This document shows positions 1-51,662 of a stretch of DNA of 51,662 nucleotides, piece after piece (position 1 is the stretch's first letter; each line of letters opens with the position of its first letter). Where the stretch lies: sequence record SRR20825006_1228; one strand, 5' to 3'. The position numbers were made by a program, and so were the translations under genes. The notes under the pieces were generated by a model. That model had not been told where the DNA came from and made no database searches. It saw nothing but the letters and a program-made list of their open reading frames with translations.

Positions 1-96
1 TGCCTCTCCCAGACCGAGTGGAAAAGACAGGCTCGGCTGCTGCTGAGGCGGGAAGCTATGAAACGCGTCCTTCAGGGAAGATGGGATTGAGGCCAT
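1..96 (-). CDS. 5' fragment of an SOS-regulated gene, probably ImuA-like mutagenesis protein (runs off the window edge)
   Basis: ATG at 96 opens MASIPSSLKDAFHSFPPQQQPSLSFPLGLGEA with no stop to base 1; LexA box starts 2 bp upstream of the ATG; FPLGLG segment resembles alphaproteobacterial ImuA N-termini (from memory). Confidence 0.5.
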   Translation of the reverse strand, partial: MASIPSSLKDAFHSFPPQQQPSLSFPLGLGEA

Positions 97-98
97 TT

Positions 99-113
99 GT
101 TCATTATTTGTTC
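99..113. promoter_or_regulatory. LexA (SOS) box, alphaproteobacterial type
   Basis: GTTC-ATTATTT-GTTC is an exact GTTC-N7-GTTC direct repeat, directly upstream of the minus-strand ATG at 96. Confidence 0.85.
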
Positions 114-287
114 TTATCACATTGAGTCAACTGACTCCGTCGAGCAGAAAGGATTTCAACAGGTACAGTGGCGGTTTCTGACGGACTTGTCCTGTAATGG
201 ATTATTCAGGACGAGGTTGGCCAAGCCGTAGCAGAAAGATCTGTGGAGCAGTGCTGACGCTGGCGACAAATGCCCGCGTGTCGGCCG

Positions 288-950
288 TCAGGTATGTGTG
301 AAAACAAGAAGCAGCAGGATCGGCAAGGCAAAGCCCGCAATCGTAAGTGGCCATGTGCTGGGGCGGCGCGTGGAATGCATCTGCAGCAACCAGAGCCCAG
401 ACGCACAGAACAAGACAACTGCAATGGCGAACAGGTCGAGAAACAATGTCCAGGCGAAGCCAGTATTTCGGCCCTTGTGCAGGTCGTTGAGATAGGCGAC
501 CGCGCCGCGACTGGTTTTTTCGAACATGACTTCGCCGGTCTCACGGTCAATGCTGATCCAGGCATCTCCACCGGGCCGGGGCAGGGTGATATACGCGTCA
601 AAATCGGTCCATTCGACCGGGCGGCCTGTTGTATCAAAGCTCGTCTCAGATTTGAGATAGGTCGCGACCTCGGCGGGCAGGCCGGACTCGGCGCCAGTCT
701 TCGCATGTTCATCCAGTAGCGTGACCAGCTGGCCTGGCAGGATGCTCTCGCCTTCGATGGTTCTTGGCTTTGAGGTAAGATCGCTGGCATGATTGAGCGT
801 AATGCCAGTCGCCGCGAACAGCATCATGCCGACAAGACAGAGCGCGCCAGACATCCAGTGAACGGTTCGCACCTGACGCTTGATGAACATTTTCAAGGAT
901 GCGCGTTTTGCGGGGGCGGTCTGGGAGAGGCTCATTCCGTCAGGGCTCAT
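288..950 (-). CDS. PepSY-associated TM helix domain membrane protein
   Basis: HWMSGALCLVGMMLFAATGITLNH, LPRPGGDAWISID, YLNDLHKGRNTG motifs and 3 TM segments; start uncertain (950 or 890). Confidence 0.85.
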   Translation of the reverse strand: MSPDGMSLSQTAPAKRASLKMFIKRQVRTVHWMSGALCLVGMMLFAATGITLNHASDLTSKPRTIEGESILPGQLVTLLDEHAKTGAESGLPAEVATYLKSETSFDTTGRPVEWTDFDAYITLPRPGGDAWISIDRETGEVMFEKTSRGAVAYLNDLHKGRNTGFAWTLFLDLFAIAVVLFCASGLWLLQMHSTRRPSTWPLTIAGFALPILLLLVFTHT

Positions 951-1023
951 TATCTGTATTGCGCCGTCTGAAGTTCGGCGCGGTCTGGTGGAGTTTCGCC
1001 TCCTAACATGCGCGAATATGCGT

Positions 1024-1040
1024 CTGCAAGTCATTCTCAA
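1024..1040. promoter_or_regulatory. Possible Fur-type operator
   Basis: CTGCAAGTCATTCTCAA resembles the Caulobacter-type Fur pseudo-palindrome; lies between divergent PepSY-TM gene and pabB. Confidence 0.45.
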
Positions 1041-1115
1041 TGCGTGTGTGCAATTGACTTGCTGCGGGCCTGTTGGTCTAGCCAAGGCGTATACGTTTCC
1101 TGACCAGGCATCTGA

Positions 1116-2498
1116 ATGCGCTACGCTCTTCTAGACTCATGTGATCCCGTCCGGGCCGCCACACTTTTCTATGGCGATGCGGCAACCCTCTGGCTCGATA
1201 GCGCGGATACCGATCACCCTTCATCACGCTGGTCATATCTCTGCATTGCACCAATCGCGACTTTGCAGGTTCGTGCGGAGGAGCTGTCACGCGGTGAGGA
1301 TGGCTTCGCAGACAGGGCGGACGAAGTAAGGGCCTGGATACGCAGCACCGAACGGCAGCGCATTGCGGAAGGTCCCCCGTTCCAAGGCGGCGCGGCGGGC
1401 TATGTTTCCTATGACGCTGCGCCACTCTTCCTTGAGCGATTCCAGTCGCGACACATGCCGCGCTCTGATTTGATTGAATTCAACTTGTACGACACGTTGC
1501 TGGCATTCGATCTTGAGGGTCAGAAGACTTGGGTCATGTCGGCCGGGCTGAGGGCGGCGAACGCAGAAGAGGATGACGCGCTGGCAGATGCGAAGATTGC
1601 GGAGGTGCTGACCCGTCTTGGCGACACGCGGCGCGCCCCGGATGTCGACGTGCCATTGGGCTGGTCACACCCGGATCAGGCTATTGATTATATTGCGGCC
1701 GTAAAGCGTACACAGGATTTTATTCTGGATGGCGACATTTATCAGGCCAACATTGCGCAGAATTGGGTAGCATCGCATTGCGACGTGTCGTCGGCTTTTT
1801 CCAACTATCTGCAGATGCGCGAGCGGACGCCTGCGCCCTTCGCGGCGTTCGGCCATTTTGAAGGGCGTGTTCTGGCAAGCGCATCGCCAGAGCGCTTGAT
1901 CTCCGCTTCGGCCACGGGGCGAGTCGTGGCGGAGCCGATCAAGGGAACCGTCAGACGCGAGGCTGACCTGATCGAGGACGATCTGGCGCAGGCAGGCCTG
2001 TTGGCCTCTGAGAAGGACCGCGCCGAGAACATCATGATAACTGACCTTCTACGGAATGATTTGTCCATCGTGTGCGAACCTGAATCGGTTGAAGTGACAT
2101 CGCTTTGCCGCTTGGAGACATTCTCCAATCTTCATCACCTCGTCTCGACCATTGAGGGCGACTTGTCGGACGACAAGGATGGCATTGACCTGTTCAAGGC
2201 AGTGTTTCCCGGTGGATCCATCACAGGCGCGCCGAAATTGCGCGCGATGGAAATCATTGACGAACTGGAGCAACGTCCTCGTGGCGCGTATTGCGGAGCT
2301 ATTGGGTATGTCGGTTTTGATGGTGCATTGGATTTCAACATCCTGATCCGCACAATTGATCATTTGCCGACAGAGAGCACGCTGTTGGCCGGCGGGGGTA
2401 TCACTTTGATGTCGGACCCGGTTGGCGAGCTGGCAGAGTCAGAGCTGAAGGCAGAGCGAATCGCGCCGTCCCTGTTCCGGGTGGGGAAGAAGGCATGA
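1116..2498 (+). CDS. pabB: Aminodeoxychorismate synthase component I
   Basis: Chorismate-binding motifs PFQGGAAGYVSYD, GDIYQANI, SPERL, PIKGT, KDRAENIMITDLLRNDL, FPGGSITGAPK; PIKGT is PabB-type. Confidence 0.9.
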   Translation: MRYALLDSCDPVRAATLFYGDAATLWLDSADTDHPSSRWSYLCIAPIATLQVRAEELSRGEDGFADRADEVRAWIRSTERQRIAEGPPFQGGAAGYVSYDAAPLFLERFQSRHMPRSDLIEFNLYDTLLAFDLEGQKTWVMSAGLRAANAEEDDALADAKIAEVLTRLGDTRRAPDVDVPLGWSHPDQAIDYIAAVKRTQDFILDGDIYQANIAQNWVASHCDVSSAFSNYLQMRERTPAPFAAFGHFEGRVLASASPERLISASATGRVVAEPIKGTVRREADLIEDDLAQAGLLASEKDRAENIMITDLLRNDLSIVCEPESVEVTSLCRLETFSNLHHLVSTIEGDLSDDKDGIDLFKAVFPGGSITGAPKLRAMEIIDELEQRPRGAYCGAIGYVGFDGALDFNILIRTIDHLPTESTLLAGGGITLMSDPVGELAESELKAERIAPSLFRVGKKA

Positions 2499-3079
2499 TC
2501 CTCGTGCTCAACAATCGCGACAGTTTCGTTCATAATCTCGCGCGCTATCTGACATGCGAAGGCGCGGATGTGACGGTCGTTGATAGTGACCGGATTACTC
2601 TCCATGAAATCACCGATCTTGCGCCTCAAGCGCTCGTCCTGTCGCCGGGACCATGTACACCGAATGAGGCAGGGATCTGCTTGGAAGCAGTTCAGTACTT
2701 CGCTGGGAAGCTGCCAGTTCTCGGAGTGTGTCTTGGGCACCAGGCGATCGCGCAGGTTTATGGGGGCAAGATTGTCAGGTCCAATTTTCCCCGCCATGGA
2801 CGCACCACGACGTTGTCAGTGCAGGGCGGAGCCTTGTTTGCTGGCTTGCCCCGCGCTTTTGATGTCGGTCTGTACAATTCTCTCGTGGCAACATTTGATG
2901 ATTTGCCGGACCAATTTCAAATTGATGCGGTATCTGCGGAGGGAGACATTATGGCGCTGTCACACACATACTTTCCGCTATTCAGTGTCCAGTTTCACCC
3001 AGAGTCTGTGCTTACCGAGCATGGCGCTGAGCTGATCAGGAATTTTGTACAGCTCGCGAAGAACTGGAAACCGGAATGA
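2495..3079 (+). CDS. pabA: Glutamine amidotransferase subunit of ADC/anthranilate synthase
   Basis: LSPGPCTP, LGVCLGHQAI, VQFHPES; ATGA overlap with pabB. Confidence 0.9.
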   Translation: MILVLNNRDSFVHNLARYLTCEGADVTVVDSDRITLHEITDLAPQALVLSPGPCTPNEAGICLEAVQYFAGKLPVLGVCLGHQAIAQVYGGKIVRSNFPRHGRTTTLSVQGGALFAGLPRAFDVGLYNSLVATFDDLPDQFQIDAVSAEGDIMALSHTYFPLFSVQFHPESVLTEHGAELIRNFVQLAKNWKPE

Positions 3080-3888
3080 TCTTGTCTCAGCCGTCTGCCT
3101 TGTCTGACCAGTCCGAACTGTTTGACCTGCGGGACCGCGGCTTGTTGTTGGCAGATGGCGTGTTCGACACGTCGCTCGTCAGCGATGGACGCGTCATTCT
3201 GCGCGATGCACACTTGGACCGCTTGATCGAAGGTGCTGCTGCACTGGGCATTGATCTTGAGCGCAAGGCCGTTGCTCGTGTCATGGATACGGCGATTGAA
3301 GACTCTGCGTCGGGTGCATTGCGTATCACGGTCACACGCGGCGCTGGGGTTCGCGGGCTCGCGGATGATATGGCGGCTTCGCCGACCCTCATCGCGCGTG
3401 TTTCAGAATATAGTGTGAGTCTGACGCCAGAAGCTGTGCGAGTGCACAAAAGCACGATCCTGCGCAATCCAACTTCCATCACGGCTCGCTACAAGACCTT
3501 GTCCTACACAGACAATATCGTTGCATTGCGCGCGGCAGTTCAAGCTGGTTTTGATGAAGCGTTCTTTTTCTCGCCCGCTGGGCATCTTGCCTGTGCCAGT
3601 GTGGCGAATGTGTTCGTGCAGATGGATGGAGCTATCTTCACGCCGCCCGTTGGGGATGGCGCTCTGCCCGGTGTGATGCGGAACTGGATTTTGGGTAGGG
3701 GGCGTGTTGGCGATTTCGCCGTTTCGGAGCGGTCGATCTCGCTTGATGATCTTCGATCCGCGGACAGGGTTTTCCTGACCAACAGCCTGCGCCTGTTCCA
3801 ACCGGTATCAGCGTTTGAGACCAGGATGTTCAATGCTGAACTGCCTGCGGGCTGCGCCGAATTGCGAGCAGAACTACTCACCAATTGA
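3076..3888 (+). CDS. pabC: Class IV PLP enzyme, probable 4-amino-4-deoxychorismate lyase
   Basis: DRGLLLADGVFDT, HLDRL, LRITVTRG, YKTLSY, ALPGVMR, VFLTNSL; coupled to pabA. Confidence 0.75.
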   Translation: MILSQPSALSDQSELFDLRDRGLLLADGVFDTSLVSDGRVILRDAHLDRLIEGAAALGIDLERKAVARVMDTAIEDSASGALRITVTRGAGVRGLADDMAASPTLIARVSEYSVSLTPEAVRVHKSTILRNPTSITARYKTLSYTDNIVALRAAVQAGFDEAFFFSPAGHLACASVANVFVQMDGAIFTPPVGDGALPGVMRNWILGRGRVGDFAVSERSISLDDLRSADRVFLTNSLRLFQPVSAFETRMFNAELPAGCAELRAELLTN

Positions 3889-3906
3889 CCCCACTTTTCC
3901 GGAACG

Positions 3907-5022
3907 CTAGGCGAGCGCTTCCGCCAATGGCGTTAGCTCTAGTTCCAGACTTTCCGCGACAGCTTCGCACGTAACTTTGCCATCCCAGACGTTGAGGCCT
4001 GCTGCCAGGTGCGGGTCCGACTTGAGTGCGGCCTTCCAACCCTTGTCAGCGATTCGCAAAGCATGGGGCAAAGTCGCATTGTTGAGCGCGTAGGTGGATG
4101 TGCGTGCTACGGCGCCGGGCATGTTCGCCACGCAATAGTGGACGATGTCATCGACCACATAAGTTGGAGCATCATGCGTGGTGGGATGGGAGGTTTCGAA
4201 ACAACCACCCTGGTCGATCGCGACATCCACCATCACTGCGCCGGGCTGCATGATAGACAACATTTCGCGCGTGATGAGTTTCGGCGCTGCAGAACCGGGG
4301 ACGAGCACCGCGCCGATTACGAGATCGGCCTGGGCAATTTCCTGTTCCAGCGTTGCCCGGGTCGAGTAAACTGTGTTCGCGCCAGCCTCGAAATGCGTGG
4401 CGAGGCGTTCGAGCACATCCGGATTGCGGTCGAGGATGGTAACGTCCGCATGCATGCCGACGGCCATCTGTGCCGCATTGAAGCCGACCACGCCGCCACC
4501 AATGATCACGACCCGGCTGGCGTGTACGCCCGGCACGCCGCCAATCAGCACGCCGCGGCCGCCCTTTGCTTTTTCCAGGGCCGAGGCCCCGGCCTGAACG
4601 GCGAGACGTCCGGCCACCTGGCTCATCGGTTTGAGCAGGGGCAGGCCGCCGGTGCGGTCGGTCACGGTTTCATAGGCGATACACGTCGCGCCGGATTTCA
4701 TCAGATCCTGCGTCTGTTCCGGATCTGGAGCCAGATGGAGATAGGTGAACAGGATCTGGCCGGGTCGCAATTGTGTGCGTTCGGGTGCCAGCGGCTCCTT
4801 CACTTTGATGATCATCTCGCAAGTGGCGAACACATCTGCGGCTGTCTCCGCGATCTCCGCGCCGACGGCGCGATACGCATCGTCTGTTGCGCCAATGCCC
4901 ATGCCTGCTTGCGTTTCCACCAGTACCTTGTGCCCGCGCGCGGTGAATTCGCTGACGCTCTCCGGCGTAAGGCCGACCCGAAACTCATTGTTCTTGATCT
5001 CTTTTGGAACGCCGATCTGCAT
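3907..5022 (-). CDS. ald: Alanine dehydrogenase
   Basis: [51 protein letters not shown]; start 5022 or 5028. Confidence 0.95.
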
Positions 5023-5096
5023 GCTCATGACTCCCGGAGGGTAAGGTTACCTGAATTTCGCGGATATCGTATATAGTATGCCTTCATGTCCAGAGG

Positions 5097-5125
5097 TTTT
5101 GTATGTTTTGTTTCAACATACAAAA
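5097..5125. repeat. Perfect 11-bp AT-rich inverted repeat (operator or hairpin) upstream of ald
   Basis: TTTTGTATGTT-N7-AACATACAAAA. Confidence 0.7.
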
Positions 5126-5170
5126 TATTTGTCGAATTATCTTTCTCGTGCCCGTGGGGCGTGAGCGAGT

Positions 5171-6589
5171 TTAATCCCCGGAAGCCTCATCCAGAGAAGC
5201 ATCCCAGACCGCCAGCGCGCGGTAAAGGGCAAGACTATTCAGGCCGCGATCCAGGTTGGCGAGAATGAGTTGTTGCTGAGCATTGTAGTTTTCACGCTGG
5301 GCATCCAGCACCGTCAGATAATCATCAAGGCCTGATTTGAAGCGCTCTTGCGACAGATAGAAGGTGACGCCTGTGTCGTCAGCAAGCTGTTCCAGAGCAT
5401 CCAGTCTGCTGGAGATTGTCTCGGATACGGCGAGGGCGTTTGCAACTTCGCGGAAGGCCTGCTGAATGGTGCCTTCATAGGCTGCGAGAGCCGCGTCGGC
5501 ATTCGCGCGGGCTGCGTCCAGATTTCCGCGTCTCGTGCCGAAGTCAAAGATGGGCACCGAAACACTCGGCGTAAAAGTCCAGCCCGTCGCATAGTCGCCT
5601 TCGAACAGATCCGCCAGGTCGCCGCCGACTACGCCCGCACCGCCGGTCAGGGAGACCGATGGGAAATAGGCAGCGCGTGCAGCGCCTATATTGGCATTGG
5701 CCGCCAATAGATTGCGTTCTGCCTGAATGACATCCGGGCGGCGCAACAGAACTGAGGAAGTCTGGCCAACCGGCAGGTCAAGTACAACGGGAGATGGGGT
5801 CAGCTCGACGTGCGCTTCAATGGACGGTGGCAAGTCTGTTCCCACCAGATAACGCAGGGTATTCAGGTCTCGGCGGACAGTTGCCCGGAACTCTGCCGCT
5901 TGTGCCTGGGCTGACGCAACAGACGCCGAGGCCCGACGCAAGTCGATCTCGCTGGCAGTGCCCGCATCGAACAGAGCCTGTGTGAGGTCGAGGCTTTCAT
6001 TCTGACTGCTCGCCGTCTGTTCGGCCAGTCTCAGCAATTCCTGGTCTGCCGCGAGTTGGAGCCACGCTTCCGCGACAGATGCCACCAGGGAAATCTTGGT
6101 GGCGCGTTCGCCTTCGACACTCGCCAGATAGGTCTGCAGGGCGGCATCGTTCGTGTTCCGGATACGCCCGAAGAAGTCTAGTTCCCAAGCAGAGACTCCT
6201 ATTTGCGCGGAAGTGCTGTCACCGAAGGAAGACGAATATGTTGCGTCATCCCGAAAGGTGCCGCCCTTCTGCGCGCTACCGGACCCGGTGAAGGTCGGCC
6301 AGAAACCTGACCGAGACGTGACGAGGTTCGCACGTGCCACTTCGACAGTGGCGGCGACAGTTCGCAGGTCGCGGTTCTGGTCCAGCGACAGATCGATCAG
6401 TGCACGCAACTCATCCGACTGAACGATGTCTTGCCATGCAAGTGTGGAGACCCCAGTCACCGAAGGCTCCGAAATGGGAAGCTCTGTCGGCACGGGCGCT
6501 ATCGGGCGCTCATAGTCTGGTGCCAGATTGACACAGCCGGTCAGGACAAGCGCACTGAGCGGGGCGGCGAGGTATTTTTGACGGCTCAT
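5171..6589 (-). CDS. Efflux outer membrane factor lipoprotein (OprM/NodT family)
   Basis: Lipobox LTGC, LAPDYERP, WELDFFGR, LLRRPDVIQAE, ANIGAARAAYFP. Confidence 0.92.
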   Translation of the reverse strand: MSRQKYLAAPLSALVLTGCVNLAPDYERPIAPVPTELPISEPSVTGVSTLAWQDIVQSDELRALIDLSLDQNRDLRTVAATVEVARANLVTSRSGFWPTFTGSGSAQKGGTFRDDATYSSSFGDSTSAQIGVSAWELDFFGRIRNTNDAALQTYLASVEGERATKISLVASVAEAWLQLAADQELLRLAEQTASSQNESLDLTQALFDAGTASEIDLRRASASVASAQAQAAEFRATVRRDLNTLRYLVGTDLPPSIEAHVELTPSPVVLDLPVGQTSSVLLRRPDVIQAERNLLAANANIGAARAAYFPSVSLTGGAGVVGGDLADLFEGDYATGWTFTPSVSVPIFDFGTRRGNLDAARANADAALAAYEGTIQQAFREVANALAVSETISSRLDALEQLADDTGVTFYLSQERFKSGLDDYLTVLDAQRENYNAQQQLILANLDRGLNSLALYRALAVWDASLDEASGD

Positions 6590-9500
6590 GCTTGATCTCC
6601 GGACGTGGCAGGGCGTTGACCGCGCAGGCGCGTCGTAACCTGGCGAACTAGAACATAGAAGAGAGGGGCGAACAGCAGGCTGAAGGTCATGGCGGCTATA
6701 ACGCCACCCACCATGATCCAGCCCATTGCATTTCGGCTTTCTGAGCCTGCGCCGGTACTGAGGGCGAGTGGCAAGACACCAAAGCCAAAAGCAAACGACG
6801 TCATCAAGACGGGGCGAATGCGCTGCCGTACGGCTTCGATGGTCGCCGTGACAACGTCCTTGCCTTGATCTTCGAGGGTCCGCGCGAACTCGACGACTAG
6901 GATCGCGTTCTTGGAGGCGAGACCAACAGTCATCAAGAGGCCGACCTGGAAGAAGACGTCATTAGCGAGACCAAAGAGGTTTGCCGCAGATACAGCGCCC
7001 GTAACGCCAAGCGGGGCGACCAGCAGGACCGAGACTGGAATTGTCCAGCTTTCATAAAGAGCAGCTAGGCAGAGGAATACAAAGAGAAGGGACAGAATGT
7101 ATAGCATCGTTGCCTGGTTGCCAGCTTGGCGCTCCTGACGGCTGAGCCCGCTCCATTCAAGAGAGATGTTGCCAGGCAACTGGCTGACCATGTCTTCCAT
7201 GATCTGCATGGCTACACCGGAACTTTCGCCCTCTGCCGGAGATCCCTGAATATTGATTGCGGGTACGCCGCCAAATCTCTGGAACTGGGGAGAACCATAT
7301 GACCATTCGCCGGACACGATCTCGTCAAGCGGAGTCATCTCGCCGGACGAGGTGCGCACGTGCCACTTGGAAATGTCTTCCGGTTGCATACGGTCTTCCG
7401 CATCCCCTTGAACATAGACACGCTTGATACGGCCCCGGTCGATGAAGTCATTCACATAGCTTCCCCCGAAGGCAACGGACAGGACACTTGTGGCATCGGC
7501 AACAGACACGCCGAGAGCTTGAGCTTTCTGGTAGTCGAGATTCATCTTGAACTGTGGACCATCTTCGCTGCCATTCGGGCGGACGCCCATCAGGCGCGGA
7601 TCCTGAGAGGCCATGCCGAGAAGTTGGTTCCGGGCATCCACAAATTCAGCGTGGGTAAGTCCGCCTGTGTTCTGAATGTAGAGATCAAAGCCGTTCGAAT
7701 TGCCCATCTCCCGAATAGGCGGGGGAACGATCGGGAAAATCCGGGCTTCGTCGATTTGGGACAGACCGCCAAAAGCACGGCCTGCGATAGACTGGACAGA
7801 GTTTTCAGGACCCGGCCGTTCAGACCAATCATTCATAGCCGCGAAGGCCATGCCATTGTTCTGGCCCTGACCGACAACGCTGAAGCCAGCGACGGTGAAC
7901 AGGCCCATGATATTGTCTTCTTCATTCGCAGCATAATACTTCCGCACATCATCCATCACGGCAGCAGTCCGCTCCAGGGTTGCGCTTTCAGGCAACTGGA
8001 CAATGGTCATCAATGTGCCCTGGTCTTCGTCGGGCAGGAATGCCGTGGGCAGGCGTACAAACAATAGGCCGGTGACCGCCATGATTACCGCGAAGGTGGC
8101 AAGCATGATCCATCTGCGGCGAATGATCCTTGTGACCGCGCCTTCATATGCATTGGTGAGTTTGTCAAAGCCGGAATTGAATGCGCGCGCCGGGGTCATG
8201 TACCATGACTTTCCGTTCCCGGAGGATGGCTTTAATAGTGTGGCGCACAAGGCCGGTGACAAGACCACCGCAATTAGCACGGACAGCGCCATGGCAGATA
8301 CGATCGTAACCGAAAACTGGCGATAGATAATGCCGGCAGATCCCGGGAAAAAGGCCATAGGCACGAAGACAGCGGATAGGACCACGGCAATACCTACCAG
8401 GGCTCCGGTGATCTGCTGCATGGATTTAACGGTGGCATCATAGGGGGAGAGGCCGTCTTCATGCATGACCCGTTCAACATTCTCCACCACTACGATGGCA
8501 TCGTCCACGAGGAGACCGATGGCCAGCACCATGGCGAACATGGTAAGTGTGTTGATGGACATGCCGAACAGGAGGAGCACGGCGAACGTGCCGAGCAAGA
8601 CAACTGGAACCGCAATGATCGGGATCAACGACGCACGGAAGCTTTGCAGGAAGATCAGGATAACGACAAATACGAGGACAATCGCTTCATACAGCGTTTT
8701 CTGAACTTCATGGATCGAGGTTTCGATGAAGGGTGTCGAGTCAACGGGGAACTGGTACTCCAGATCGGCTGGAAAGGATGGCGACATGTTCCTGACGGCT
8801 TCCTTGACTCGCTCGGCTGTTTCGAGCGCGTTTGCGCCCGTCGCCAAAGAGATCGCCACACCCGTTGCCGGCTTGCCATTGAAGCGGGCGATGGCTGAAT
8901 AATCCTGGGCGCCGAGTTCGACCCGTGCGACATCTTCCAGTCGGACGGATCCACCCGCAGGCGTTGTGCGGATCAGCAGCTTCTCGAATTGCTCTGGAGT
9001 CGACAACAGGGATTGAAGCGTCACGGTGACGTTGATCTCCTGGCCTGGCACTGAAGGAGTTCCGCCTAGTGCGCCAGTGGCGACCTGTGCGTTCTGGGCC
9101 TGGATAGCTTGCGTGACGTCAGACGGAGTAAGTTGGTATTGCGCCAGCTTTTCAGGCTCTAGCCAGATACGCATTGCGTACTGCGATCCGAACACCTGAA
9201 CGCTACCGACACCGTCGATGCGGCTGATTGTGTCATAGACGGTGGAGCGAACAAAGTCGCCGATGTCGATCTGGTTGAGTGTGCTGTTTGGAGAATAAAA
9301 TGCTGTTACCAGCAGGAAGCTGCCGCTTGCCTTGCTCACGGTCACGCCCTGACGCTGCACTTCTTCCGGCAGAAGCGGTGTCGCGAGCGAGATTTTGTTT
9401 TGGGTTTGAACCTGGGCAATATCGGCATCTGTGCCGGGCTCAAAGGATAACGTAATCGACATTGAACCGTTGGAATTCGAGGACGACGATATATAGTCGA

Positions 9501-9723
9501 GTCCATCAAGGCCGGTGAGTTGCTGTTCGATGACTTGCGTCACCGCATTCTCGACTGCTTCGGCGGATGCCCCCGGATAGTTCGCTGAAATGCTGACCGT
9601 TGTGGGCGCGATATCCGGATACTGAGCGATTGGAAGCGCGCGCAGCGCCATGCCGCCTGCAAGCATGATGATGATTGCAATCACCCAGGCAAACACCGGG
9701 CGGTCGATAAAGAATTTAGCCAT
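6586..9723 (-). CDS. acrB: HAE1-family RND efflux permease (AcrB/MexB-like)
   Basis: FFIDRPVFAWV, YPGASAE, GLLVDDAIVVVENVER, GLASKNAILVVEFA; 1045 aa. Confidence 0.93.
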   Translation of the reverse strand: MAKFFIDRPVFAWVIAIIIMLAGGMALRALPIAQYPDIAPTTVSISANYPGASAEAVENAVTQVIEQQLTGLDGLDYISSSSNSNGSMSITLSFEPGTDADIAQVQTQNKISLATPLLPEEVQRQGVTVSKASGSFLLVTAFYSPNSTLNQIDIGDFVRSTVYDTISRIDGVGSVQVFGSQYAMRIWLEPEKLAQYQLTPSDVTQAIQAQNAQVATGALGGTPSVPGQEINVTVTLQSLLSTPEQFEKLLIRTTPAGGSVRLEDVARVELGAQDYSAIARFNGKPATGVAISLATGANALETAERVKEAVRNMSPSFPADLEYQFPVDSTPFIETSIHEVQKTLYEAIVLVFVVILIFLQSFRASLIPIIAVPVVLLGTFAVLLLFGMSINTLTMFAMVLAIGLLVDDAIVVVENVERVMHEDGLSPYDATVKSMQQITGALVGIAVVLSAVFVPMAFFPGSAGIIYRQFSVTIVSAMALSVLIAVVLSPALCATLLKPSSGNGKSWYMTPARAFNSGFDKLTNAYEGAVTRIIRRRWIMLATFAVIMAVTGLLFVRLPTAFLPDEDQGTLMTIVQLPESATLERTAAVMDDVRKYYAANEEDNIMGLFTVAGFSVVGQGQNNGMAFAAMNDWSERPGPENSVQSIAGRAFGGLSQIDEARIFPIVPPPIREMGNSNGFDLYIQNTGGLTHAEFVDARNQLLGMASQDPRLMGVRPNGSEDGPQFKMNLDYQKAQALGVSVADATSVLSVAFGGSYVNDFIDRGRIKRVYVQGDAEDRMQPEDISKWHVRTSSGEMTPLDEIVSGEWSYGSPQFQRFGGVPAINIQGSPAEGESSGVAMQIMEDMVSQLPGNISLEWSGLSRQERQAGNQATMLYILSLLFVFLCLAALYESWTIPVSVLLVAPLGVTGAVSAANLFGLANDVFFQVGLLMTVGLASKNAILVVEFARTLEDQGKDVVTATIEAVRQRIRPVLMTSFAFGFGVLPLALSTGAGSESRNAMGWIMVGGVIAAMTFSLLFAPLFYVLVRQVTTRLRGQRPATSGDQA

Positions 9724-9742
9724 GTCGAGTGTCCAGAGTTCG

Positions 9743-10924
9743 CTAGTTCAGTTCGCTGCGCGAGTCGCGGGCGGCGGATATTTGTGCTGCGCTGGAAATC
9801 GGATCAACTGTCACACCTGCACGCAGGTTTTGAAGATTTGAAACGGCGACTCTTTCGCCTTCCTCCAAGCCGTCCAGCACAATCCATGAATTGTCGTTGT
9901 ATTGCTCGACCTGGATGGCGCGCTGCTCAATTGTGTTGTCATCTTTGACGACCATGACGGAGGCTTCGCCCGTTGGGGTCCGCGAGACGACCGATTGCGG
10001 CAGCGTAATGACATTTTCGTACATGCCGGCAACGAAGTTTGCGCGGACGAACATGCCCGGCAGGATAATACCATCAGGGTTTGGCACGAGCGCACGTACC
10101 GCTACTGTACCGGCACTTTCGTCGACATTGATTTCGCTGAATTCGAGCTCACCTTGCAGGGGATACGTCGTATCGTCGCTGAGGATGATGTTCACTGGCA
10201 CCGTGTCGATTCCCTTGGAGGCAACCCGCCCGGACGCAATCTGGCGGCGCATGTTGAGGACGCGATTGCTGGAAACGGTAAGGTCCACATAGATCGGATC
10301 GATTTGAAGCACGTTGGCGAGTGTTTCAGTCTGGTTTTGAGTGACGAGCGCGCCTTGTGTGACCGATGATCGACCAATGCGTCCGGCGATGGGGGAAGAA
10401 ATCCTGGTGCGGGCAAGATCGATGCGTGCGCGGTCCAGAGCAGCCTTTTGAAGCGCAATATCCGCTTCTGCTTCCTGGGCCGTAGCCGCGGCCTGATCAT
10501 ATTCCTGCTGGCTGACAGCGTTGATCTTTGCGAGGTCGGCGAACCGTTTGGCGGTTTCCTTTGCGACATTTGCAGAAGCCTGGGCACGCGCCAATGCGGC
10601 CTCGGCACTTCGCACATCTGCGGCATACTCGTCTGCATCAATCTGATAGAGCGCTTGTCCACGCGAGACGAGGTCGCCTTCCTTGAACAGCCGCTCCTTG
10701 ATGATGCCGGTGACCTGCGGGCGGATCTCCGCTTCGGCGTGGGCCCGCGCGCGTCCAGTCAACTCAACGGCGTTGGGGACCGATACGAGTTCGGTCGTGA
10801 GAGTCTTTACAACTGGAGCTGGCTGTTGCGGAACCTCTACTGTACTGCCTTCGTTACCACAGGCCGTCAGCAGGAAGGCGACGGACAAGGTCGCGGCCGA
10901 AATACTTTTTCTTAGAACTTCCAT
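9743..10924 (-). CDS. acrA: RND efflux periplasmic adaptor lipoprotein (AcrA/MexA-like)
   Basis: Lipobox LTAC, AEIRPQVTGII, SPIAGRIGRSSVTQGALV, LPGMFVRA. Confidence 0.92.
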   Translation of the reverse strand: MEVLRKSISAATLSVAFLLTACGNEGSTVEVPQQPAPVVKTLTTELVSVPNAVELTGRARAHAEAEIRPQVTGIIKERLFKEGDLVSRGQALYQIDADEYAADVRSAEAALARAQASANVAKETAKRFADLAKINAVSQQEYDQAAATAQEAEADIALQKAALDRARIDLARTRISSPIAGRIGRSSVTQGALVTQNQTETLANVLQIDPIYVDLTVSSNRVLNMRRQIASGRVASKGIDTVPVNIILSDDTTYPLQGELEFSEINVDESAGTVAVRALVPNPDGIILPGMFVRANFVAGMYENVITLPQSVVSRTPTGEASVMVVKDDNTIEQRAIQVEQYNDNSWIVLDGLEEGERVAVSNLQNLRAGVTVDPISSAAQISAARDSRSELN

Positions 10925-10966
10925 GAGGATTCCTTGACGAGCCGAATGGCTTCAATGTAACAATTC

Positions 10967-10982
10967 TAGAGTGAACGCTCTA
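10967..10982. promoter_or_regulatory. Probable TetR operator for the RND pump
   Basis: Near-palindrome TAGAGTGAACGCTCTA between divergent acrA-like and tetR genes. Confidence 0.65.
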
Positions 10983-11043
10983 TCTAGTGTTGCGGTGCAG
11001 CATGTCAAGGAGAGGGCATAGTGGAATTTAGGTGTTTTTCTGC

Positions 11044-11652
11044 ATGACAGTTATGAGCAAATCGAAGACGGCCGCGAAACGAGAGAGTCGCGTTGCTGAA
11101 ATTCTGGACTGCGCTGAGATTCACTTCGTTGAGAAGGGATTCCATGGCGCGGGCATTTCCGGGATCGCCAAAGAATGTGGCATCAGTGTTGGCCATCTGT
11201 ATCATTACTTTGCGTCCAAGGATTTGTTGATAGAGGCTGTGGTGGAGCGCGAATTGTTGCGCCAAAAAGACAGAATGGAAGACTTCCGTAATCTGAGCGG
11301 CACTGAAATCCGAGATCAAATCGCTCCACTCGTCATCGACATTATTATCAAGCATCAGGACCCGTTCCGAACGGTTTTGAATTTCGAGATTCTTGCCGAG
11401 GCGCAGAGAAATCCGTCGGTTGCCGAGATCTTGCAGAACTATGATCGTGAAATACGGGAAGAGTTTTGTGGCGTCCTGGAGAATGCCGGAATTACAACGC
11501 CTGTTTTGCGGACGGAGATGTTGTTTACCTTGTTTGGCGGCATTCCGGCCCGCACGCTGAGGCATCCCGAGCATGAACGTCCGCAATTCATCGAAATGAT
11601 GAAGCCGATCATCACGAAGATTCTTGCAAGTGATGACCTTCCTGTGGAGTAG
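11044..11652 (+). CDS. TetR/AcrR family transcriptional regulator
   Basis: HTH motif FVEKGFHGAGISGIAKECGISVGHLYHYFASKDLLI; divergent from efflux operon; start could be 11032/11053. Confidence 0.92.
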   Translation: MTVMSKSKTAAKRESRVAEILDCAEIHFVEKGFHGAGISGIAKECGISVGHLYHYFASKDLLIEAVVERELLRQKDRMEDFRNLSGTEIRDQIAPLVIDIIIKHQDPFRTVLNFEILAEAQRNPSVAEILQNYDREIREEFCGVLENAGITTPVLRTEMLFTLFGGIPARTLRHPEHERPQFIEMMKPIITKILASDDLPVE

Positions 11653-11677
11653 AGCGAAACCACAACGATATCGCGGT

Positions 11678-12370
11678 TCATTCTTCCGCATTGATGAATA
11701 TGTCCAAGCTGGCTCTGAGAGTGGAGTTGCTGGAGGCACTCGTACTCGCCAGCTGAACGGCGCGCTTGTCACCGGTTGGGTTCAGCACCGGGAGCTGGAA
11801 TCTTAGCGCCGCATACTTGTCCAAGCTATCGGCATAGGCCGGGTTCCGAGTATAGACGGATCGGGAAACCATCTCGGGAAACAGGATGCTGGACCGTATT
11901 AGTGGCGCCACTCCCAACCCCAGAGTATCCAGGCTGCGATAGACCTCGAAATGGATATGTGGCGGGCGTCCCCGATAAGTGCCTGGGTACACGGTCCGAA
12001 AGTTTACGCGTCCTCGTTGGTCTGTGATCCCTATACCACGTAGATAGTTTGTATCCGGGCGATTGAAGACAGAGTACTCGCCAGCTGCGTCGGCGTGCCA
12101 AACATACACCGCATAACGGGAAAGCGGCTGTTGATCTGTTGATAGAGATTGCAGGCGCAAGTGCAAGTCGAGAGGCGCGCCATCGGCCGCTCCTGACAAG
12201 CCATTGAAACCCCGTGTTATGTCGGTTCGGATGAGACCTGCGCTGGCCCACAGACTTGCCAGGCTGGGGCCAGGCTGGAACACTGGCTCTTTCGGATACG
12301 CTTCGGGCTTGTTGGCCGCTGGCGGGAAAACTGGTGCTCGGACAAGCGCGGAGGATTTCGGGATAGACAC
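11678..12370 (-). CDS. Intradiol ring-cleavage dioxygenase-like protein
   Basis: VYVWHADAAGEYS, YLRGIGITD, VYPGTYRGRPPHIHF give the Tyr/Tyr/His/His iron ligand set; GTG start. Confidence 0.8.
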   Translation of the reverse strand: MSIPKSSALVRAPVFPPAANKPEAYPKEPVFQPGPSLASLWASAGLIRTDITRGFNGLSGAADGAPLDLHLRLQSLSTDQQPLSRYAVYVWHADAAGEYSVFNRPDTNYLRGIGITDQRGRVNFRTVYPGTYRGRPPHIHFEVYRSLDTLGLGVAPLIRSSILFPEMVSRSVYTRNPAYADSLDKYAALRFQLPVLNPTGDKRAVQLASTSASSNSTLRASLDIFINAEE

Positions 12371-12376
12371 CGGAAT

Positions 12377-12916
12377 CTATTGCCGTCGTCCGGGAGGAGG
12401 TCCGCGGCGCTGGCTATCCTGCGGCATGGTGGGTTCGTTGGAATCGACTGCGCGCGGCGCTGTCAGAAATTCTGCGCGTGATAGAAGCCCATCTCGGTTT
12501 TTATCGATCCGACCGAATATATCGATAAGCCGTATTCGGAATTCCGAGGCCGTGATGGTTCCATCCAGATTGCTGTCGAAGGCAATAGGGCTGGGGAGTG
12601 CATTCAGGTCGCCAAGGGTCTCAGCTGCCCAATTTGACATCTGCACCGCAGATTGATGTACCCGATCAGGCCCCGCCAAGGCGCGCCATTCGAGATCAAT
12701 ACCATTATCAACTTCTTCGCGTGATACGAAGTGATCGTGATTACTGTCCATGCTGACGAAAAGCAGTGCCACTGGTGGGGCAGACAGGCCTTGCGACCGA
12801 GTCGGGCGTGCGAGGTCTCCGCCATCGCGACCGCTGGCTCCTGGCCCCTTGCGCGGGGAGGATGTGCATGCGACCACCAAGGACAGTCCAGCAATCATCA
12901 GGACTGTGACTTTCAT
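12377..12916 (-). CDS. EF-hand domain lipoprotein
   Basis: GGAG RBS then MKVTVLMIAGLSLVVAC lipobox; EF-hand loops DSNHDHFVSREE, DSNLDGTITASE, DKNRDGLLSRAE. Confidence 0.85.
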   Translation of the reverse strand: MKVTVLMIAGLSLVVACTSSPRKGPGASGRDGGDLARPTRSQGLSAPPVALLFVSMDSNHDHFVSREEVDNGIDLEWRALAGPDRVHQSAVQMSNWAAETLGDLNALPSPIAFDSNLDGTITASEFRIRLIDIFGRIDKNRDGLLSRAEFLTAPRAVDSNEPTMPQDSQRRGPPPGRRQ

Positions 12917-12955
12917 TGCTCCTGACAGCCGTTTGCAACGGGAAGAGAAGGGGGT

Positions 12956-13004
12956 GAGGGAGGTGTCACAGGGTGAGACGTAGGGGGGGTGTGACACCTC
13001 CCTC
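12956..13004. repeat. Perfect 15-bp inverted repeat upstream of the EF-hand gene
   Basis: GAGGGAGGTGTCACA-N19-TGTGACACCTCCCTC. Confidence 0.8.
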
Positions 13005-13461
13005 TCATCGCATCGGTCTTGGCACCCAAAGGGAGGCTCGGTGTTCAAGGAGCGGACGGGGACTGTCCTGGTGGATGCGATGATTTCGGTGATTGAGATC
13101 GAGACTTTCTCTTCAGAGCGACCGGAATAGGGGGTGGAACTAGGCATATTGAGTGCTCTTAATGCAGTCTCTGGGGACGAAGTGCCGGGAAGTTTCCCTG
13201 CGTCGATGAGAACAAGATGCCTCAGCCATGTTGAGAGGATATGCCGGTTAGGACGAAAGTGATGGCAATGTATGGCAGTCTGCAACATGACATTACCGAC
13301 TTGAAAGGTATGGGTTTTCGGTGGCGACACCAGCAATTCGGGATGATCCGGAGCGGTGGGGTTCGAAGCGCAGTTTAACTGCAGTCACGACACACCTTGG
13401 CAACAAGTTTATCCTATTTGTAATCATCAGATCGACGATACATATTCAGGAGACTGCGGAG

Positions 13462-14196
13462 ATGCCTGATCCCGAGACCACGACACCCGAACACATTCTA
13501 GTTATCGATGATGACCGCGATATTCGGGAAGATTTGAAATCCTATCTCACGGAAAACGGCTATCGCGTGTCGACGGCTGAAAATGCACCCGCTGCGCGCC
13601 GGGCGATCCATTCTGAAGAACCAGACCTCATCCTGTTGGACGTCATGATGCCGGGCGAGGACGGGATCAGTCTTTGTCGCTCGATCGTTCGGCTCACCGC
13701 AATTCCGATCGTTTTCATCAGCGCGAGAACTGATGAGATCGACCGGATTGTCGGCTTGGAAGTCGGCGCAGATGATTATGTGTGCAAGCCATTTAACCCG
13801 CGTGAACTGCTTGCACGTGTGCGGTCTGTCCTGCGGCGCGCGAATGGTCGCGAAAGAGAAATGACGCCTGAGAAAACGCGCTATTTTGAGTTTGACCGCT
13901 GGACCCTGGACACGGCGAAACGCACAATGACCCGCGATGATGGCGTGATCGTCTCCTTAAGCACCGGCGAATTCCAATTATTGATGATCTTTATAGCCCG
14001 ACCACAGATCGTGCTGTCGCGTGAACGGATCGTGGAACTGTCTCATGCCGAAGGCGCAGATGTGTTCGACCGCAGTGTCGACAGTCAGGTGAGTCGATTT
14101 CGGAAAAAGGTCGAACGCGACCCCAAGAATCCGGATATCGTCCAGACCGTCTGGGGCGGGGGGTATGTCTTTGCAGCTGATGTGAAGAAACTGTGA
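13462..14196 (+). CDS. OmpR-family response regulator
   Basis: ILVIDDD, LILLDVMMPGEDG, GADDYVCKPFNPREL, winged helix DRSVDSQVSRFRKK...TVWGGGY; AGGAG RBS. Confidence 0.95.
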   Translation: MPDPETTTPEHILVIDDDRDIREDLKSYLTENGYRVSTAENAPAARRAIHSEEPDLILLDVMMPGEDGISLCRSIVRLTAIPIVFISARTDEIDRIVGLEVGADDYVCKPFNPRELLARVRSVLRRANGREREMTPEKTRYFEFDRWTLDTAKRTMTRDDGVIVSLSTGEFQLLMIFIARPQIVLSRERIVELSHAEGADVFDRSVDSQVSRFRKKVERDPKNPDIVQTVWGGGYVFAADVKKL

Positions 14197-15608
14197 TGCT
14201 GGCAAGGCTTGATACGCTTCTTACACGGATTGTAATCCTGGTGACAGCCGCTCTGCTGTCTACATTTCTACTGGCGTATTTCATTGTGGAATTCAGCATT
14301 TCATCGCAACGGCTCCAGCCACGTACGGCGCTGCATGTTGCGACGGTCGCATTGGAGGAATTGCAGGCGAAGGATTGGCCCGATTCACTCTCTGACAAAG
14401 AGCTGGAGCGTCTTCAAATAACCGATTACTCGCTGTCAGAATATCCCTATATTGAGCCTTTCTCCTGGGGGCTAGCCGAACGTGTTCTTGAAAATCTTGG
14501 GCTAGCGCAGGATACGCCGATTGGTATTTCCCTGAGTGGGTGGGGTGATCGGGACAGGCTCGCAGGTCCTCCCGGTCGACCGGACAGGTTCATGGATGAA
14601 GAACCGGGCCGTCCCGGGCCAATGAGTTTGAGGCCTCCGCCGTCAGAGCGTGGGAGATCTGCCAGCCAGCAGCGCGCAAGAGTGTCTCTCGAGATCGCGA
14701 ATGGCAATTGGATAAACATAAGAACCGAGAACATGAGTGTGAAAGAGCCGCGTCCACCTCTCCTGGCGGCCGTCATGCTCATCGTGCTGATGGTTGGCAT
14801 CGGCATATGGGCCGCCCTGAATGCGATTAATCCATTGAGGCAAATGGCGAAGGCCGCGAATACGCTGGCGTCCGACTACAAGCATGAGCCGCTGGTCGAG
14901 CAAGGTCCGTATGACGTGCGCGAATCTCTGCGTGCTTTCAATCGCATGGGCCGTCGCCTCGAGACCACAGTGGCTGGCCAACGCCAGCTGCTCGCAGCAA
15001 TTGGTCATGATTTGCGGACACCCATTACCTCATTGAAACTGAAGGTTGAGATGCTATCAGATGCGAGTGAGCGCGAGCGGATGAGTCGTGCTCTGGCAGA
15101 GTTGGAGCGTATCACAGAAGCCGCACTTGCTGCGGCGACGGCTGGCCAGTCAGATGAGCCTTTCCAGCCGCTGGACATGTATTCGTTGGTCGACAGCCTT
15201 ATCGAAGACTTGCGGGATCTGGGCCTCTCTGTCTCGTTCAATGAAATCGATGTACGCCCGATTGTCATGGGTCGATCAGATGAACTGACACGCGCCTTGC
15301 GCAACTTGATTGAAAACGCGGTGCGTTATGGAGACATGGCGCACGTTTGTCTCAGTGAACAAGCCGGCAAGGCTATTGTGACGATCCAGGACACAGGTCC
15401 GGGAATCCCGGAAGATGCTCTGGAGCGTGTGTTCGAACCCCTTGTTCGATTGGAACAGTCACGCAATCGCGAGACCGGCGGGCATGGGCTCGGACTTCAT
15501 ATCGCGAAGAATCTGATTGAAGCCCATAGTGGGCACATCGATTTGTCGAACCCACCAACCGGGGGGCTGCTCGTAACGGTGACCTTGCCTCTGAAGGCCG
15601 CTGGCTGA
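14193..15608 (+). CDS. Sensor histidine kinase (EnvZ-like, HAMP)
   Basis: Two TMs, HAMP, H-box HDLRTPIT, NLIENAVRYG, DTGPGIP, GHGLGL; GTGA overlap with regulator. Confidence 0.95.
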   Translation: MMLARLDTLLTRIVILVTAALLSTFLLAYFIVEFSISSQRLQPRTALHVATVALEELQAKDWPDSLSDKELERLQITDYSLSEYPYIEPFSWGLAERVLENLGLAQDTPIGISLSGWGDRDRLAGPPGRPDRFMDEEPGRPGPMSLRPPPSERGRSASQQRARVSLEIANGNWINIRTENMSVKEPRPPLLAAVMLIVLMVGIGIWAALNAINPLRQMAKAANTLASDYKHEPLVEQGPYDVRESLRAFNRMGRRLETTVAGQRQLLAAIGHDLRTPITSLKLKVEMLSDASERERMSRALAELERITEAALAAATAGQSDEPFQPLDMYSLVDSLIEDLRDLGLSVSFNEIDVRPIVMGRSDELTRALRNLIENAVRYGDMAHVCLSEQAGKAIVTIQDTGPGIPEDALERVFEPLVRLEQSRNRETGGHGLGLHIAKNLIEAHSGHIDLSNPPTGGLLVTVTLPLKAAG

Positions 15609-15615
15609 CACGCTA

Positions 15616-18213
15616 TCAGAACCGGGTGGAAGTGCTGAAACGGAAGGACTCCGTGCGGTCGTACTCTTCGCTCTTGAGGATATGGCTGAAGTCGAAGCGG
15701 ATTGGGCCGAAAGGGGATGACCAATAGACGCTGAGGCCTGTAGATGCGCGCAAGGACAAGTCATCTTCAATCAACTGGACGGCATCACGGCCAAAAGTAT
15801 CCGTGAACTCGACCGGGTCGCTCTTGTCTATGTCGCTCAACAAGCCAACCGCGCCGGCTTCCAGGAACAGCCCCGTCTTGATGCCGTATTCTTCCGGCAG
15901 ATAGTTTGGCATCGAGATGTCGAGGCTGGATTGGTAGAACGCGTTGCCGCCCAGGGCGTTGAGACGCTTCACTGTTTCTGTGCCGTCATCATTTTGGATG
16001 ATTTGCACAATGCGCGGCCCGAGACCTGCCGTATCAAACCCGCGGAAGCTGTTGCCGCCCTTGAAAAAGCGATTATTGATACGTACGCCTTGAGGAGTGG
16101 TTTGTCCGTATTCGGATTCCGCGTCGCTCGTGCCATAGGGTTCGATGTATCCACCCGAAAGACGCAAACTGGCCGTTATGCCCTTCGCAATACCTTGGTA
16201 GATATTCATCGATGCGTTGGTGCGAATGAAGTTCACGTCCCCGCCCAGGCCAGCAACGTCTTGACCAAACAGCAGGTCGAACCCGCCAGTGGGGTCAATA
16301 GGGTCATTCTTCATGTCCAGGAGGAGATTGTACCCGACGATCGAGGAGATTTCTGATCGTTCACTTGAGCAAAGCGAGTATCTGTTGAGATAGCGCGCAT
16401 CGCATACGTCCACGATCAGCGATCCATCAGGCAATGGTACGTCATCAGCGGTGAGAAAGGCGACACCCACGACATCATCGCTTGTGTCTCCCGGGGTGTC
16501 ATTGTCATCTACAGTGTATTCGGTTGTCAGGCGTTCGCCGCTGTCCGAGGCAATCACGATGCTCTGATCGACGACGTCGATTTTGTCGTTTTGCAACGTA
16601 TATTTCAAGCCAAGTTGCAGCCGGTCTGACAAGGGGAAACCTAGCTGCCCGCTGACACCTACAGATTCAGTCGTATAGCCGCCAAGATCGGTGTCAGAAT
16701 AATCGAGGCGGGTAGCAAACGCACTCACACCTGCGGACATGTCACGGTCTAGGAAACGTGGCTCCGTATACTGCAAGTCCACAATTTGCTGCAGGCTGGA
16801 TGTGGACAGGCGAGCAGACGCGGATTGCCCGCGCCCGAGCACATTGCGCTGTGCCACGCTGACATCTACGAGGAAAGATTCTGAGGATGAGAAGCCAGCT
16901 GAGAAACTCATCTCGCCAGTGGGCTGCTCAGTGACTTTTACATTCACGTCAATTTGGTCAGGGTCCGCGGTGGGAACCTCAGTAACTTCGACGTCTTTGA
17001 AGTAGCCAAGGGCCCGTGCGCGGTTGCGCGAGCGATCCAGCAAGATGCGGTTGAAGGCATCACCTTCAGTCACGCGCAATTCCCGCCGGATCACGCGATC
17101 GAGCGTTTGGGTATTACCGACAATATTGATGCGGTTGATGTAAACACGCGGACCTTCATTGACATGAAAGGTCACGTTGATCGTATGCGTTTCGAGATCG
17201 GCGGAGATTTCAGGGCGCACATCAATAAAGGCATAACCTCCGATCCCGGCGACATAGGTCAGGCCATCAATTGAGTTTTCAATTGTGTCGCCTCGGAACA
17301 GGTCACCGGATCGCGCTACCAGTGACGCTTTCAAGGCGTCCGTGTTGAGTTTTTCCAGCTCGGTTTCGACATTGATCTCGCCGAAGCGATAAATCTCGCC
17401 CTCGTCGATTGTATAGGTAATGTAGAAATCCTTCTGATCAGGCGTTAGTTCTGCCACGGCTGACTCTACGCGGAAGTCGTAATACCCCTTGTTCTGGTAA
17501 AACTGACGAAGCAATTCGCGGTCATATTCCAAGCGACCTGGGTCATAATTGTCGTTTGATGAGAAGAACTGCCACCAACGTGATTGACGGGTGACAATCT
17601 CCGACCGAAGACGGTCGTCTGAATACGTTTCATTTCCCAGGAAGTTGATCGCTCGTACACCAGACACAGGTCCCTCTGTAATCGAGAAGACCACATCCAC
17701 ACGGTTCTGATCGAGCGGCAAATATTCGGGCGTGACTTTCGCCGCGAACCGGCCGGATTGGCGGTAGAGTTCCATCACGCGCTGTACGTCTGCCTGCACG
17801 CGAGCGGCGGTGAATACGCCGCGCGGCGATATCTGGATTTCTTCGCGGATCTTTTCTTCCCCGAGCGATTTGCTGCCTTCAATCATGACCCGATTTACAA
17901 TTGGGTTTTCGACCAATGTAATGATGAGCTGGTTCCCGACCCGGTCAAAATTTGCATCAGCAAAGAGGCCGGTTGCGAAGAGGGATTTGAGGGACAGGTC
18001 GATACGGTTCGCGTCAAAAGGTGAGCTAGGTTCGACTAGAAGGTAGGACATCACGGTTCGGTCTTCGATCCGCTGGTTGCCATTGATAATGATGGCTTCG
18101 ATGTTTCCTGTGCTGTCTTCTGCGCCCACCTGCGCAAGCGCCGTCGGTTGCAGCGAAGCGGCGAGCGCAGAGAGGATCAGGGAGAGCGCGAGTGTTTTGT
18201 TTTTGTGGCTCAT
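15616..18213 (-). CDS. bamA: Outer membrane protein assembly factor BamA (probable second, out-of-locus paralogue)
   Basis: Signal peptide, five POTRA repeats (GNQRIE..., GNTQTLDRVIRRE), loop-6 FRGF motif, SPFGPIRFD, C-terminal FRFSTSTRF. Confidence 0.92.
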   Translation of the reverse strand: MSHKNKTLALSLILSALAASLQPTALAQVGAEDSTGNIEAIIINGNQRIEDRTVMSYLLVEPSSPFDANRIDLSLKSLFATGLFADANFDRVGNQLIITLVENPIVNRVMIEGSKSLGEEKIREEIQISPRGVFTAARVQADVQRVMELYRQSGRFAAKVTPEYLPLDQNRVDVVFSITEGPVSGVRAINFLGNETYSDDRLRSEIVTRQSRWWQFFSSNDNYDPGRLEYDRELLRQFYQNKGYYDFRVESAVAELTPDQKDFYITYTIDEGEIYRFGEINVETELEKLNTDALKASLVARSGDLFRGDTIENSIDGLTYVAGIGGYAFIDVRPEISADLETHTINVTFHVNEGPRVYINRINIVGNTQTLDRVIRRELRVTEGDAFNRILLDRSRNRARALGYFKDVEVTEVPTADPDQIDVNVKVTEQPTGEMSFSAGFSSSESFLVDVSVAQRNVLGRGQSASARLSTSSLQQIVDLQYTEPRFLDRDMSAGVSAFATRLDYSDTDLGGYTTESVGVSGQLGFPLSDRLQLGLKYTLQNDKIDVVDQSIVIASDSGERLTTEYTVDDNDTPGDTSDDVVGVAFLTADDVPLPDGSLIVDVCDARYLNRYSLCSSERSEISSIVGYNLLLDMKNDPIDPTGGFDLLFGQDVAGLGGDVNFIRTNASMNIYQGIAKGITASLRLSGGYIEPYGTSDAESEYGQTTPQGVRINNRFFKGGNSFRGFDTAGLGPRIVQIIQNDDGTETVKRLNALGGNAFYQSSLDISMPNYLPEEYGIKTGLFLEAGAVGLLSDIDKSDPVEFTDTFGRDAVQLIEDDLSLRASTGLSVYWSSPFGPIRFDFSHILKSEEYDRTESFRFSTSTRF

Positions 18214-18252
18214 GAAGTCGGCATCCAGAAGAGAGAAATGGTGTCTGAGAGA

Positions 18253-21200
18253 TCAGAAGCGGAGTTTGACGGCGGCGTTGGCCGTCAGGGCGGTTGCGTC
18301 GGTTGAAAACTCACCATCCACGCCAAACCGAATTTTCAGGAGTTCGGACCCCGCCAGTAGCGAGAGTCCCACCGTGGCGGCATCTTCAAACACCTCGGTG
18401 GCGCTGAGTGTAAAACTGTCCTCATAGCCGACAAATCCAGCGTCGACTTCGTAAGGTGTCGAAGACAACGTGGAGCGATAGCCAATATCCAATCCAGCCC
18501 GAACCATGGGACGGTAGCGATTGGAGTTGTTGTAACTGGTATAGGCCGGACCCGTGCGAGACGAGTCTGCGCCTTCCCGCCAGACATAGGCAAAGCCGAG
18601 TCCGGCATCAGCGGTTACACGGTCTGTGCTGGCGTCGCTGACCCATAGGTTCAATCCGTTTGATGCCGTTTCTGAATATCCGTCCTGATCAAGTTTGAAG
18701 TAGTCCAGACCAATTGATGGCGTCATCCTGAACGCCCCGGACCCGAATTCGGTTGATGCCAGGAGTGAAGCCGCGGTGGTCATCCCGTCCCATGTGCCGC
18801 TGACCTCTGAGACATACTCGTCGAACTCGATTTCTCTATAGCTGGAATGGTCGACCTTCGCGATCTGGCCAACGGCCTGAAGGTTTACGCGCCCGATCTG
18901 CTCCGTCGCATACACCCCGACACCCAGACTTTTCATGGTCACAGGATTTTCGCCGCCAGTTTTTTCCTCAAACTTGCCGTCGCTCATCGTACCCATGATG
19001 CCGATTGCATCTATGCCTAGCAGCGAGCGATCATACCCCAGAGCGATGCCAAGGCCGCGGCCGTCATATCCCGGCCCATCGTCAGACCCATCATAGCTGA
19101 CATGGGAATAGGTTTCCTGCACCCATGCACCATTTCCGGATTCACTGGAGCTACGGGTGAACTCCAGATGGCTTCTCAACGCGCCAAAAGCGGCATTCCA
19201 CTGGGATTCCAGATAGCGCGTTGCGGCATCAGTGCGCTGAGGCAGCAGCAAATTGTAGGCCTCTAGAAAGTCATGTTCGGTCGAAAGCTGCGTGATGGCA
19301 GATCCGACATCATCGTCACTTGTGGCAACATTGAGTATAGCGGAGAGGGCGCGGGACTGGTTCGTGTCGAGACTGAGTTCCTCGGCAGTCTTGAGGCGAA
19401 AGTCGAGATTGAGTTTGTCTGTATCAGACGTCTCTGTCTCCAGTGATACGTTGTATATCCACGGTATATTTTCGGTCGATAACTCAGCGGTTTCCTCGTC
19501 GTATATCAGTGTACCCGCTTCGATCAATGTGACGGCAAAATCACCGTCGATGAATGACGTAAGTGTTGGGCGTACCAGAGTATCGCTGCCCAGTGCTGCG
19601 GTTCCCGAAACCGACAGAAAGGCTGTGGTCCGCAGGTTCTGAGGATCAATTTCGAATTCAAGTGTTGAACCATCCGTGACGGAGAGGGAGGCAAGCTGCA
19701 AGGACGTTTCTTCAAGCAGAACAATTTCAGAATCTGAAATTGTCGCGGCCAGTCTGTAAGCATCGCTCGTCAGATTACCCGTGAGCAACGTTGAAGACAG
19801 GAAGTCGATCGTTCCACCCGCAGAGCCGAAGTCGAAATCTCCCTCGATCTCACTCTCCTCGATATACAGGCTGAGTGTATCGCCCTCGAAATAGGTGTCT
19901 CCCAGAAACTCGGCATCCGATAGGTCGAAAGTTGCGGCGCCGGCACCAAAGTAGATGTCGCCTGCCAGACCCCCGTCCAGAATTTGCAGTATGTCATCGC
20001 CGGTTCCGAACCGGACGTCGCCATAGATTGTAGGTTCGGTCACATCGTCTTCATCGATTTCGTCATCGCTGTTCACATCTTCAGTGGGAGTTTCCTGGTA
20101 CTGGATAATGGTTGCGCCAGCCGTTTGTGCGGACAGGTCAATGGCGATGGACGATCCTGTTTCCGAATCTTCCCGTCCGTCTGAAATGAGTAGGCCTGAA
20201 ATCGCGCCGGTATTGGTTATGTATCTTAGCGTATCACTTTCATCGGTGATCGCCGTTGCTGCGCCACCATAGCCATTTGATGAAGCGGTGATGGATCCAC
20301 TATTCAGGATCGCTTCCAGCGTACTTCCATTGGAAATGAACAACGCTTTGGCGGTGTCGTCCGTTAACGTATAGGTCGTTGCGGCGATGGATCCGGAGTT
20401 TTCGAGAGTGCCGATTGCTGTGCCGTTGCCGAGCAGAAGGCCTACGGCGGAAGCCTCGTAGGCGGTTCCTTGAATTGTGCCGGAATTCAGGATGCCGCCA
20501 TCAATTGTAACCGTTCCGGTTCCGTCTTCTGATCCGGATATGGAGAGCGCCGTCGCATCGAATCCGATATTCACGCCACTAGCATAAATCGTCCCACGAT
20601 TGATGAGGCCCTGATCAAAAGAAAACGTGGCGAGTACTTCATCTACGTCATCGTCATCATCATCATCGGTGGTATCGCGAACGGTTTCTACGACGCTCGA
20701 GAAGACTACGTTTTCGCCAGCGTTGGCTTCGATGGCGAGCGCCGGGGCTGAACCATAACTGTAGATTCTTCCAGCAGTTCGATTCTCATCGAAATCGTCG
20801 ATCGTATCCTTTGTTTCGTCATCCTCATCCTCTTCGGATGTGAAGTCGTCGACCGCGCCATTGATCAACAAGCCTTGTCCGAGACTGCCCGTGATGCGGA
20901 CGCCGTTCGCATTGTCGTAAAGGTCGTCGGCATCGCGGCGATCCTCCACCGCTTCAGTATCGTCATCGATATAGACAGGCGCGATATAGTTGGAAGAACT
21001 GGTGCTGGTGAAGCCGGTCGAGCTGATTGAACTCTCAATCGTCACATTGCCGGAGACATCCCCATCAATCGTGACAGCTGACGCATTCTCACCCTGAACC
21101 GTAATGGCGCCGCTGATCAATACATCACTGGCGACGTCATCTTCGAGGCTCAGACCCAGGGCGTTGTCGCCGATAACCGAAATTGTGCCCTGTTGCGTGT

Positions 21201-21792
21201 AATCGCCATCGAGCGCGGATCCGATGCGTACACCCGCTGAATCATTGCCTTCTATGTATAGCGTGGAGCCATGATCGAGCAGGATATTACCTGTGATCGT
21301 GCCACCATTCTCGACGTCGATGCCCACGCGGTTCGTCCCGATGGCGAGTGGCCCGTCCACATCGTCATCATCGTCTTCGTCTTCCCGGTCATAGTCTTCC
21401 GACAATTCGATGGAACCCGTGTGGGTGATGCCTGTCGTCGTACCCGTTCGGACAGCAATAGCGGTGACGTAGTCGGTGTCTTCTGCGAGAATTTCGCCAT
21501 CATTGGTGATGGTATTGTCGGAGTCGACCGTAATCGCGGTGGTACCTGGCAGGTCGCTGAGATCAATTTCCCCATCTTCAGTGATTGTAATGTCGTCGGG
21601 CTGTCCGTCATTCGCGGTGGAGGTCTCGACGGGAGCGACGGTGGATTCCTCGATTTCGACGGCCCCTGCAGGGAGGGCCGTAGCCATACCCAGAACAATA
21701 ATCAGTCCACGTGCAACCACCTCAGGAGCGGATGCCTGTGGACCGGAAGCGTGCATCCTTAAATGATTGTTATTTAATGAAAAAATGTTCAT
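18253..21792 (-). CDS. Autotransporter with very acidic passenger domain
   Basis: Signal peptide ending LPAGA, beta-helix-like TN(D/S)GxI repeats, poly-Asp runs, C-terminal barrel with GAWVQE, LGYDR, and terminal VKLRF; start 21792 (21822/21756 possible). Confidence 0.88.
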   Translation of the reverse strand: MNIFSLNNNHLRMHASGPQASAPEVVARGLIIVLGMATALPAGAVEIEESTVAPVETSTANDGQPDDITITEDGEIDLSDLPGTTAITVDSDNTITNDGEILAEDTDYVTAIAVRTGTTTGITHTGSIELSEDYDREDEDDDDDVDGPLAIGTNRVGIDVENGGTITGNILLDHGSTLYIEGNDSAGVRIGSALDGDYTQQGTISVIGDNALGLSLEDDVASDVLISGAITVQGENASAVTIDGDVSGNVTIESSISSTGFTSTSSSNYIAPVYIDDDTEAVEDRRDADDLYDNANGVRITGSLGQGLLINGAVDDFTSEEDEDDETKDTIDDFDENRTAGRIYSYGSAPALAIEANAGENVVFSSVVETVRDTTDDDDDDDVDEVLATFSFDQGLINRGTIYASGVNIGFDATALSISGSEDGTGTVTIDGGILNSGTIQGTAYEASAVGLLLGNGTAIGTLENSGSIAATTYTLTDDTAKALFISNGSTLEAILNSGSITASSNGYGGAATAITDESDTLRYITNTGAISGLLISDGREDSETGSSIAIDLSAQTAGATIIQYQETPTEDVNSDDEIDEDDVTEPTIYGDVRFGTGDDILQILDGGLAGDIYFGAGAATFDLSDAEFLGDTYFEGDTLSLYIEESEIEGDFDFGSAGGTIDFLSSTLLTGNLTSDAYRLAATISDSEIVLLEETSLQLASLSVTDGSTLEFEIDPQNLRTTAFLSVSGTAALGSDTLVRPTLTSFIDGDFAVTLIEAGTLIYDEETAELSTENIPWIYNVSLETETSDTDKLNLDFRLKTAEELSLDTNQSRALSAILNVATSDDDVGSAITQLSTEHDFLEAYNLLLPQRTDAATRYLESQWNAAFGALRSHLEFTRSSSESGNGAWVQETYSHVSYDGSDDGPGYDGRGLGIALGYDRSLLGIDAIGIMGTMSDGKFEEKTGGENPVTMKSLGVGVYATEQIGRVNLQAVGQIAKVDHSSYREIEFDEYVSEVSGTWDGMTTAASLLASTEFGSGAFRMTPSIGLDYFKLDQDGYSETASNGLNLWVSDASTDRVTADAGLGFAYVWREGADSSRTGPAYTSYNNSNRYRPMVRAGLDIGYRSTLSSTPYEVDAGFVGYEDSFTLSATEVFEDAATVGLSLLAGSELLKIRFGVDGEFSTDATALTANAAVKLRF

Positions 21793-22112
21793 GTTGGCGC
21801 GCTCCAGATCGTCCTGTCCCAATGCGTTACGGGAGCGTCTTGTCTGAACTTTGCCGAAATGTGCGGCTTGTCAGCGAGAGTGTGTCAGCCTGACATAATT
21901 GGCGGGACATTGCTGTCGTCTTCCGCTTTCAGGATTCATGCGCAAGCAAATGATCTGCAACATTCTGGTGACAAAGCTGTGGTGAAGGAGCGGGCTTGAG
22001 CCGGGTTTGCTGGAAAGTGCAATAAAATGCCGGTCTTCGCGACGGAATTTGAAACTTGGGTCGTTTAACCCGGGAACATGTTCACAGCCAGAATTGCTGG
22101 AAAGAGACAAGA

Positions 22113-23414
22113 ATGAGAGTTTTTGGGAAACGATCCCGCTGGATCATCGCGATTATTGTCGTATTGGCAGCAGGCGGTGCCGTATGGTTTGCGAAGTCAA
22201 ACTTGGCGAACTCCACAACGCCGACTTATGAAACATCAGCCGCACGCACGGGTGATATTGAAGTTACGATCTCGGCAGCAGGTACTCTTGCGCCAAAGGA
22301 GATGGTTGAGGTTGGCGCACAGGTCTCGGGTCAATTGGAAGAGTTGTTCGTTGATGTCGGCGACGAGGTCGAGAAGGGCCAACTCCTTGCGCAGATCGAT
22401 GCCACGATTGCACAGAACACGGTCGAAGCCCAACAAGCTCAGTTAAACTCGCTATATGCCTCGAAACGTCAACAGGCGGCTTCTCTGAAACTTGCAAGGG
22501 CCGAGTCTGAACGCGCCAATATGCTGTTTGAGGCCGATGCCATTGCGCGCGCTGACTATGAGGCCACGGTATCGGAATTGGAGATCGCGGAAGGGAAGCT
22601 CGACGCTATCAATGCGCAGATCGCGCAGCAGACCTCCAGCCTCCGTGCCGATGAAGCCAATCTGGAATTTACAAAGATTTACGCTCCGATGGCTGGTACA
22701 GTCGTCTCGCTCAGTGCATCCGAGGGCCAGACCCTCAATGCGAACCAGACCGCACCCGTCATCATGACCATTGCGGATCTCGGTATAATGACCGTGGAGG
22801 CCGATGTCTCCGAAGCAGATGTGTTGCGCGTATCAAAGGGGCAGCAAGCCTGGTTCACCACGCTGGGCGATTCTGATCACAAGTGGCAAACCGAAGTTCG
22901 TCAGGTCCTTCCCACGCCTGAAGTTGTCAATGACGTCGTGCTCTACAAGGCGCTGCTCGATATTGAGAACCCCGATGGAATTTTGCGAAGTGATATGACC
23001 GCTCAGGTCTTCTTCATTCTGGGGCAGGCCGAAGATGCCGTCCTGATCCCGGTAACGGCCTTGCAGTCACGTCCCGAGCGCCCAGAGAGCGCACAAGCCA
23101 GGCGTCCTGCGCAACCTGAACGCGGAGCCGCCCAGGGTGATCGTGTTGGCGACGGCAGAGGCCAGGCTATCCGTGAGGCACGCGCGCAATATCCCGACGC
23201 AGAAATGGGTATGGTTCTGAAAATGGATGCGAATGGCGAAGCTGTCCCTCAGCCTGTTTTGGTTGGTCTTCAGACGCGTACAAGTGCCGAAATATTGTTC
23301 GGCTTGTCTGAGGGTGATGAGGTCGTGACCGGGCAAGTGAGCATTCGTTCGAAACAGGCGACCGAGCGTGCCGGAAATGACCGGCCACGCCGTATGGGTC
23401 CACCCCCGGTTTAG
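22113..23414 (+). CDS. macA: MacA-type periplasmic adaptor
   Basis: N-terminal TM, VEVGAQVSGQL, IYAPMAGTVV, GQTLNANQTAP, VSEADV. Confidence 0.9.
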   Translation: MRVFGKRSRWIIAIIVVLAAGGAVWFAKSNLANSTTPTYETSAARTGDIEVTISAAGTLAPKEMVEVGAQVSGQLEELFVDVGDEVEKGQLLAQIDATIAQNTVEAQQAQLNSLYASKRQQAASLKLARAESERANMLFEADAIARADYEATVSELEIAEGKLDAINAQIAQQTSSLRADEANLEFTKIYAPMAGTVVSLSASEGQTLNANQTAPVIMTIADLGIMTVEADVSEADVLRVSKGQQAWFTTLGDSDHKWQTEVRQVLPTPEVVNDVVLYKALLDIENPDGILRSDMTAQVFFILGQAEDAVLIPVTALQSRPERPESAQARRPAQPERGAAQGDRVGDGRGQAIREARAQYPDAEMGMVLKMDANGEAVPQPVLVGLQTRTSAEILFGLSEGDEVVTGQVSIRSKQATERAGNDRPRRMGPPPV

Positions 23415-23425
23415 GACGCCAGATC

Positions 23426-25363
23426 ATGTCAGAACCCTTGCTGCATTTGCAGGACATAAAGCGCGTCTACGGACGGGGTGACGCAGAGGTCCGCGCCCTT
23501 GATGGCGTCGACCTGACCATTCGCGAAGGCGAGTTCGTTGCAATTGTCGGACAGTCGGGTTCCGGTAAGTCGACTTTGATGAACTTGCTTGGTTGTCTCG
23601 ACCACCCGACTTCCGGAACCTACCGCATTCATGGGCAGGATGTGTCCGAGATGGACGCCGATGCACTGGCCTCCTTGCGCAGGCGGACATTCGGCTTTGT
23701 GTTTCAGCGCTATAATCTCCTCGCCAATGTCAGCGCATCGGAGAACGTGGAGATACCTGCGGTCTATGCCGGGGTTCGCCAATCGGAACGGAAGGCCCGC
23801 GCACAGGAATTGCTCGGTAGGCTTGGCCTTGGCGGGCGCGAGAAAAGTCGCCCCGGTCAATTGTCCGGGGGACAGCAGCAACGTGTGGCTGTTGCCCGAG
23901 CTCTGATGAATGATGCCGAAGTCATCCTCGCGGATGAGCCGACGGGAGCGCTCGATTCCGGCACGAGTGAAGAACTTCTGGAATTGCTGGAAGAGCTGCA
24001 TCGCTCCGGCCGCACAGTCATCCTGATTACCCATGACCAGGAAGTCGCTGAACGCGCAGACCGCACGATTGAAATTCGCGACGGCAAAATCATTTCCGAT
24101 TCCGGTTCAGTAGAACGGTCTCTGGAGTCGTTTGACCAACGCGCCGTGAAATCCTCCCCCTCCTTCTTTCTTCAGCTTACGGAATCCATCAAGACGGCCT
24201 TCCGGTCATTGCGCGCGAACCTGTTTCGCACCGCACTGACCTTGCTGGGCGTGGTGATCGGCGTTGCGGCGGTGGTCGCAATGCTGGCGGTCGGGCAAGG
24301 TAGCCAGCGCGAGGTTATGGCCCGGTTCGAGGACATGGGTGCGAACCTGCTCTTCGTTCAGCCGGGGGGTGACCGGGGCGCGCGAATGCGCGGTGACGCC
24401 ATTGCAACCCTTTCACTCGAAGATGCTGAGAGATTGGGCGAATTGGACAATGTCCTGGCTGCGGTGCCATCGCGGTCCGGATCTGCAACATTGCGGCGAG
24501 GAAGCAATGACCATCGTGGCTCCGTGGAAGGTGTTTCGGAAGACTGGTTGCTCGCCAATACCCGCAATATTGAATACGGCTCTTTCTTCACGGCAGAAGA
24601 TGTCGACCGACGCGTAGGTGTGGTTGTGCTGGGCACAACGACCGCGGGGGAATTGTTCGACAATATCTCGGAAGCCGTCGGCGAGTATGTCTTTCTTGCG
24701 GGCGCACCATTTGAGGTCGCCGGCGTGCTTGAAGAAGAAGGCGCCAGCTCGTTCGGCCGTGACCAGGATGATATCGCGCTTATTCCCATCACAACCGGGA
24801 TGATGCGCGTGTTCGGCAGTTCCTACCTGTCGAGTATAACCATCGCTGTGGAAGACACGGACGTAATCTCGACGACGGAGACTGAAGCAAACGAGCTGCT
24901 GCTTCAACGACACGGAACACAGGATTTTCGGATACGGAATACGGCATCGATCCTGGAGTCCGTTCAGGAGACACAGAATTCGTTCTCGATCCTGCTAGGC
25001 GCGGTTGCCTCTATCTCATTGCTCGTCGGCGGTATCGGTGTAATGAACATCATGCTTGTCAGCGTATCAGAACGTACGCGCGAGATCGGTGTGCGCATGG
25101 CAACGGGGGCGCGTCGGTCTGATATTCTTGTCCAATTCATTGTGGAGGCCGTCGTGGTCTGCGCGCTGGGCGGTGTGATCGGTATTCTTACGGGCTTCGC
25201 GATCTGTGCAATTCTCGCCAATCTCGGCACCAGCATCGCCGTAACGCCCATGCCCGCGATCCTCGCCTTTTCAACAGCTTTCCTGACCGGGTTCGTGTTC
25301 GGCTTCCTGCCGGCGCGCAATGCCTCGCGGCTTGATCCGGTCCGGGCCCTTGCGGCGGAGTAA
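23426..25363 (+). CDS. macB: MacB ABC ATPase-permease fusion
   Basis: GQSGSGKSTLMN, LSGGQQQRV, ADEPTGALD, GIGVMNIMLVSVSERTREIG. Confidence 0.93.
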   Translation: MSEPLLHLQDIKRVYGRGDAEVRALDGVDLTIREGEFVAIVGQSGSGKSTLMNLLGCLDHPTSGTYRIHGQDVSEMDADALASLRRRTFGFVFQRYNLLANVSASENVEIPAVYAGVRQSERKARAQELLGRLGLGGREKSRPGQLSGGQQQRVAVARALMNDAEVILADEPTGALDSGTSEELLELLEELHRSGRTVILITHDQEVAERADRTIEIRDGKIISDSGSVERSLESFDQRAVKSSPSFFLQLTESIKTAFRSLRANLFRTALTLLGVVIGVAAVVAMLAVGQGSQREVMARFEDMGANLLFVQPGGDRGARMRGDAIATLSLEDAERLGELDNVLAAVPSRSGSATLRRGSNDHRGSVEGVSEDWLLANTRNIEYGSFFTAEDVDRRVGVVVLGTTTAGELFDNISEAVGEYVFLAGAPFEVAGVLEEEGASSFGRDQDDIALIPITTGMMRVFGSSYLSSITIAVEDTDVISTTETEANELLLQRHGTQDFRIRNTASILESVQETQNSFSILLGAVASISLLVGGIGVMNIMLVSVSERTREIGVRMATGARRSDILVQFIVEAVVVCALGGVIGILTGFAICAILANLGTSIAVTPMPAILAFSTAFLTGFVFGFLPARNASRLDPVRALAAE

Positions 25364-25365
25364 TC

Positions 25366-26766
25366 ATGACCAGAATTCCTCTTCTTCCTCTCAGTCTGCT
25401 TGTCGTCCTTGCAGGATGTACCGCAACGCAATCGTCCGATACGCCTTTGTCCTCGGTTGAGCTTCCGGCGTCCTATGAAACCTCAATGCAAGCGGAAACA
25501 GAATTGCCGGCCACAGGGCTCTGGTGGTCAACCTTCGGCGATGAATCCTTGAACGCATTGGTCAGCACCGCACTCACGCGGAACAAGTCGCTTGAAGCTG
25601 GACTTGCCAATGTTACCTCCGCACGCGCTGCGTTGCGTGTTGCCGATTCCAGCGCCTTGCCATCTGTTTCAGCAGGGGCGTCAGTTTCCACCGACAGTGA
25701 TTCCGACTTCAGTGATTTTTCTCGCAGTGCCCGCCTGTCGGCTAGCTATCAGCTGGATCTGTTTGGCAGTGTTGCAGCGTCACGTGATGCGGCAGGGGCC
25801 AATCTCGAATCGGCTGAGTTCGCGCAAAGAGCGCTTGAGCTGAGTGTTACATCTGATCTGGCAGCGAACTATTTTGACCTTCAGGTCGCGCGTAAGCAGT
25901 TTGAAGTCGCGCAAGACAATCTGGAAATTGCCGAGCGTATCTTTGAAATCGTGCGGGTAAGGTACGATGCGGGCGAGATTTCCGGATTTGATTTTGCCAG
26001 CCAGGAAGCTGCATTGGCCAATTCGCGTGCGCAACTCCCGCAGATCGAGCAGCAGATACTCTCTCTGCGGACGGCGATTGCGATCCTTATAGGGCAGGTG
26101 CCGCAAAATTTCGAAGTGCCGGACGTAGACCTTTACGAGACTGGCTTGCCAGTACCGGAAGCAGGCCTACCATCTCAGCTTCTGGTGCGGCGCCCGGACT
26201 TGTTGCAGGCCGAGGCTGATTTGCGGGCGGCGCAGGCCAATGTTCAGATTGCGAGAGCAGCCATGCTGCCAAGTGTCGATCTTGGCGCGGGTGTGACGAC
26301 ACTCCTGACCTCTATGTCTGATCCGACCGCCAGTCTTTCGGCGTCCCTTGCGCAGACTGTGTTTTCTGGGGGAGCGCTGGAGGCTCAGCTCGACAGTGCC
26401 AAAGCGCGAAGGGAGGCGTTGCTGTCGAATTATGAGCAGGCCATTCTCAGCGCGTTACGCGATGTTGATGTTGCGCTGTCTGCCATCAATACCAGCGCCC
26501 AACGTGAAGAACAGCTCCAGATTGCACTCGTTGCCAGTCGCCGCGCACTGGATTCCGCTGAACTGCGATATCGTGTCGGCACGGACGATTTGACGAGTCT
26601 CTTGTCTGCACAACAGAACTATTATTCTGCAACGCAAAGTGCCCTCGAGGCGCGTCGGGACCGGTTGGCTGCGGCCATTGATCTCTACGTCGCAGTGGGA
26701 GGCGGGTTCTCACCCCGTCAGCGCCAGCTGAATTTGGCCGGGCGCTTTGCGAGGAAGGCCCTGTAA
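25366..26766 (+). CDS. Efflux outer membrane factor lipoprotein (TolC/NodT family)
   Basis: Lipobox LAGC, SYQLDLFG, LLVRRPDLLQAE, LYVAVGGG; 3' end overlaps the next gene. Confidence 0.9.
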   Translation: MTRIPLLPLSLLVVLAGCTATQSSDTPLSSVELPASYETSMQAETELPATGLWWSTFGDESLNALVSTALTRNKSLEAGLANVTSARAALRVADSSALPSVSAGASVSTDSDSDFSDFSRSARLSASYQLDLFGSVAASRDAAGANLESAEFAQRALELSVTSDLAANYFDLQVARKQFEVAQDNLEIAERIFEIVRVRYDAGEISGFDFASQEAALANSRAQLPQIEQQILSLRTAIAILIGQVPQNFEVPDVDLYETGLPVPEAGLPSQLLVRRPDLLQAEADLRAAQANVQIARAAMLPSVDLGAGVTTLLTSMSDPTASLSASLAQTVFSGGALEAQLDSAKARREALLSNYEQAILSALRDVDVALSAINTSAQREEQLQIALVASRRALDSAELRYRVGTDDLTSLLSAQQNYYSATQSALEARRDRLAAAIDLYVAVGGGFSPRQRQLNLAGRFARKAL

Positions 26767-27503
26767 CCTTCCTGGAAGTCCTCATTCTCGAAGCTTTCCA
26801 GGAACAGGGCTTTCGCTTCAGGACTATCGTCTCGCCAGCCCATCTTGATCGCATCGAAGGTGCGCTTCATCGCGCTATGTGACCAGAGTGAATTGGCTGA
26901 AACCAGACGCGCCGTTTCTCGCGCCAATTCCAAGGCTGATTCGGACTCTGCCATATGTGTAACCAGACCGATACGATAGGCCTCGTCGCAATCAAATAAA
27001 CGACCTGTCAGCAAGATGTCCTTGGCGGCAGGAATACCAACGGTTTCTATCAAGCGCCGTGTATCGTTCACTGGATACACAAGCCCTAGCTTCGCCGGAG
27101 GCACACCGAACCTGGCTTCGGGGCTGGCGATGCGAATGTCTGCCGTCAGAGCAAGTGCGACGCCGCCACCCACGCAAGCGCCGGTGATCGCAGCGATGAT
27201 CGGCTTCGGGCATTGGGCGAGACATGTAACCGCATCGGAAATCAGGTTTGCCGAATGCTCTGCGCTTTCGGGCGTGGCATAGATCGTTTCGAACTCCGAA
27301 ATATCTGCGCCCGCCGCGAATGCGCCTGCTGTTCCGCCATGAATGATGACGCATTTCACTTCGGGATCTGCCTCCAGCTGCTTCACCATACCGGGGATTG
27401 CTGCCCACATATCACTCGACAGAGCGTTGCGGCGTTCGGGCTTGTTCAGGATCAGTTCGCCAATCCCATTACTGACCTCGATGCGGATGCGTTGGGAAGT
27501 CAT
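26718..27503 (-). CDS. Enoyl-CoA hydratase/isomerase family protein
   Basis: LNKPERRNAL, FAAGADISEF, GACVGGG, PPAKLGL, EGYRAFLAKRP. Confidence 0.92.
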   Translation of the reverse strand: MTSQRIRIEVSNGIGELILNKPERRNALSSDMWAAIPGMVKQLEADPEVKCVIIHGGTAGAFAAGADISEFETIYATPESAEHSANLISDAVTCLAQCPKPIIAAITGACVGGGVALALTADIRIASPEARFGVPPAKLGLVYPVNDTRRLIETVGIPAAKDILLTGRLFDCDEAYRIGLVTHMAESESALELARETARLVSANSLWSHSAMKRTFDAIKMGWRDDSPEAKALFLESFENEDFQEGYRAFLAKRPAKFSWR

Positions 27504-27634
27504 GCTCTAATCCTTCAGATAAGTCTTGTTGCACAATTTCTGTATGCGAGCGTTGGCTGTTCGGCCACCCCGAGCTGGCCTTCTGAACAGTTGTGGGAAT
27601 TGACGCAGCGCCGAGTGTCTCTTTAGGTGCGGGC

Positions 27635-28111
27635 ATGGCCCACCGCAAAGACCTCCTGACCGCAATTCGACAGATTACGCGTGCGATCGACCTGAATTCC
27701 AAGCAATTGGCGAAAACGACCGGCCTCACGGCGCCACAACTCATTGTATTGCAGACCTTGTCCGGTGCCGGATCGGTCAAGCCATCGGAGATCGCCCGCG
27801 AAGTGCATTTGTCCCAAGCGACGATCACTTCCATCGTGGATCGATTGGAGGCGGCGGGCCTCGTCGAGCGGCAGAAGAACGAAACCGACCGCCGCGCCGT
27901 AGATGTCTCGATTACGGAGACTGGTCGCAGAAGCCTCGAAGATGCGCCGGAAGCGCTTCAGGAAGGGTTCCTGAAGCGTTTTGACTCTCTGGAGTTGTGG
28001 GAGCAGAGTCTGCTCATCTCATCGGTGCAGCGGCTGGCTGCCATGATGAATGCGGGAAGCCTTGATGCGGCGCCGATCCTGGAGGTTGGAGATTTGCAGA
28101 AAGAGGGCTGA
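27635..28111 (+). CDS. MarR-family regulator of the EctR/CosR subfamily
   Basis: AIRQITRAIDLNSKQL, GLTAPQL, LSQATITSIVDRLE, WEQSLLISSVQRLAAMM, LDAAPIL typical of EctR/CosR. Confidence 0.85.
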   Translation: MAHRKDLLTAIRQITRAIDLNSKQLAKTTGLTAPQLIVLQTLSGAGSVKPSEIAREVHLSQATITSIVDRLEAAGLVERQKNETDRRAVDVSITETGRRSLEDAPEALQEGFLKRFDSLELWEQSLLISSVQRLAAMMNAGSLDAAPILEVGDLQKEG

Positions 28112-29308
28112 TCAGCTCTCGGAGACTTCCACCATTGTTTCCTCTTCCGGTTTGTCCCAGAGGAGGTGGCGATCTTCCAGGACAATCAGATTTTCGCGAC
28201 TGATGACCGTGCCACCAGTTTGGTAGCCGAGCAGTTCTTTCGGTGAAATTTCCGGATGACGCGCGAGTACCATGGTTTCTTCTGACGAGAAGTTGGTCAT
28301 GCCGCGCGCGATCTCCGCGCCGCTTTCGTCGTAAACGTGAATCACGTCACCCTTGAGGTACTGACCCTGAATTGACTTGATGTCTTCATGCAGGACATGT
28401 TCTGGGCTATCGGCCAGCGTGTTTGCCAACTCGTCACGGATCACGATACTGCCGGCAATCTGAAGGCGATCAGTCAGCCACGTCGCCCAAGCCGAAGCTG
28501 GCTTGGTGTGCGCGATGCATTTGGTGTGCGGTCGTTCATTATAGAGAACTGAAGACACGGGCGCGTCATGTTCCCCATTCGCGATGAGGGTCGTGCATCC
28601 GGCATTCTGCGCCATGTTTGCGGCCTGCATCTTGGTGAGCATGCCGCCGCTACCGAGACTGCTGGTGCCTTCCGTAACCGCGATATACTCGCTGACATCA
28701 TGGACTTCTTCGACCAGTTTGGCGCCTGGCTCTTCAGGGTTCTTGTCGTAGAGGCCGTCAATGCAGGTGAGGATCACCAGATGGTCCGCCTGGATCATCT
28801 GGGCGACTTTTGCGGCGAGGCGGTCATTGTCGCCCACACGGATTTCTTCGGTCGTGATCGAGTCATTTTCGTTCACGATTGGCAGAATATCACCCTGCAA
28901 CAGGCGGTGGACAGTGTTCTTGGTGTTCAAGAAGCGCTTGCGCTCTTCCATGTCCTGAAGGGTGACGAGCACCTGTGCGATATCGAATCCAAACTCATGG
29001 GCAACTTGTTTGTAGGCGTTCAGCAGCAGGGGCATGCCACACGCAGCAGCGGCCTGTTTGTCGCGCAGCCCGGCGGTTTCCGGCTTCTCGTTCAACATGT
29101 TCAAACCGAGCGCCACGGCACCTGACGAACACAGGACAACTTCGTAGCCGTCATTCCGTAATTTGGTGATGTCTTCCAATAGCCGTTGCATGAATGCCCA
29201 GCGCGGTGTGAGAAGGTCTGGATTGGCAAGTAGGCTCGATCCGATTTTCACGACGATGCGTTTCTTGGAAGGCAAATTAGGCTCCGGTGGTTGCTTAGGG
29301 GCGGACAT
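28112..29308 (-). CDS. proB: Glutamate 5-kinase with PUA domain
   Basis: IVVKIGSSLL, SSGAVALG, NENDS...GDNDRLAA, GSGGMLTK, EIARG; start 29308 preferred. Confidence 0.95.
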   Translation of the reverse strand: MSAPKQPPEPNLPSKKRIVVKIGSSLLANPDLLTPRWAFMQRLLEDITKLRNDGYEVVLCSSGAVALGLNMLNEKPETAGLRDKQAAAACGMPLLLNAYKQVAHEFGFDIAQVLVTLQDMEERKRFLNTKNTVHRLLQGDILPIVNENDSITTEEIRVGDNDRLAAKVAQMIQADHLVILTCIDGLYDKNPEEPGAKLVEEVHDVSEYIAVTEGTSSLGSGGMLTKMQAANMAQNAGCTTLIANGEHDAPVSSVLYNERPHTKCIAHTKPASAWATWLTDRLQIAGSIVIRDELANTLADSPEHVLHEDIKSIQGQYLKGDVIHVYDESGAEIARGMTNFSSEETMVLARHPEISPKELLGYQTGGTVISRENLIVLEDRHLLWDKPEEETMVEVSES

Positions 29309-29459
29309 AAGAAGGTTTGGGTTACGATGCAAATAATTAGCTTACAAAATACCTTCAGACTTTCTTCAAGGTCTCAATACCTAGTCTGAAAAGTCACGAA
29401 TCAGGGAAATTCGACTATTTTGCGGCATCCGCCGAAAGCTTGAGTTTCTGTAATAGATG

Positions 29460-29474
29460 GTTTGAATTCTAAAC
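29460..29474. promoter_or_regulatory. Probable EctR/CosR operator
   Basis: GTTTGAATTCTAAAC contains TTTGA-NN-TCTAA, the CosR pseudo-palindrome as I recall it; weaker copy TTAGCTTACAAA at 29337-29348. Confidence 0.6.
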
Positions 29475-29520
29475 AAATATCATTATCTCGCGGGTCAGGT
29501 GAGCAAAGGACTAGTATAGC

Positions 29521-30300
29521 ATGAAGGTACTTCTCGTTGGATGCGGAAAGATGGGCGGCGCGCTTCTGACGCAGTGGATGCGCGCGGTGGAGCATGAGTT
29601 CACCATTGTCGATCCTTTCTTGGAACAACCTGTGGAAGGTGCCCGTCTATTCAAGGATATCAACGCCCTTGGAGACGAGAAGTTTGATCTGTTGATCGTC
29701 GCGATCAAGCCGCAAATGGTTGATGAGATACTGCCGGCCTATAAGGACGCGCTCAATCCGGATGCGGCCGTTGCGTCGATCGCTGCGGGGTGTTCGGTGC
29801 AGCGCCTGCAGACTGCGCTGCCGGGCTATCCGGTTATACGGATCATGCCGAACCTTCCATCTGCCATCGGGGCGGGCGTTGCGGGCCTTTACGCCAGCAG
29901 TGCGGCAAGTGCCGACCAAAGGGATACTGTCGAAACCCTCATGCAGGCTGCCGGGACGGCTGTCTGGGTAGATGATGAAGACCAGATTGACCGGGTAACC
30001 GCCGTCGCTGGCAGCGGTCCGGGATATGTCTTCGAGATCGCCCGCGCCTATATCGAGGCGGCCAAGGAACTAGGCTTCAGTGACGAACAGGCCAGCGATC
30101 TTGTGCTCGGCACGCTGGATGGCTCCATCCGCATGATCCTTGAAACCGGCGATAATCCGGAAAATCTCCGCAATTCCGTCACCAGCAAGAATGGCACGAC
30201 TGAAGCGGGCCTGAAGGCCCTGAATGGAGACGGAAAGTTGTCAGATCTCCTGAAAGCCACCACCGAGTCGGCCTACAAGCGCGCAATCGAGTTGCGCTAG
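29521..30300 (+). CDS. proC: Pyrroline-5-carboxylate reductase
   Basis: [35 protein letters not shown]. Confidence 0.95.
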
Positions 30301-30331
30301 GCGCCTGAACAAGAACCATGAAGGACGAAAC

Positions 30332-31594
30332 GTGACCACATTGGATTCCCGTTTGAACGCATATATTTCCGGTCTGGGCCAGAATGCCCGCGACGCTGCA
30401 AAGGCATTGCTGACGGCGACGACCGAGCAGAAAAATGACGCTCTCCGCGCATCCGCCAAGGCATTGCGTGAGGCAAAAGCGGACCTTCTTGCCGCCAATA
30501 AGGAAGATGTCGACAGTGTCGGCGACAGCCGACCGGACTCCTTCATCGACCGACTGCGTCTTACCGACGAACGGGTCGAGGCGATGGCAAGCGCCCTGGA
30601 ACAGATTGCGGAGTTGCCGGACCCGGTCGGGCGGTTGCTCTCGACCACTGAGCGCCCGAATGGCTTGACCATTGAGCGCGTGGCCGTGCCAATTGGCGTG
30701 ATCGGGATGATCTACGAATCTCGTCCAAACGTCGGCGCCGATGCCAGTGCGCTGTGCCTGAAATCCGGCAATGCCGTGATCCTGCGCGGCGGCTCGGAAA
30801 GCAAGAATTCAACGCGCGAGATTGTAGCCTGCATGCAGGCTGGGCTCGAAGCTGCTGGCCTGCCGAAAGGCGCCGTTCAGACGGTTGAGACCACCGACCG
30901 GAATGCCGTAACCGCGCTGCTGCATGCTGTCGACTATGTAGATCTCGTCATTCCGCGCGGCGGCCGCGGTCTGGTGGAGCTGGTGCGTGACGAAGCCAAG
31001 GTGCCGACACTGCTCCATCTTGATGGCAACTGCCACAGCTACATCCATGCCGATGCGGATATCGAGAAGTCCCTCGACGTTGTTCGCAATGCCAAGCTGC
31101 GCCGCACCGGCGTCTGCGGTGCGACAGAGAGCATTGTGGTGGATCGGGCGATCGCCGAAATCGTCATTCCGCGCTTGGTCAAAATCATGGAAGGCTGCGA
31201 ATTGCGCGGGGATACTGAGGCACGTCGTATTGCGCCCGATCTTGTCGAAGCGACCGACGAAGATTGGTCGACCGAATATCTCGACCCGATTGCATCGGTG
31301 AAGATCGTCGGTGGACTTCAGGAAGCGATCAACTTTGTGAGCGAGCACTCCTCCGGTCACACGGATGCCATCCTGACCGAAAATGCCGATGCAGCCCGCC
31401 GTTTCATGACCTCCATCGACAGCGCCGTCGTAATGCACAATGCTTCAACCCAATTCTCCGATGGCGGGGAGTTTGGCATGGGTGCCGAGATTGGCATTGC
31501 GACGGGCAAGATGCACGCGCGTGGGCCGGTGGGGTTGGAGCAACTGACCAGTTTCAAATATCTGGTACATGGCAACGGCCAGACCCGGCCTTGA
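30332..31594 (+). CDS. proA: Gamma-glutamyl phosphate reductase
   Basis: [54 protein letters not shown]. Confidence 0.96.
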
Positions 31595-31661
31595 TCTAAA
31601 TGATACGCGCGGCCACGGGGGGCGCGCTTTTCCGTAATTTTACGAGGACAGCGAGAAATAT

Positions 31662-33224
31662 ATGACAATCAGCGTTCCCGAATTGATATCGCTTGGGACG
31701 TATTTCGTCCTGATGATGGCCATCGGACTTTATGCCTACAAAACGTCTACCAGCGACGTGTCCGAATACATGCTTGGCGGCCGCAATCTGCACCCAGCTG
31801 TCGGTGCCTTGTCTGCCGGGGCCTCTGATATGAGTGGCTGGATGTTGATGGGGTTGCCCGGTGCGATCTATGTGAGCGGCTTTTCTGCAGCCTGGATTGC
31901 CGTTGGTTTGGTAATCGGGGCGTATCTCAACTATCGATTTGTCGCGCCACGCTTGCGTATCTATACAGAAATGGCGGATGACTCGATTACCATTCCCGAC
32001 TTCTTCGAGAAGCGCTTTCACGATTCCTCGCACGCCTTGCGCACCATCTCTGCGCTGGTGATCATTGTTTTCTTCACCGTCTATACTTCTTCCGGCATCG
32101 TCGCGGGCGGCAAGCTCTTTGAATCCGCCTTTGGCCTGAACTACCAGCTCGGCTTGTTTGTCACCGCTGGCGTCGTGCTTGCCTATACGGTCGTTGGGGG
32201 CTTTCTGGCGGTCAGCCTGACGGACTTCGTGCAAGGCTGCATCATGTTCATCGCGCTCATCCTCGTGCCCGTTATCGCATACTTCGTGATTGGTGGGTGG
32301 AGCGGCATGGAAAGTGCGATCACAAGCGCGCCTTCGTATGTGGATGCTGACAGTGGAGCTGTTGGTCCGGCGCGTAGTCAGTTTTTCGACATGTGGCCCG
32401 AGAGTATGACCGTAGTGGGCCTCGTCTCCCTCCTCGCTTGGGGGCTTGGCTATTTCGGTCAGCCGCACATCATTGTGCGCTTCATGGCCATCCGGTCACT
32501 CAAGGACATCAAGACCGCTCGCATTATCGGCATGAGTTGGATGCTCGTTACGGTCATCGGAGCCGTCTTTGTCGGCGCCGTGGGCGTCGCTTATGTCCAG
32601 CAACATGACCTCGGCGCGCAGCTGACCGACTCTGAAGCCATCTTCATCCTGCTTTCGCAAATCATCTTCCATCCGCTCGTCGCCGGCTTCCTGCTCGCGG
32701 CGATCCTCGCGGCGATCATGAGCACGATCTCTTCGCAGCTGCTCGTGTCTTCCAGCTCGATCACCGAAGATGTCTACAAGACCTTCTTCCGGCGCGAGGC
32801 TTCGCAGTCGGAGCTGGTGATGATCGGCCGGATTGCGACGGTTGTGGTCAGCCTCGTGGCCATCGCGCTCGCCTTCGATCCCAACAGCAACATTCTTGAT
32901 CTTGTATCAAATGCGTGGGCCGGGTTCGGTTCGGCCTTTGGCCCGATCATTTTGCTTAGCCTGTTCTGGCGCCATCTGACGCGTGATGGGGCGCTGGCTG
33001 GTATGATTGTTGGCGCGGTTACGGTGCTGGTCTGGCTCTACGTACCGCTCCTGCCAGCTGAGGGCGGTGCGGTGCCGCTCGAAACTCTTGTCTATGCCAT
33101 GATCCCCGGCTTCCTGCTGTCAGGCCTCGCGGCCTATCTTGTCAGTGTGATTGGCCGCTCGGTGAAGCCGAAAGTGGCCGCCGGGTTTGATGACATGAGC
33201 GAGGTGATGAACGACGCCCCCTGA
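31662..33224 (+). CDS. putP: Sodium/proline symporter
   Basis: YMLGGR, ALSAGASDMSGW, WGLGYFGQPHIIVRFM, AILAAIMST, AWAGFG. Confidence 0.93.
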   Translation: MTISVPELISLGTYFVLMMAIGLYAYKTSTSDVSEYMLGGRNLHPAVGALSAGASDMSGWMLMGLPGAIYVSGFSAAWIAVGLVIGAYLNYRFVAPRLRIYTEMADDSITIPDFFEKRFHDSSHALRTISALVIIVFFTVYTSSGIVAGGKLFESAFGLNYQLGLFVTAGVVLAYTVVGGFLAVSLTDFVQGCIMFIALILVPVIAYFVIGGWSGMESAITSAPSYVDADSGAVGPARSQFFDMWPESMTVVGLVSLLAWGLGYFGQPHIIVRFMAIRSLKDIKTARIIGMSWMLVTVIGAVFVGAVGVAYVQQHDLGAQLTDSEAIFILLSQIIFHPLVAGFLLAAILAAIMSTISSQLLVSSSSITEDVYKTFFRREASQSELVMIGRIATVVVSLVAIALAFDPNSNILDLVSNAWAGFGSAFGPIILLSLFWRHLTRDGALAGMIVGAVTVLVWLYVPLLPAEGGAVPLETLVYAMIPGFLLSGLAAYLVSVIGRSVKPKVAAGFDDMSEVMNDAP

Positions 33225-33231
33225 TCTGGTG

Positions 33232-33257
33232 CCGCTCCTCTGACAAAGAGGGGCGGT
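33232..33257 (+). terminator. GC-rich hairpin after putP
   Basis: CCGCTCCTCT-GACAA-AGAGGGGCGG just after the stop; no clear U-tract. Confidence 0.5.
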
Positions 33258-33283
33258 GACACACCCTGCCTGTCGCGTTAAGT

Positions 33284-33301
33284 AATGATAACGCAAACAT
33301 T
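33284..33301. promoter_or_regulatory. LacI-type (XylR-like) operator upstream of GH67 gene
   Basis: AATGATAACGCAAACATT pseudo-palindrome with central CG, similar to Caulobacter XylR TGTTAGCGCTAACA-type sites. Confidence 0.55.
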
Positions 33302-33357
33302 TGGGGGGTGGAGGTCGCACGTCTGTCGCTTCCCGATACATAAACGGGTCAAGGGTT

Positions 33358-35520
33358 GTGAAGAATTTGCTGAAGCGCGTCGCTAGTCTGTTCATTTCGA
33401 TTTCAATTGGTTTCGGCGTGTTGCCGGCTGTTGCAGAGGATGGCTACGAACTCTGGCTTCGGTACGAACAGCTTGAGGCCAGACCCGCCGACGCGCCGCG
33501 CCATGTGATGGCCGCCTGCGCTGAGCCGTCGGAGACGCTTCAGGCCGCGCTTGCGGAAATCGAGCGGGCCACGGAGTCCCTGCTGGGAAATTCCCTCCAA
33601 TCCACGGACAGGCTGCGTAGCCGGACACTCGTGCTCGCCAGTGCGGACTGCGCCGACGCGATTGATGAGGCGGACCTGCCAACCACTGAAACCGTTGGAG
33701 CCGAGGGCTTCGCCCTGCGGGCAACGAAACTGAACGGTAAGCGCGTAACACTGATCGCCGCGCAATCCGACCTTGGCGTCCTCTATGGCACGTTCGACTA
33801 TCTCCAGCGCATGTCGCGCGGCGAGGCGCTCACGGATCTCGACGTCATTTCACGTCCCAAGACCAAGCTGCGCCTGCTCAATCATTGGGACAATCTGGAT
33901 CGCCATGTCGAGCGCGGCTATGCGGGTCAGTCGATCTGGGACTGGCACCGCCTGCCAGACTATCTCGATCCGAAGTATACCGACTATGCCCGCGCGAATG
34001 CGTCCATCGGCATCAATGGTGTGTCGCTGACCAATGTGAACGCTGATGCGACCGTGCTGACCGCGCCATACCTAAAGAAGGTCGCAGCCCTCGCAGATAT
34101 TTTCCGGCCCTATGGGATCAGGATCTATCTGACCGCGCGCTTCTCTGCGCCGATGGAATTGGGCGGGCTCGACACAGCCGATCCACGCGACGCCGAGGTG
34201 CAGGCCTGGTGGCAGGCCAAGGTGGACGAGATATATACCTATGTGCCGGATTTCGGCGGCTTCCTCGTGAAAGCGAACTCCGAAGGCCAGCCCGGCCCAC
34301 AGGATTATGAGCGCAGCCATGCCGAAGGCGCGAACATGCTGGCCACCGCGCTTGCCCCGCATGAAGGCATCGTGATGTGGCGCGCCTTCGTCTATTCGGC
34401 CGAAGAACCCGAAGACCGCGTGAAGCAGGCCTATACCGAATTCGTGCCTCTGGATGGTCAGTTTGCAGACAATGTTCTGGTACAGGTCAAGAACGGCCCG
34501 CTGGACTTTCAGCCGCGCGAGCCCTTCCATCCGCTGTTCGGCGCGATGCCGGAAACGCCGTTGATGATGGAACTCCAGATCACCAAGGAATATCTCGGCT
34601 TCTCGACCCATCTCGCCTATTTGGGCACGCTCTGGGAAGAGGTGTTGTCGGCCGATACGCACGCCAAGGGTGAGGGCACAAGCGTTGCCTCCGTGATCGA
34701 TGGCGTTGCGCAAGAGTACGAGCTTACCGGCATGGCAGGTGTTGCCAATATCGGCAGTGATCGGAACTGGTCAGGCTCAGTCTTCGATCAGGCGAACTGG
34801 TACGCTTTTGGGCGACTTGCCTGGGATCCTGACGCCTCCTCTGAGGCCATCGCGCGCGATTGGGTGGAACAGACTCTCAGCCGTGCGCCAGAAGTCGCCG
34901 ACGAAATTACCGGCATGATGATGGGCTCACGCGAGGCGGTCGTGAACTATATGACGCCGCTTGGTCTCACCCATCTCATGGGAACCGGACACCATTATGG
35001 CCCCGCGCCTTGGGTCGATGATCTCGGACGGGCAGACTGGACCCCATATTATTATCACAAGGCCACAAAGGATGCGGTTGGCTTTGACCGGACCGAAACA
35101 GGCTCTGGCGCAGTCGATCAGTATGCCGGGCCGGTGACGCAGGAATGGGCGAGTCTCGACACGGTGCCGGATGAATTGCTGCTCTGGTTCCATCGCGTGC
35201 CGTGGGACTACCAGCTCTCGAACGGCCAGACGCTCTGGCAGGAACTCGTGAACCGCTATGACCGAGGTGTCAGCGCGGTGGGGGTGATGCAGGCGCAGTG
35301 GGCGAGCCTGGAGAACGAGATCGATGCCGCGCGGTTCGCGCAGGTGTCGGCTTTCCTCGGAATCCAGCATCAGGAAGCTATCTGGTGGCGTGACGCCTCC
35401 ATCGCCTACTGGCAGAGCGTGAACGGCTTGCCTCTGCCTGAGGGTGCAGAGCCGCCCGCGCATGGTCTCGACCATTACAAGAGCCTGTCTTTCCCGAATG
35501 CGCCGGGGCAGGGTGAATAG
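33358..35520 (+). CDS. aguA: Alpha-glucuronidase, GH67, with signal peptide
   Basis: AEDGYELWLRY, RLLNHWDNL, ERGYAG, KANSEGQPGP, QVKNGPLDFQPREP, ELQITKEYLG. Confidence 0.95.
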   Translation: MKNLLKRVASLFISISIGFGVLPAVAEDGYELWLRYEQLEARPADAPRHVMAACAEPSETLQAALAEIERATESLLGNSLQSTDRLRSRTLVLASADCADAIDEADLPTTETVGAEGFALRATKLNGKRVTLIAAQSDLGVLYGTFDYLQRMSRGEALTDLDVISRPKTKLRLLNHWDNLDRHVERGYAGQSIWDWHRLPDYLDPKYTDYARANASIGINGVSLTNVNADATVLTAPYLKKVAALADIFRPYGIRIYLTARFSAPMELGGLDTADPRDAEVQAWWQAKVDEIYTYVPDFGGFLVKANSEGQPGPQDYERSHAEGANMLATALAPHEGIVMWRAFVYSAEEPEDRVKQAYTEFVPLDGQFADNVLVQVKNGPLDFQPREPFHPLFGAMPETPLMMELQITKEYLGFSTHLAYLGTLWEEVLSADTHAKGEGTSVASVIDGVAQEYELTGMAGVANIGSDRNWSGSVFDQANWYAFGRLAWDPDASSEAIARDWVEQTLSRAPEVADEITGMMMGSREAVVNYMTPLGLTHLMGTGHHYGPAPWVDDLGRADWTPYYYHKATKDAVGFDRTETGSGAVDQYAGPVTQEWASLDTVPDELLLWFHRVPWDYQLSNGQTLWQELVNRYDRGVSAVGVMQAQWASLENEIDAARFAQVSAFLGIQHQEAIWWRDASIAYWQSVNGLPLPEGAEPPAHGLDHYKSLSFPNAPGQGE

Positions 35521-35521
35521 G

Positions 35522-36415
35522 TTAGCTGGTGCCGGTGAGCCGCTCGGTTGAGGCGGCGAACAGATCATCTAGAAAACGGCTGACGGCGCGCACGCGGGTT
35601 GTTCCGTGTACGTCCTCATGGACGGCAAGCCAGAAGGCGCGGTCGATACGGACTTCCTCTGGCAACACATGGACGAGGTTCGGGTCGCCCGCCGCGATGA
35701 AGTGGGGCAGCACGGCAATCCCGGCGCCTTCGCGGGCCATCTGCCATTGCGCCACGATGGACGGGCTGCAGAAGCGCGGCGTCAGGCCGGGGGCGATGTC
35801 TTCGTGATAGCGCAGCTGGGTTGAGTAAATGAGGTCGTCGACATAGCCGATGAGATCATGCTCGCTGAGGTCGCTGACGTGTTCGACCGGGCGCGTGCGG
35901 GCGAGGTAATCCGGGTGGGCGTACATCTGCAGCACATAGTCAGACATCTTGCGCACCTTCACGCGGCCTGTCTTTGGCCGTGTCAGCATGATCGACATGT
36001 CGGCTTCACGCTTTGGCACGCTGACAAAGCCGGAGACGGCAATGATGTCGAGCCCGATATGCGGGTTCTGCGCGGCGAAGTCGGCCATGGCGGGCGCAAT
36101 CAGGAGACTGCCGAGTCCTTCGGTCACGCCGAGCCGGACGCGTCCGGCGGCGAGCGGGCCGTCCATGTCTGACAGCGCGGCAATCTCTGACGCCGTATGC
36201 TCCAGCCCCTCTACCTTGTCGGCCACGGTCTGGCCAACCGGCGTCAGGACATGGCCCTTGGGTGTCCGCTCGAACAGTTCGAGCCCCAACTCGGTCTCCA
36301 GCCGTCTCAGGCGCCGACTGATCGTTGTCGGGTCAAGCCCCGTGCGCGTGGCCACATCGGCGAGACGCGGATGGCGGCTCACATCGAGCAGGAGGCGGAG
36401 ATCGTCCCAGTTCAT
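35522..36415 (-). CDS. LysR-family transcriptional regulator
   Basis: MNWDDLR, TISRRLRRLE...LFERT HTH, READMSI; divergent from mmsA. Confidence 0.93.
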   Translation of the reverse strand: MNWDDLRLLLDVSRHPRLADVATRTGLDPTTISRRLRRLETELGLELFERTPKGHVLTPVGQTVADKVEGLEHTASEIAALSDMDGPLAAGRVRLGVTEGLGSLLIAPAMADFAAQNPHIGLDIIAVSGFVSVPKREADMSIMLTRPKTGRVKVRKMSDYVLQMYAHPDYLARTRPVEHVSDLSEHDLIGYVDDLIYSTQLRYHEDIAPGLTPRFCSPSIVAQWQMAREGAGIAVLPHFIAAGDPNLVHVLPEEVRIDRAFWLAVHEDVHGTTRVRAVSRFLDDLFAASTERLTGTS

Positions 36416-36425
36416 TACTTGTTGC

Positions 36426-36456
36426 CTGCGATTTTGCAGCTCGTAGCTGCGATATT
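36426..36456. promoter_or_regulatory. Possible LysR binding sites
   Basis: CTGC-GATTTT-GCAG dyad plus repeat of CTGCGAT 21 bp downstream in the lysR/mmsA gap. Confidence 0.4.
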
Positions 36457-36516
36457 GTCCATTTACCGGAATTTATACGCGCGCTACGGTCCCGTCAAAA
36501 TCAAAGGGAGTTTCTC

Positions 36517-38013
36517 ATGCGCGAAGTGCACCACTTCATTGGCGGAAAGTCTGTCACCGGTACGTCCGGCCGGTTCGGCGACATCTACAATCCCAACACT
36601 GGTGAGGTTCAGGCCCGCGTCGCGCTGGCGACCAGTAATGAAGTTTCACAGGCCATCATGAATGCGTCAGAGGCGTTCCCGGCCTGGTCCATGATGAACC
36701 CCCAGCGCCGCGCGCGAGTGATGTTCGAATTCAAGCGCCTGCTGGAAGCCAATATTGATGAGCTGGCTGAGCTGTTGTCGGCCGAGCATGGCAAAGTGGT
36801 CGCGGATTCGCGCGGTGATATTCAGCGCGGCATCGACGTGGTCGAGTTCGCTTGCGGTATCCCTCATTTGCAGAAGGGCGAGTACACTGAAGGCGCAGGC
36901 CCCGGCATTGATGTCTATTCCATGCGTCAGCCTCTGGGCGTCGTGGCCGGTATCACGCCGTTCAATTTTCCCGCCATGATCCCGTGCTGGATGGCGGCTG
37001 TGGCCATTGCCTGCGGTAACACTTTCATCCTCAAGCCGTCGGAGAAAGACCCGTCGGTGCCGATGCGCCTGGGCGAATTGCTGCTCGAGGCCGGCGCACC
37101 GGAAGGCGTGCTGAACGTGGTCAATGGCGACAAGGTGGCTGTTGATGCCATCCTGACGCATCCGGAAGTCAAGGCCGTCAGCTTCGTCGGGTCCTCCGAC
37201 ATCGCACAATATGTCTATTCCACTGGCACAGCACACGGCAAACGCGTGCAGGCCATGGGCGGGGCAAAGAACCACGGCATCATCATGCCCGACTGCAACA
37301 TGGAGCAGGCGGTAAAGGACATCGTCGGCGCGGCCTATGGCTCGGCGGGCGAACGCTGCATGGCGCTGCCGGTGGCCGTCACCGTCGGCAAGAAGACCGG
37401 CGACGAGTTCGTGGAGCGCATGGTGGACGCCGCGCGCAACCTGAAAGTCGGCATCTCGACCGATGCGGATGCGCATTATGGCCCGGTGGTCTCGGCCGCT
37501 CACAAGGCCAAGGTCGAAAGCTACATTCAGATGGGTGTCGATGAGGGCGCAGACCTTGTGCTCGACGGTCGCGGTCTGAAGTTGCAGGGCAATGAGAACG
37601 GATATTTTATTGGCCCGAACCTGTTCGACAATGTGAAGCCTACGATGCAATCCTACAAGGAAGAGATCTTTGGTCCGGTCCTACAGGTCGTGCGCGCCGA
37701 GACGCTGGAAGAGGCCGCCGCGCTGCCGAGCAATCACCAATACGGAAACGGTGTCGCGATCTTTACCTCGAATGGCCGCGCCGCGCGCGAGTTTGCCGCG
37801 CAGGTCAATGTCGGCATGGTAGGTGTGAACGTGCCGATCCCGGTGCCGGTGAGCTATCACACTTTCGGGGGCTGGAAGCGGTCGGCCTTTGGCGATACCA
37901 ATCAGCATGGCCCGGAGGGCGTGCGCTTCTGGACAAAGATCAAGACGGTCACCCAGCGCTGGCCCGAAGGCGACATTGGCGATCAGGCCTTTATCATCCC
38001 GACGATGGGGTAG
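36517..38013 (+). CDS. mmsA: CoA-acylating methylmalonate-semialdehyde dehydrogenase
   Basis: ITPFNFPAMIP, KPSEKDP, SFVGS, GGAKNH, GSAGERCMA, EEIFGPV; GGGAG RBS. Confidence 0.95.
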   Translation: MREVHHFIGGKSVTGTSGRFGDIYNPNTGEVQARVALATSNEVSQAIMNASEAFPAWSMMNPQRRARVMFEFKRLLEANIDELAELLSAEHGKVVADSRGDIQRGIDVVEFACGIPHLQKGEYTEGAGPGIDVYSMRQPLGVVAGITPFNFPAMIPCWMAAVAIACGNTFILKPSEKDPSVPMRLGELLLEAGAPEGVLNVVNGDKVAVDAILTHPEVKAVSFVGSSDIAQYVYSTGTAHGKRVQAMGGAKNHGIIMPDCNMEQAVKDIVGAAYGSAGERCMALPVAVTVGKKTGDEFVERMVDAARNLKVGISTDADAHYGPVVSAAHKAKVESYIQMGVDEGADLVLDGRGLKLQGNENGYFIGPNLFDNVKPTMQSYKEEIFGPVLQVVRAETLEEAAALPSNHQYGNGVAIFTSNGRAAREFAAQVNVGMVGVNVPIPVPVSYHTFGGWKRSAFGDTNQHGPEGVRFWTKIKTVTQRWPEGDIGDQAFIIPTMG

Positions 38014-38017
38014 AAAC

Positions 38018-38362
38018 TTGGCTGTCAGGACCGCCGCAAGATCTATCGCCTTGTTGCTGGTAGCGTTGCTCGCTTCTTGTGGTGAGCCAAGTACGTCTGC
38101 ACCGGCTGAAACGAAGCCGACGTTGGCGTGGCAGGCTCAGTGTCTTAAAGACATGGCAACAAACATCGATAGTGAAATCACGTCGCTGGAGGCCGGGCTT
38201 CCGGTTGAGGATGTTGAATGGGAAGTCTCTGCGGAATTGGGCGACGGTGCGGCGATCGTGAAGATCATACCCAGGCGGATACCCTCTATCCGCGGAGGCG
38301 GAGGGGAATACCGCTTTTCTTGCCAGGACAAGACCTTCGAACTTGTGCAGAGCTACAGGTAA
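38018..38362 (+). CDS. Hypothetical lipoprotein
   Basis: TTG start, lipobox LLASC, ends RGGGGEYRFSC...FELVQSYR. Confidence 0.6.
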   Translation: MAVRTAARSIALLLVALLASCGEPSTSAPAETKPTLAWQAQCLKDMATNIDSEITSLEAGLPVEDVEWEVSAELGDGAAIVKIIPRRIPSIRGGGGEYRFSCQDKTFELVQSYR

Positions 38363-38410
38363 GCCGTATTCCGTAGAACGCTAAATCAACAATACGAGCT
38401 GTGAGGACCA

Positions 38411-38468
38411 ATGACCTTCTTACCGATCACCCCGAACACTCCGATCGCGCCGCCTGTGTGAACCGACC
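38411..38468 (+). pseudogene. Decayed duplicate of the 5' end of the downstream enoyl-CoA hydratase
   Basis: GAGGA RBS + ATG followed by collinear blocks CTTAC, CGATCAC, GAACACTC, ATCGCGC, AACCG shared with 38802-38870. Confidence 0.55.
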
Positions 38469-38487
38469 AAGATAAGGATCAAGTCTC

Positions 38488-38802
38488 GTGAACGAAGAAA
38501 GCAACGATTTGGCAAACAAGGATGTCTCATCCCCCTGGTGGGACGAGCCGTTGAAGAAGGCGGCATCGGTCGCCATCCGCTTCGGACTCATTGCCGCCAT
38601 TGCTGCTTTCGCCATTTGGGTCTTGGGGTGGATGGAACGCGATACCTGCAGGAAGGCTGACGGTATCTGGCTAAAGGCCGCAAAAAATTGTGTCTGCACC
38701 AAATCCCAGCGTGGCGTTTATGCCGATAACCCGACTGAGGAGCAGATAGCTTACCGAACCGAATGCGAACTCAAACCTACGGAATCTGATTGGATTGAAT
38801 GA
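38488..38802 (+). CDS. Hypothetical single-TM protein with Cys motif
   Basis: AAGGA RBS, GTG start, one TM, C-x4-GIW-x6-CVC...C; ATGA overlap with next gene. Confidence 0.6.
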   Translation: MNEESNDLANKDVSSPWWDEPLKKAASVAIRFGLIAAIAAFAIWVLGWMERDTCRKADGIWLKAAKNCVCTKSQRGVYADNPTEEQIAYRTECELKPTESDWIE

Positions 38803-39578
38803 TGAGCACTTACGACACGATCACTTTTGAACACTCGAACCGCATCGCGCTGGTCACGATCAACCGGCCGGACAGCCTGAATGCGCTGAACCAACAGGTC
38901 ATGGCAGAAGTTGCCGACGTCTTTGCGCGCATTGACCGCGACAAGGACATTGCCGTCAGCGTGCTGACCGGCGAGGGCCGCGCCTTTGCTGCCGGTGCCG
39001 ACATCAAGGAAATGCTGCCGCAAAGTTTTTCCGAAATGTATGTCGAGGACTTCTTCGGCCTCTGGGATCGTTTCGCAGCATGCCGCAAGCCGGTGATTGC
39101 GGCGGTGAATGGTTTCGCGCTCGGCGGCGGCTGTGAGCTGGCCATGATGTGCGACATGATCATCGCCTCGGACAAGGCGAAGTTCGGCCAGCCGGAAATT
39201 AAGCTGGGCGTGACGCCGGGCATGGGCGGCTCCATCCGCCTGACCAAGGCGGTCGGTAAGGCGAAGGCGATGGACATGGTGCTCACCGGCCGCATGATCG
39301 ACGCCGCTGAGGCTGACCGGATCGGCCTCGTCTCTCGCGTAGTCGAGCATGACGCGTTGATGGATACGGCCATGGGCGCGGCGAAGGAAATCGCCGGCTA
39401 TTCCATCCCGTCCATCATGGCGGCCAAGGAAATGGTTGGCCGCGCGCTGGAAGTCTCCACCGCTGAAGGCGTGAAGTTCGAGCGCCGCCTGTTCCAGGGC
39501 CTGTTTGGAACCGCAGACCAGAAGGAAGGCATGGCCGCCTTCACAGAGAAGCGCGCGCCGGACTTCAAGGACAAATAA
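38802..39578 (+). CDS. Enoyl-CoA hydratase
   Basis: INRPDSLNAL, FAAGADIKEM, GFALGGGCELAM, FGQPEIKLG, DQKEGMAAF; start 38799 or 38802. Confidence 0.95.
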   Translation: MSTYDTITFEHSNRIALVTINRPDSLNALNQQVMAEVADVFARIDRDKDIAVSVLTGEGRAFAAGADIKEMLPQSFSEMYVEDFFGLWDRFAACRKPVIAAVNGFALGGGCELAMMCDMIIASDKAKFGQPEIKLGVTPGMGGSIRLTKAVGKAKAMDMVLTGRMIDAAEADRIGLVSRVVEHDALMDTAMGAAKEIAGYSIPSIMAAKEMVGRALEVSTAEGVKFERRLFQGLFGTADQKEGMAAFTEKRAPDFKDK

Positions 39579-39637
39579 GCCTGCACCGGAGTGCATAAAC
39601 ATCGCGCCGCAAGAGCGCGGGGACAAGGGAGTATCGC

Positions 39638-40531
39638 ATGACAAAGATCGCATTTATCGGGCTCGGAAACATGGGCTCGGGCATGTGTGTCAATCTCTGC
39701 AAGGCGGGCCATGAGGTCCGTGCCTTCGACCTCAATGCCGAGGCGGTGAAGGCCGCTGAAGGCCATGGGGCAGTTGCTGCGGCCACAATTGCGGATGGGG
39801 TGAAGGACTCCGAAATCGTGGTCACCATGCTGCCAGCCGGCAAGCATGTCCTGTCGGTCTATTTCGGCGATGACGGCGTGGCGGCCCATGCAGCCAAGGG
39901 CGCGCTCTTTCTTGATTGCTCGACCATTGCGGTGGAGGATGCCCGCGAAGCGGCGTCCAAGGCCGACGCGGCAGGCTTCCTGATGGCGGATGCGCCTGTC
40001 TCCGGCGGGACGGCTGCGGCAGATGCCGGTACGCTGACTTTCATGGTGGGCGGCCCCGATGAAGCCTATGCCAAGGCCAAGCCGATCCTCGACGTAATGG
40101 GCAAGAATATCTTCCATGCCGGCGGCAGCGGGAACGGCCAGGCGGCCAAGATCGCCAACAATATGCTGCTCGGCATCTCAATGATAGGCACATGTGAAGC
40201 GTTCAATCTCGCGGAAAAGCTGGGTCTCGACGCGCAGACCTTCTTTGATATCTCCTCCACAGCCTCCGGCCAGTGCTGGAGCATGACGAGCTATTGCCCG
40301 GCGCCGGGGCCGGTGCCCACCGCGCCATCAAACCGGGACTATCAGCCCGGTTTTGCGGTCGCGATGATGTTAAAAGATCTTCATCTGGCGGCGTCTGCAG
40401 CAAGGGCCGCCGGGGCAGAGGTGACGCTGGGTGAAATGGCGGAAAAAATCTATCAGGATCTGGACACTAGAGGGCATGGCGGGCTCGATTTTTCAGGTGT
40501 CATGAAGGATCTCCAGCAACGACTAGACTAG
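39638..40531 (+). CDS. mmsB: 3-hydroxyisobutyrate dehydrogenase
   Basis: FIGLGNMG, DAPVSGG, KIANNMLL, SYCPAPGPVP, MMLKDL. Confidence 0.95.
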   Translation: MTKIAFIGLGNMGSGMCVNLCKAGHEVRAFDLNAEAVKAAEGHGAVAAATIADGVKDSEIVVTMLPAGKHVLSVYFGDDGVAAHAAKGALFLDCSTIAVEDAREAASKADAAGFLMADAPVSGGTAAADAGTLTFMVGGPDEAYAKAKPILDVMGKNIFHAGGSGNGQAAKIANNMLLGISMIGTCEAFNLAEKLGLDAQTFFDISSTASGQCWSMTSYCPAPGPVPTAPSNRDYQPGFAVAMMLKDLHLAASAARAAGAEVTLGEMAEKIYQDLDTRGHGGLDFSGVMKDLQQRLD

Positions 40532-40547
40532 ACTCAATTGGCTAAGT

Positions 40548-40593
40548 TGGGCCGCCCATGATCCGACCAATCCCGGATCGGGCGGCCCATTTT
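40548..40593 (+). terminator. Intrinsic terminator of mms operon
   Basis: TGGGCCGCCC...GATCCG / CGGATC-GGGCGGCCCA stem followed by TTTT. Confidence 0.75.
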
Positions 40594-40695
40594 GCAACCA
40601 TTCGCAGGCTCGCTCATTCATTCGTCTCGGAATGTATTGCGCTGCAGCATTCATGATGGGGATCATGGGGGCGCGAGCTGGCGAATAGGTGAGAC

Positions 40696-42396
40696 TTGAG
40701 CAGGCAATTTTTGTTTCGGCCGAAATGTATTCGTGTGTTCACACTCGCGATGCTTCTCGTTGCGTGTTCTCCCGCCGATGATACATCAGCTCCGATGGCT
40801 ATAGATGAGGCGCCGATCCTCCCGTCAGAATCAGAGCCATCCGAGCAGGTGCCGCCAGCCAAGAGCCAGCCAGCACCTTCATCTATCTACAACTTGGAAC
40901 GTGTCCAGCCCGAGCCGGCATCCGTGCCGGTGCGGCCTCAGCCCGAAGATATGGCGGAAGCCAGTACCGTTGCTGCATTTGGCTTGCCTGAGATACGTCA
41001 GAAGGCCCGGCGGCTGGCCGCAGAGCCATATGAGCCATCTCGACCCCTTCCGGATGATGCGAAGCGTTTGAACTATGATCAGTACCGACGCATCCTTCCG
41101 GTTGCTGGCGACATGGGGTGGTCCGACCCTGCGACAGGATCGCGTGTCTTGTTCGATCCTCGTGGTTACCTGTTTGATCAAGAGGTCCGCATTAACATTA
41201 TCGACGGGGATACAGTCACGCCCCATAATTACTCTGCCGACGCATTTGATTTCAAGGATTTGCCCCTTTCCGAGGAGACGCGGGAAACACTCGGCTTTGC
41301 AGGTTTGCGATTGCTGGCGCCCATCAACAAGGCCGGGAAGTTCGATGAAGTGCTCAGCTTCAAGGGCGCTAGTTTCTTCCGGGCATTGGGAGCGGGCAGC
41401 GTGTACGGCGCATCGGCGCGGGGGCTGGGTATTGGAACCGCATCTGCGGATGGGGAGGAATTTCCTGCGTTTCGCGAGTTCTGGGTTGTCCGTCCAGACC
41501 CTGCGTCTCAGGGCGTCAGCATTTATGCGCTCATGGACAGCCCGAGCGCAACGGGCGCGTTTGCCTTTGAGGTTTCGGCGGGTCCGCGCACCCAAGTCGA
41601 AGTGGAGGCGACTTTTTTCCCCCGAAAGGAAATCGATGGTGTCGGCCTGTCACCACTGACCTCCATGTATTATTTTTCGCCACATGACGTGATCAAGCAG
41701 GGCGATGATTTTCGCCCAGCCGTGCACGACTCCGAGGGGTTGGCGATCCAGATGTCGAACGGCGAATGGGTTTGGCGTCCTCTCCAGAACCCCGCCGATC
41801 TGGAAGTATCGGTGCTGGCAGGAACACAGCCGATGGGCTTTGGCCTGCTGCAGCGGCATCGGAAATTTGATGACTATTCGGATGTTGAGGCCGCATATCA
41901 TCAGCGTCCGGACGTCTGGGTGGAGCCACATGGAGACTGGGGCGAAGGTCAGTTGATGCTCGTCGAGATTCCTACGGTGAACGAGTACAATGACAATATC
42001 GCCGTATTCTGGCGCCCGGCATCCGGTTGGCGACCCGGTGGCACACATACGATTTCCTATACGATGAACTGGGGACACAGGCCGGGTGCCCTGGCCGAAG
42101 TCATGTCCGTGTCGGACACGCGTGCTGGCCGTAAGCCAGGCGGCAAGGCGCGCATGTTCGTGCTCGACTACGAGGATGTCCCGGAAGGGTTCTTCGAGAA
42201 TGCCGAACTGGAGATCAGCACATCAGCAGGAAAGATCCTCAATCCGGTGATGCGGCGCCACCCTTCCAGTGACAATTACCGGATGAGTTTCGAGCTCGAT
42301 CCCGAAGGCGCGGACATGGCGGAACTGCGTGCGGTTGTGATGCGGGGCAGTCGCCCGCTGACGGAGACGTGGCTTTATCGGTGGAGCACAAAATGA
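40696..42396 (+). CDS. opgG: Periplasmic glucan biosynthesis protein OpgG/OpgD family
   Basis: LNYDQYRRI, FKGASFFRA, YGASARGL, EEFPAFREFW, RPAVHDSEGL, EYNDNI, ETWLYRW; lipobox-like LVAC. Confidence 0.9.
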   Translation: MSRQFLFRPKCIRVFTLAMLLVACSPADDTSAPMAIDEAPILPSESEPSEQVPPAKSQPAPSSIYNLERVQPEPASVPVRPQPEDMAEASTVAAFGLPEIRQKARRLAAEPYEPSRPLPDDAKRLNYDQYRRILPVAGDMGWSDPATGSRVLFDPRGYLFDQEVRINIIDGDTVTPHNYSADAFDFKDLPLSEETRETLGFAGLRLLAPINKAGKFDEVLSFKGASFFRALGAGSVYGASARGLGIGTASADGEEFPAFREFWVVRPDPASQGVSIYALMDSPSATGAFAFEVSAGPRTQVEVEATFFPRKEIDGVGLSPLTSMYYFSPHDVIKQGDDFRPAVHDSEGLAIQMSNGEWVWRPLQNPADLEVSVLAGTQPMGFGLLQRHRKFDDYSDVEAAYHQRPDVWVEPHGDWGEGQLMLVEIPTVNEYNDNIAVFWRPASGWRPGGTHTISYTMNWGHRPGALAEVMSVSDTRAGRKPGGKARMFVLDYEDVPEGFFENAELEISTSAGKILNPVMRRHPSSDNYRMSFELDPEGADMAELRAVVMRGSRPLTETWLYRWSTK

Positions 42397-44585
42397 CGGA
42401 CCTTCGCCCGCGCCCGACGGAATTTCCGCTTACCATGCCCAACCAGCCCTTGCAGTCCCGGATTGCCAGGGTGCGGGCTGGCACCACGTCTCATGTCTGG
42501 CGGAAGCTGTTCGTGCTGGGGGCTTCAGTTCTTCTGGCCCTTTGGACCACGCGGGAGATGTACGAGGTTCTGGCAGTGTCGGGAATGACATTGCTGGAAT
42601 GGGTTCTGCTGTTTGTGTTCGCAATCAATATCAGCTGGATTTGCTTTGCCTTCGTGAACGCAACCATTGGCTTTGCCTGTGCCGTGACGCCGAGGCATGC
42701 GGCGCGCTCGGCTGACCCCGTCTGTATCCGAAACGTGCGCACCGTCCTTACGTTCCCAATCTACAATGAGGCGGTTGAAGATGTCTTCGCAACTGTGTCC
42801 GCTACGGCGCGGATGCTCGAAGATGCGCCGGGTATCTATGAGTGTTTCATCCTGAGCGACACGACTGATCCCGAAATAGCGCTTGCGGAAGAGGTGGCGT
42901 ATACAGAATTGTTAAAAACGGTCAGGGGCAATGTTCCTGTTCGCTATCGTCGGCGCACCATCAATCACCATCGCAAATCCGGTAACATTCGCGATTTCGT
43001 TATGCGGTGGGGTGGGCGCTACGACCATATGATCGTTTTCGACGCTGACAGCTATATGGAGCGTGACACGATTGTGCATCTTGTGGAGGAGATGGAGCGG
43101 GCGCCTCATACTGCGCTGATCCAGACCATCCCTCAGCTTGTCGGTGGGCGCACCCTGCTGTCACGTTGTCAGCAATTTGCATCTGCGCTCTACGGTCCGA
43201 TCCTTGGGGGTGGGATGGCCTGGTGGGCGCAGAATGAAGGCAATTTCTGGGGGCACAACGCCATCATCAGAATCTCAGCTCTAGCCGAGGCTGCTGGACT
43301 GCCGGAGATGCCCGGCAAAGCGCCGTTTGGCGGCTCGATCCTGAGCCATGACTTCGTCGAGGCCGCCTTCTTGCGCCGCGCTGGTTGGAATGTGGAAATT
43401 CGCCCCGAAATCGGCGGATCCTATGAGCAGGGGCCGCCCACTATTATTGAACTGGTCAAGCGCGACCGACGTTGGTGCCAAGGCAATATGCAGCACATGG
43501 CAGTTCTCTTGAAAACAGGCGGGCTCAGCTGGACCAATCGCTTCCACCTCATCACAGGCATCTTTTCCTACCTTGCCTCACCGCTCTGGCTGGTCTTCAT
43601 CACACTTGGTATGCTGTTGTCGCTCCAGAACAGCTTCATGCAACCCGCGTATTTTGGGGATGAGGCATCGCTCTTCCCAACCTGGCCAGTGATCGACTCT
43701 GAGCGTGCCCTGACCCTCTTCTTCGTCACAATGGGACTGTTGTTTGCTCCCAAGATGTATGGGCTGGTCTACGGACTGGTGTCGCGCGAGTGGCGTCAGT
43801 CCGTGGGTGTCGGCAAGACGATTCTCGGCGCTCTGACGGAGACAGCATTGTCGGTCCTGATCGCCCCGATCCTCATGGCGACGCAAACGGGCGCAGTTAT
43901 CAATGTCTTCCGGGGCAAGGATAGCGGATGGTCGCCGCAGGAACGCGCGCAGGGCGGGTACAGCTTCCTTGCGACGCTGCGCCATAATATTCCAGCCACG
44001 CTGCTGGGTGCGGCGCTGATGATGGCGGCTACCGCAATCTCACCCGTCTACGCGGCTTGGCTGGCTCCGGCAACGGTCGGCATGGTCCTTGCGGCTCCAT
44101 TATCTTATTGGACCGCGAAAGAGTCGGCAGGGCAGCGGGCACGTCAGGCAGGTCTGCTGGTCAGTCCTGTCGAGGTCCGTTTACCGGATAGCGTCGGCCA
44201 GTCCTGGGCGGAAGTGCAGGCTTTTTCAACGCTACCAAAGACCGATATGATTTCCCTGTTGCGTGATCGCGTAAGCCAGCGGAAGCGGCGAACGCTGATT
44301 GATCCATATTGGCCCCTGCAGCGACATGAGGTTCACGAACCATTGGCGCTCGCTCGTGCGCGTGTAACGCGCGTGCTGACGCTTGAAGAATACATCAAGG
44401 CCATATCCAAAGCTGAATTGATGGCTATCCTGAATTCCTCACAAGATCTTGAAAGCATCAGTTTCAGGTTCGCCGTTGCCGGGCGGGTCGCAGGGGATGT
44501 CTCTGCTTATGAAAGACTGATGTCCAGCGAGCGAGCAGGCGGGCGTACGACAACCTCCAGCGGAGGACAGCGAAGTGGCACCTGA
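42393..44585 (+). CDS. opgH: Glucan biosynthesis glucosyltransferase H
   Basis: PIYNE, KSGNIRDF, FDADS, NFWGHNAIIR, SHDFVEA, RDRRWCQGN; ATGA overlap with opgG. Confidence 0.95.
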   Translation: MTDLRPRPTEFPLTMPNQPLQSRIARVRAGTTSHVWRKLFVLGASVLLALWTTREMYEVLAVSGMTLLEWVLLFVFAINISWICFAFVNATIGFACAVTPRHAARSADPVCIRNVRTVLTFPIYNEAVEDVFATVSATARMLEDAPGIYECFILSDTTDPEIALAEEVAYTELLKTVRGNVPVRYRRRTINHHRKSGNIRDFVMRWGGRYDHMIVFDADSYMERDTIVHLVEEMERAPHTALIQTIPQLVGGRTLLSRCQQFASALYGPILGGGMAWWAQNEGNFWGHNAIIRISALAEAAGLPEMPGKAPFGGSILSHDFVEAAFLRRAGWNVEIRPEIGGSYEQGPPTIIELVKRDRRWCQGNMQHMAVLLKTGGLSWTNRFHLITGIFSYLASPLWLVFITLGMLLSLQNSFMQPAYFGDEASLFPTWPVIDSERALTLFFVTMGLLFAPKMYGLVYGLVSREWRQSVGVGKTILGALTETALSVLIAPILMATQTGAVINVFRGKDSGWSPQERAQGGYSFLATLRHNIPATLLGAALMMAATAISPVYAAWLAPATVGMVLAAPLSYWTAKESAGQRARQAGLLVSPVEVRLPDSVGQSWAEVQAFSTLPKTDMISLLRDRVSQRKRRTLIDPYWPLQRHEVHEPLALARARVTRVLTLEEYIKAISKAELMAILNSSQDLESISFRFAVAGRVAGDVSAYERLMSSERAGGRTTTSSGGQRSGT

Positions 44586-44604
44586 CTTCTCTATTTTGGA
44601 AGTG

Positions 44605-45468
44605 TCATTTAAGCGCTGTTGAGATGAACTTCCTGATCGCATGTAGCGATTCCGGCTCATTGAGGAACGGCGTATGGCCGCGCCCCGGCACAGTCAGCAA
44701 TCGGCTGCCCTTATGCCGTTTCAGCATGCGGTTCGCGGTTTTTTCTGTGAGGATATCCGAGGTTTCACCGCGAACAATCAGTAGCGGGATGGCATTGAGC
44801 GCCGAGTAGATACGCCACATCGCGAAGTTGACGCGCCAGCTCGGCTTCGTACTGCCCATGCCCCGCACAATTACCGGATCATAGTCGAATATGATCTTTC
44901 CATCATCGCGTACCGTGCAAGTTCGCTTGGCAAATTCGAGCCAGTCGTCTGCGTTATAGTCCGGGTAGACGCTCGCCTGTGTTCGGCCGATTGCTGTAGC
45001 GGCATCGTCCAGACTGTCGAATGTTTCATTCCCGCCAGCATAGCCGGCGATGCGTTTGAGGCCCGCGGGATTTACTTCGGGCCCGACATCATTGATCACG
45101 ATGCTCTTGATTTTATCCGGGAAAGCCTTGGCCATCAGCATTGCCATCAGCCCTCCCATCGATGTGCCGACCAGGATCAGATTGTCCAGTTTCAGGTGGT
45201 CAATCAGTGTGGCCATGTCTTGCACATAAACGGGCGGCGCATAGGTCTCACCACTCGGATCGCGATCCGACCGGCCGCGGCCGCGCACATCGACCGAGAT
45301 GTACCGAGCGGGTAATTCTAAACCGCGTATCATTGGCTCGAAATCCTTATGGTTTCGGGTCAGGCCATGCATGCACAACACTGTGATGTCGCTGTCATGT
45401 GGGCCGTATTCGGCGGCGTAAAGTTTCAGTCCGTCATGCGCGGTGTAGAAGATATCCCGTTTTTCCAT
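44605..45468 (-). CDS. Alpha/beta fold hydrolase
   Basis: HGLTRN, DVRGRGRS, nucleophile GTSMGG, RGETSDIL, GHTP. Confidence 0.92.
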   Translation of the reverse strand: MEKRDIFYTAHDGLKLYAAEYGPHDSDITVLCMHGLTRNHKDFEPMIRGLELPARYISVDVRGRGRSDRDPSGETYAPPVYVQDMATLIDHLKLDNLILVGTSMGGLMAMLMAKAFPDKIKSIVINDVGPEVNPAGLKRIAGYAGGNETFDSLDDAATAIGRTQASVYPDYNADDWLEFAKRTCTVRDDGKIIFDYDPVIVRGMGSTKPSWRVNFAMWRIYSALNAIPLLIVRGETSDILTEKTANRMLKRHKGSRLLTVPGRGHTPFLNEPESLHAIRKFISTALK

Positions 45469-45476
45469 GGCGGGGC

Positions 45477-46772
45477 TCAGACCAGCTTGGCCGCGCGGGC
45501 AGCGTCGCGGGCATAATAGCGTCCCGACAGGACCAGGAAGAGGATGCTCGCAGCATTCAGCAGGAGGATGATTTCCAGCGCCGATTTCAGCGGGGTCGTC
45601 GAACCTGCATCAGAGAACTGAACACTTAGCCAGCCAGCAAAGGTCGGGCCGCCGCCAATGCCAATCAGGGTCAGACAGAGCAGCATGAAGGCAGATGCGA
45701 AGGAGCGCATGCGCAAACCCACCAATTCTTGAGAGGCTGTATAGGCAACGCTGGCATAGATCAGGCCGACAAAGCTCGGCACCACGTTCCACGCATAGGC
45801 AAGACCGATGCTGTCTGCCTGAAGGAACAGCCACGCGAATGGCAGGGCAAGCGCGCCACAGGCTGCAATTGTCCACGGGCGCCAGGCCAGGTTCTTCGAA
45901 GACATGCGGTCACAGATCTTGCCGACGACGACTGCGCCGACCCCGCCGACGCCACCAATCAACAGGCCGAGTGGAATGGAGACATCCCCAGGGCCGACAT
46001 CGAAGGTGCGCTGGAGGTGGCTGGACGTGAAGACAAGGAAGGCGTTTGCCGAGACACAGATGAGGCAACAGCCCAACAACAACAACAAGAATGACGTTTG
46101 GCCTGAAATGAATTTCAGGGTTTCGCCAATCGATGGCGCTTCGCCATCATCGACGCGTTGTTCAATGGCACCGCGTTTCGGCTCTTTCAGTGTGAAGCGA
46201 ACCAGCAGGGCCAGGATGAGGCCGGGTATACCCGCGATAAAGAATGCCGCGCGCCAGCCGAACGCTTCATACACCAAACCGCCCAGTGCGAAACCGCCAA
46301 GGATGCCGAAGCCAATCCCCGTCGTGTAGATACCGAGCGCGGTGGCGCGTTCGTGAGGCGCGTAGAGATCAGAAATGATGGATGTGGCCGGCGGAGTACC
46401 GCCTGCTTCGCCCACACCAACACCCATGCGGGCGACCAGCAAGTGCCAGAAATTCTGAGCAAGGCCGGAGACCGCGGTCATGCCCGACCAGACGGCCAGT
46501 GAGAGAGAAATGATCGTGCGGCGATTGCCCCGGTCGGCCCACATTGCCATCGGAATGCCGAGCGTTGCGTAGAAAGCCGCGAAAGCGAGGCCTGTCAGCA
46601 AGCCGAGTTGAGCGTCGTCCAGTTTCAGGTCAGCCTTGATCGGCTCCAGCAGGATCACGAGGACCTGCCGGTCGATATGGTTGAATGTGTAGACCAGCGT
46701 AAGCAATGCCAGCACATAGGCGCGAGATGCATTACGGGACGTCGGAGAGGGTGGGGCCGCGAGATCGGTCAT
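45477..46772 (-). CDS. MFS transporter (spinster-like)
   Basis: NHIDRQ, WADRGNRR, RMGVGVGEAG, 12 TM pattern. Confidence 0.92.
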   Translation of the reverse strand: MTDLAAPPSPTSRNASRAYVLALLTLVYTFNHIDRQVLVILLEPIKADLKLDDAQLGLLTGLAFAAFYATLGIPMAMWADRGNRRTIISLSLAVWSGMTAVSGLAQNFWHLLVARMGVGVGEAGGTPPATSIISDLYAPHERATALGIYTTGIGFGILGGFALGGLVYEAFGWRAAFFIAGIPGLILALLVRFTLKEPKRGAIEQRVDDGEAPSIGETLKFISGQTSFLLLLLGCCLICVSANAFLVFTSSHLQRTFDVGPGDVSIPLGLLIGGVGGVGAVVVGKICDRMSSKNLAWRPWTIAACGALALPFAWLFLQADSIGLAYAWNVVPSFVGLIYASVAYTASQELVGLRMRSFASAFMLLCLTLIGIGGGPTFAGWLSVQFSDAGSTTPLKSALEIILLLNAASILFLVLSGRYYARDAARAAKLV

Positions 46773-46829
46773 GGCTGTCCTTCAGGCTACGCCGAAGCGG
46801 TTACCGGTATCTGCAAGGTTTGGAAGGGA

Positions 46830-46867
46830 CGGACCGGCGACCCACGGAGGTAAAGGTCGCCGGTCCG
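46830..46867 (-). terminator. 13-bp perfect hairpin between TonB receptor and MFS genes (terminator/attenuator or mRNA stabiliser)
   Basis: CGGACCGGCGACC-N12-GGTCGCCGGTCCG. Confidence 0.65.
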
Positions 46868-46876
46868 CTCAGTTGA

Positions 46877-49159
46877 CTAGAAGTCGACCGAGATTGAGGC
46901 GGTAAGCGTGCGCGGCGGGCCGTAGAAGGCCGAATACGCACTGTCGAAGCCAAGCTGGCTCGGCGTCACGAAGTTGTAGGCTGCGACGCGGTATTCCTCG
47001 TCCGTGAGGTTCCGGCCGTGGATACCGAAGCGCAGGCGCTCGGACGGCGATGTCCAGACGAAGCTGAGGTCCAGCAACGTATAGGAGTCCGGATCCAGCG
47101 CCGGACCCCCATTCGGGAACAGCACGTTCGTGCCCGGAGCGAAGCCTGGGTTCTCCACGTTGAAGAGATAATAGGCATCGCGATAGGAAGCCGATCCTGT
47201 GATCGAGATCGCACCGAATTCAGGTCCGAAGTCGCGCATGTAATTCAGCGAGAGCTGGCCCTGCAGTTCCGGTGTATTCTGCGTCACGAACTGGTCGGCG
47301 ATATTGGTGCCAGCGGACAGGATTTCCTGAATTTCGGCGTCGATATAGCCGAGGTTCCCCATCAGGGTGAACTCGTCATTGATGAACCAGCTGCCCTCAA
47401 GCTCTAGGCCGGTATATTCCGAGGAGCCCGCATTGAAGACCGACGACACAAACGTGTCGTTGACGCCGTCATTGTCGGAATCCGCGCCGCTCTGAACCGT
47501 GATCTGCTGGTCGGTATATTCAGCAAAGAAGACGGCTGTGTTCAGCAAAAGGCGATCATCAAAGAAGCTGCCTTTGATGCCGAGTTCATAGCTGTCGACC
47601 TTCTCCGGTCCGAAGCCTTCCTGTGAAAGCCCCAGCGTATCGAGGTCAGCACGGGCCCGCGGGTCGAAGCCGCCTGCCTTGAAGCCCTGAGCGTAGGTTG
47701 CGTAGATGTTCAGGTCGTCCGTTGGCTTGTAGGAAACCGAAATGCGCGGAGTGAACTCCTCGTCTTCCCGGTTCAGGCCTTCATAGCCGGTCTGGGTGAC
47801 GAAGAAGATCGAGCTGGTATTGGTCGGGTCGAACGAGCCGGAGCCCATGCCGAGCCACAGCTCACGCGTCACGTCTGCAGTGGTTTCATCCTTGGTGAAG
47901 CGACCACCGAGGGACACGCTCCACTGGTCAGTCACATCATAGGTGAAATCGCCGTAGACGGAGAAGTTTTCCTTGTCCTGCTTGCCAGCCTGATAGACCG
48001 TCAGGCCCAGCGCGCTGAGCAACAGGTCGAATGCGCCGTCGGCACTGCCATCAAGATAGTAGATGCCAGCAACGCCAGACAGGCGGTCGCCATTGTACAG
48101 CATCTGGAATTCCTGGCTGAACTGGTCGTCATTATAGTAAGCTGGGACATCGAAATCCTGACCGGGCAGGGCGTCGAAGTCGATCGGCGTAACTGTTGCG
48201 CCTTCACGATAGGCCGTGATCGATTTTAGCGTGATCTCGTTATTGACGTCCCACTCGCCGGTGAGGGAGTAGCCTTCGGTTTCGACAGAGTTGTCATCAC
48301 CGATACCGGCGCGGGTGTCATAAACATTATCCGTGACCGGCAGGGTGCCGTCGCCACTGGGGATCAGGCGATGGCCATGCTTGGCGTTGGAGTCGTCTTC
48401 AGATTTATCATAGGCAAAGCGGAAGAACAGCGAGTCGGTCGGTGCCCATTCGGCGCTTACGCGATAGGCGAGGACGTCTTTGTCGTAATGGTCTGCGCCG
48501 GTGAAGAGGTTCTCCCCGTAACCGTCGCGTTGGTAGTTGGCGATTGCGCCGCCGACCTTGAATGTGTCGCTGAGCGGTACCGAACCGGATACGATCGTGT
48601 CGAGCTGGCTGTAGGAGCCGACATTGACCTTGGCTTTCAGGTCCGGCTCGTCGTCCATCTTGGCGGTGACGTATTTAATCGCGCCGCCAATCGTGTTGCG
48701 GCCATAGAGCGTGCCTTGCGGTCCGCGCAGGACTTCGATCCGTTCGATGTCGAAAATGTCCAGGATCGCGCCTTGTGGGCGTGCAATATAGACATCATCA
48801 ACGTAGAGACCGACGCCGGGCTCGAAGCCCCAGAGCGGGTCCTGCTGGCCGACGCCGCGAATGAACGCGATCAGGGTGGAGTTGGAGCCGCGTGCCACTT
48901 CGATCGTTGCGTTCGGGGTCGAACGTTGGATGGACGTGATATCGACCGCGCCGGTGGCTTCCAGCTGGTCAGCGCTGAACGCAGAAACGGACAGCGGTAC
49001 ATCGATCAGGTCTTCTTCGCGGCGTTGGGCGGTAACCGTCACTCGGCCTAGCGTGCGGGCCTCTTCCGGGGCCTCATCATCCGCATCCTGCGCATGCGCA
49101 GCGTACTGGCCCGCGGTCAGCGCCAGCGCCGACACGAGACCGAATCTCAGCGTATTCAT
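46877..49159 (-). CDS. TonB-dependent receptor
   Basis: Signal peptide, TonB box VTVTAQRREE, IEVLRGPQGTLYGRN, GFKAGG, NLTD, terminal F. Confidence 0.95.
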   Translation of the reverse strand: MNTLRFGLVSALALTAGQYAAHAQDADDEAPEEARTLGRVTVTAQRREEDLIDVPLSVSAFSADQLEATGAVDITSIQRSTPNATIEVARGSNSTLIAFIRGVGQQDPLWGFEPGVGLYVDDVYIARPQGAILDIFDIERIEVLRGPQGTLYGRNTIGGAIKYVTAKMDDEPDLKAKVNVGSYSQLDTIVSGSVPLSDTFKVGGAIANYQRDGYGENLFTGADHYDKDVLAYRVSAEWAPTDSLFFRFAYDKSEDDSNAKHGHRLIPSGDGTLPVTDNVYDTRAGIGDDNSVETEGYSLTGEWDVNNEITLKSITAYREGATVTPIDFDALPGQDFDVPAYYNDDQFSQEFQMLYNGDRLSGVAGIYYLDGSADGAFDLLLSALGLTVYQAGKQDKENFSVYGDFTYDVTDQWSVSLGGRFTKDETTADVTRELWLGMGSGSFDPTNTSSIFFVTQTGYEGLNREDEEFTPRISVSYKPTDDLNIYATYAQGFKAGGFDPRARADLDTLGLSQEGFGPEKVDSYELGIKGSFFDDRLLLNTAVFFAEYTDQQITVQSGADSDNDGVNDTFVSSVFNAGSSEYTGLELEGSWFINDEFTLMGNLGYIDAEIQEILSAGTNIADQFVTQNTPELQGQLSLNYMRDFGPEFGAISITGSASYRDAYYLFNVENPGFAPGTNVLFPNGGPALDPDSYTLLDLSFVWTSPSERLRFGIHGRNLTDEEYRVAAYNFVTPSQLGFDSAYSAFYGPPRTLTASISVDF

Positions 49160-49281
49160 TTTGTGATTTCCCAATTTTTCCTCCCGAGGATTCTTTGTAT
49201 TTGACGGGATTTATCCAGAACATGCGCGCTTGGGCGATGACCTGAGGGCTCAACACAAGTGAACATTTTCGCTCAGGCGCG

Positions 49282-50340
49282 TCAGGCTTGAGCAGTTTCC
49301 ATGCTGGACCTGGCATAGACGGCAGGCGAAACACCGCGCATCTTCTTGAACGCTCGATTGAAGGCGCGCACATCGGAATAGCCAAGAAATTCCGCAACTT
49401 GGGTGACGCTTGTGCCTTGTGCCAGCATCAGGCCGGCCCGTTCGGCGCGGCTTTCCTGGAGGATGTCCCGGAAACTTGTGTGCTCTTCGCTCAGGCGGCG
49501 GCGCAAGGTTGCAACGCTCACGTCCAGATGGCGGGCGACAGCTTGCTGGGTTTCGTGTCCATCCGAGATCAGGTCGGCTGTGCGCACCGAATAGCTTCGC
49601 GAGTCGGAAGAGGGCGCGATGGCTTCAAGATGGCGGATGACGCGCGCGAAAATCCCGTCAGCGGTCAGATCGACTTCCGGGGTGGCGGGAATGGTCTCGC
49701 AGGCTATGTCGATATCATAGATCAGTTCATAGGCTGCATGACCGTAGCCGATGGGCACCTGCCAGAATTGCAGCTGGCCATTGCCGTCATCATTCCGGTT
49801 CCTGAGCAGGCTCACCCGTTTGAGCGCCCGGCCTGCGGCGCCGCCGGTCAGGCTGTCGAGCAGGGCATGAGTCTTGATCAGCAAGGCGTCGCCGACGAAA
49901 TGCGTCAACGCACGATCATCGCGAAAGCGATAGGGGAAAGTCGAATCATCCACCACCAGCGCCAGCATCGAGTCGGTCTGGCGGACATAGTTGTAGCGCC
50001 CGCCATGCATCATGTTGAAATGCGAAGCGAGGCTCCGGATTGCGTCTTGCAGGGTCGAGGCCGCCTGGATTTGCGTCACGACAAATGTGCCGGTCTGGTA
50101 GAGCAGCTTTCGTTCAGAAAGTTGCGCAGTCAGGTCGTCGAAGGACCGGGCGATCTCGCGTTGGATGCGATAATAGTCTACCAGATCAATCTGCGTGCCG
50201 GGTTGGCTTGTGCGTTTGCCCGGATCGATGCCCAGTCGATCCAGCAGGCCGTCAACGTCCACACCCGACGTTCCGGCCCATGACAGGATCGGTTCAATCT
50301 GGTGGAGTTCGAAACTCGCCCGGGTCAGTGACTGCGACAT
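49282..50340 (-). CDS. AraC-family transcriptional regulator
   Basis: C-terminal double HTH VARHLDVSVATLRRRL...VAEFLGYSDVRAFNRAFKK...GVSP. Confidence 0.9.
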   Translation of the reverse strand: MSQSLTRASFELHQIEPILSWAGTSGVDVDGLLDRLGIDPGKRTSQPGTQIDLVDYYRIQREIARSFDDLTAQLSERKLLYQTGTFVVTQIQAASTLQDAIRSLASHFNMMHGGRYNYVRQTDSMLALVVDDSTFPYRFRDDRALTHFVGDALLIKTHALLDSLTGGAAGRALKRVSLLRNRNDDGNGQLQFWQVPIGYGHAAYELIYDIDIACETIPATPEVDLTADGIFARVIRHLEAIAPSSDSRSYSVRTADLISDGHETQQAVARHLDVSVATLRRRLSEEHTSFRDILQESRAERAGLMLAQGTSVTQVAEFLGYSDVRAFNRAFKKMRGVSPAVYARSSMETAQA

Positions 50341-50423
50341 GCGGGTCTTATAGCAGGAATCTGTATCGAAAACGTATCCTGATTCAAAAGGATGTTTTCA
50401 AATATGGCGTTGCTGCAACAGGC

Positions 50424-50744
50424 CTAGCGGTAATAGGCGCACAGCGTGTCGACCAGCGCCCGGCCGATCCCGCCCGCGCAACGATAATAGATCGTCTGCG
50501 CATCCCTGCGGCTTTCAACCAGACCGGCCGCACGCAGCTTTGCCAGGTGCTGGGATACAGCGGAATGCGATTGGCCGGTCATGTCGGCCAGCTGATGAAC
50601 AGGGTGCTCGCCCTCATTCAGCGCGCACATGATCTTCAACCGCGTATCACTCGACATGGCCTTCAGCACTTCTGAGGCCTCGTGAATGCGCTCCGACATG
50701 AGGTCAAAGGCATCCTTCGTCTGGGGTTTGTGCTGGGCTTTCAT
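50424..50744 (-). CDS. ArsR/SmtB-family regulator, BigR/SqrR-like
   Basis: [29 protein letters not shown]-terminal LCAYY. Confidence 0.88.
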
Positions 50745-50789
50745 CAGGATGTGCTCGTAGTGATTGTTGCGGGCGGCGTATCAGCCAAT

Positions 50790-50805
50790 ATGCGAATATA
50801 AGCAT
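50790..50805. promoter_or_regulatory. Possible autoregulatory ArsR operator
   Basis: ATGC-N8-GCAT dyad 45 bp upstream of the arsR-type start. Confidence 0.45.
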
Positions 50806-50980
50806 TAAGATGGTGCGAAACAGGGTCGCGTCTGCAAGAGACGGGCGGGAATACGCTGAAAATGCCCGCATGACGGGGCATTTTGCTGAATTTCAAATCT
50901 TGCCGGAATCCGTGCAAACCTTTATGCGCCCCCTATATGCGTTTCGGCGGCGCAATGGACCGCCCTTTATTGGAGACTGC

Positions 50981-51199
50981 ATGTCGAAGGAAGAACTGAT
51001 TGAATTCGAAGGCACAGTCGTGGAACTGCTGCCGAACGCGACGTTCCGCGTTAAACTCGAGAACGACCACGAAATCATTGCCCACACGGCTGGCAAGATG
51101 CGCAAGAACCGCATCCGCGTGCTGACCGGGGACAAGGTCATGGTTGAGATGACCCCTTACGACCTGACCAAGGGTCGTATCACCTACCGCTTCAAATAA
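50981..51199 (+). CDS. infA: Translation initiation factor IF-1
   Basis: [24 protein letters not shown]...[11 protein letters not shown]...[20 protein letters not shown]. Confidence 0.98.
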
Positions 51200-51204
51200 G
51201 AGAT

Positions 51205-51662
51205 ATGGCGTCCTCAGGGCATGTTCCCCTGATCCTCGCCAGTGCGAGTCCCCGGCGGCGAGACCTGCTCGCCCAGATCGGGATTGTGCCGGACGCGATC
51301 TGCCCCACTGACATCGACGAATCCCGTCGCAAGGACGAATCTCCGCGTGCGCTGGCCGAAAGGCTGGCGCGGGAGAAGGCCATGGCCTGTCCGGAGGCTG
51401 GGTTTGTGCTGGCCGCGGATACCGTGGTTTCGCTGGGCCAGAGAAACCTCGAAAAAGCTGCCGATGCGGCAGAGGCCGAGGCCTTCCTGCGGCTTCTTTC
51501 AGGCCGGGCACACCAATGTCTTACCGGTATCGCCGTGAAAGCCCCCGATGGCCGCGTGAGCAGCCGTACCGTGCTTGCTCGGGTGAAGGTGAAGCGCCTG
51601 ACAGATCAGGAAATCGCTGCCTATATTGCCAGCGGCGAATGGCAGGGCAAGGCGGGCGGCTA
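51205..51662 (+). CDS. maf: Maf family nucleotide pyrophosphatase (partial, runs off the window)
   Basis: MASSGHVPLILASASPRRRDLLAQIG, LAREKA, LAADTVV, EWQGKAGG; typical infA-maf order. Confidence 0.93.
   Translation, partial: MASSGHVPLILASASPRRRDLLAQIGIVPDAICPTDIDESRRKDESPRALAERLAREKAMACPEAGFVLAADTVVSLGQRNLEKAADAAEAEAFLRLLSGRAHQCLTGIAVKAPDGRVSSRTVLARVKVKRLTDQEIAAYIASGEWQGKAGG

Follow-up and report, generated by a model that had tools for sequence, protein, structure and literature searches.

BamA2, encoded in the 51,662-nucleotide stretch of DNA analyzed here (the window), is a lineage-specific accessory BamA paralogue that lies outside the canonical bamA locus, beside an acidic autotransporter (AT). 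We moderately favor the explanation that BamA2 is a conditionally expressed BamA isoform that is co-regulated with AT and probably assists it. Together with an adjacent two-component system and, in some loci, an EF-hand lipoprotein, the two genes would make up an accessory, lineage-specific module of the cell envelope in Hyphomonas and Hyphomonadaceae (Table 1). As we picture it, BamA2 would have been derived from the Hyphomonadaceae's own bamA, and its expression would be tied to that of AT, through one operon here and through a position behind the sensor genes in the other locus type. The sensor system probably turns bamA2 on, and BamA2 would likely supply extra or better-suited insertase capacity during AT production, as a preferential, not necessarily exclusive, helper of AT.

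The Hyphomonas module offers a natural test system for the question why some bacteria carry a second copy of BamA, the essential inserter of outer-membrane proteins. The module itself points to a candidate client (one AT) and to a candidate regulator (the adjacent two-component system with a candidate box), and natural controls are available in congeners without the module and in relatives with AT but without BamA2, so that alternative regulation and substrate specialization become directly separable in a marine bacterium that is not pathogenic. The outcome would inform the limits of BAM specialization and is relevant to autotransporter display technology and BamA-targeting antibiotics.

Table 1 Features of the module and candidate regulatory elements in the window
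Feature	Position	Strand	Description
Small EF-hand lipoprotein	12377..12916	-	Pfam EF-hand; probable start MKVTVLMIAGLSLVVAC with lipobox Cys
OmpR-family response regulator	13462..14196	+	Pfam Response_reg and Trans_reg_C; putative start ATG 13462
EnvZ/CpxA-like sensor histidine kinase	14193..15608	+	HisKA and HATPase_c; two TM segments
BamA2	15616..18213	-	Complete accessory BamA paralogue: five POTRA domains, 16-strand barrel, FRGF motif in L6
AT-BamA2 spacer, 39 bp	18214..18252	-	Without terminator-like hairpin
Acidic classical (type Va) autotransporter	18253..21792	-	Signal peptide, passenger with poly-Asp/Glu inserts, C-terminal beta-domain
Direct repeat GGCAAAGTTCAGACAA (GGCAAA-N5-GNCAA)	21840..21855	-	Candidate response-regulator box
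Perfect palindrome TGTCAG-C-CTGACA (TGTCAGNCTGACA)	21883..21895	.	Candidate operator

BamA2 is a complete BamA

The BamA2 reading frame encodes 865 aa with five N-terminal POTRA domains, the Pfam POTRA model matching five stretches (219 bits) and Pfam Omp85 (PF01103) matching residues 457-865 (195.6 bits). BamA2 scored 709.7 bits with the NCBIfam BamA equivalog model TIGR03303 (cut-off 297.15), which places it in that family (canonical BamA of the nearest genome, 707.7 bits); with the TamA model NF047950 (cut-off 625) it reached only 85.8 bits, outside TamA membership. In an AlphaFold (AF2) model of mean pLDDT 78.9, five beta-alpha-alpha-beta-beta units precede residue 432 and the barrel was assigned 16 strands. 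A Foldseek search with this model returned BamA chains exclusively among the 50 matches listed, over ~700-930 alignment columns. The residues F723-R724-G725-F726 are invariant in a BamA alignment of 43 sequences (alignment A1, which together with the structure model took 43 of the 52 tree sequences). A full five-POTRA BamA with an intact FRGF motif, as an earlier note on this DNA had described, is thus borne out by the TIGR03303 score, the five POTRA stretches, and the invariant motif.

A second copy outside the canonical locus

In the genome of the nearest relative, BamA2 and AT have counterparts that are 98% and 97% identical, and a canonical bamA, 62% identical to BamA2, lies in the order rpsB-tsf-pyrH-frr-uppS-cdsA-dxr-rseP-bamA-skp-lpxD-lpxA-lpxI-lpxB. 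Likewise, rseP and skp flank the other bamA copy in all 11 two-copy genomes checked (the nearest and 10 others). None of rseP, skp, lpxD, fabZ, and cdsA was present among the window ORFs scanned, and BamA2 therefore lacks the flanks of the housekeeping locus. The earlier note's observation of these missing neighbors and its proposal of a second, out-of-locus BamA both stand, the latter through the canonical rseP-bamA-skp copy in the nearest genome and in 10/10 other two-copy genomes. Judging from these relatives, the window's own genome would carry a canonical bamA as well. The nearest genome also has a separate Omp85 gene of ~620 aa elsewhere, taken as TamA-like from its length alone.

BamA2 loci numbered 21, coming from 18 of 80 Hyphomonas genomes, two genomes of other Hyphomonadaceae genera, and the window. 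A survey of the order recovered two full BamAs in 4/121 genomes, all four in Hyphomonadaceae, with a single BamA in each of the 96 genomes of the five other families (96/96); a survey of the class recovered two in 2/401 genomes. Since the genomes with BamA2 are kin, the 21 loci represent only a few independent events.

This patchy spread (18/80 Hyphomonas genomes, plus one genome in each of two other genera), along with a G+C content over 16-22 kb of 0.533-0.545, slightly below that of the flanking 2-kb bins (0.558 and 0.566), would suit a redundant duplicate hitch-hiking on a mobile or variable AT island with no role of its own. We consider that very unlikely, however, as BamA2 is under purifying selection (dN/dS 0.01-0.07 at divergences reaching down to 55% identity), the frame is open in all 21 copies, and the gene has been retained through two gene orders and three genera. 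For the same genome pairs, the dN of BamA2 was 1.3-2.4 times that of the canonical copy.

Conservation profile of BamA2

Compared with the canonical copy, the seam strands of BamA2 are almost unchanged (beta1 82% and beta16 100% identical), and its best conserved POTRA domains are POTRA3 (86%) and POTRA5 (78%). Relative to an inter-genus baseline, conservation is lower in POTRA1 and POTRA2 and higher in POTRA3 and POTRA5. Loops showed 37-43% identity and strands 53-70%, resembling the profile of an orthologue in a different genus; divergence peaks in extracellular loops L4 and L7 (26-32% identity). At otherwise conserved positions, 17 replacements are specific to clade A of BamA2, and six of these fall in POTRA2. 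Under a strict test, no residue conserved in canonical BamA was changed in both BamA2 clades, and a diagnostic substitution set common to the two was rejected. Some substitutions are partially shared between the clades, L174V and R459L among them. Overall, the strict residue test, the seam strands, and the AT C-termini revealed no signature of altered client recognition. Because each of the five BamA2-bearing genomes checked (5/5) has one bamD, BamA2 presumably partners with the cell's single set of BAM lipoproteins. In the moderately favored explanation, BamA2 would retain everything required for BAM activity.

The autotransporter

The AT reading frame spans 18253..21822(-), with a likely start at ATG 21792 (residue 11 of the ORF), the position at which the Atlas record starts. 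A beta-domain match (PF03797, 104.8 bits) identifies it as a classical type Va autotransporter; there is a hydrophobic segment at the N-terminus, and the C-terminus reads ...AVKLRF, with an aromatic last residue. The passenger, probably beta-helical on the lead given by its Atlas neighbors (BigA pectate-lyase-like, pertactin, and AC_1), contains 19.2% D+E and has a net charge of -142.

Acidity was considered as the reason for a private BamA and rejected, as ATs without BamA2 are equally acidic (passenger D+E 14.7-19.0% in sampled g3, g4, and g8 genomes versus 13.7-20.3% for linked ATs). AT homologues occur in 49/151 genomes of the family, 38 of which lack BamA2; with similar acidity in these, this type of AT has no intrinsic need of a second BamA. 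The C-terminal signal of AT appears ordinary, and the C-termini of linked and unlinked ATs resemble each other.

Linkage and co-diversification of AT and BamA2

AT lies within 10 kb of BamA2 in 21/21 loci, BamA2 without AT was found in none of the 21, and in the 28 Hyphomonas genomes where both genes were surveyed, the nine with AT are the same nine with BamA2. Because the juxtaposition recurs in every BamA2 locus, it is not due to chance, and the conservation of the pair, which the earlier note had put forward as a check, was upheld. Two gene orders were found: a tandem type (AT-bamA2, 10 loci) and a divergent type, in which bamA2 directly follows the response-regulator and histidine-kinase genes (RR-HK). 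BamA2-linked ATs separate into two clades (support 100 and 98), each corresponding to one BamA2 clade and one gene order, and the BamA2 and AT trees mirror each other. BamA2 nests within the Hyphomonadaceae's own BamAs; its two clades are unjoined in either tree, but an AU test does not reject their union in one clade (p = 0.53). G038 was excluded from the trees, its contig ending inside the gene. The full-length tree groups the canonical BamA of G017 with its own BamA2, a grouping that is gone in the barrel-only tree and arises because the POTRA region is mosaic. As the G017 BamA2 is 90-96% identical to the resident BamA in its POTRA part and 50-69% in its barrel, the retained difference is the barrel and its surface.

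In the window, the AT stop codon (18253-18255) and the BamA2 ATG (18213-18211) leave a 39-bp spacer (18214-18252) on the same strand, and these coordinates confirm the distance that the earlier note had read there. A scan of 15300-22300 for terminator-like hairpins gave six sites versus 5.0 +/- 2.6 expected, none of them in the spacer. From this layout, AT and bamA2 would form one operon and be co-transcribed in the window's tandem arrangement. A 278-nt contig from an RNA library covers 18028-18305, across the AT/bamA2 junction, with 0 mismatches, which is a weak hint. Four marine RNA libraries gave short contigs with low, even depth over every gene in 13000-23500, on both strands; since transcription is inseparable here from DNA carry-over and no single transcript emerges, these contigs were not counted as operon evidence. 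A sigma-70-like promoter scan was uninformative (6 sites versus 4.8 expected).

The linkage is both absolute and asymmetric, with BamA2 never found without AT and AT often found without BamA2. Taken with the operon-like arrangement, the co-diversification of the two proteins, the six of 17 clade-A-specific replacements in POTRA2, and the position of POTRA1 and POTRA2 under the inter-genus baseline, it could suggest a strictly private insertase that assembles or secretes the linked AT alone, which housekeeping BamA could not handle, making the pair a type V variant with its dedicated Omp85 by analogy with TpsB and TpsA. TpsB (FhaC) has two POTRA domains and translocates a separate TpsA passenger, which has a TPS domain but no barrel. 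Two-partner secretion and the present module are alike in that an Omp85-family gene adjoins its secreted client, or here a candidate client; unlike TpsB, to whose class it does not belong, BamA2 is a bona fide five-POTRA BamA, and the neighboring AT has its own beta-domain. TamA, which also belongs to the Omp85 family and has been implicated in the assembly of autotransporters, has TamB as its partner and three POTRA domains, whereas BamA2 has five and falls below the TamA cut-off. We regard strict privacy as unlikely: close AT homologues function alongside a single BamA in other genomes, neither the seam strands nor the AT beta-signal is out of the ordinary, BamA2 keeps all five POTRA domains of the housekeeping architecture and passes the BamA equivalog cut-off, and no private BAM lipoproteins accompany it, with one BamD per genome in 5/5 holders. 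The earlier note had taken BamA2 to be specialized for, or co-induced with, one client. Its second half fits well, since the pairing is kept in 21/21 loci and the two proteins co-diversify; its first half, a private insertase for a difficult client, is left unsupported by the 38/49 AT genomes without BamA2, the ordinary seam and C-terminal signal, and the single BamD.

Somewhat beyond this, BamA2 could be a client-dedicated BAM core, where AT, together with an Omp85 insertase and an envelope sensor of its own, constitutes a self-contained, switchable type V secretion unit, a rather unlikely arrangement in our estimate. The specificity would then reside in the BamA2 barrel and POTRA1-2, a location we likewise regard as rather unlikely.

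An adjacent two-component system and candidate regulatory elements

The longest ORF of the response regulator begins at 13321, and its best NCBIfam match is OmpR (254.8 bits, under the cut-off of 331). The sensor kinase has a periplasmic loop of ~155 aa and NCBIfam matches to EnvZ, CpxA, RstB, and BaeS, all under cut-off; its gene and bamA2 converge, the two stop codons being 7 bp apart. A response-regulator homologue (50-100% identical) is present in 21/21 BamA2 loci, and the sensor kinase was detected by tblastn in 17/21.

A direct repeat 48 nt upstream of the AT start, the sole match to GGCAAA-N5-GNCAA in the 51.6-kb window, is a candidate box for this regulator. The pattern, defined post hoc, is conserved upstream of AT-BamA2 in 10/10 tandem loci, and a similar box lies <= ~200 nt upstream of BamA2 in 8/9 divergent-type Hyphomonas loci, so that the transcription unit containing bamA2 has the box upstream in 18/21 loci. 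In divergent-type loci the box precedes bamA2 and the regulator gene, and none was detected upstream of AT; neither was it found in the G056 and G017 loci. Control of bamA2 by the adjacent two-component system appears plausible from this arrangement.

The second element, the palindrome TGTCAGNCTGACA, is the sole exact match in the window, where copies with <=2 mismatches numbered 8 against 1.9 +/- 1.4 expected. Every tandem-type locus examined has an exact copy upstream of AT, and no divergent-type or BamA2-less locus has one; the palindrome is therefore not a module-wide element.

Comparison with known BamA paralogues

Klebsiella BamK shares ~63% identity with BamA, binds the BAM lipoproteins, and responds to induction by the BaeSR two-component system, according to the available text of PMC13059784, which still calls its physiological role a mystery. 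Going by that description, BamK and BamA2 are both full-length five-POTRA paralogues ~62-63% identical to the resident BamA, both lineage-specific duplicates, and both associated with an OmpR-family two-component system; use of shared BAM lipoproteins would be a further likeness, presumed for BamA2 from the one BamD. At 62%, BamA2 has the identity expected of a BamK-like, lineage-specific duplicate (~60-65% to the resident BamA), where BamK-like denotes a functional class rather than an orthologous family. It differs in its independent origin, nested inside the Hyphomonadaceae BamAs, in having the two-component system encoded within the module itself, and in the physical coupling of bamA2 to one autotransporter (an operon in 10 loci). 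BamA2 is moreover accessory (18/80 Hyphomonas genomes), in contrast to bamK, for which core-gene status is described (PMC13059784).

The extra bamA copies of Pseudomonas (bamA2) and myxobacteria also lie outside the conserved bamA locus, and the reason proposed for them is alternative regulation or substrate specialization (Heinz and Lithgow 2014, PMC4104836). The available text of that paper describes no linked autotransporter or sensor system for these paralogues, and it reports the Pseudomonas copies as very similar, recent duplicates, unlike BamA2.

These comparisons bear on the possibility, which we rank as appreciable though not favored, that BamA2 is a BamK-like stand-in, a sensor-induced isoform with different surface loops for which AT is merely a fellow regulon member. 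With similarly limited probability, such a stand-in would sustain OMP assembly when housekeeping BamA is stressed, inhibited, or hit by phage, bacteriocins, or contact-dependent toxins. The 62% identity with a divergence peak in L4 and L7 is the pattern given for BamK in the available part of PMC13059784; a cognate regulator is present in 21/21 loci; and in the divergent type bamA2 directly follows RR-HK, with the box upstream of bamA2 rather than AT. The single BamD in holders agrees with this, as does G017, where the difference is retained in the barrel and surface and the POTRA part is 90-96% identical to that of the resident BamA; Pseudomonas bamA2 has also been discussed in relation to bacteriocins targeting L6 (PMC6240691, available text). 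A stand-in nevertheless leaves unexplained why BamA2 occurs away from this AT family in 0/21 loci, why the AT and BamA2 trees are mirrored, and why bamA2 sits within the AT operon in 10 loci, and the loop divergence is no greater than that among orthologous BamAs of neighboring genera. We keep to co-regulation with, and probable assistance to, AT as the preferred reading.

The EF-hand lipoprotein

The earlier note overlooked the module's OmpR/EnvZ-type two-component system, which is conserved, and its EF-hand lipoprotein; with both in place, a BamK-like, sensor-switched BamA isoform would be an equally natural reading of the locus. The lipoprotein contains three DxNxDG-type loops, and its homologues were found in 7/10 tandem-type loci and also at G056 and G017. 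They also adjoin BamA2-less ATs (G048, G062, and G119). If BamA2 were the client-dedicated BAM core considered above as rather unlikely, the EF-hand lipoprotein and the poly-acidic passenger would together hint at calcium as the cue or a cofactor.

A complete BamA directly downstream of an autotransporter

The analysis of BamA2 (ORF of 865 aa) agrees with the earlier note, which had described a complete BamA with an intact FRGF motif beginning 39 bp past the stop of the acidic autotransporter (AT); Pfam, the NCBIfam BamA equivalog TIGR03303, the alignment and the coordinates all bear this out. Five stretches matched Pfam POTRA, residues 457-865 matched Omp85, TIGR03303 scored 709.7 bits (cut-off 297), and the protein fell below the threshold of the NCBIfam TamA model (85.8 bits against a cut-off of 625). 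F723-R724-G725-F726 is invariant in a 43-sequence alignment. These assignments are further strengthened by 48 distinct PDB sequences matching at E <= 1e-20, named BamA in nearly all cases (the remaining names being yaeT, "Surface antigen (D15)" and a BamA-BamB chimera), and by an AlphaFold model (pLDDT 78.9) for which only BamA chains appear among the 50 Foldseek matches listed. The absence of rseP, skp, lpx, fabZ and cdsA nearby was likewise confirmed, none being present among the window ORFs scanned.

The AT belongs to the classical autotransporter class by its beta-domain and its C-terminus, and its passenger has a net charge of -142, a D+E content of 19.2% and several poly-Asp/Glu runs. 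As a lead only, Atlas neighbours point to a beta-helical passenger resembling pectate lyase or pertactin, with an autochaperone domain. Both genes lie on the same strand, and a hairpin scan found no terminator-like hairpin in the spacer between them. Contigs from RNA libraries span every part of the region at uniformly low depth; one of them bridges the AT/bamA2 junction, at most a weak hint of co-transcription. The neighbours had gone unmentioned in the earlier note: an OmpR-type response regulator (RR) with a kinase (HK) whose periplasmic loop spans about 155 aa, an EF-hand lipoprotein, and the MacA-MacB-OMF and RND operons.

Features of the module and its surroundings in the window
Feature	Position	Strand	Description
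RND efflux operon	5171-10924	-	pump with MFP and OMF; further left in the window
EF-hand lipoprotein	12377-12916	-	small; divergent from RR
RR and HK	13462-15608	+	OmpR-type response regulator and EnvZ/CpxA-like kinase; convergent with bamA2
BamA2	15616-18213	-	directly downstream of the AT ORF
AT	18253-21822	-	probable start ATG 21792; PF03797 beta-domain; C-terminus ...KLRF
Direct repeat GGCAAAGTTCAGACAA	21840-21855		upstream of AT start; conserved in all tandem loci examined
Palindrome TGTCAG-C-CTGACA	21883-21895		perfect; upstream of AT start; conserved in all tandem loci examined
MacA-MacB-OMF exporter	22056-26766	+	divergent from AT

A second BamA copy is rare

The nearest genome (G001) has 36% of sampled words in common with the window, and its BamA2 and AT are 98% and 97% identical to those of the window. 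It carries a second BamA, 62% identical to the window BamA2, in the order rpsB-tsf-pyrH-frr-uppS-cdsA-dxr-rseP-bamA-skp(OmpH)-lpxD-lpxA-lpxI-lpxB, as well as a gene for a shorter Omp85 (about 620 aa). In 10/10 further two-copy genomes, RseP and Skp lie on either side of the copy that is not beside the AT. The canonical bamA presupposed by the idea of a second copy is therefore present in relatives, and we infer one for the window's own genome. The earlier taxonomic guess was also sound, as the closest named records lie in Hyphomonas (e.g., L070 at 98% and L073 at 89%).

Full-length BamA duplication is rare. Two copies occur in 4/121 genomes sampled across the order (including the unpublished genome G185), all four in Hyphomonadaceae, and a single copy in all 96 sampled genomes of five other families. 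Across the class, where the two best candidates were scored in each of 401 genomes at least 95% complete (G326 and G483 unpublished), a second copy was found in two, G001 and the unrelated G662 (8 Mb). Within Hyphomonas, 18 of 80 genomes hold two copies and 72 at least one, and a sample of 151 family genomes contains 11 BamA2 holders, namely 9/28 Hyphomonas, G056 (genus g4) and G017 (genus g16). A single BamD was present in 5/5 BamA2 holders checked. Extra copies in genera g5, g8, g9 and g17, indicated by multiple BLAST matches, proved to be fragments of one gene in an HMM check of five genomes. The G662 copy (L117 9484-12207), from another alphaproteobacterial family, represents an independent case of a full-length second BamA located away from rseP-lpxD, and tblastn found no AT or two-component homologue of the module near it.

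BamA2 is always accompanied by the autotransporter and a response regulator

The AT-bamA pair, whose conservation the earlier note proposed to test, was conserved across 21/21 loci (the window and 20 genomes), BamA2 without an AT being found in none of them, and among the 28 Hyphomonas of the family sample the nine AT-bearing genomes are exactly the nine that bear BamA2. In the tandem order (10 loci including the window), bamA2 follows AT at a distance of about 39-134 bp and the pair converges on RR-HK; the divergent order, in nine Hyphomonas loci, places AT divergent from RR-HK-bamA2 at 3.4-5.1 kb; and in G056 and G017 the two genes lie 1.1 and 9.2 kb apart. An RR homologue 50-100% identical to that of the window accompanies all 21 loci, and HK was detected in 17. 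In a tandem-type subclade (G147, L013 5772-6476; G278, L121 12466-13170) the RR directly abuts bamA2 with no cognate HK between, and both box and palindrome are retained upstream; the window HK used as query detected none in G254 and G286. In G286 the AT is reduced to a 69-aa N-terminal piece at a contig edge. The G254 AT (L123 3089-6413) lies in two frames meeting near 4885, which reflects either a frameshift or misassembly, the genome being fragmented (about 520 contigs, 92% completeness). Between the window (13321-15608) and the nearest genome's locus, L009, the RR is 96-100% identical but the HK only 78%.

AT homologues occur in 49/151 family genomes, 38 of which lack BamA2. The EF-hand lipoprotein is present in 7/10 tandem loci and in those of G056 and G017. 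In three genomes it adjoins a BamA2-less AT, and a two-component system lies next to the AT at two loci without BamA2. This one-sided dependence, with AT alone common and BamA2 alone never found, suggests that an older AT module, with or without sensor and EF-hand protein, later took in bamA2.

Phylogeny and domain divergence

In a full-length tree (a barrel-only tree was also built) BamA2 sequences nest within Hyphomonadaceae BamAs in two clades. Clade A comprises the tandem type and has a long stem and a support of 100; the support for clade B is 98. The trees leave the two unjoined, a single origin not being rejected (AU p = 0.53). The AT tree returns the same two clades with supports of 100 and 98, BamA2-less ATs being sister to clade B; the two genes have therefore travelled as a pair, and the spread of clade B across three genera implies transfer or differential loss. 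With dN/dS of 0.01-0.07 (dS saturated) and a dN that is 1.3-2.4 times the canonical value when the same pairs of genomes are compared, bamA2 appears functional and somewhat faster evolving than the canonical copy.

Comparison of the window BamA2 with the canonical BamA of G001 gave identities of 63, 68, 86, 61 and 78% for POTRA1 to POTRA5, 61% for barrel strands, 37% for extracellular loops, 82% for beta1 and 100% for beta16. This profile broadly resembles what an orthologue in a neighbouring genus would show; relative to that baseline, identity is lower in POTRA1-2 and higher in POTRA3 and POTRA5. Clade A has 17 specific replacements at otherwise conserved positions, 6 of them in POTRA2, and none of the 17 is strictly common to clades A and B. 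The G017 BamA2 (L019 15812-18358) is a mosaic: compared with the resident canonical BamA (L039 472-3015), its POTRA domains are 90-96% identical in protein and 76-85% in DNA, its barrel only 50-69%. The mosaic suggests recombination between paralogues in the periplasmic half, and suggests further that this half is interchangeable and the barrel kept distinct. The earlier interpretation finds partial support: the link is conserved in every locus, but a strictly private insertase is made less likely because AT homologues without BamA2 are many and the sequence carries no recognisable specificity signature.

Candidate regulatory elements

The direct repeat upstream of the AT is a candidate OmpR-type box. 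In 8/9 divergent-type Hyphomonas loci, a similar repeat, GGCAAA-N5-GNCA[A/G], precedes bamA2 by no more than about 200 nt, and in some of these it occurs upstream of the RR gene too; it was not found upstream of AT in divergent-type loci, nor in the G056 or G017 loci. The common denominator of the candidate box is bamA2. The strict pattern occurs 6 times in non-redundant sequence against 1.7 +/- 1.6 in shuffles, a pattern defined post hoc for which nine later-added loci serve as a check, although they are kin.

A proposed sensor-switched module with a conditional BamA isoform

The reading that best fits all the evidence is a sensor-switched module with BamA2 as a conditional isoform. The module would be an accessory envelope unit in which BamA2, made together with the AT, would work with shared BAM lipoproteins and would probably ease AT assembly. 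A stand-in role like that of the Klebsiella paralogue BamK fits in part. The BamK study (PMC13059784) describes a protein about 63% identical to BamA that replaces it, binds BAM lipoproteins and has its expression induced by BaeSR; the paper regards the role of BamK as a mystery and states that it has not been described outside its clade. BamA2 is similarly tied to a two-component system and divergent in its loops, and the G017 mosaic also accords with such a role, but the absolute coupling of BamA2 to one AT family is left unexplained by it. Regulation or substrate specialisation has been proposed, in the pertinent passages of Heinz and Lithgow (2014, PMC4104836), for Pseudomonas bamA2 and myxobacterial BamA copies, and excerpts of further sources also treat BamA paralogues (PMC13721041, PMC6240691). 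In full-text searches of the literature, judged from titles and abstracts, neither an AT-linked BamA paralogue nor a report of a BamA paralogue in Hyphomonadaceae came up. BamA paralogues as such are known; this one stands out by its genetic coupling to a candidate client and a cognate sensor. The EF-hand lipoprotein, the poly-acidic passenger and the periplasmic-sensing kinase together invite speculation about a calcium connection.

Further genes in the window

The two tripartite exporters, RND and MacA-MacB-OMF, bracket the module. MacAB genes accompany at least five tandem-type loci (G001, G065, G117, G259 and the named record L074) and are absent at the G147 locus and at the divergent-type loci examined. 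Two overlapping minus-strand ORFs (11005-12370) of unclear status separate the RND operon from the EF-hand gene, one with a weak dioxygenase-like Pfam match (37.5 bits) and the other with no family match. The MdoG-like protein and family-2 glycosyltransferase encoded at 40696-44585 may form a pair for osmoregulated periplasmic glucan synthesis, which would be another envelope function.
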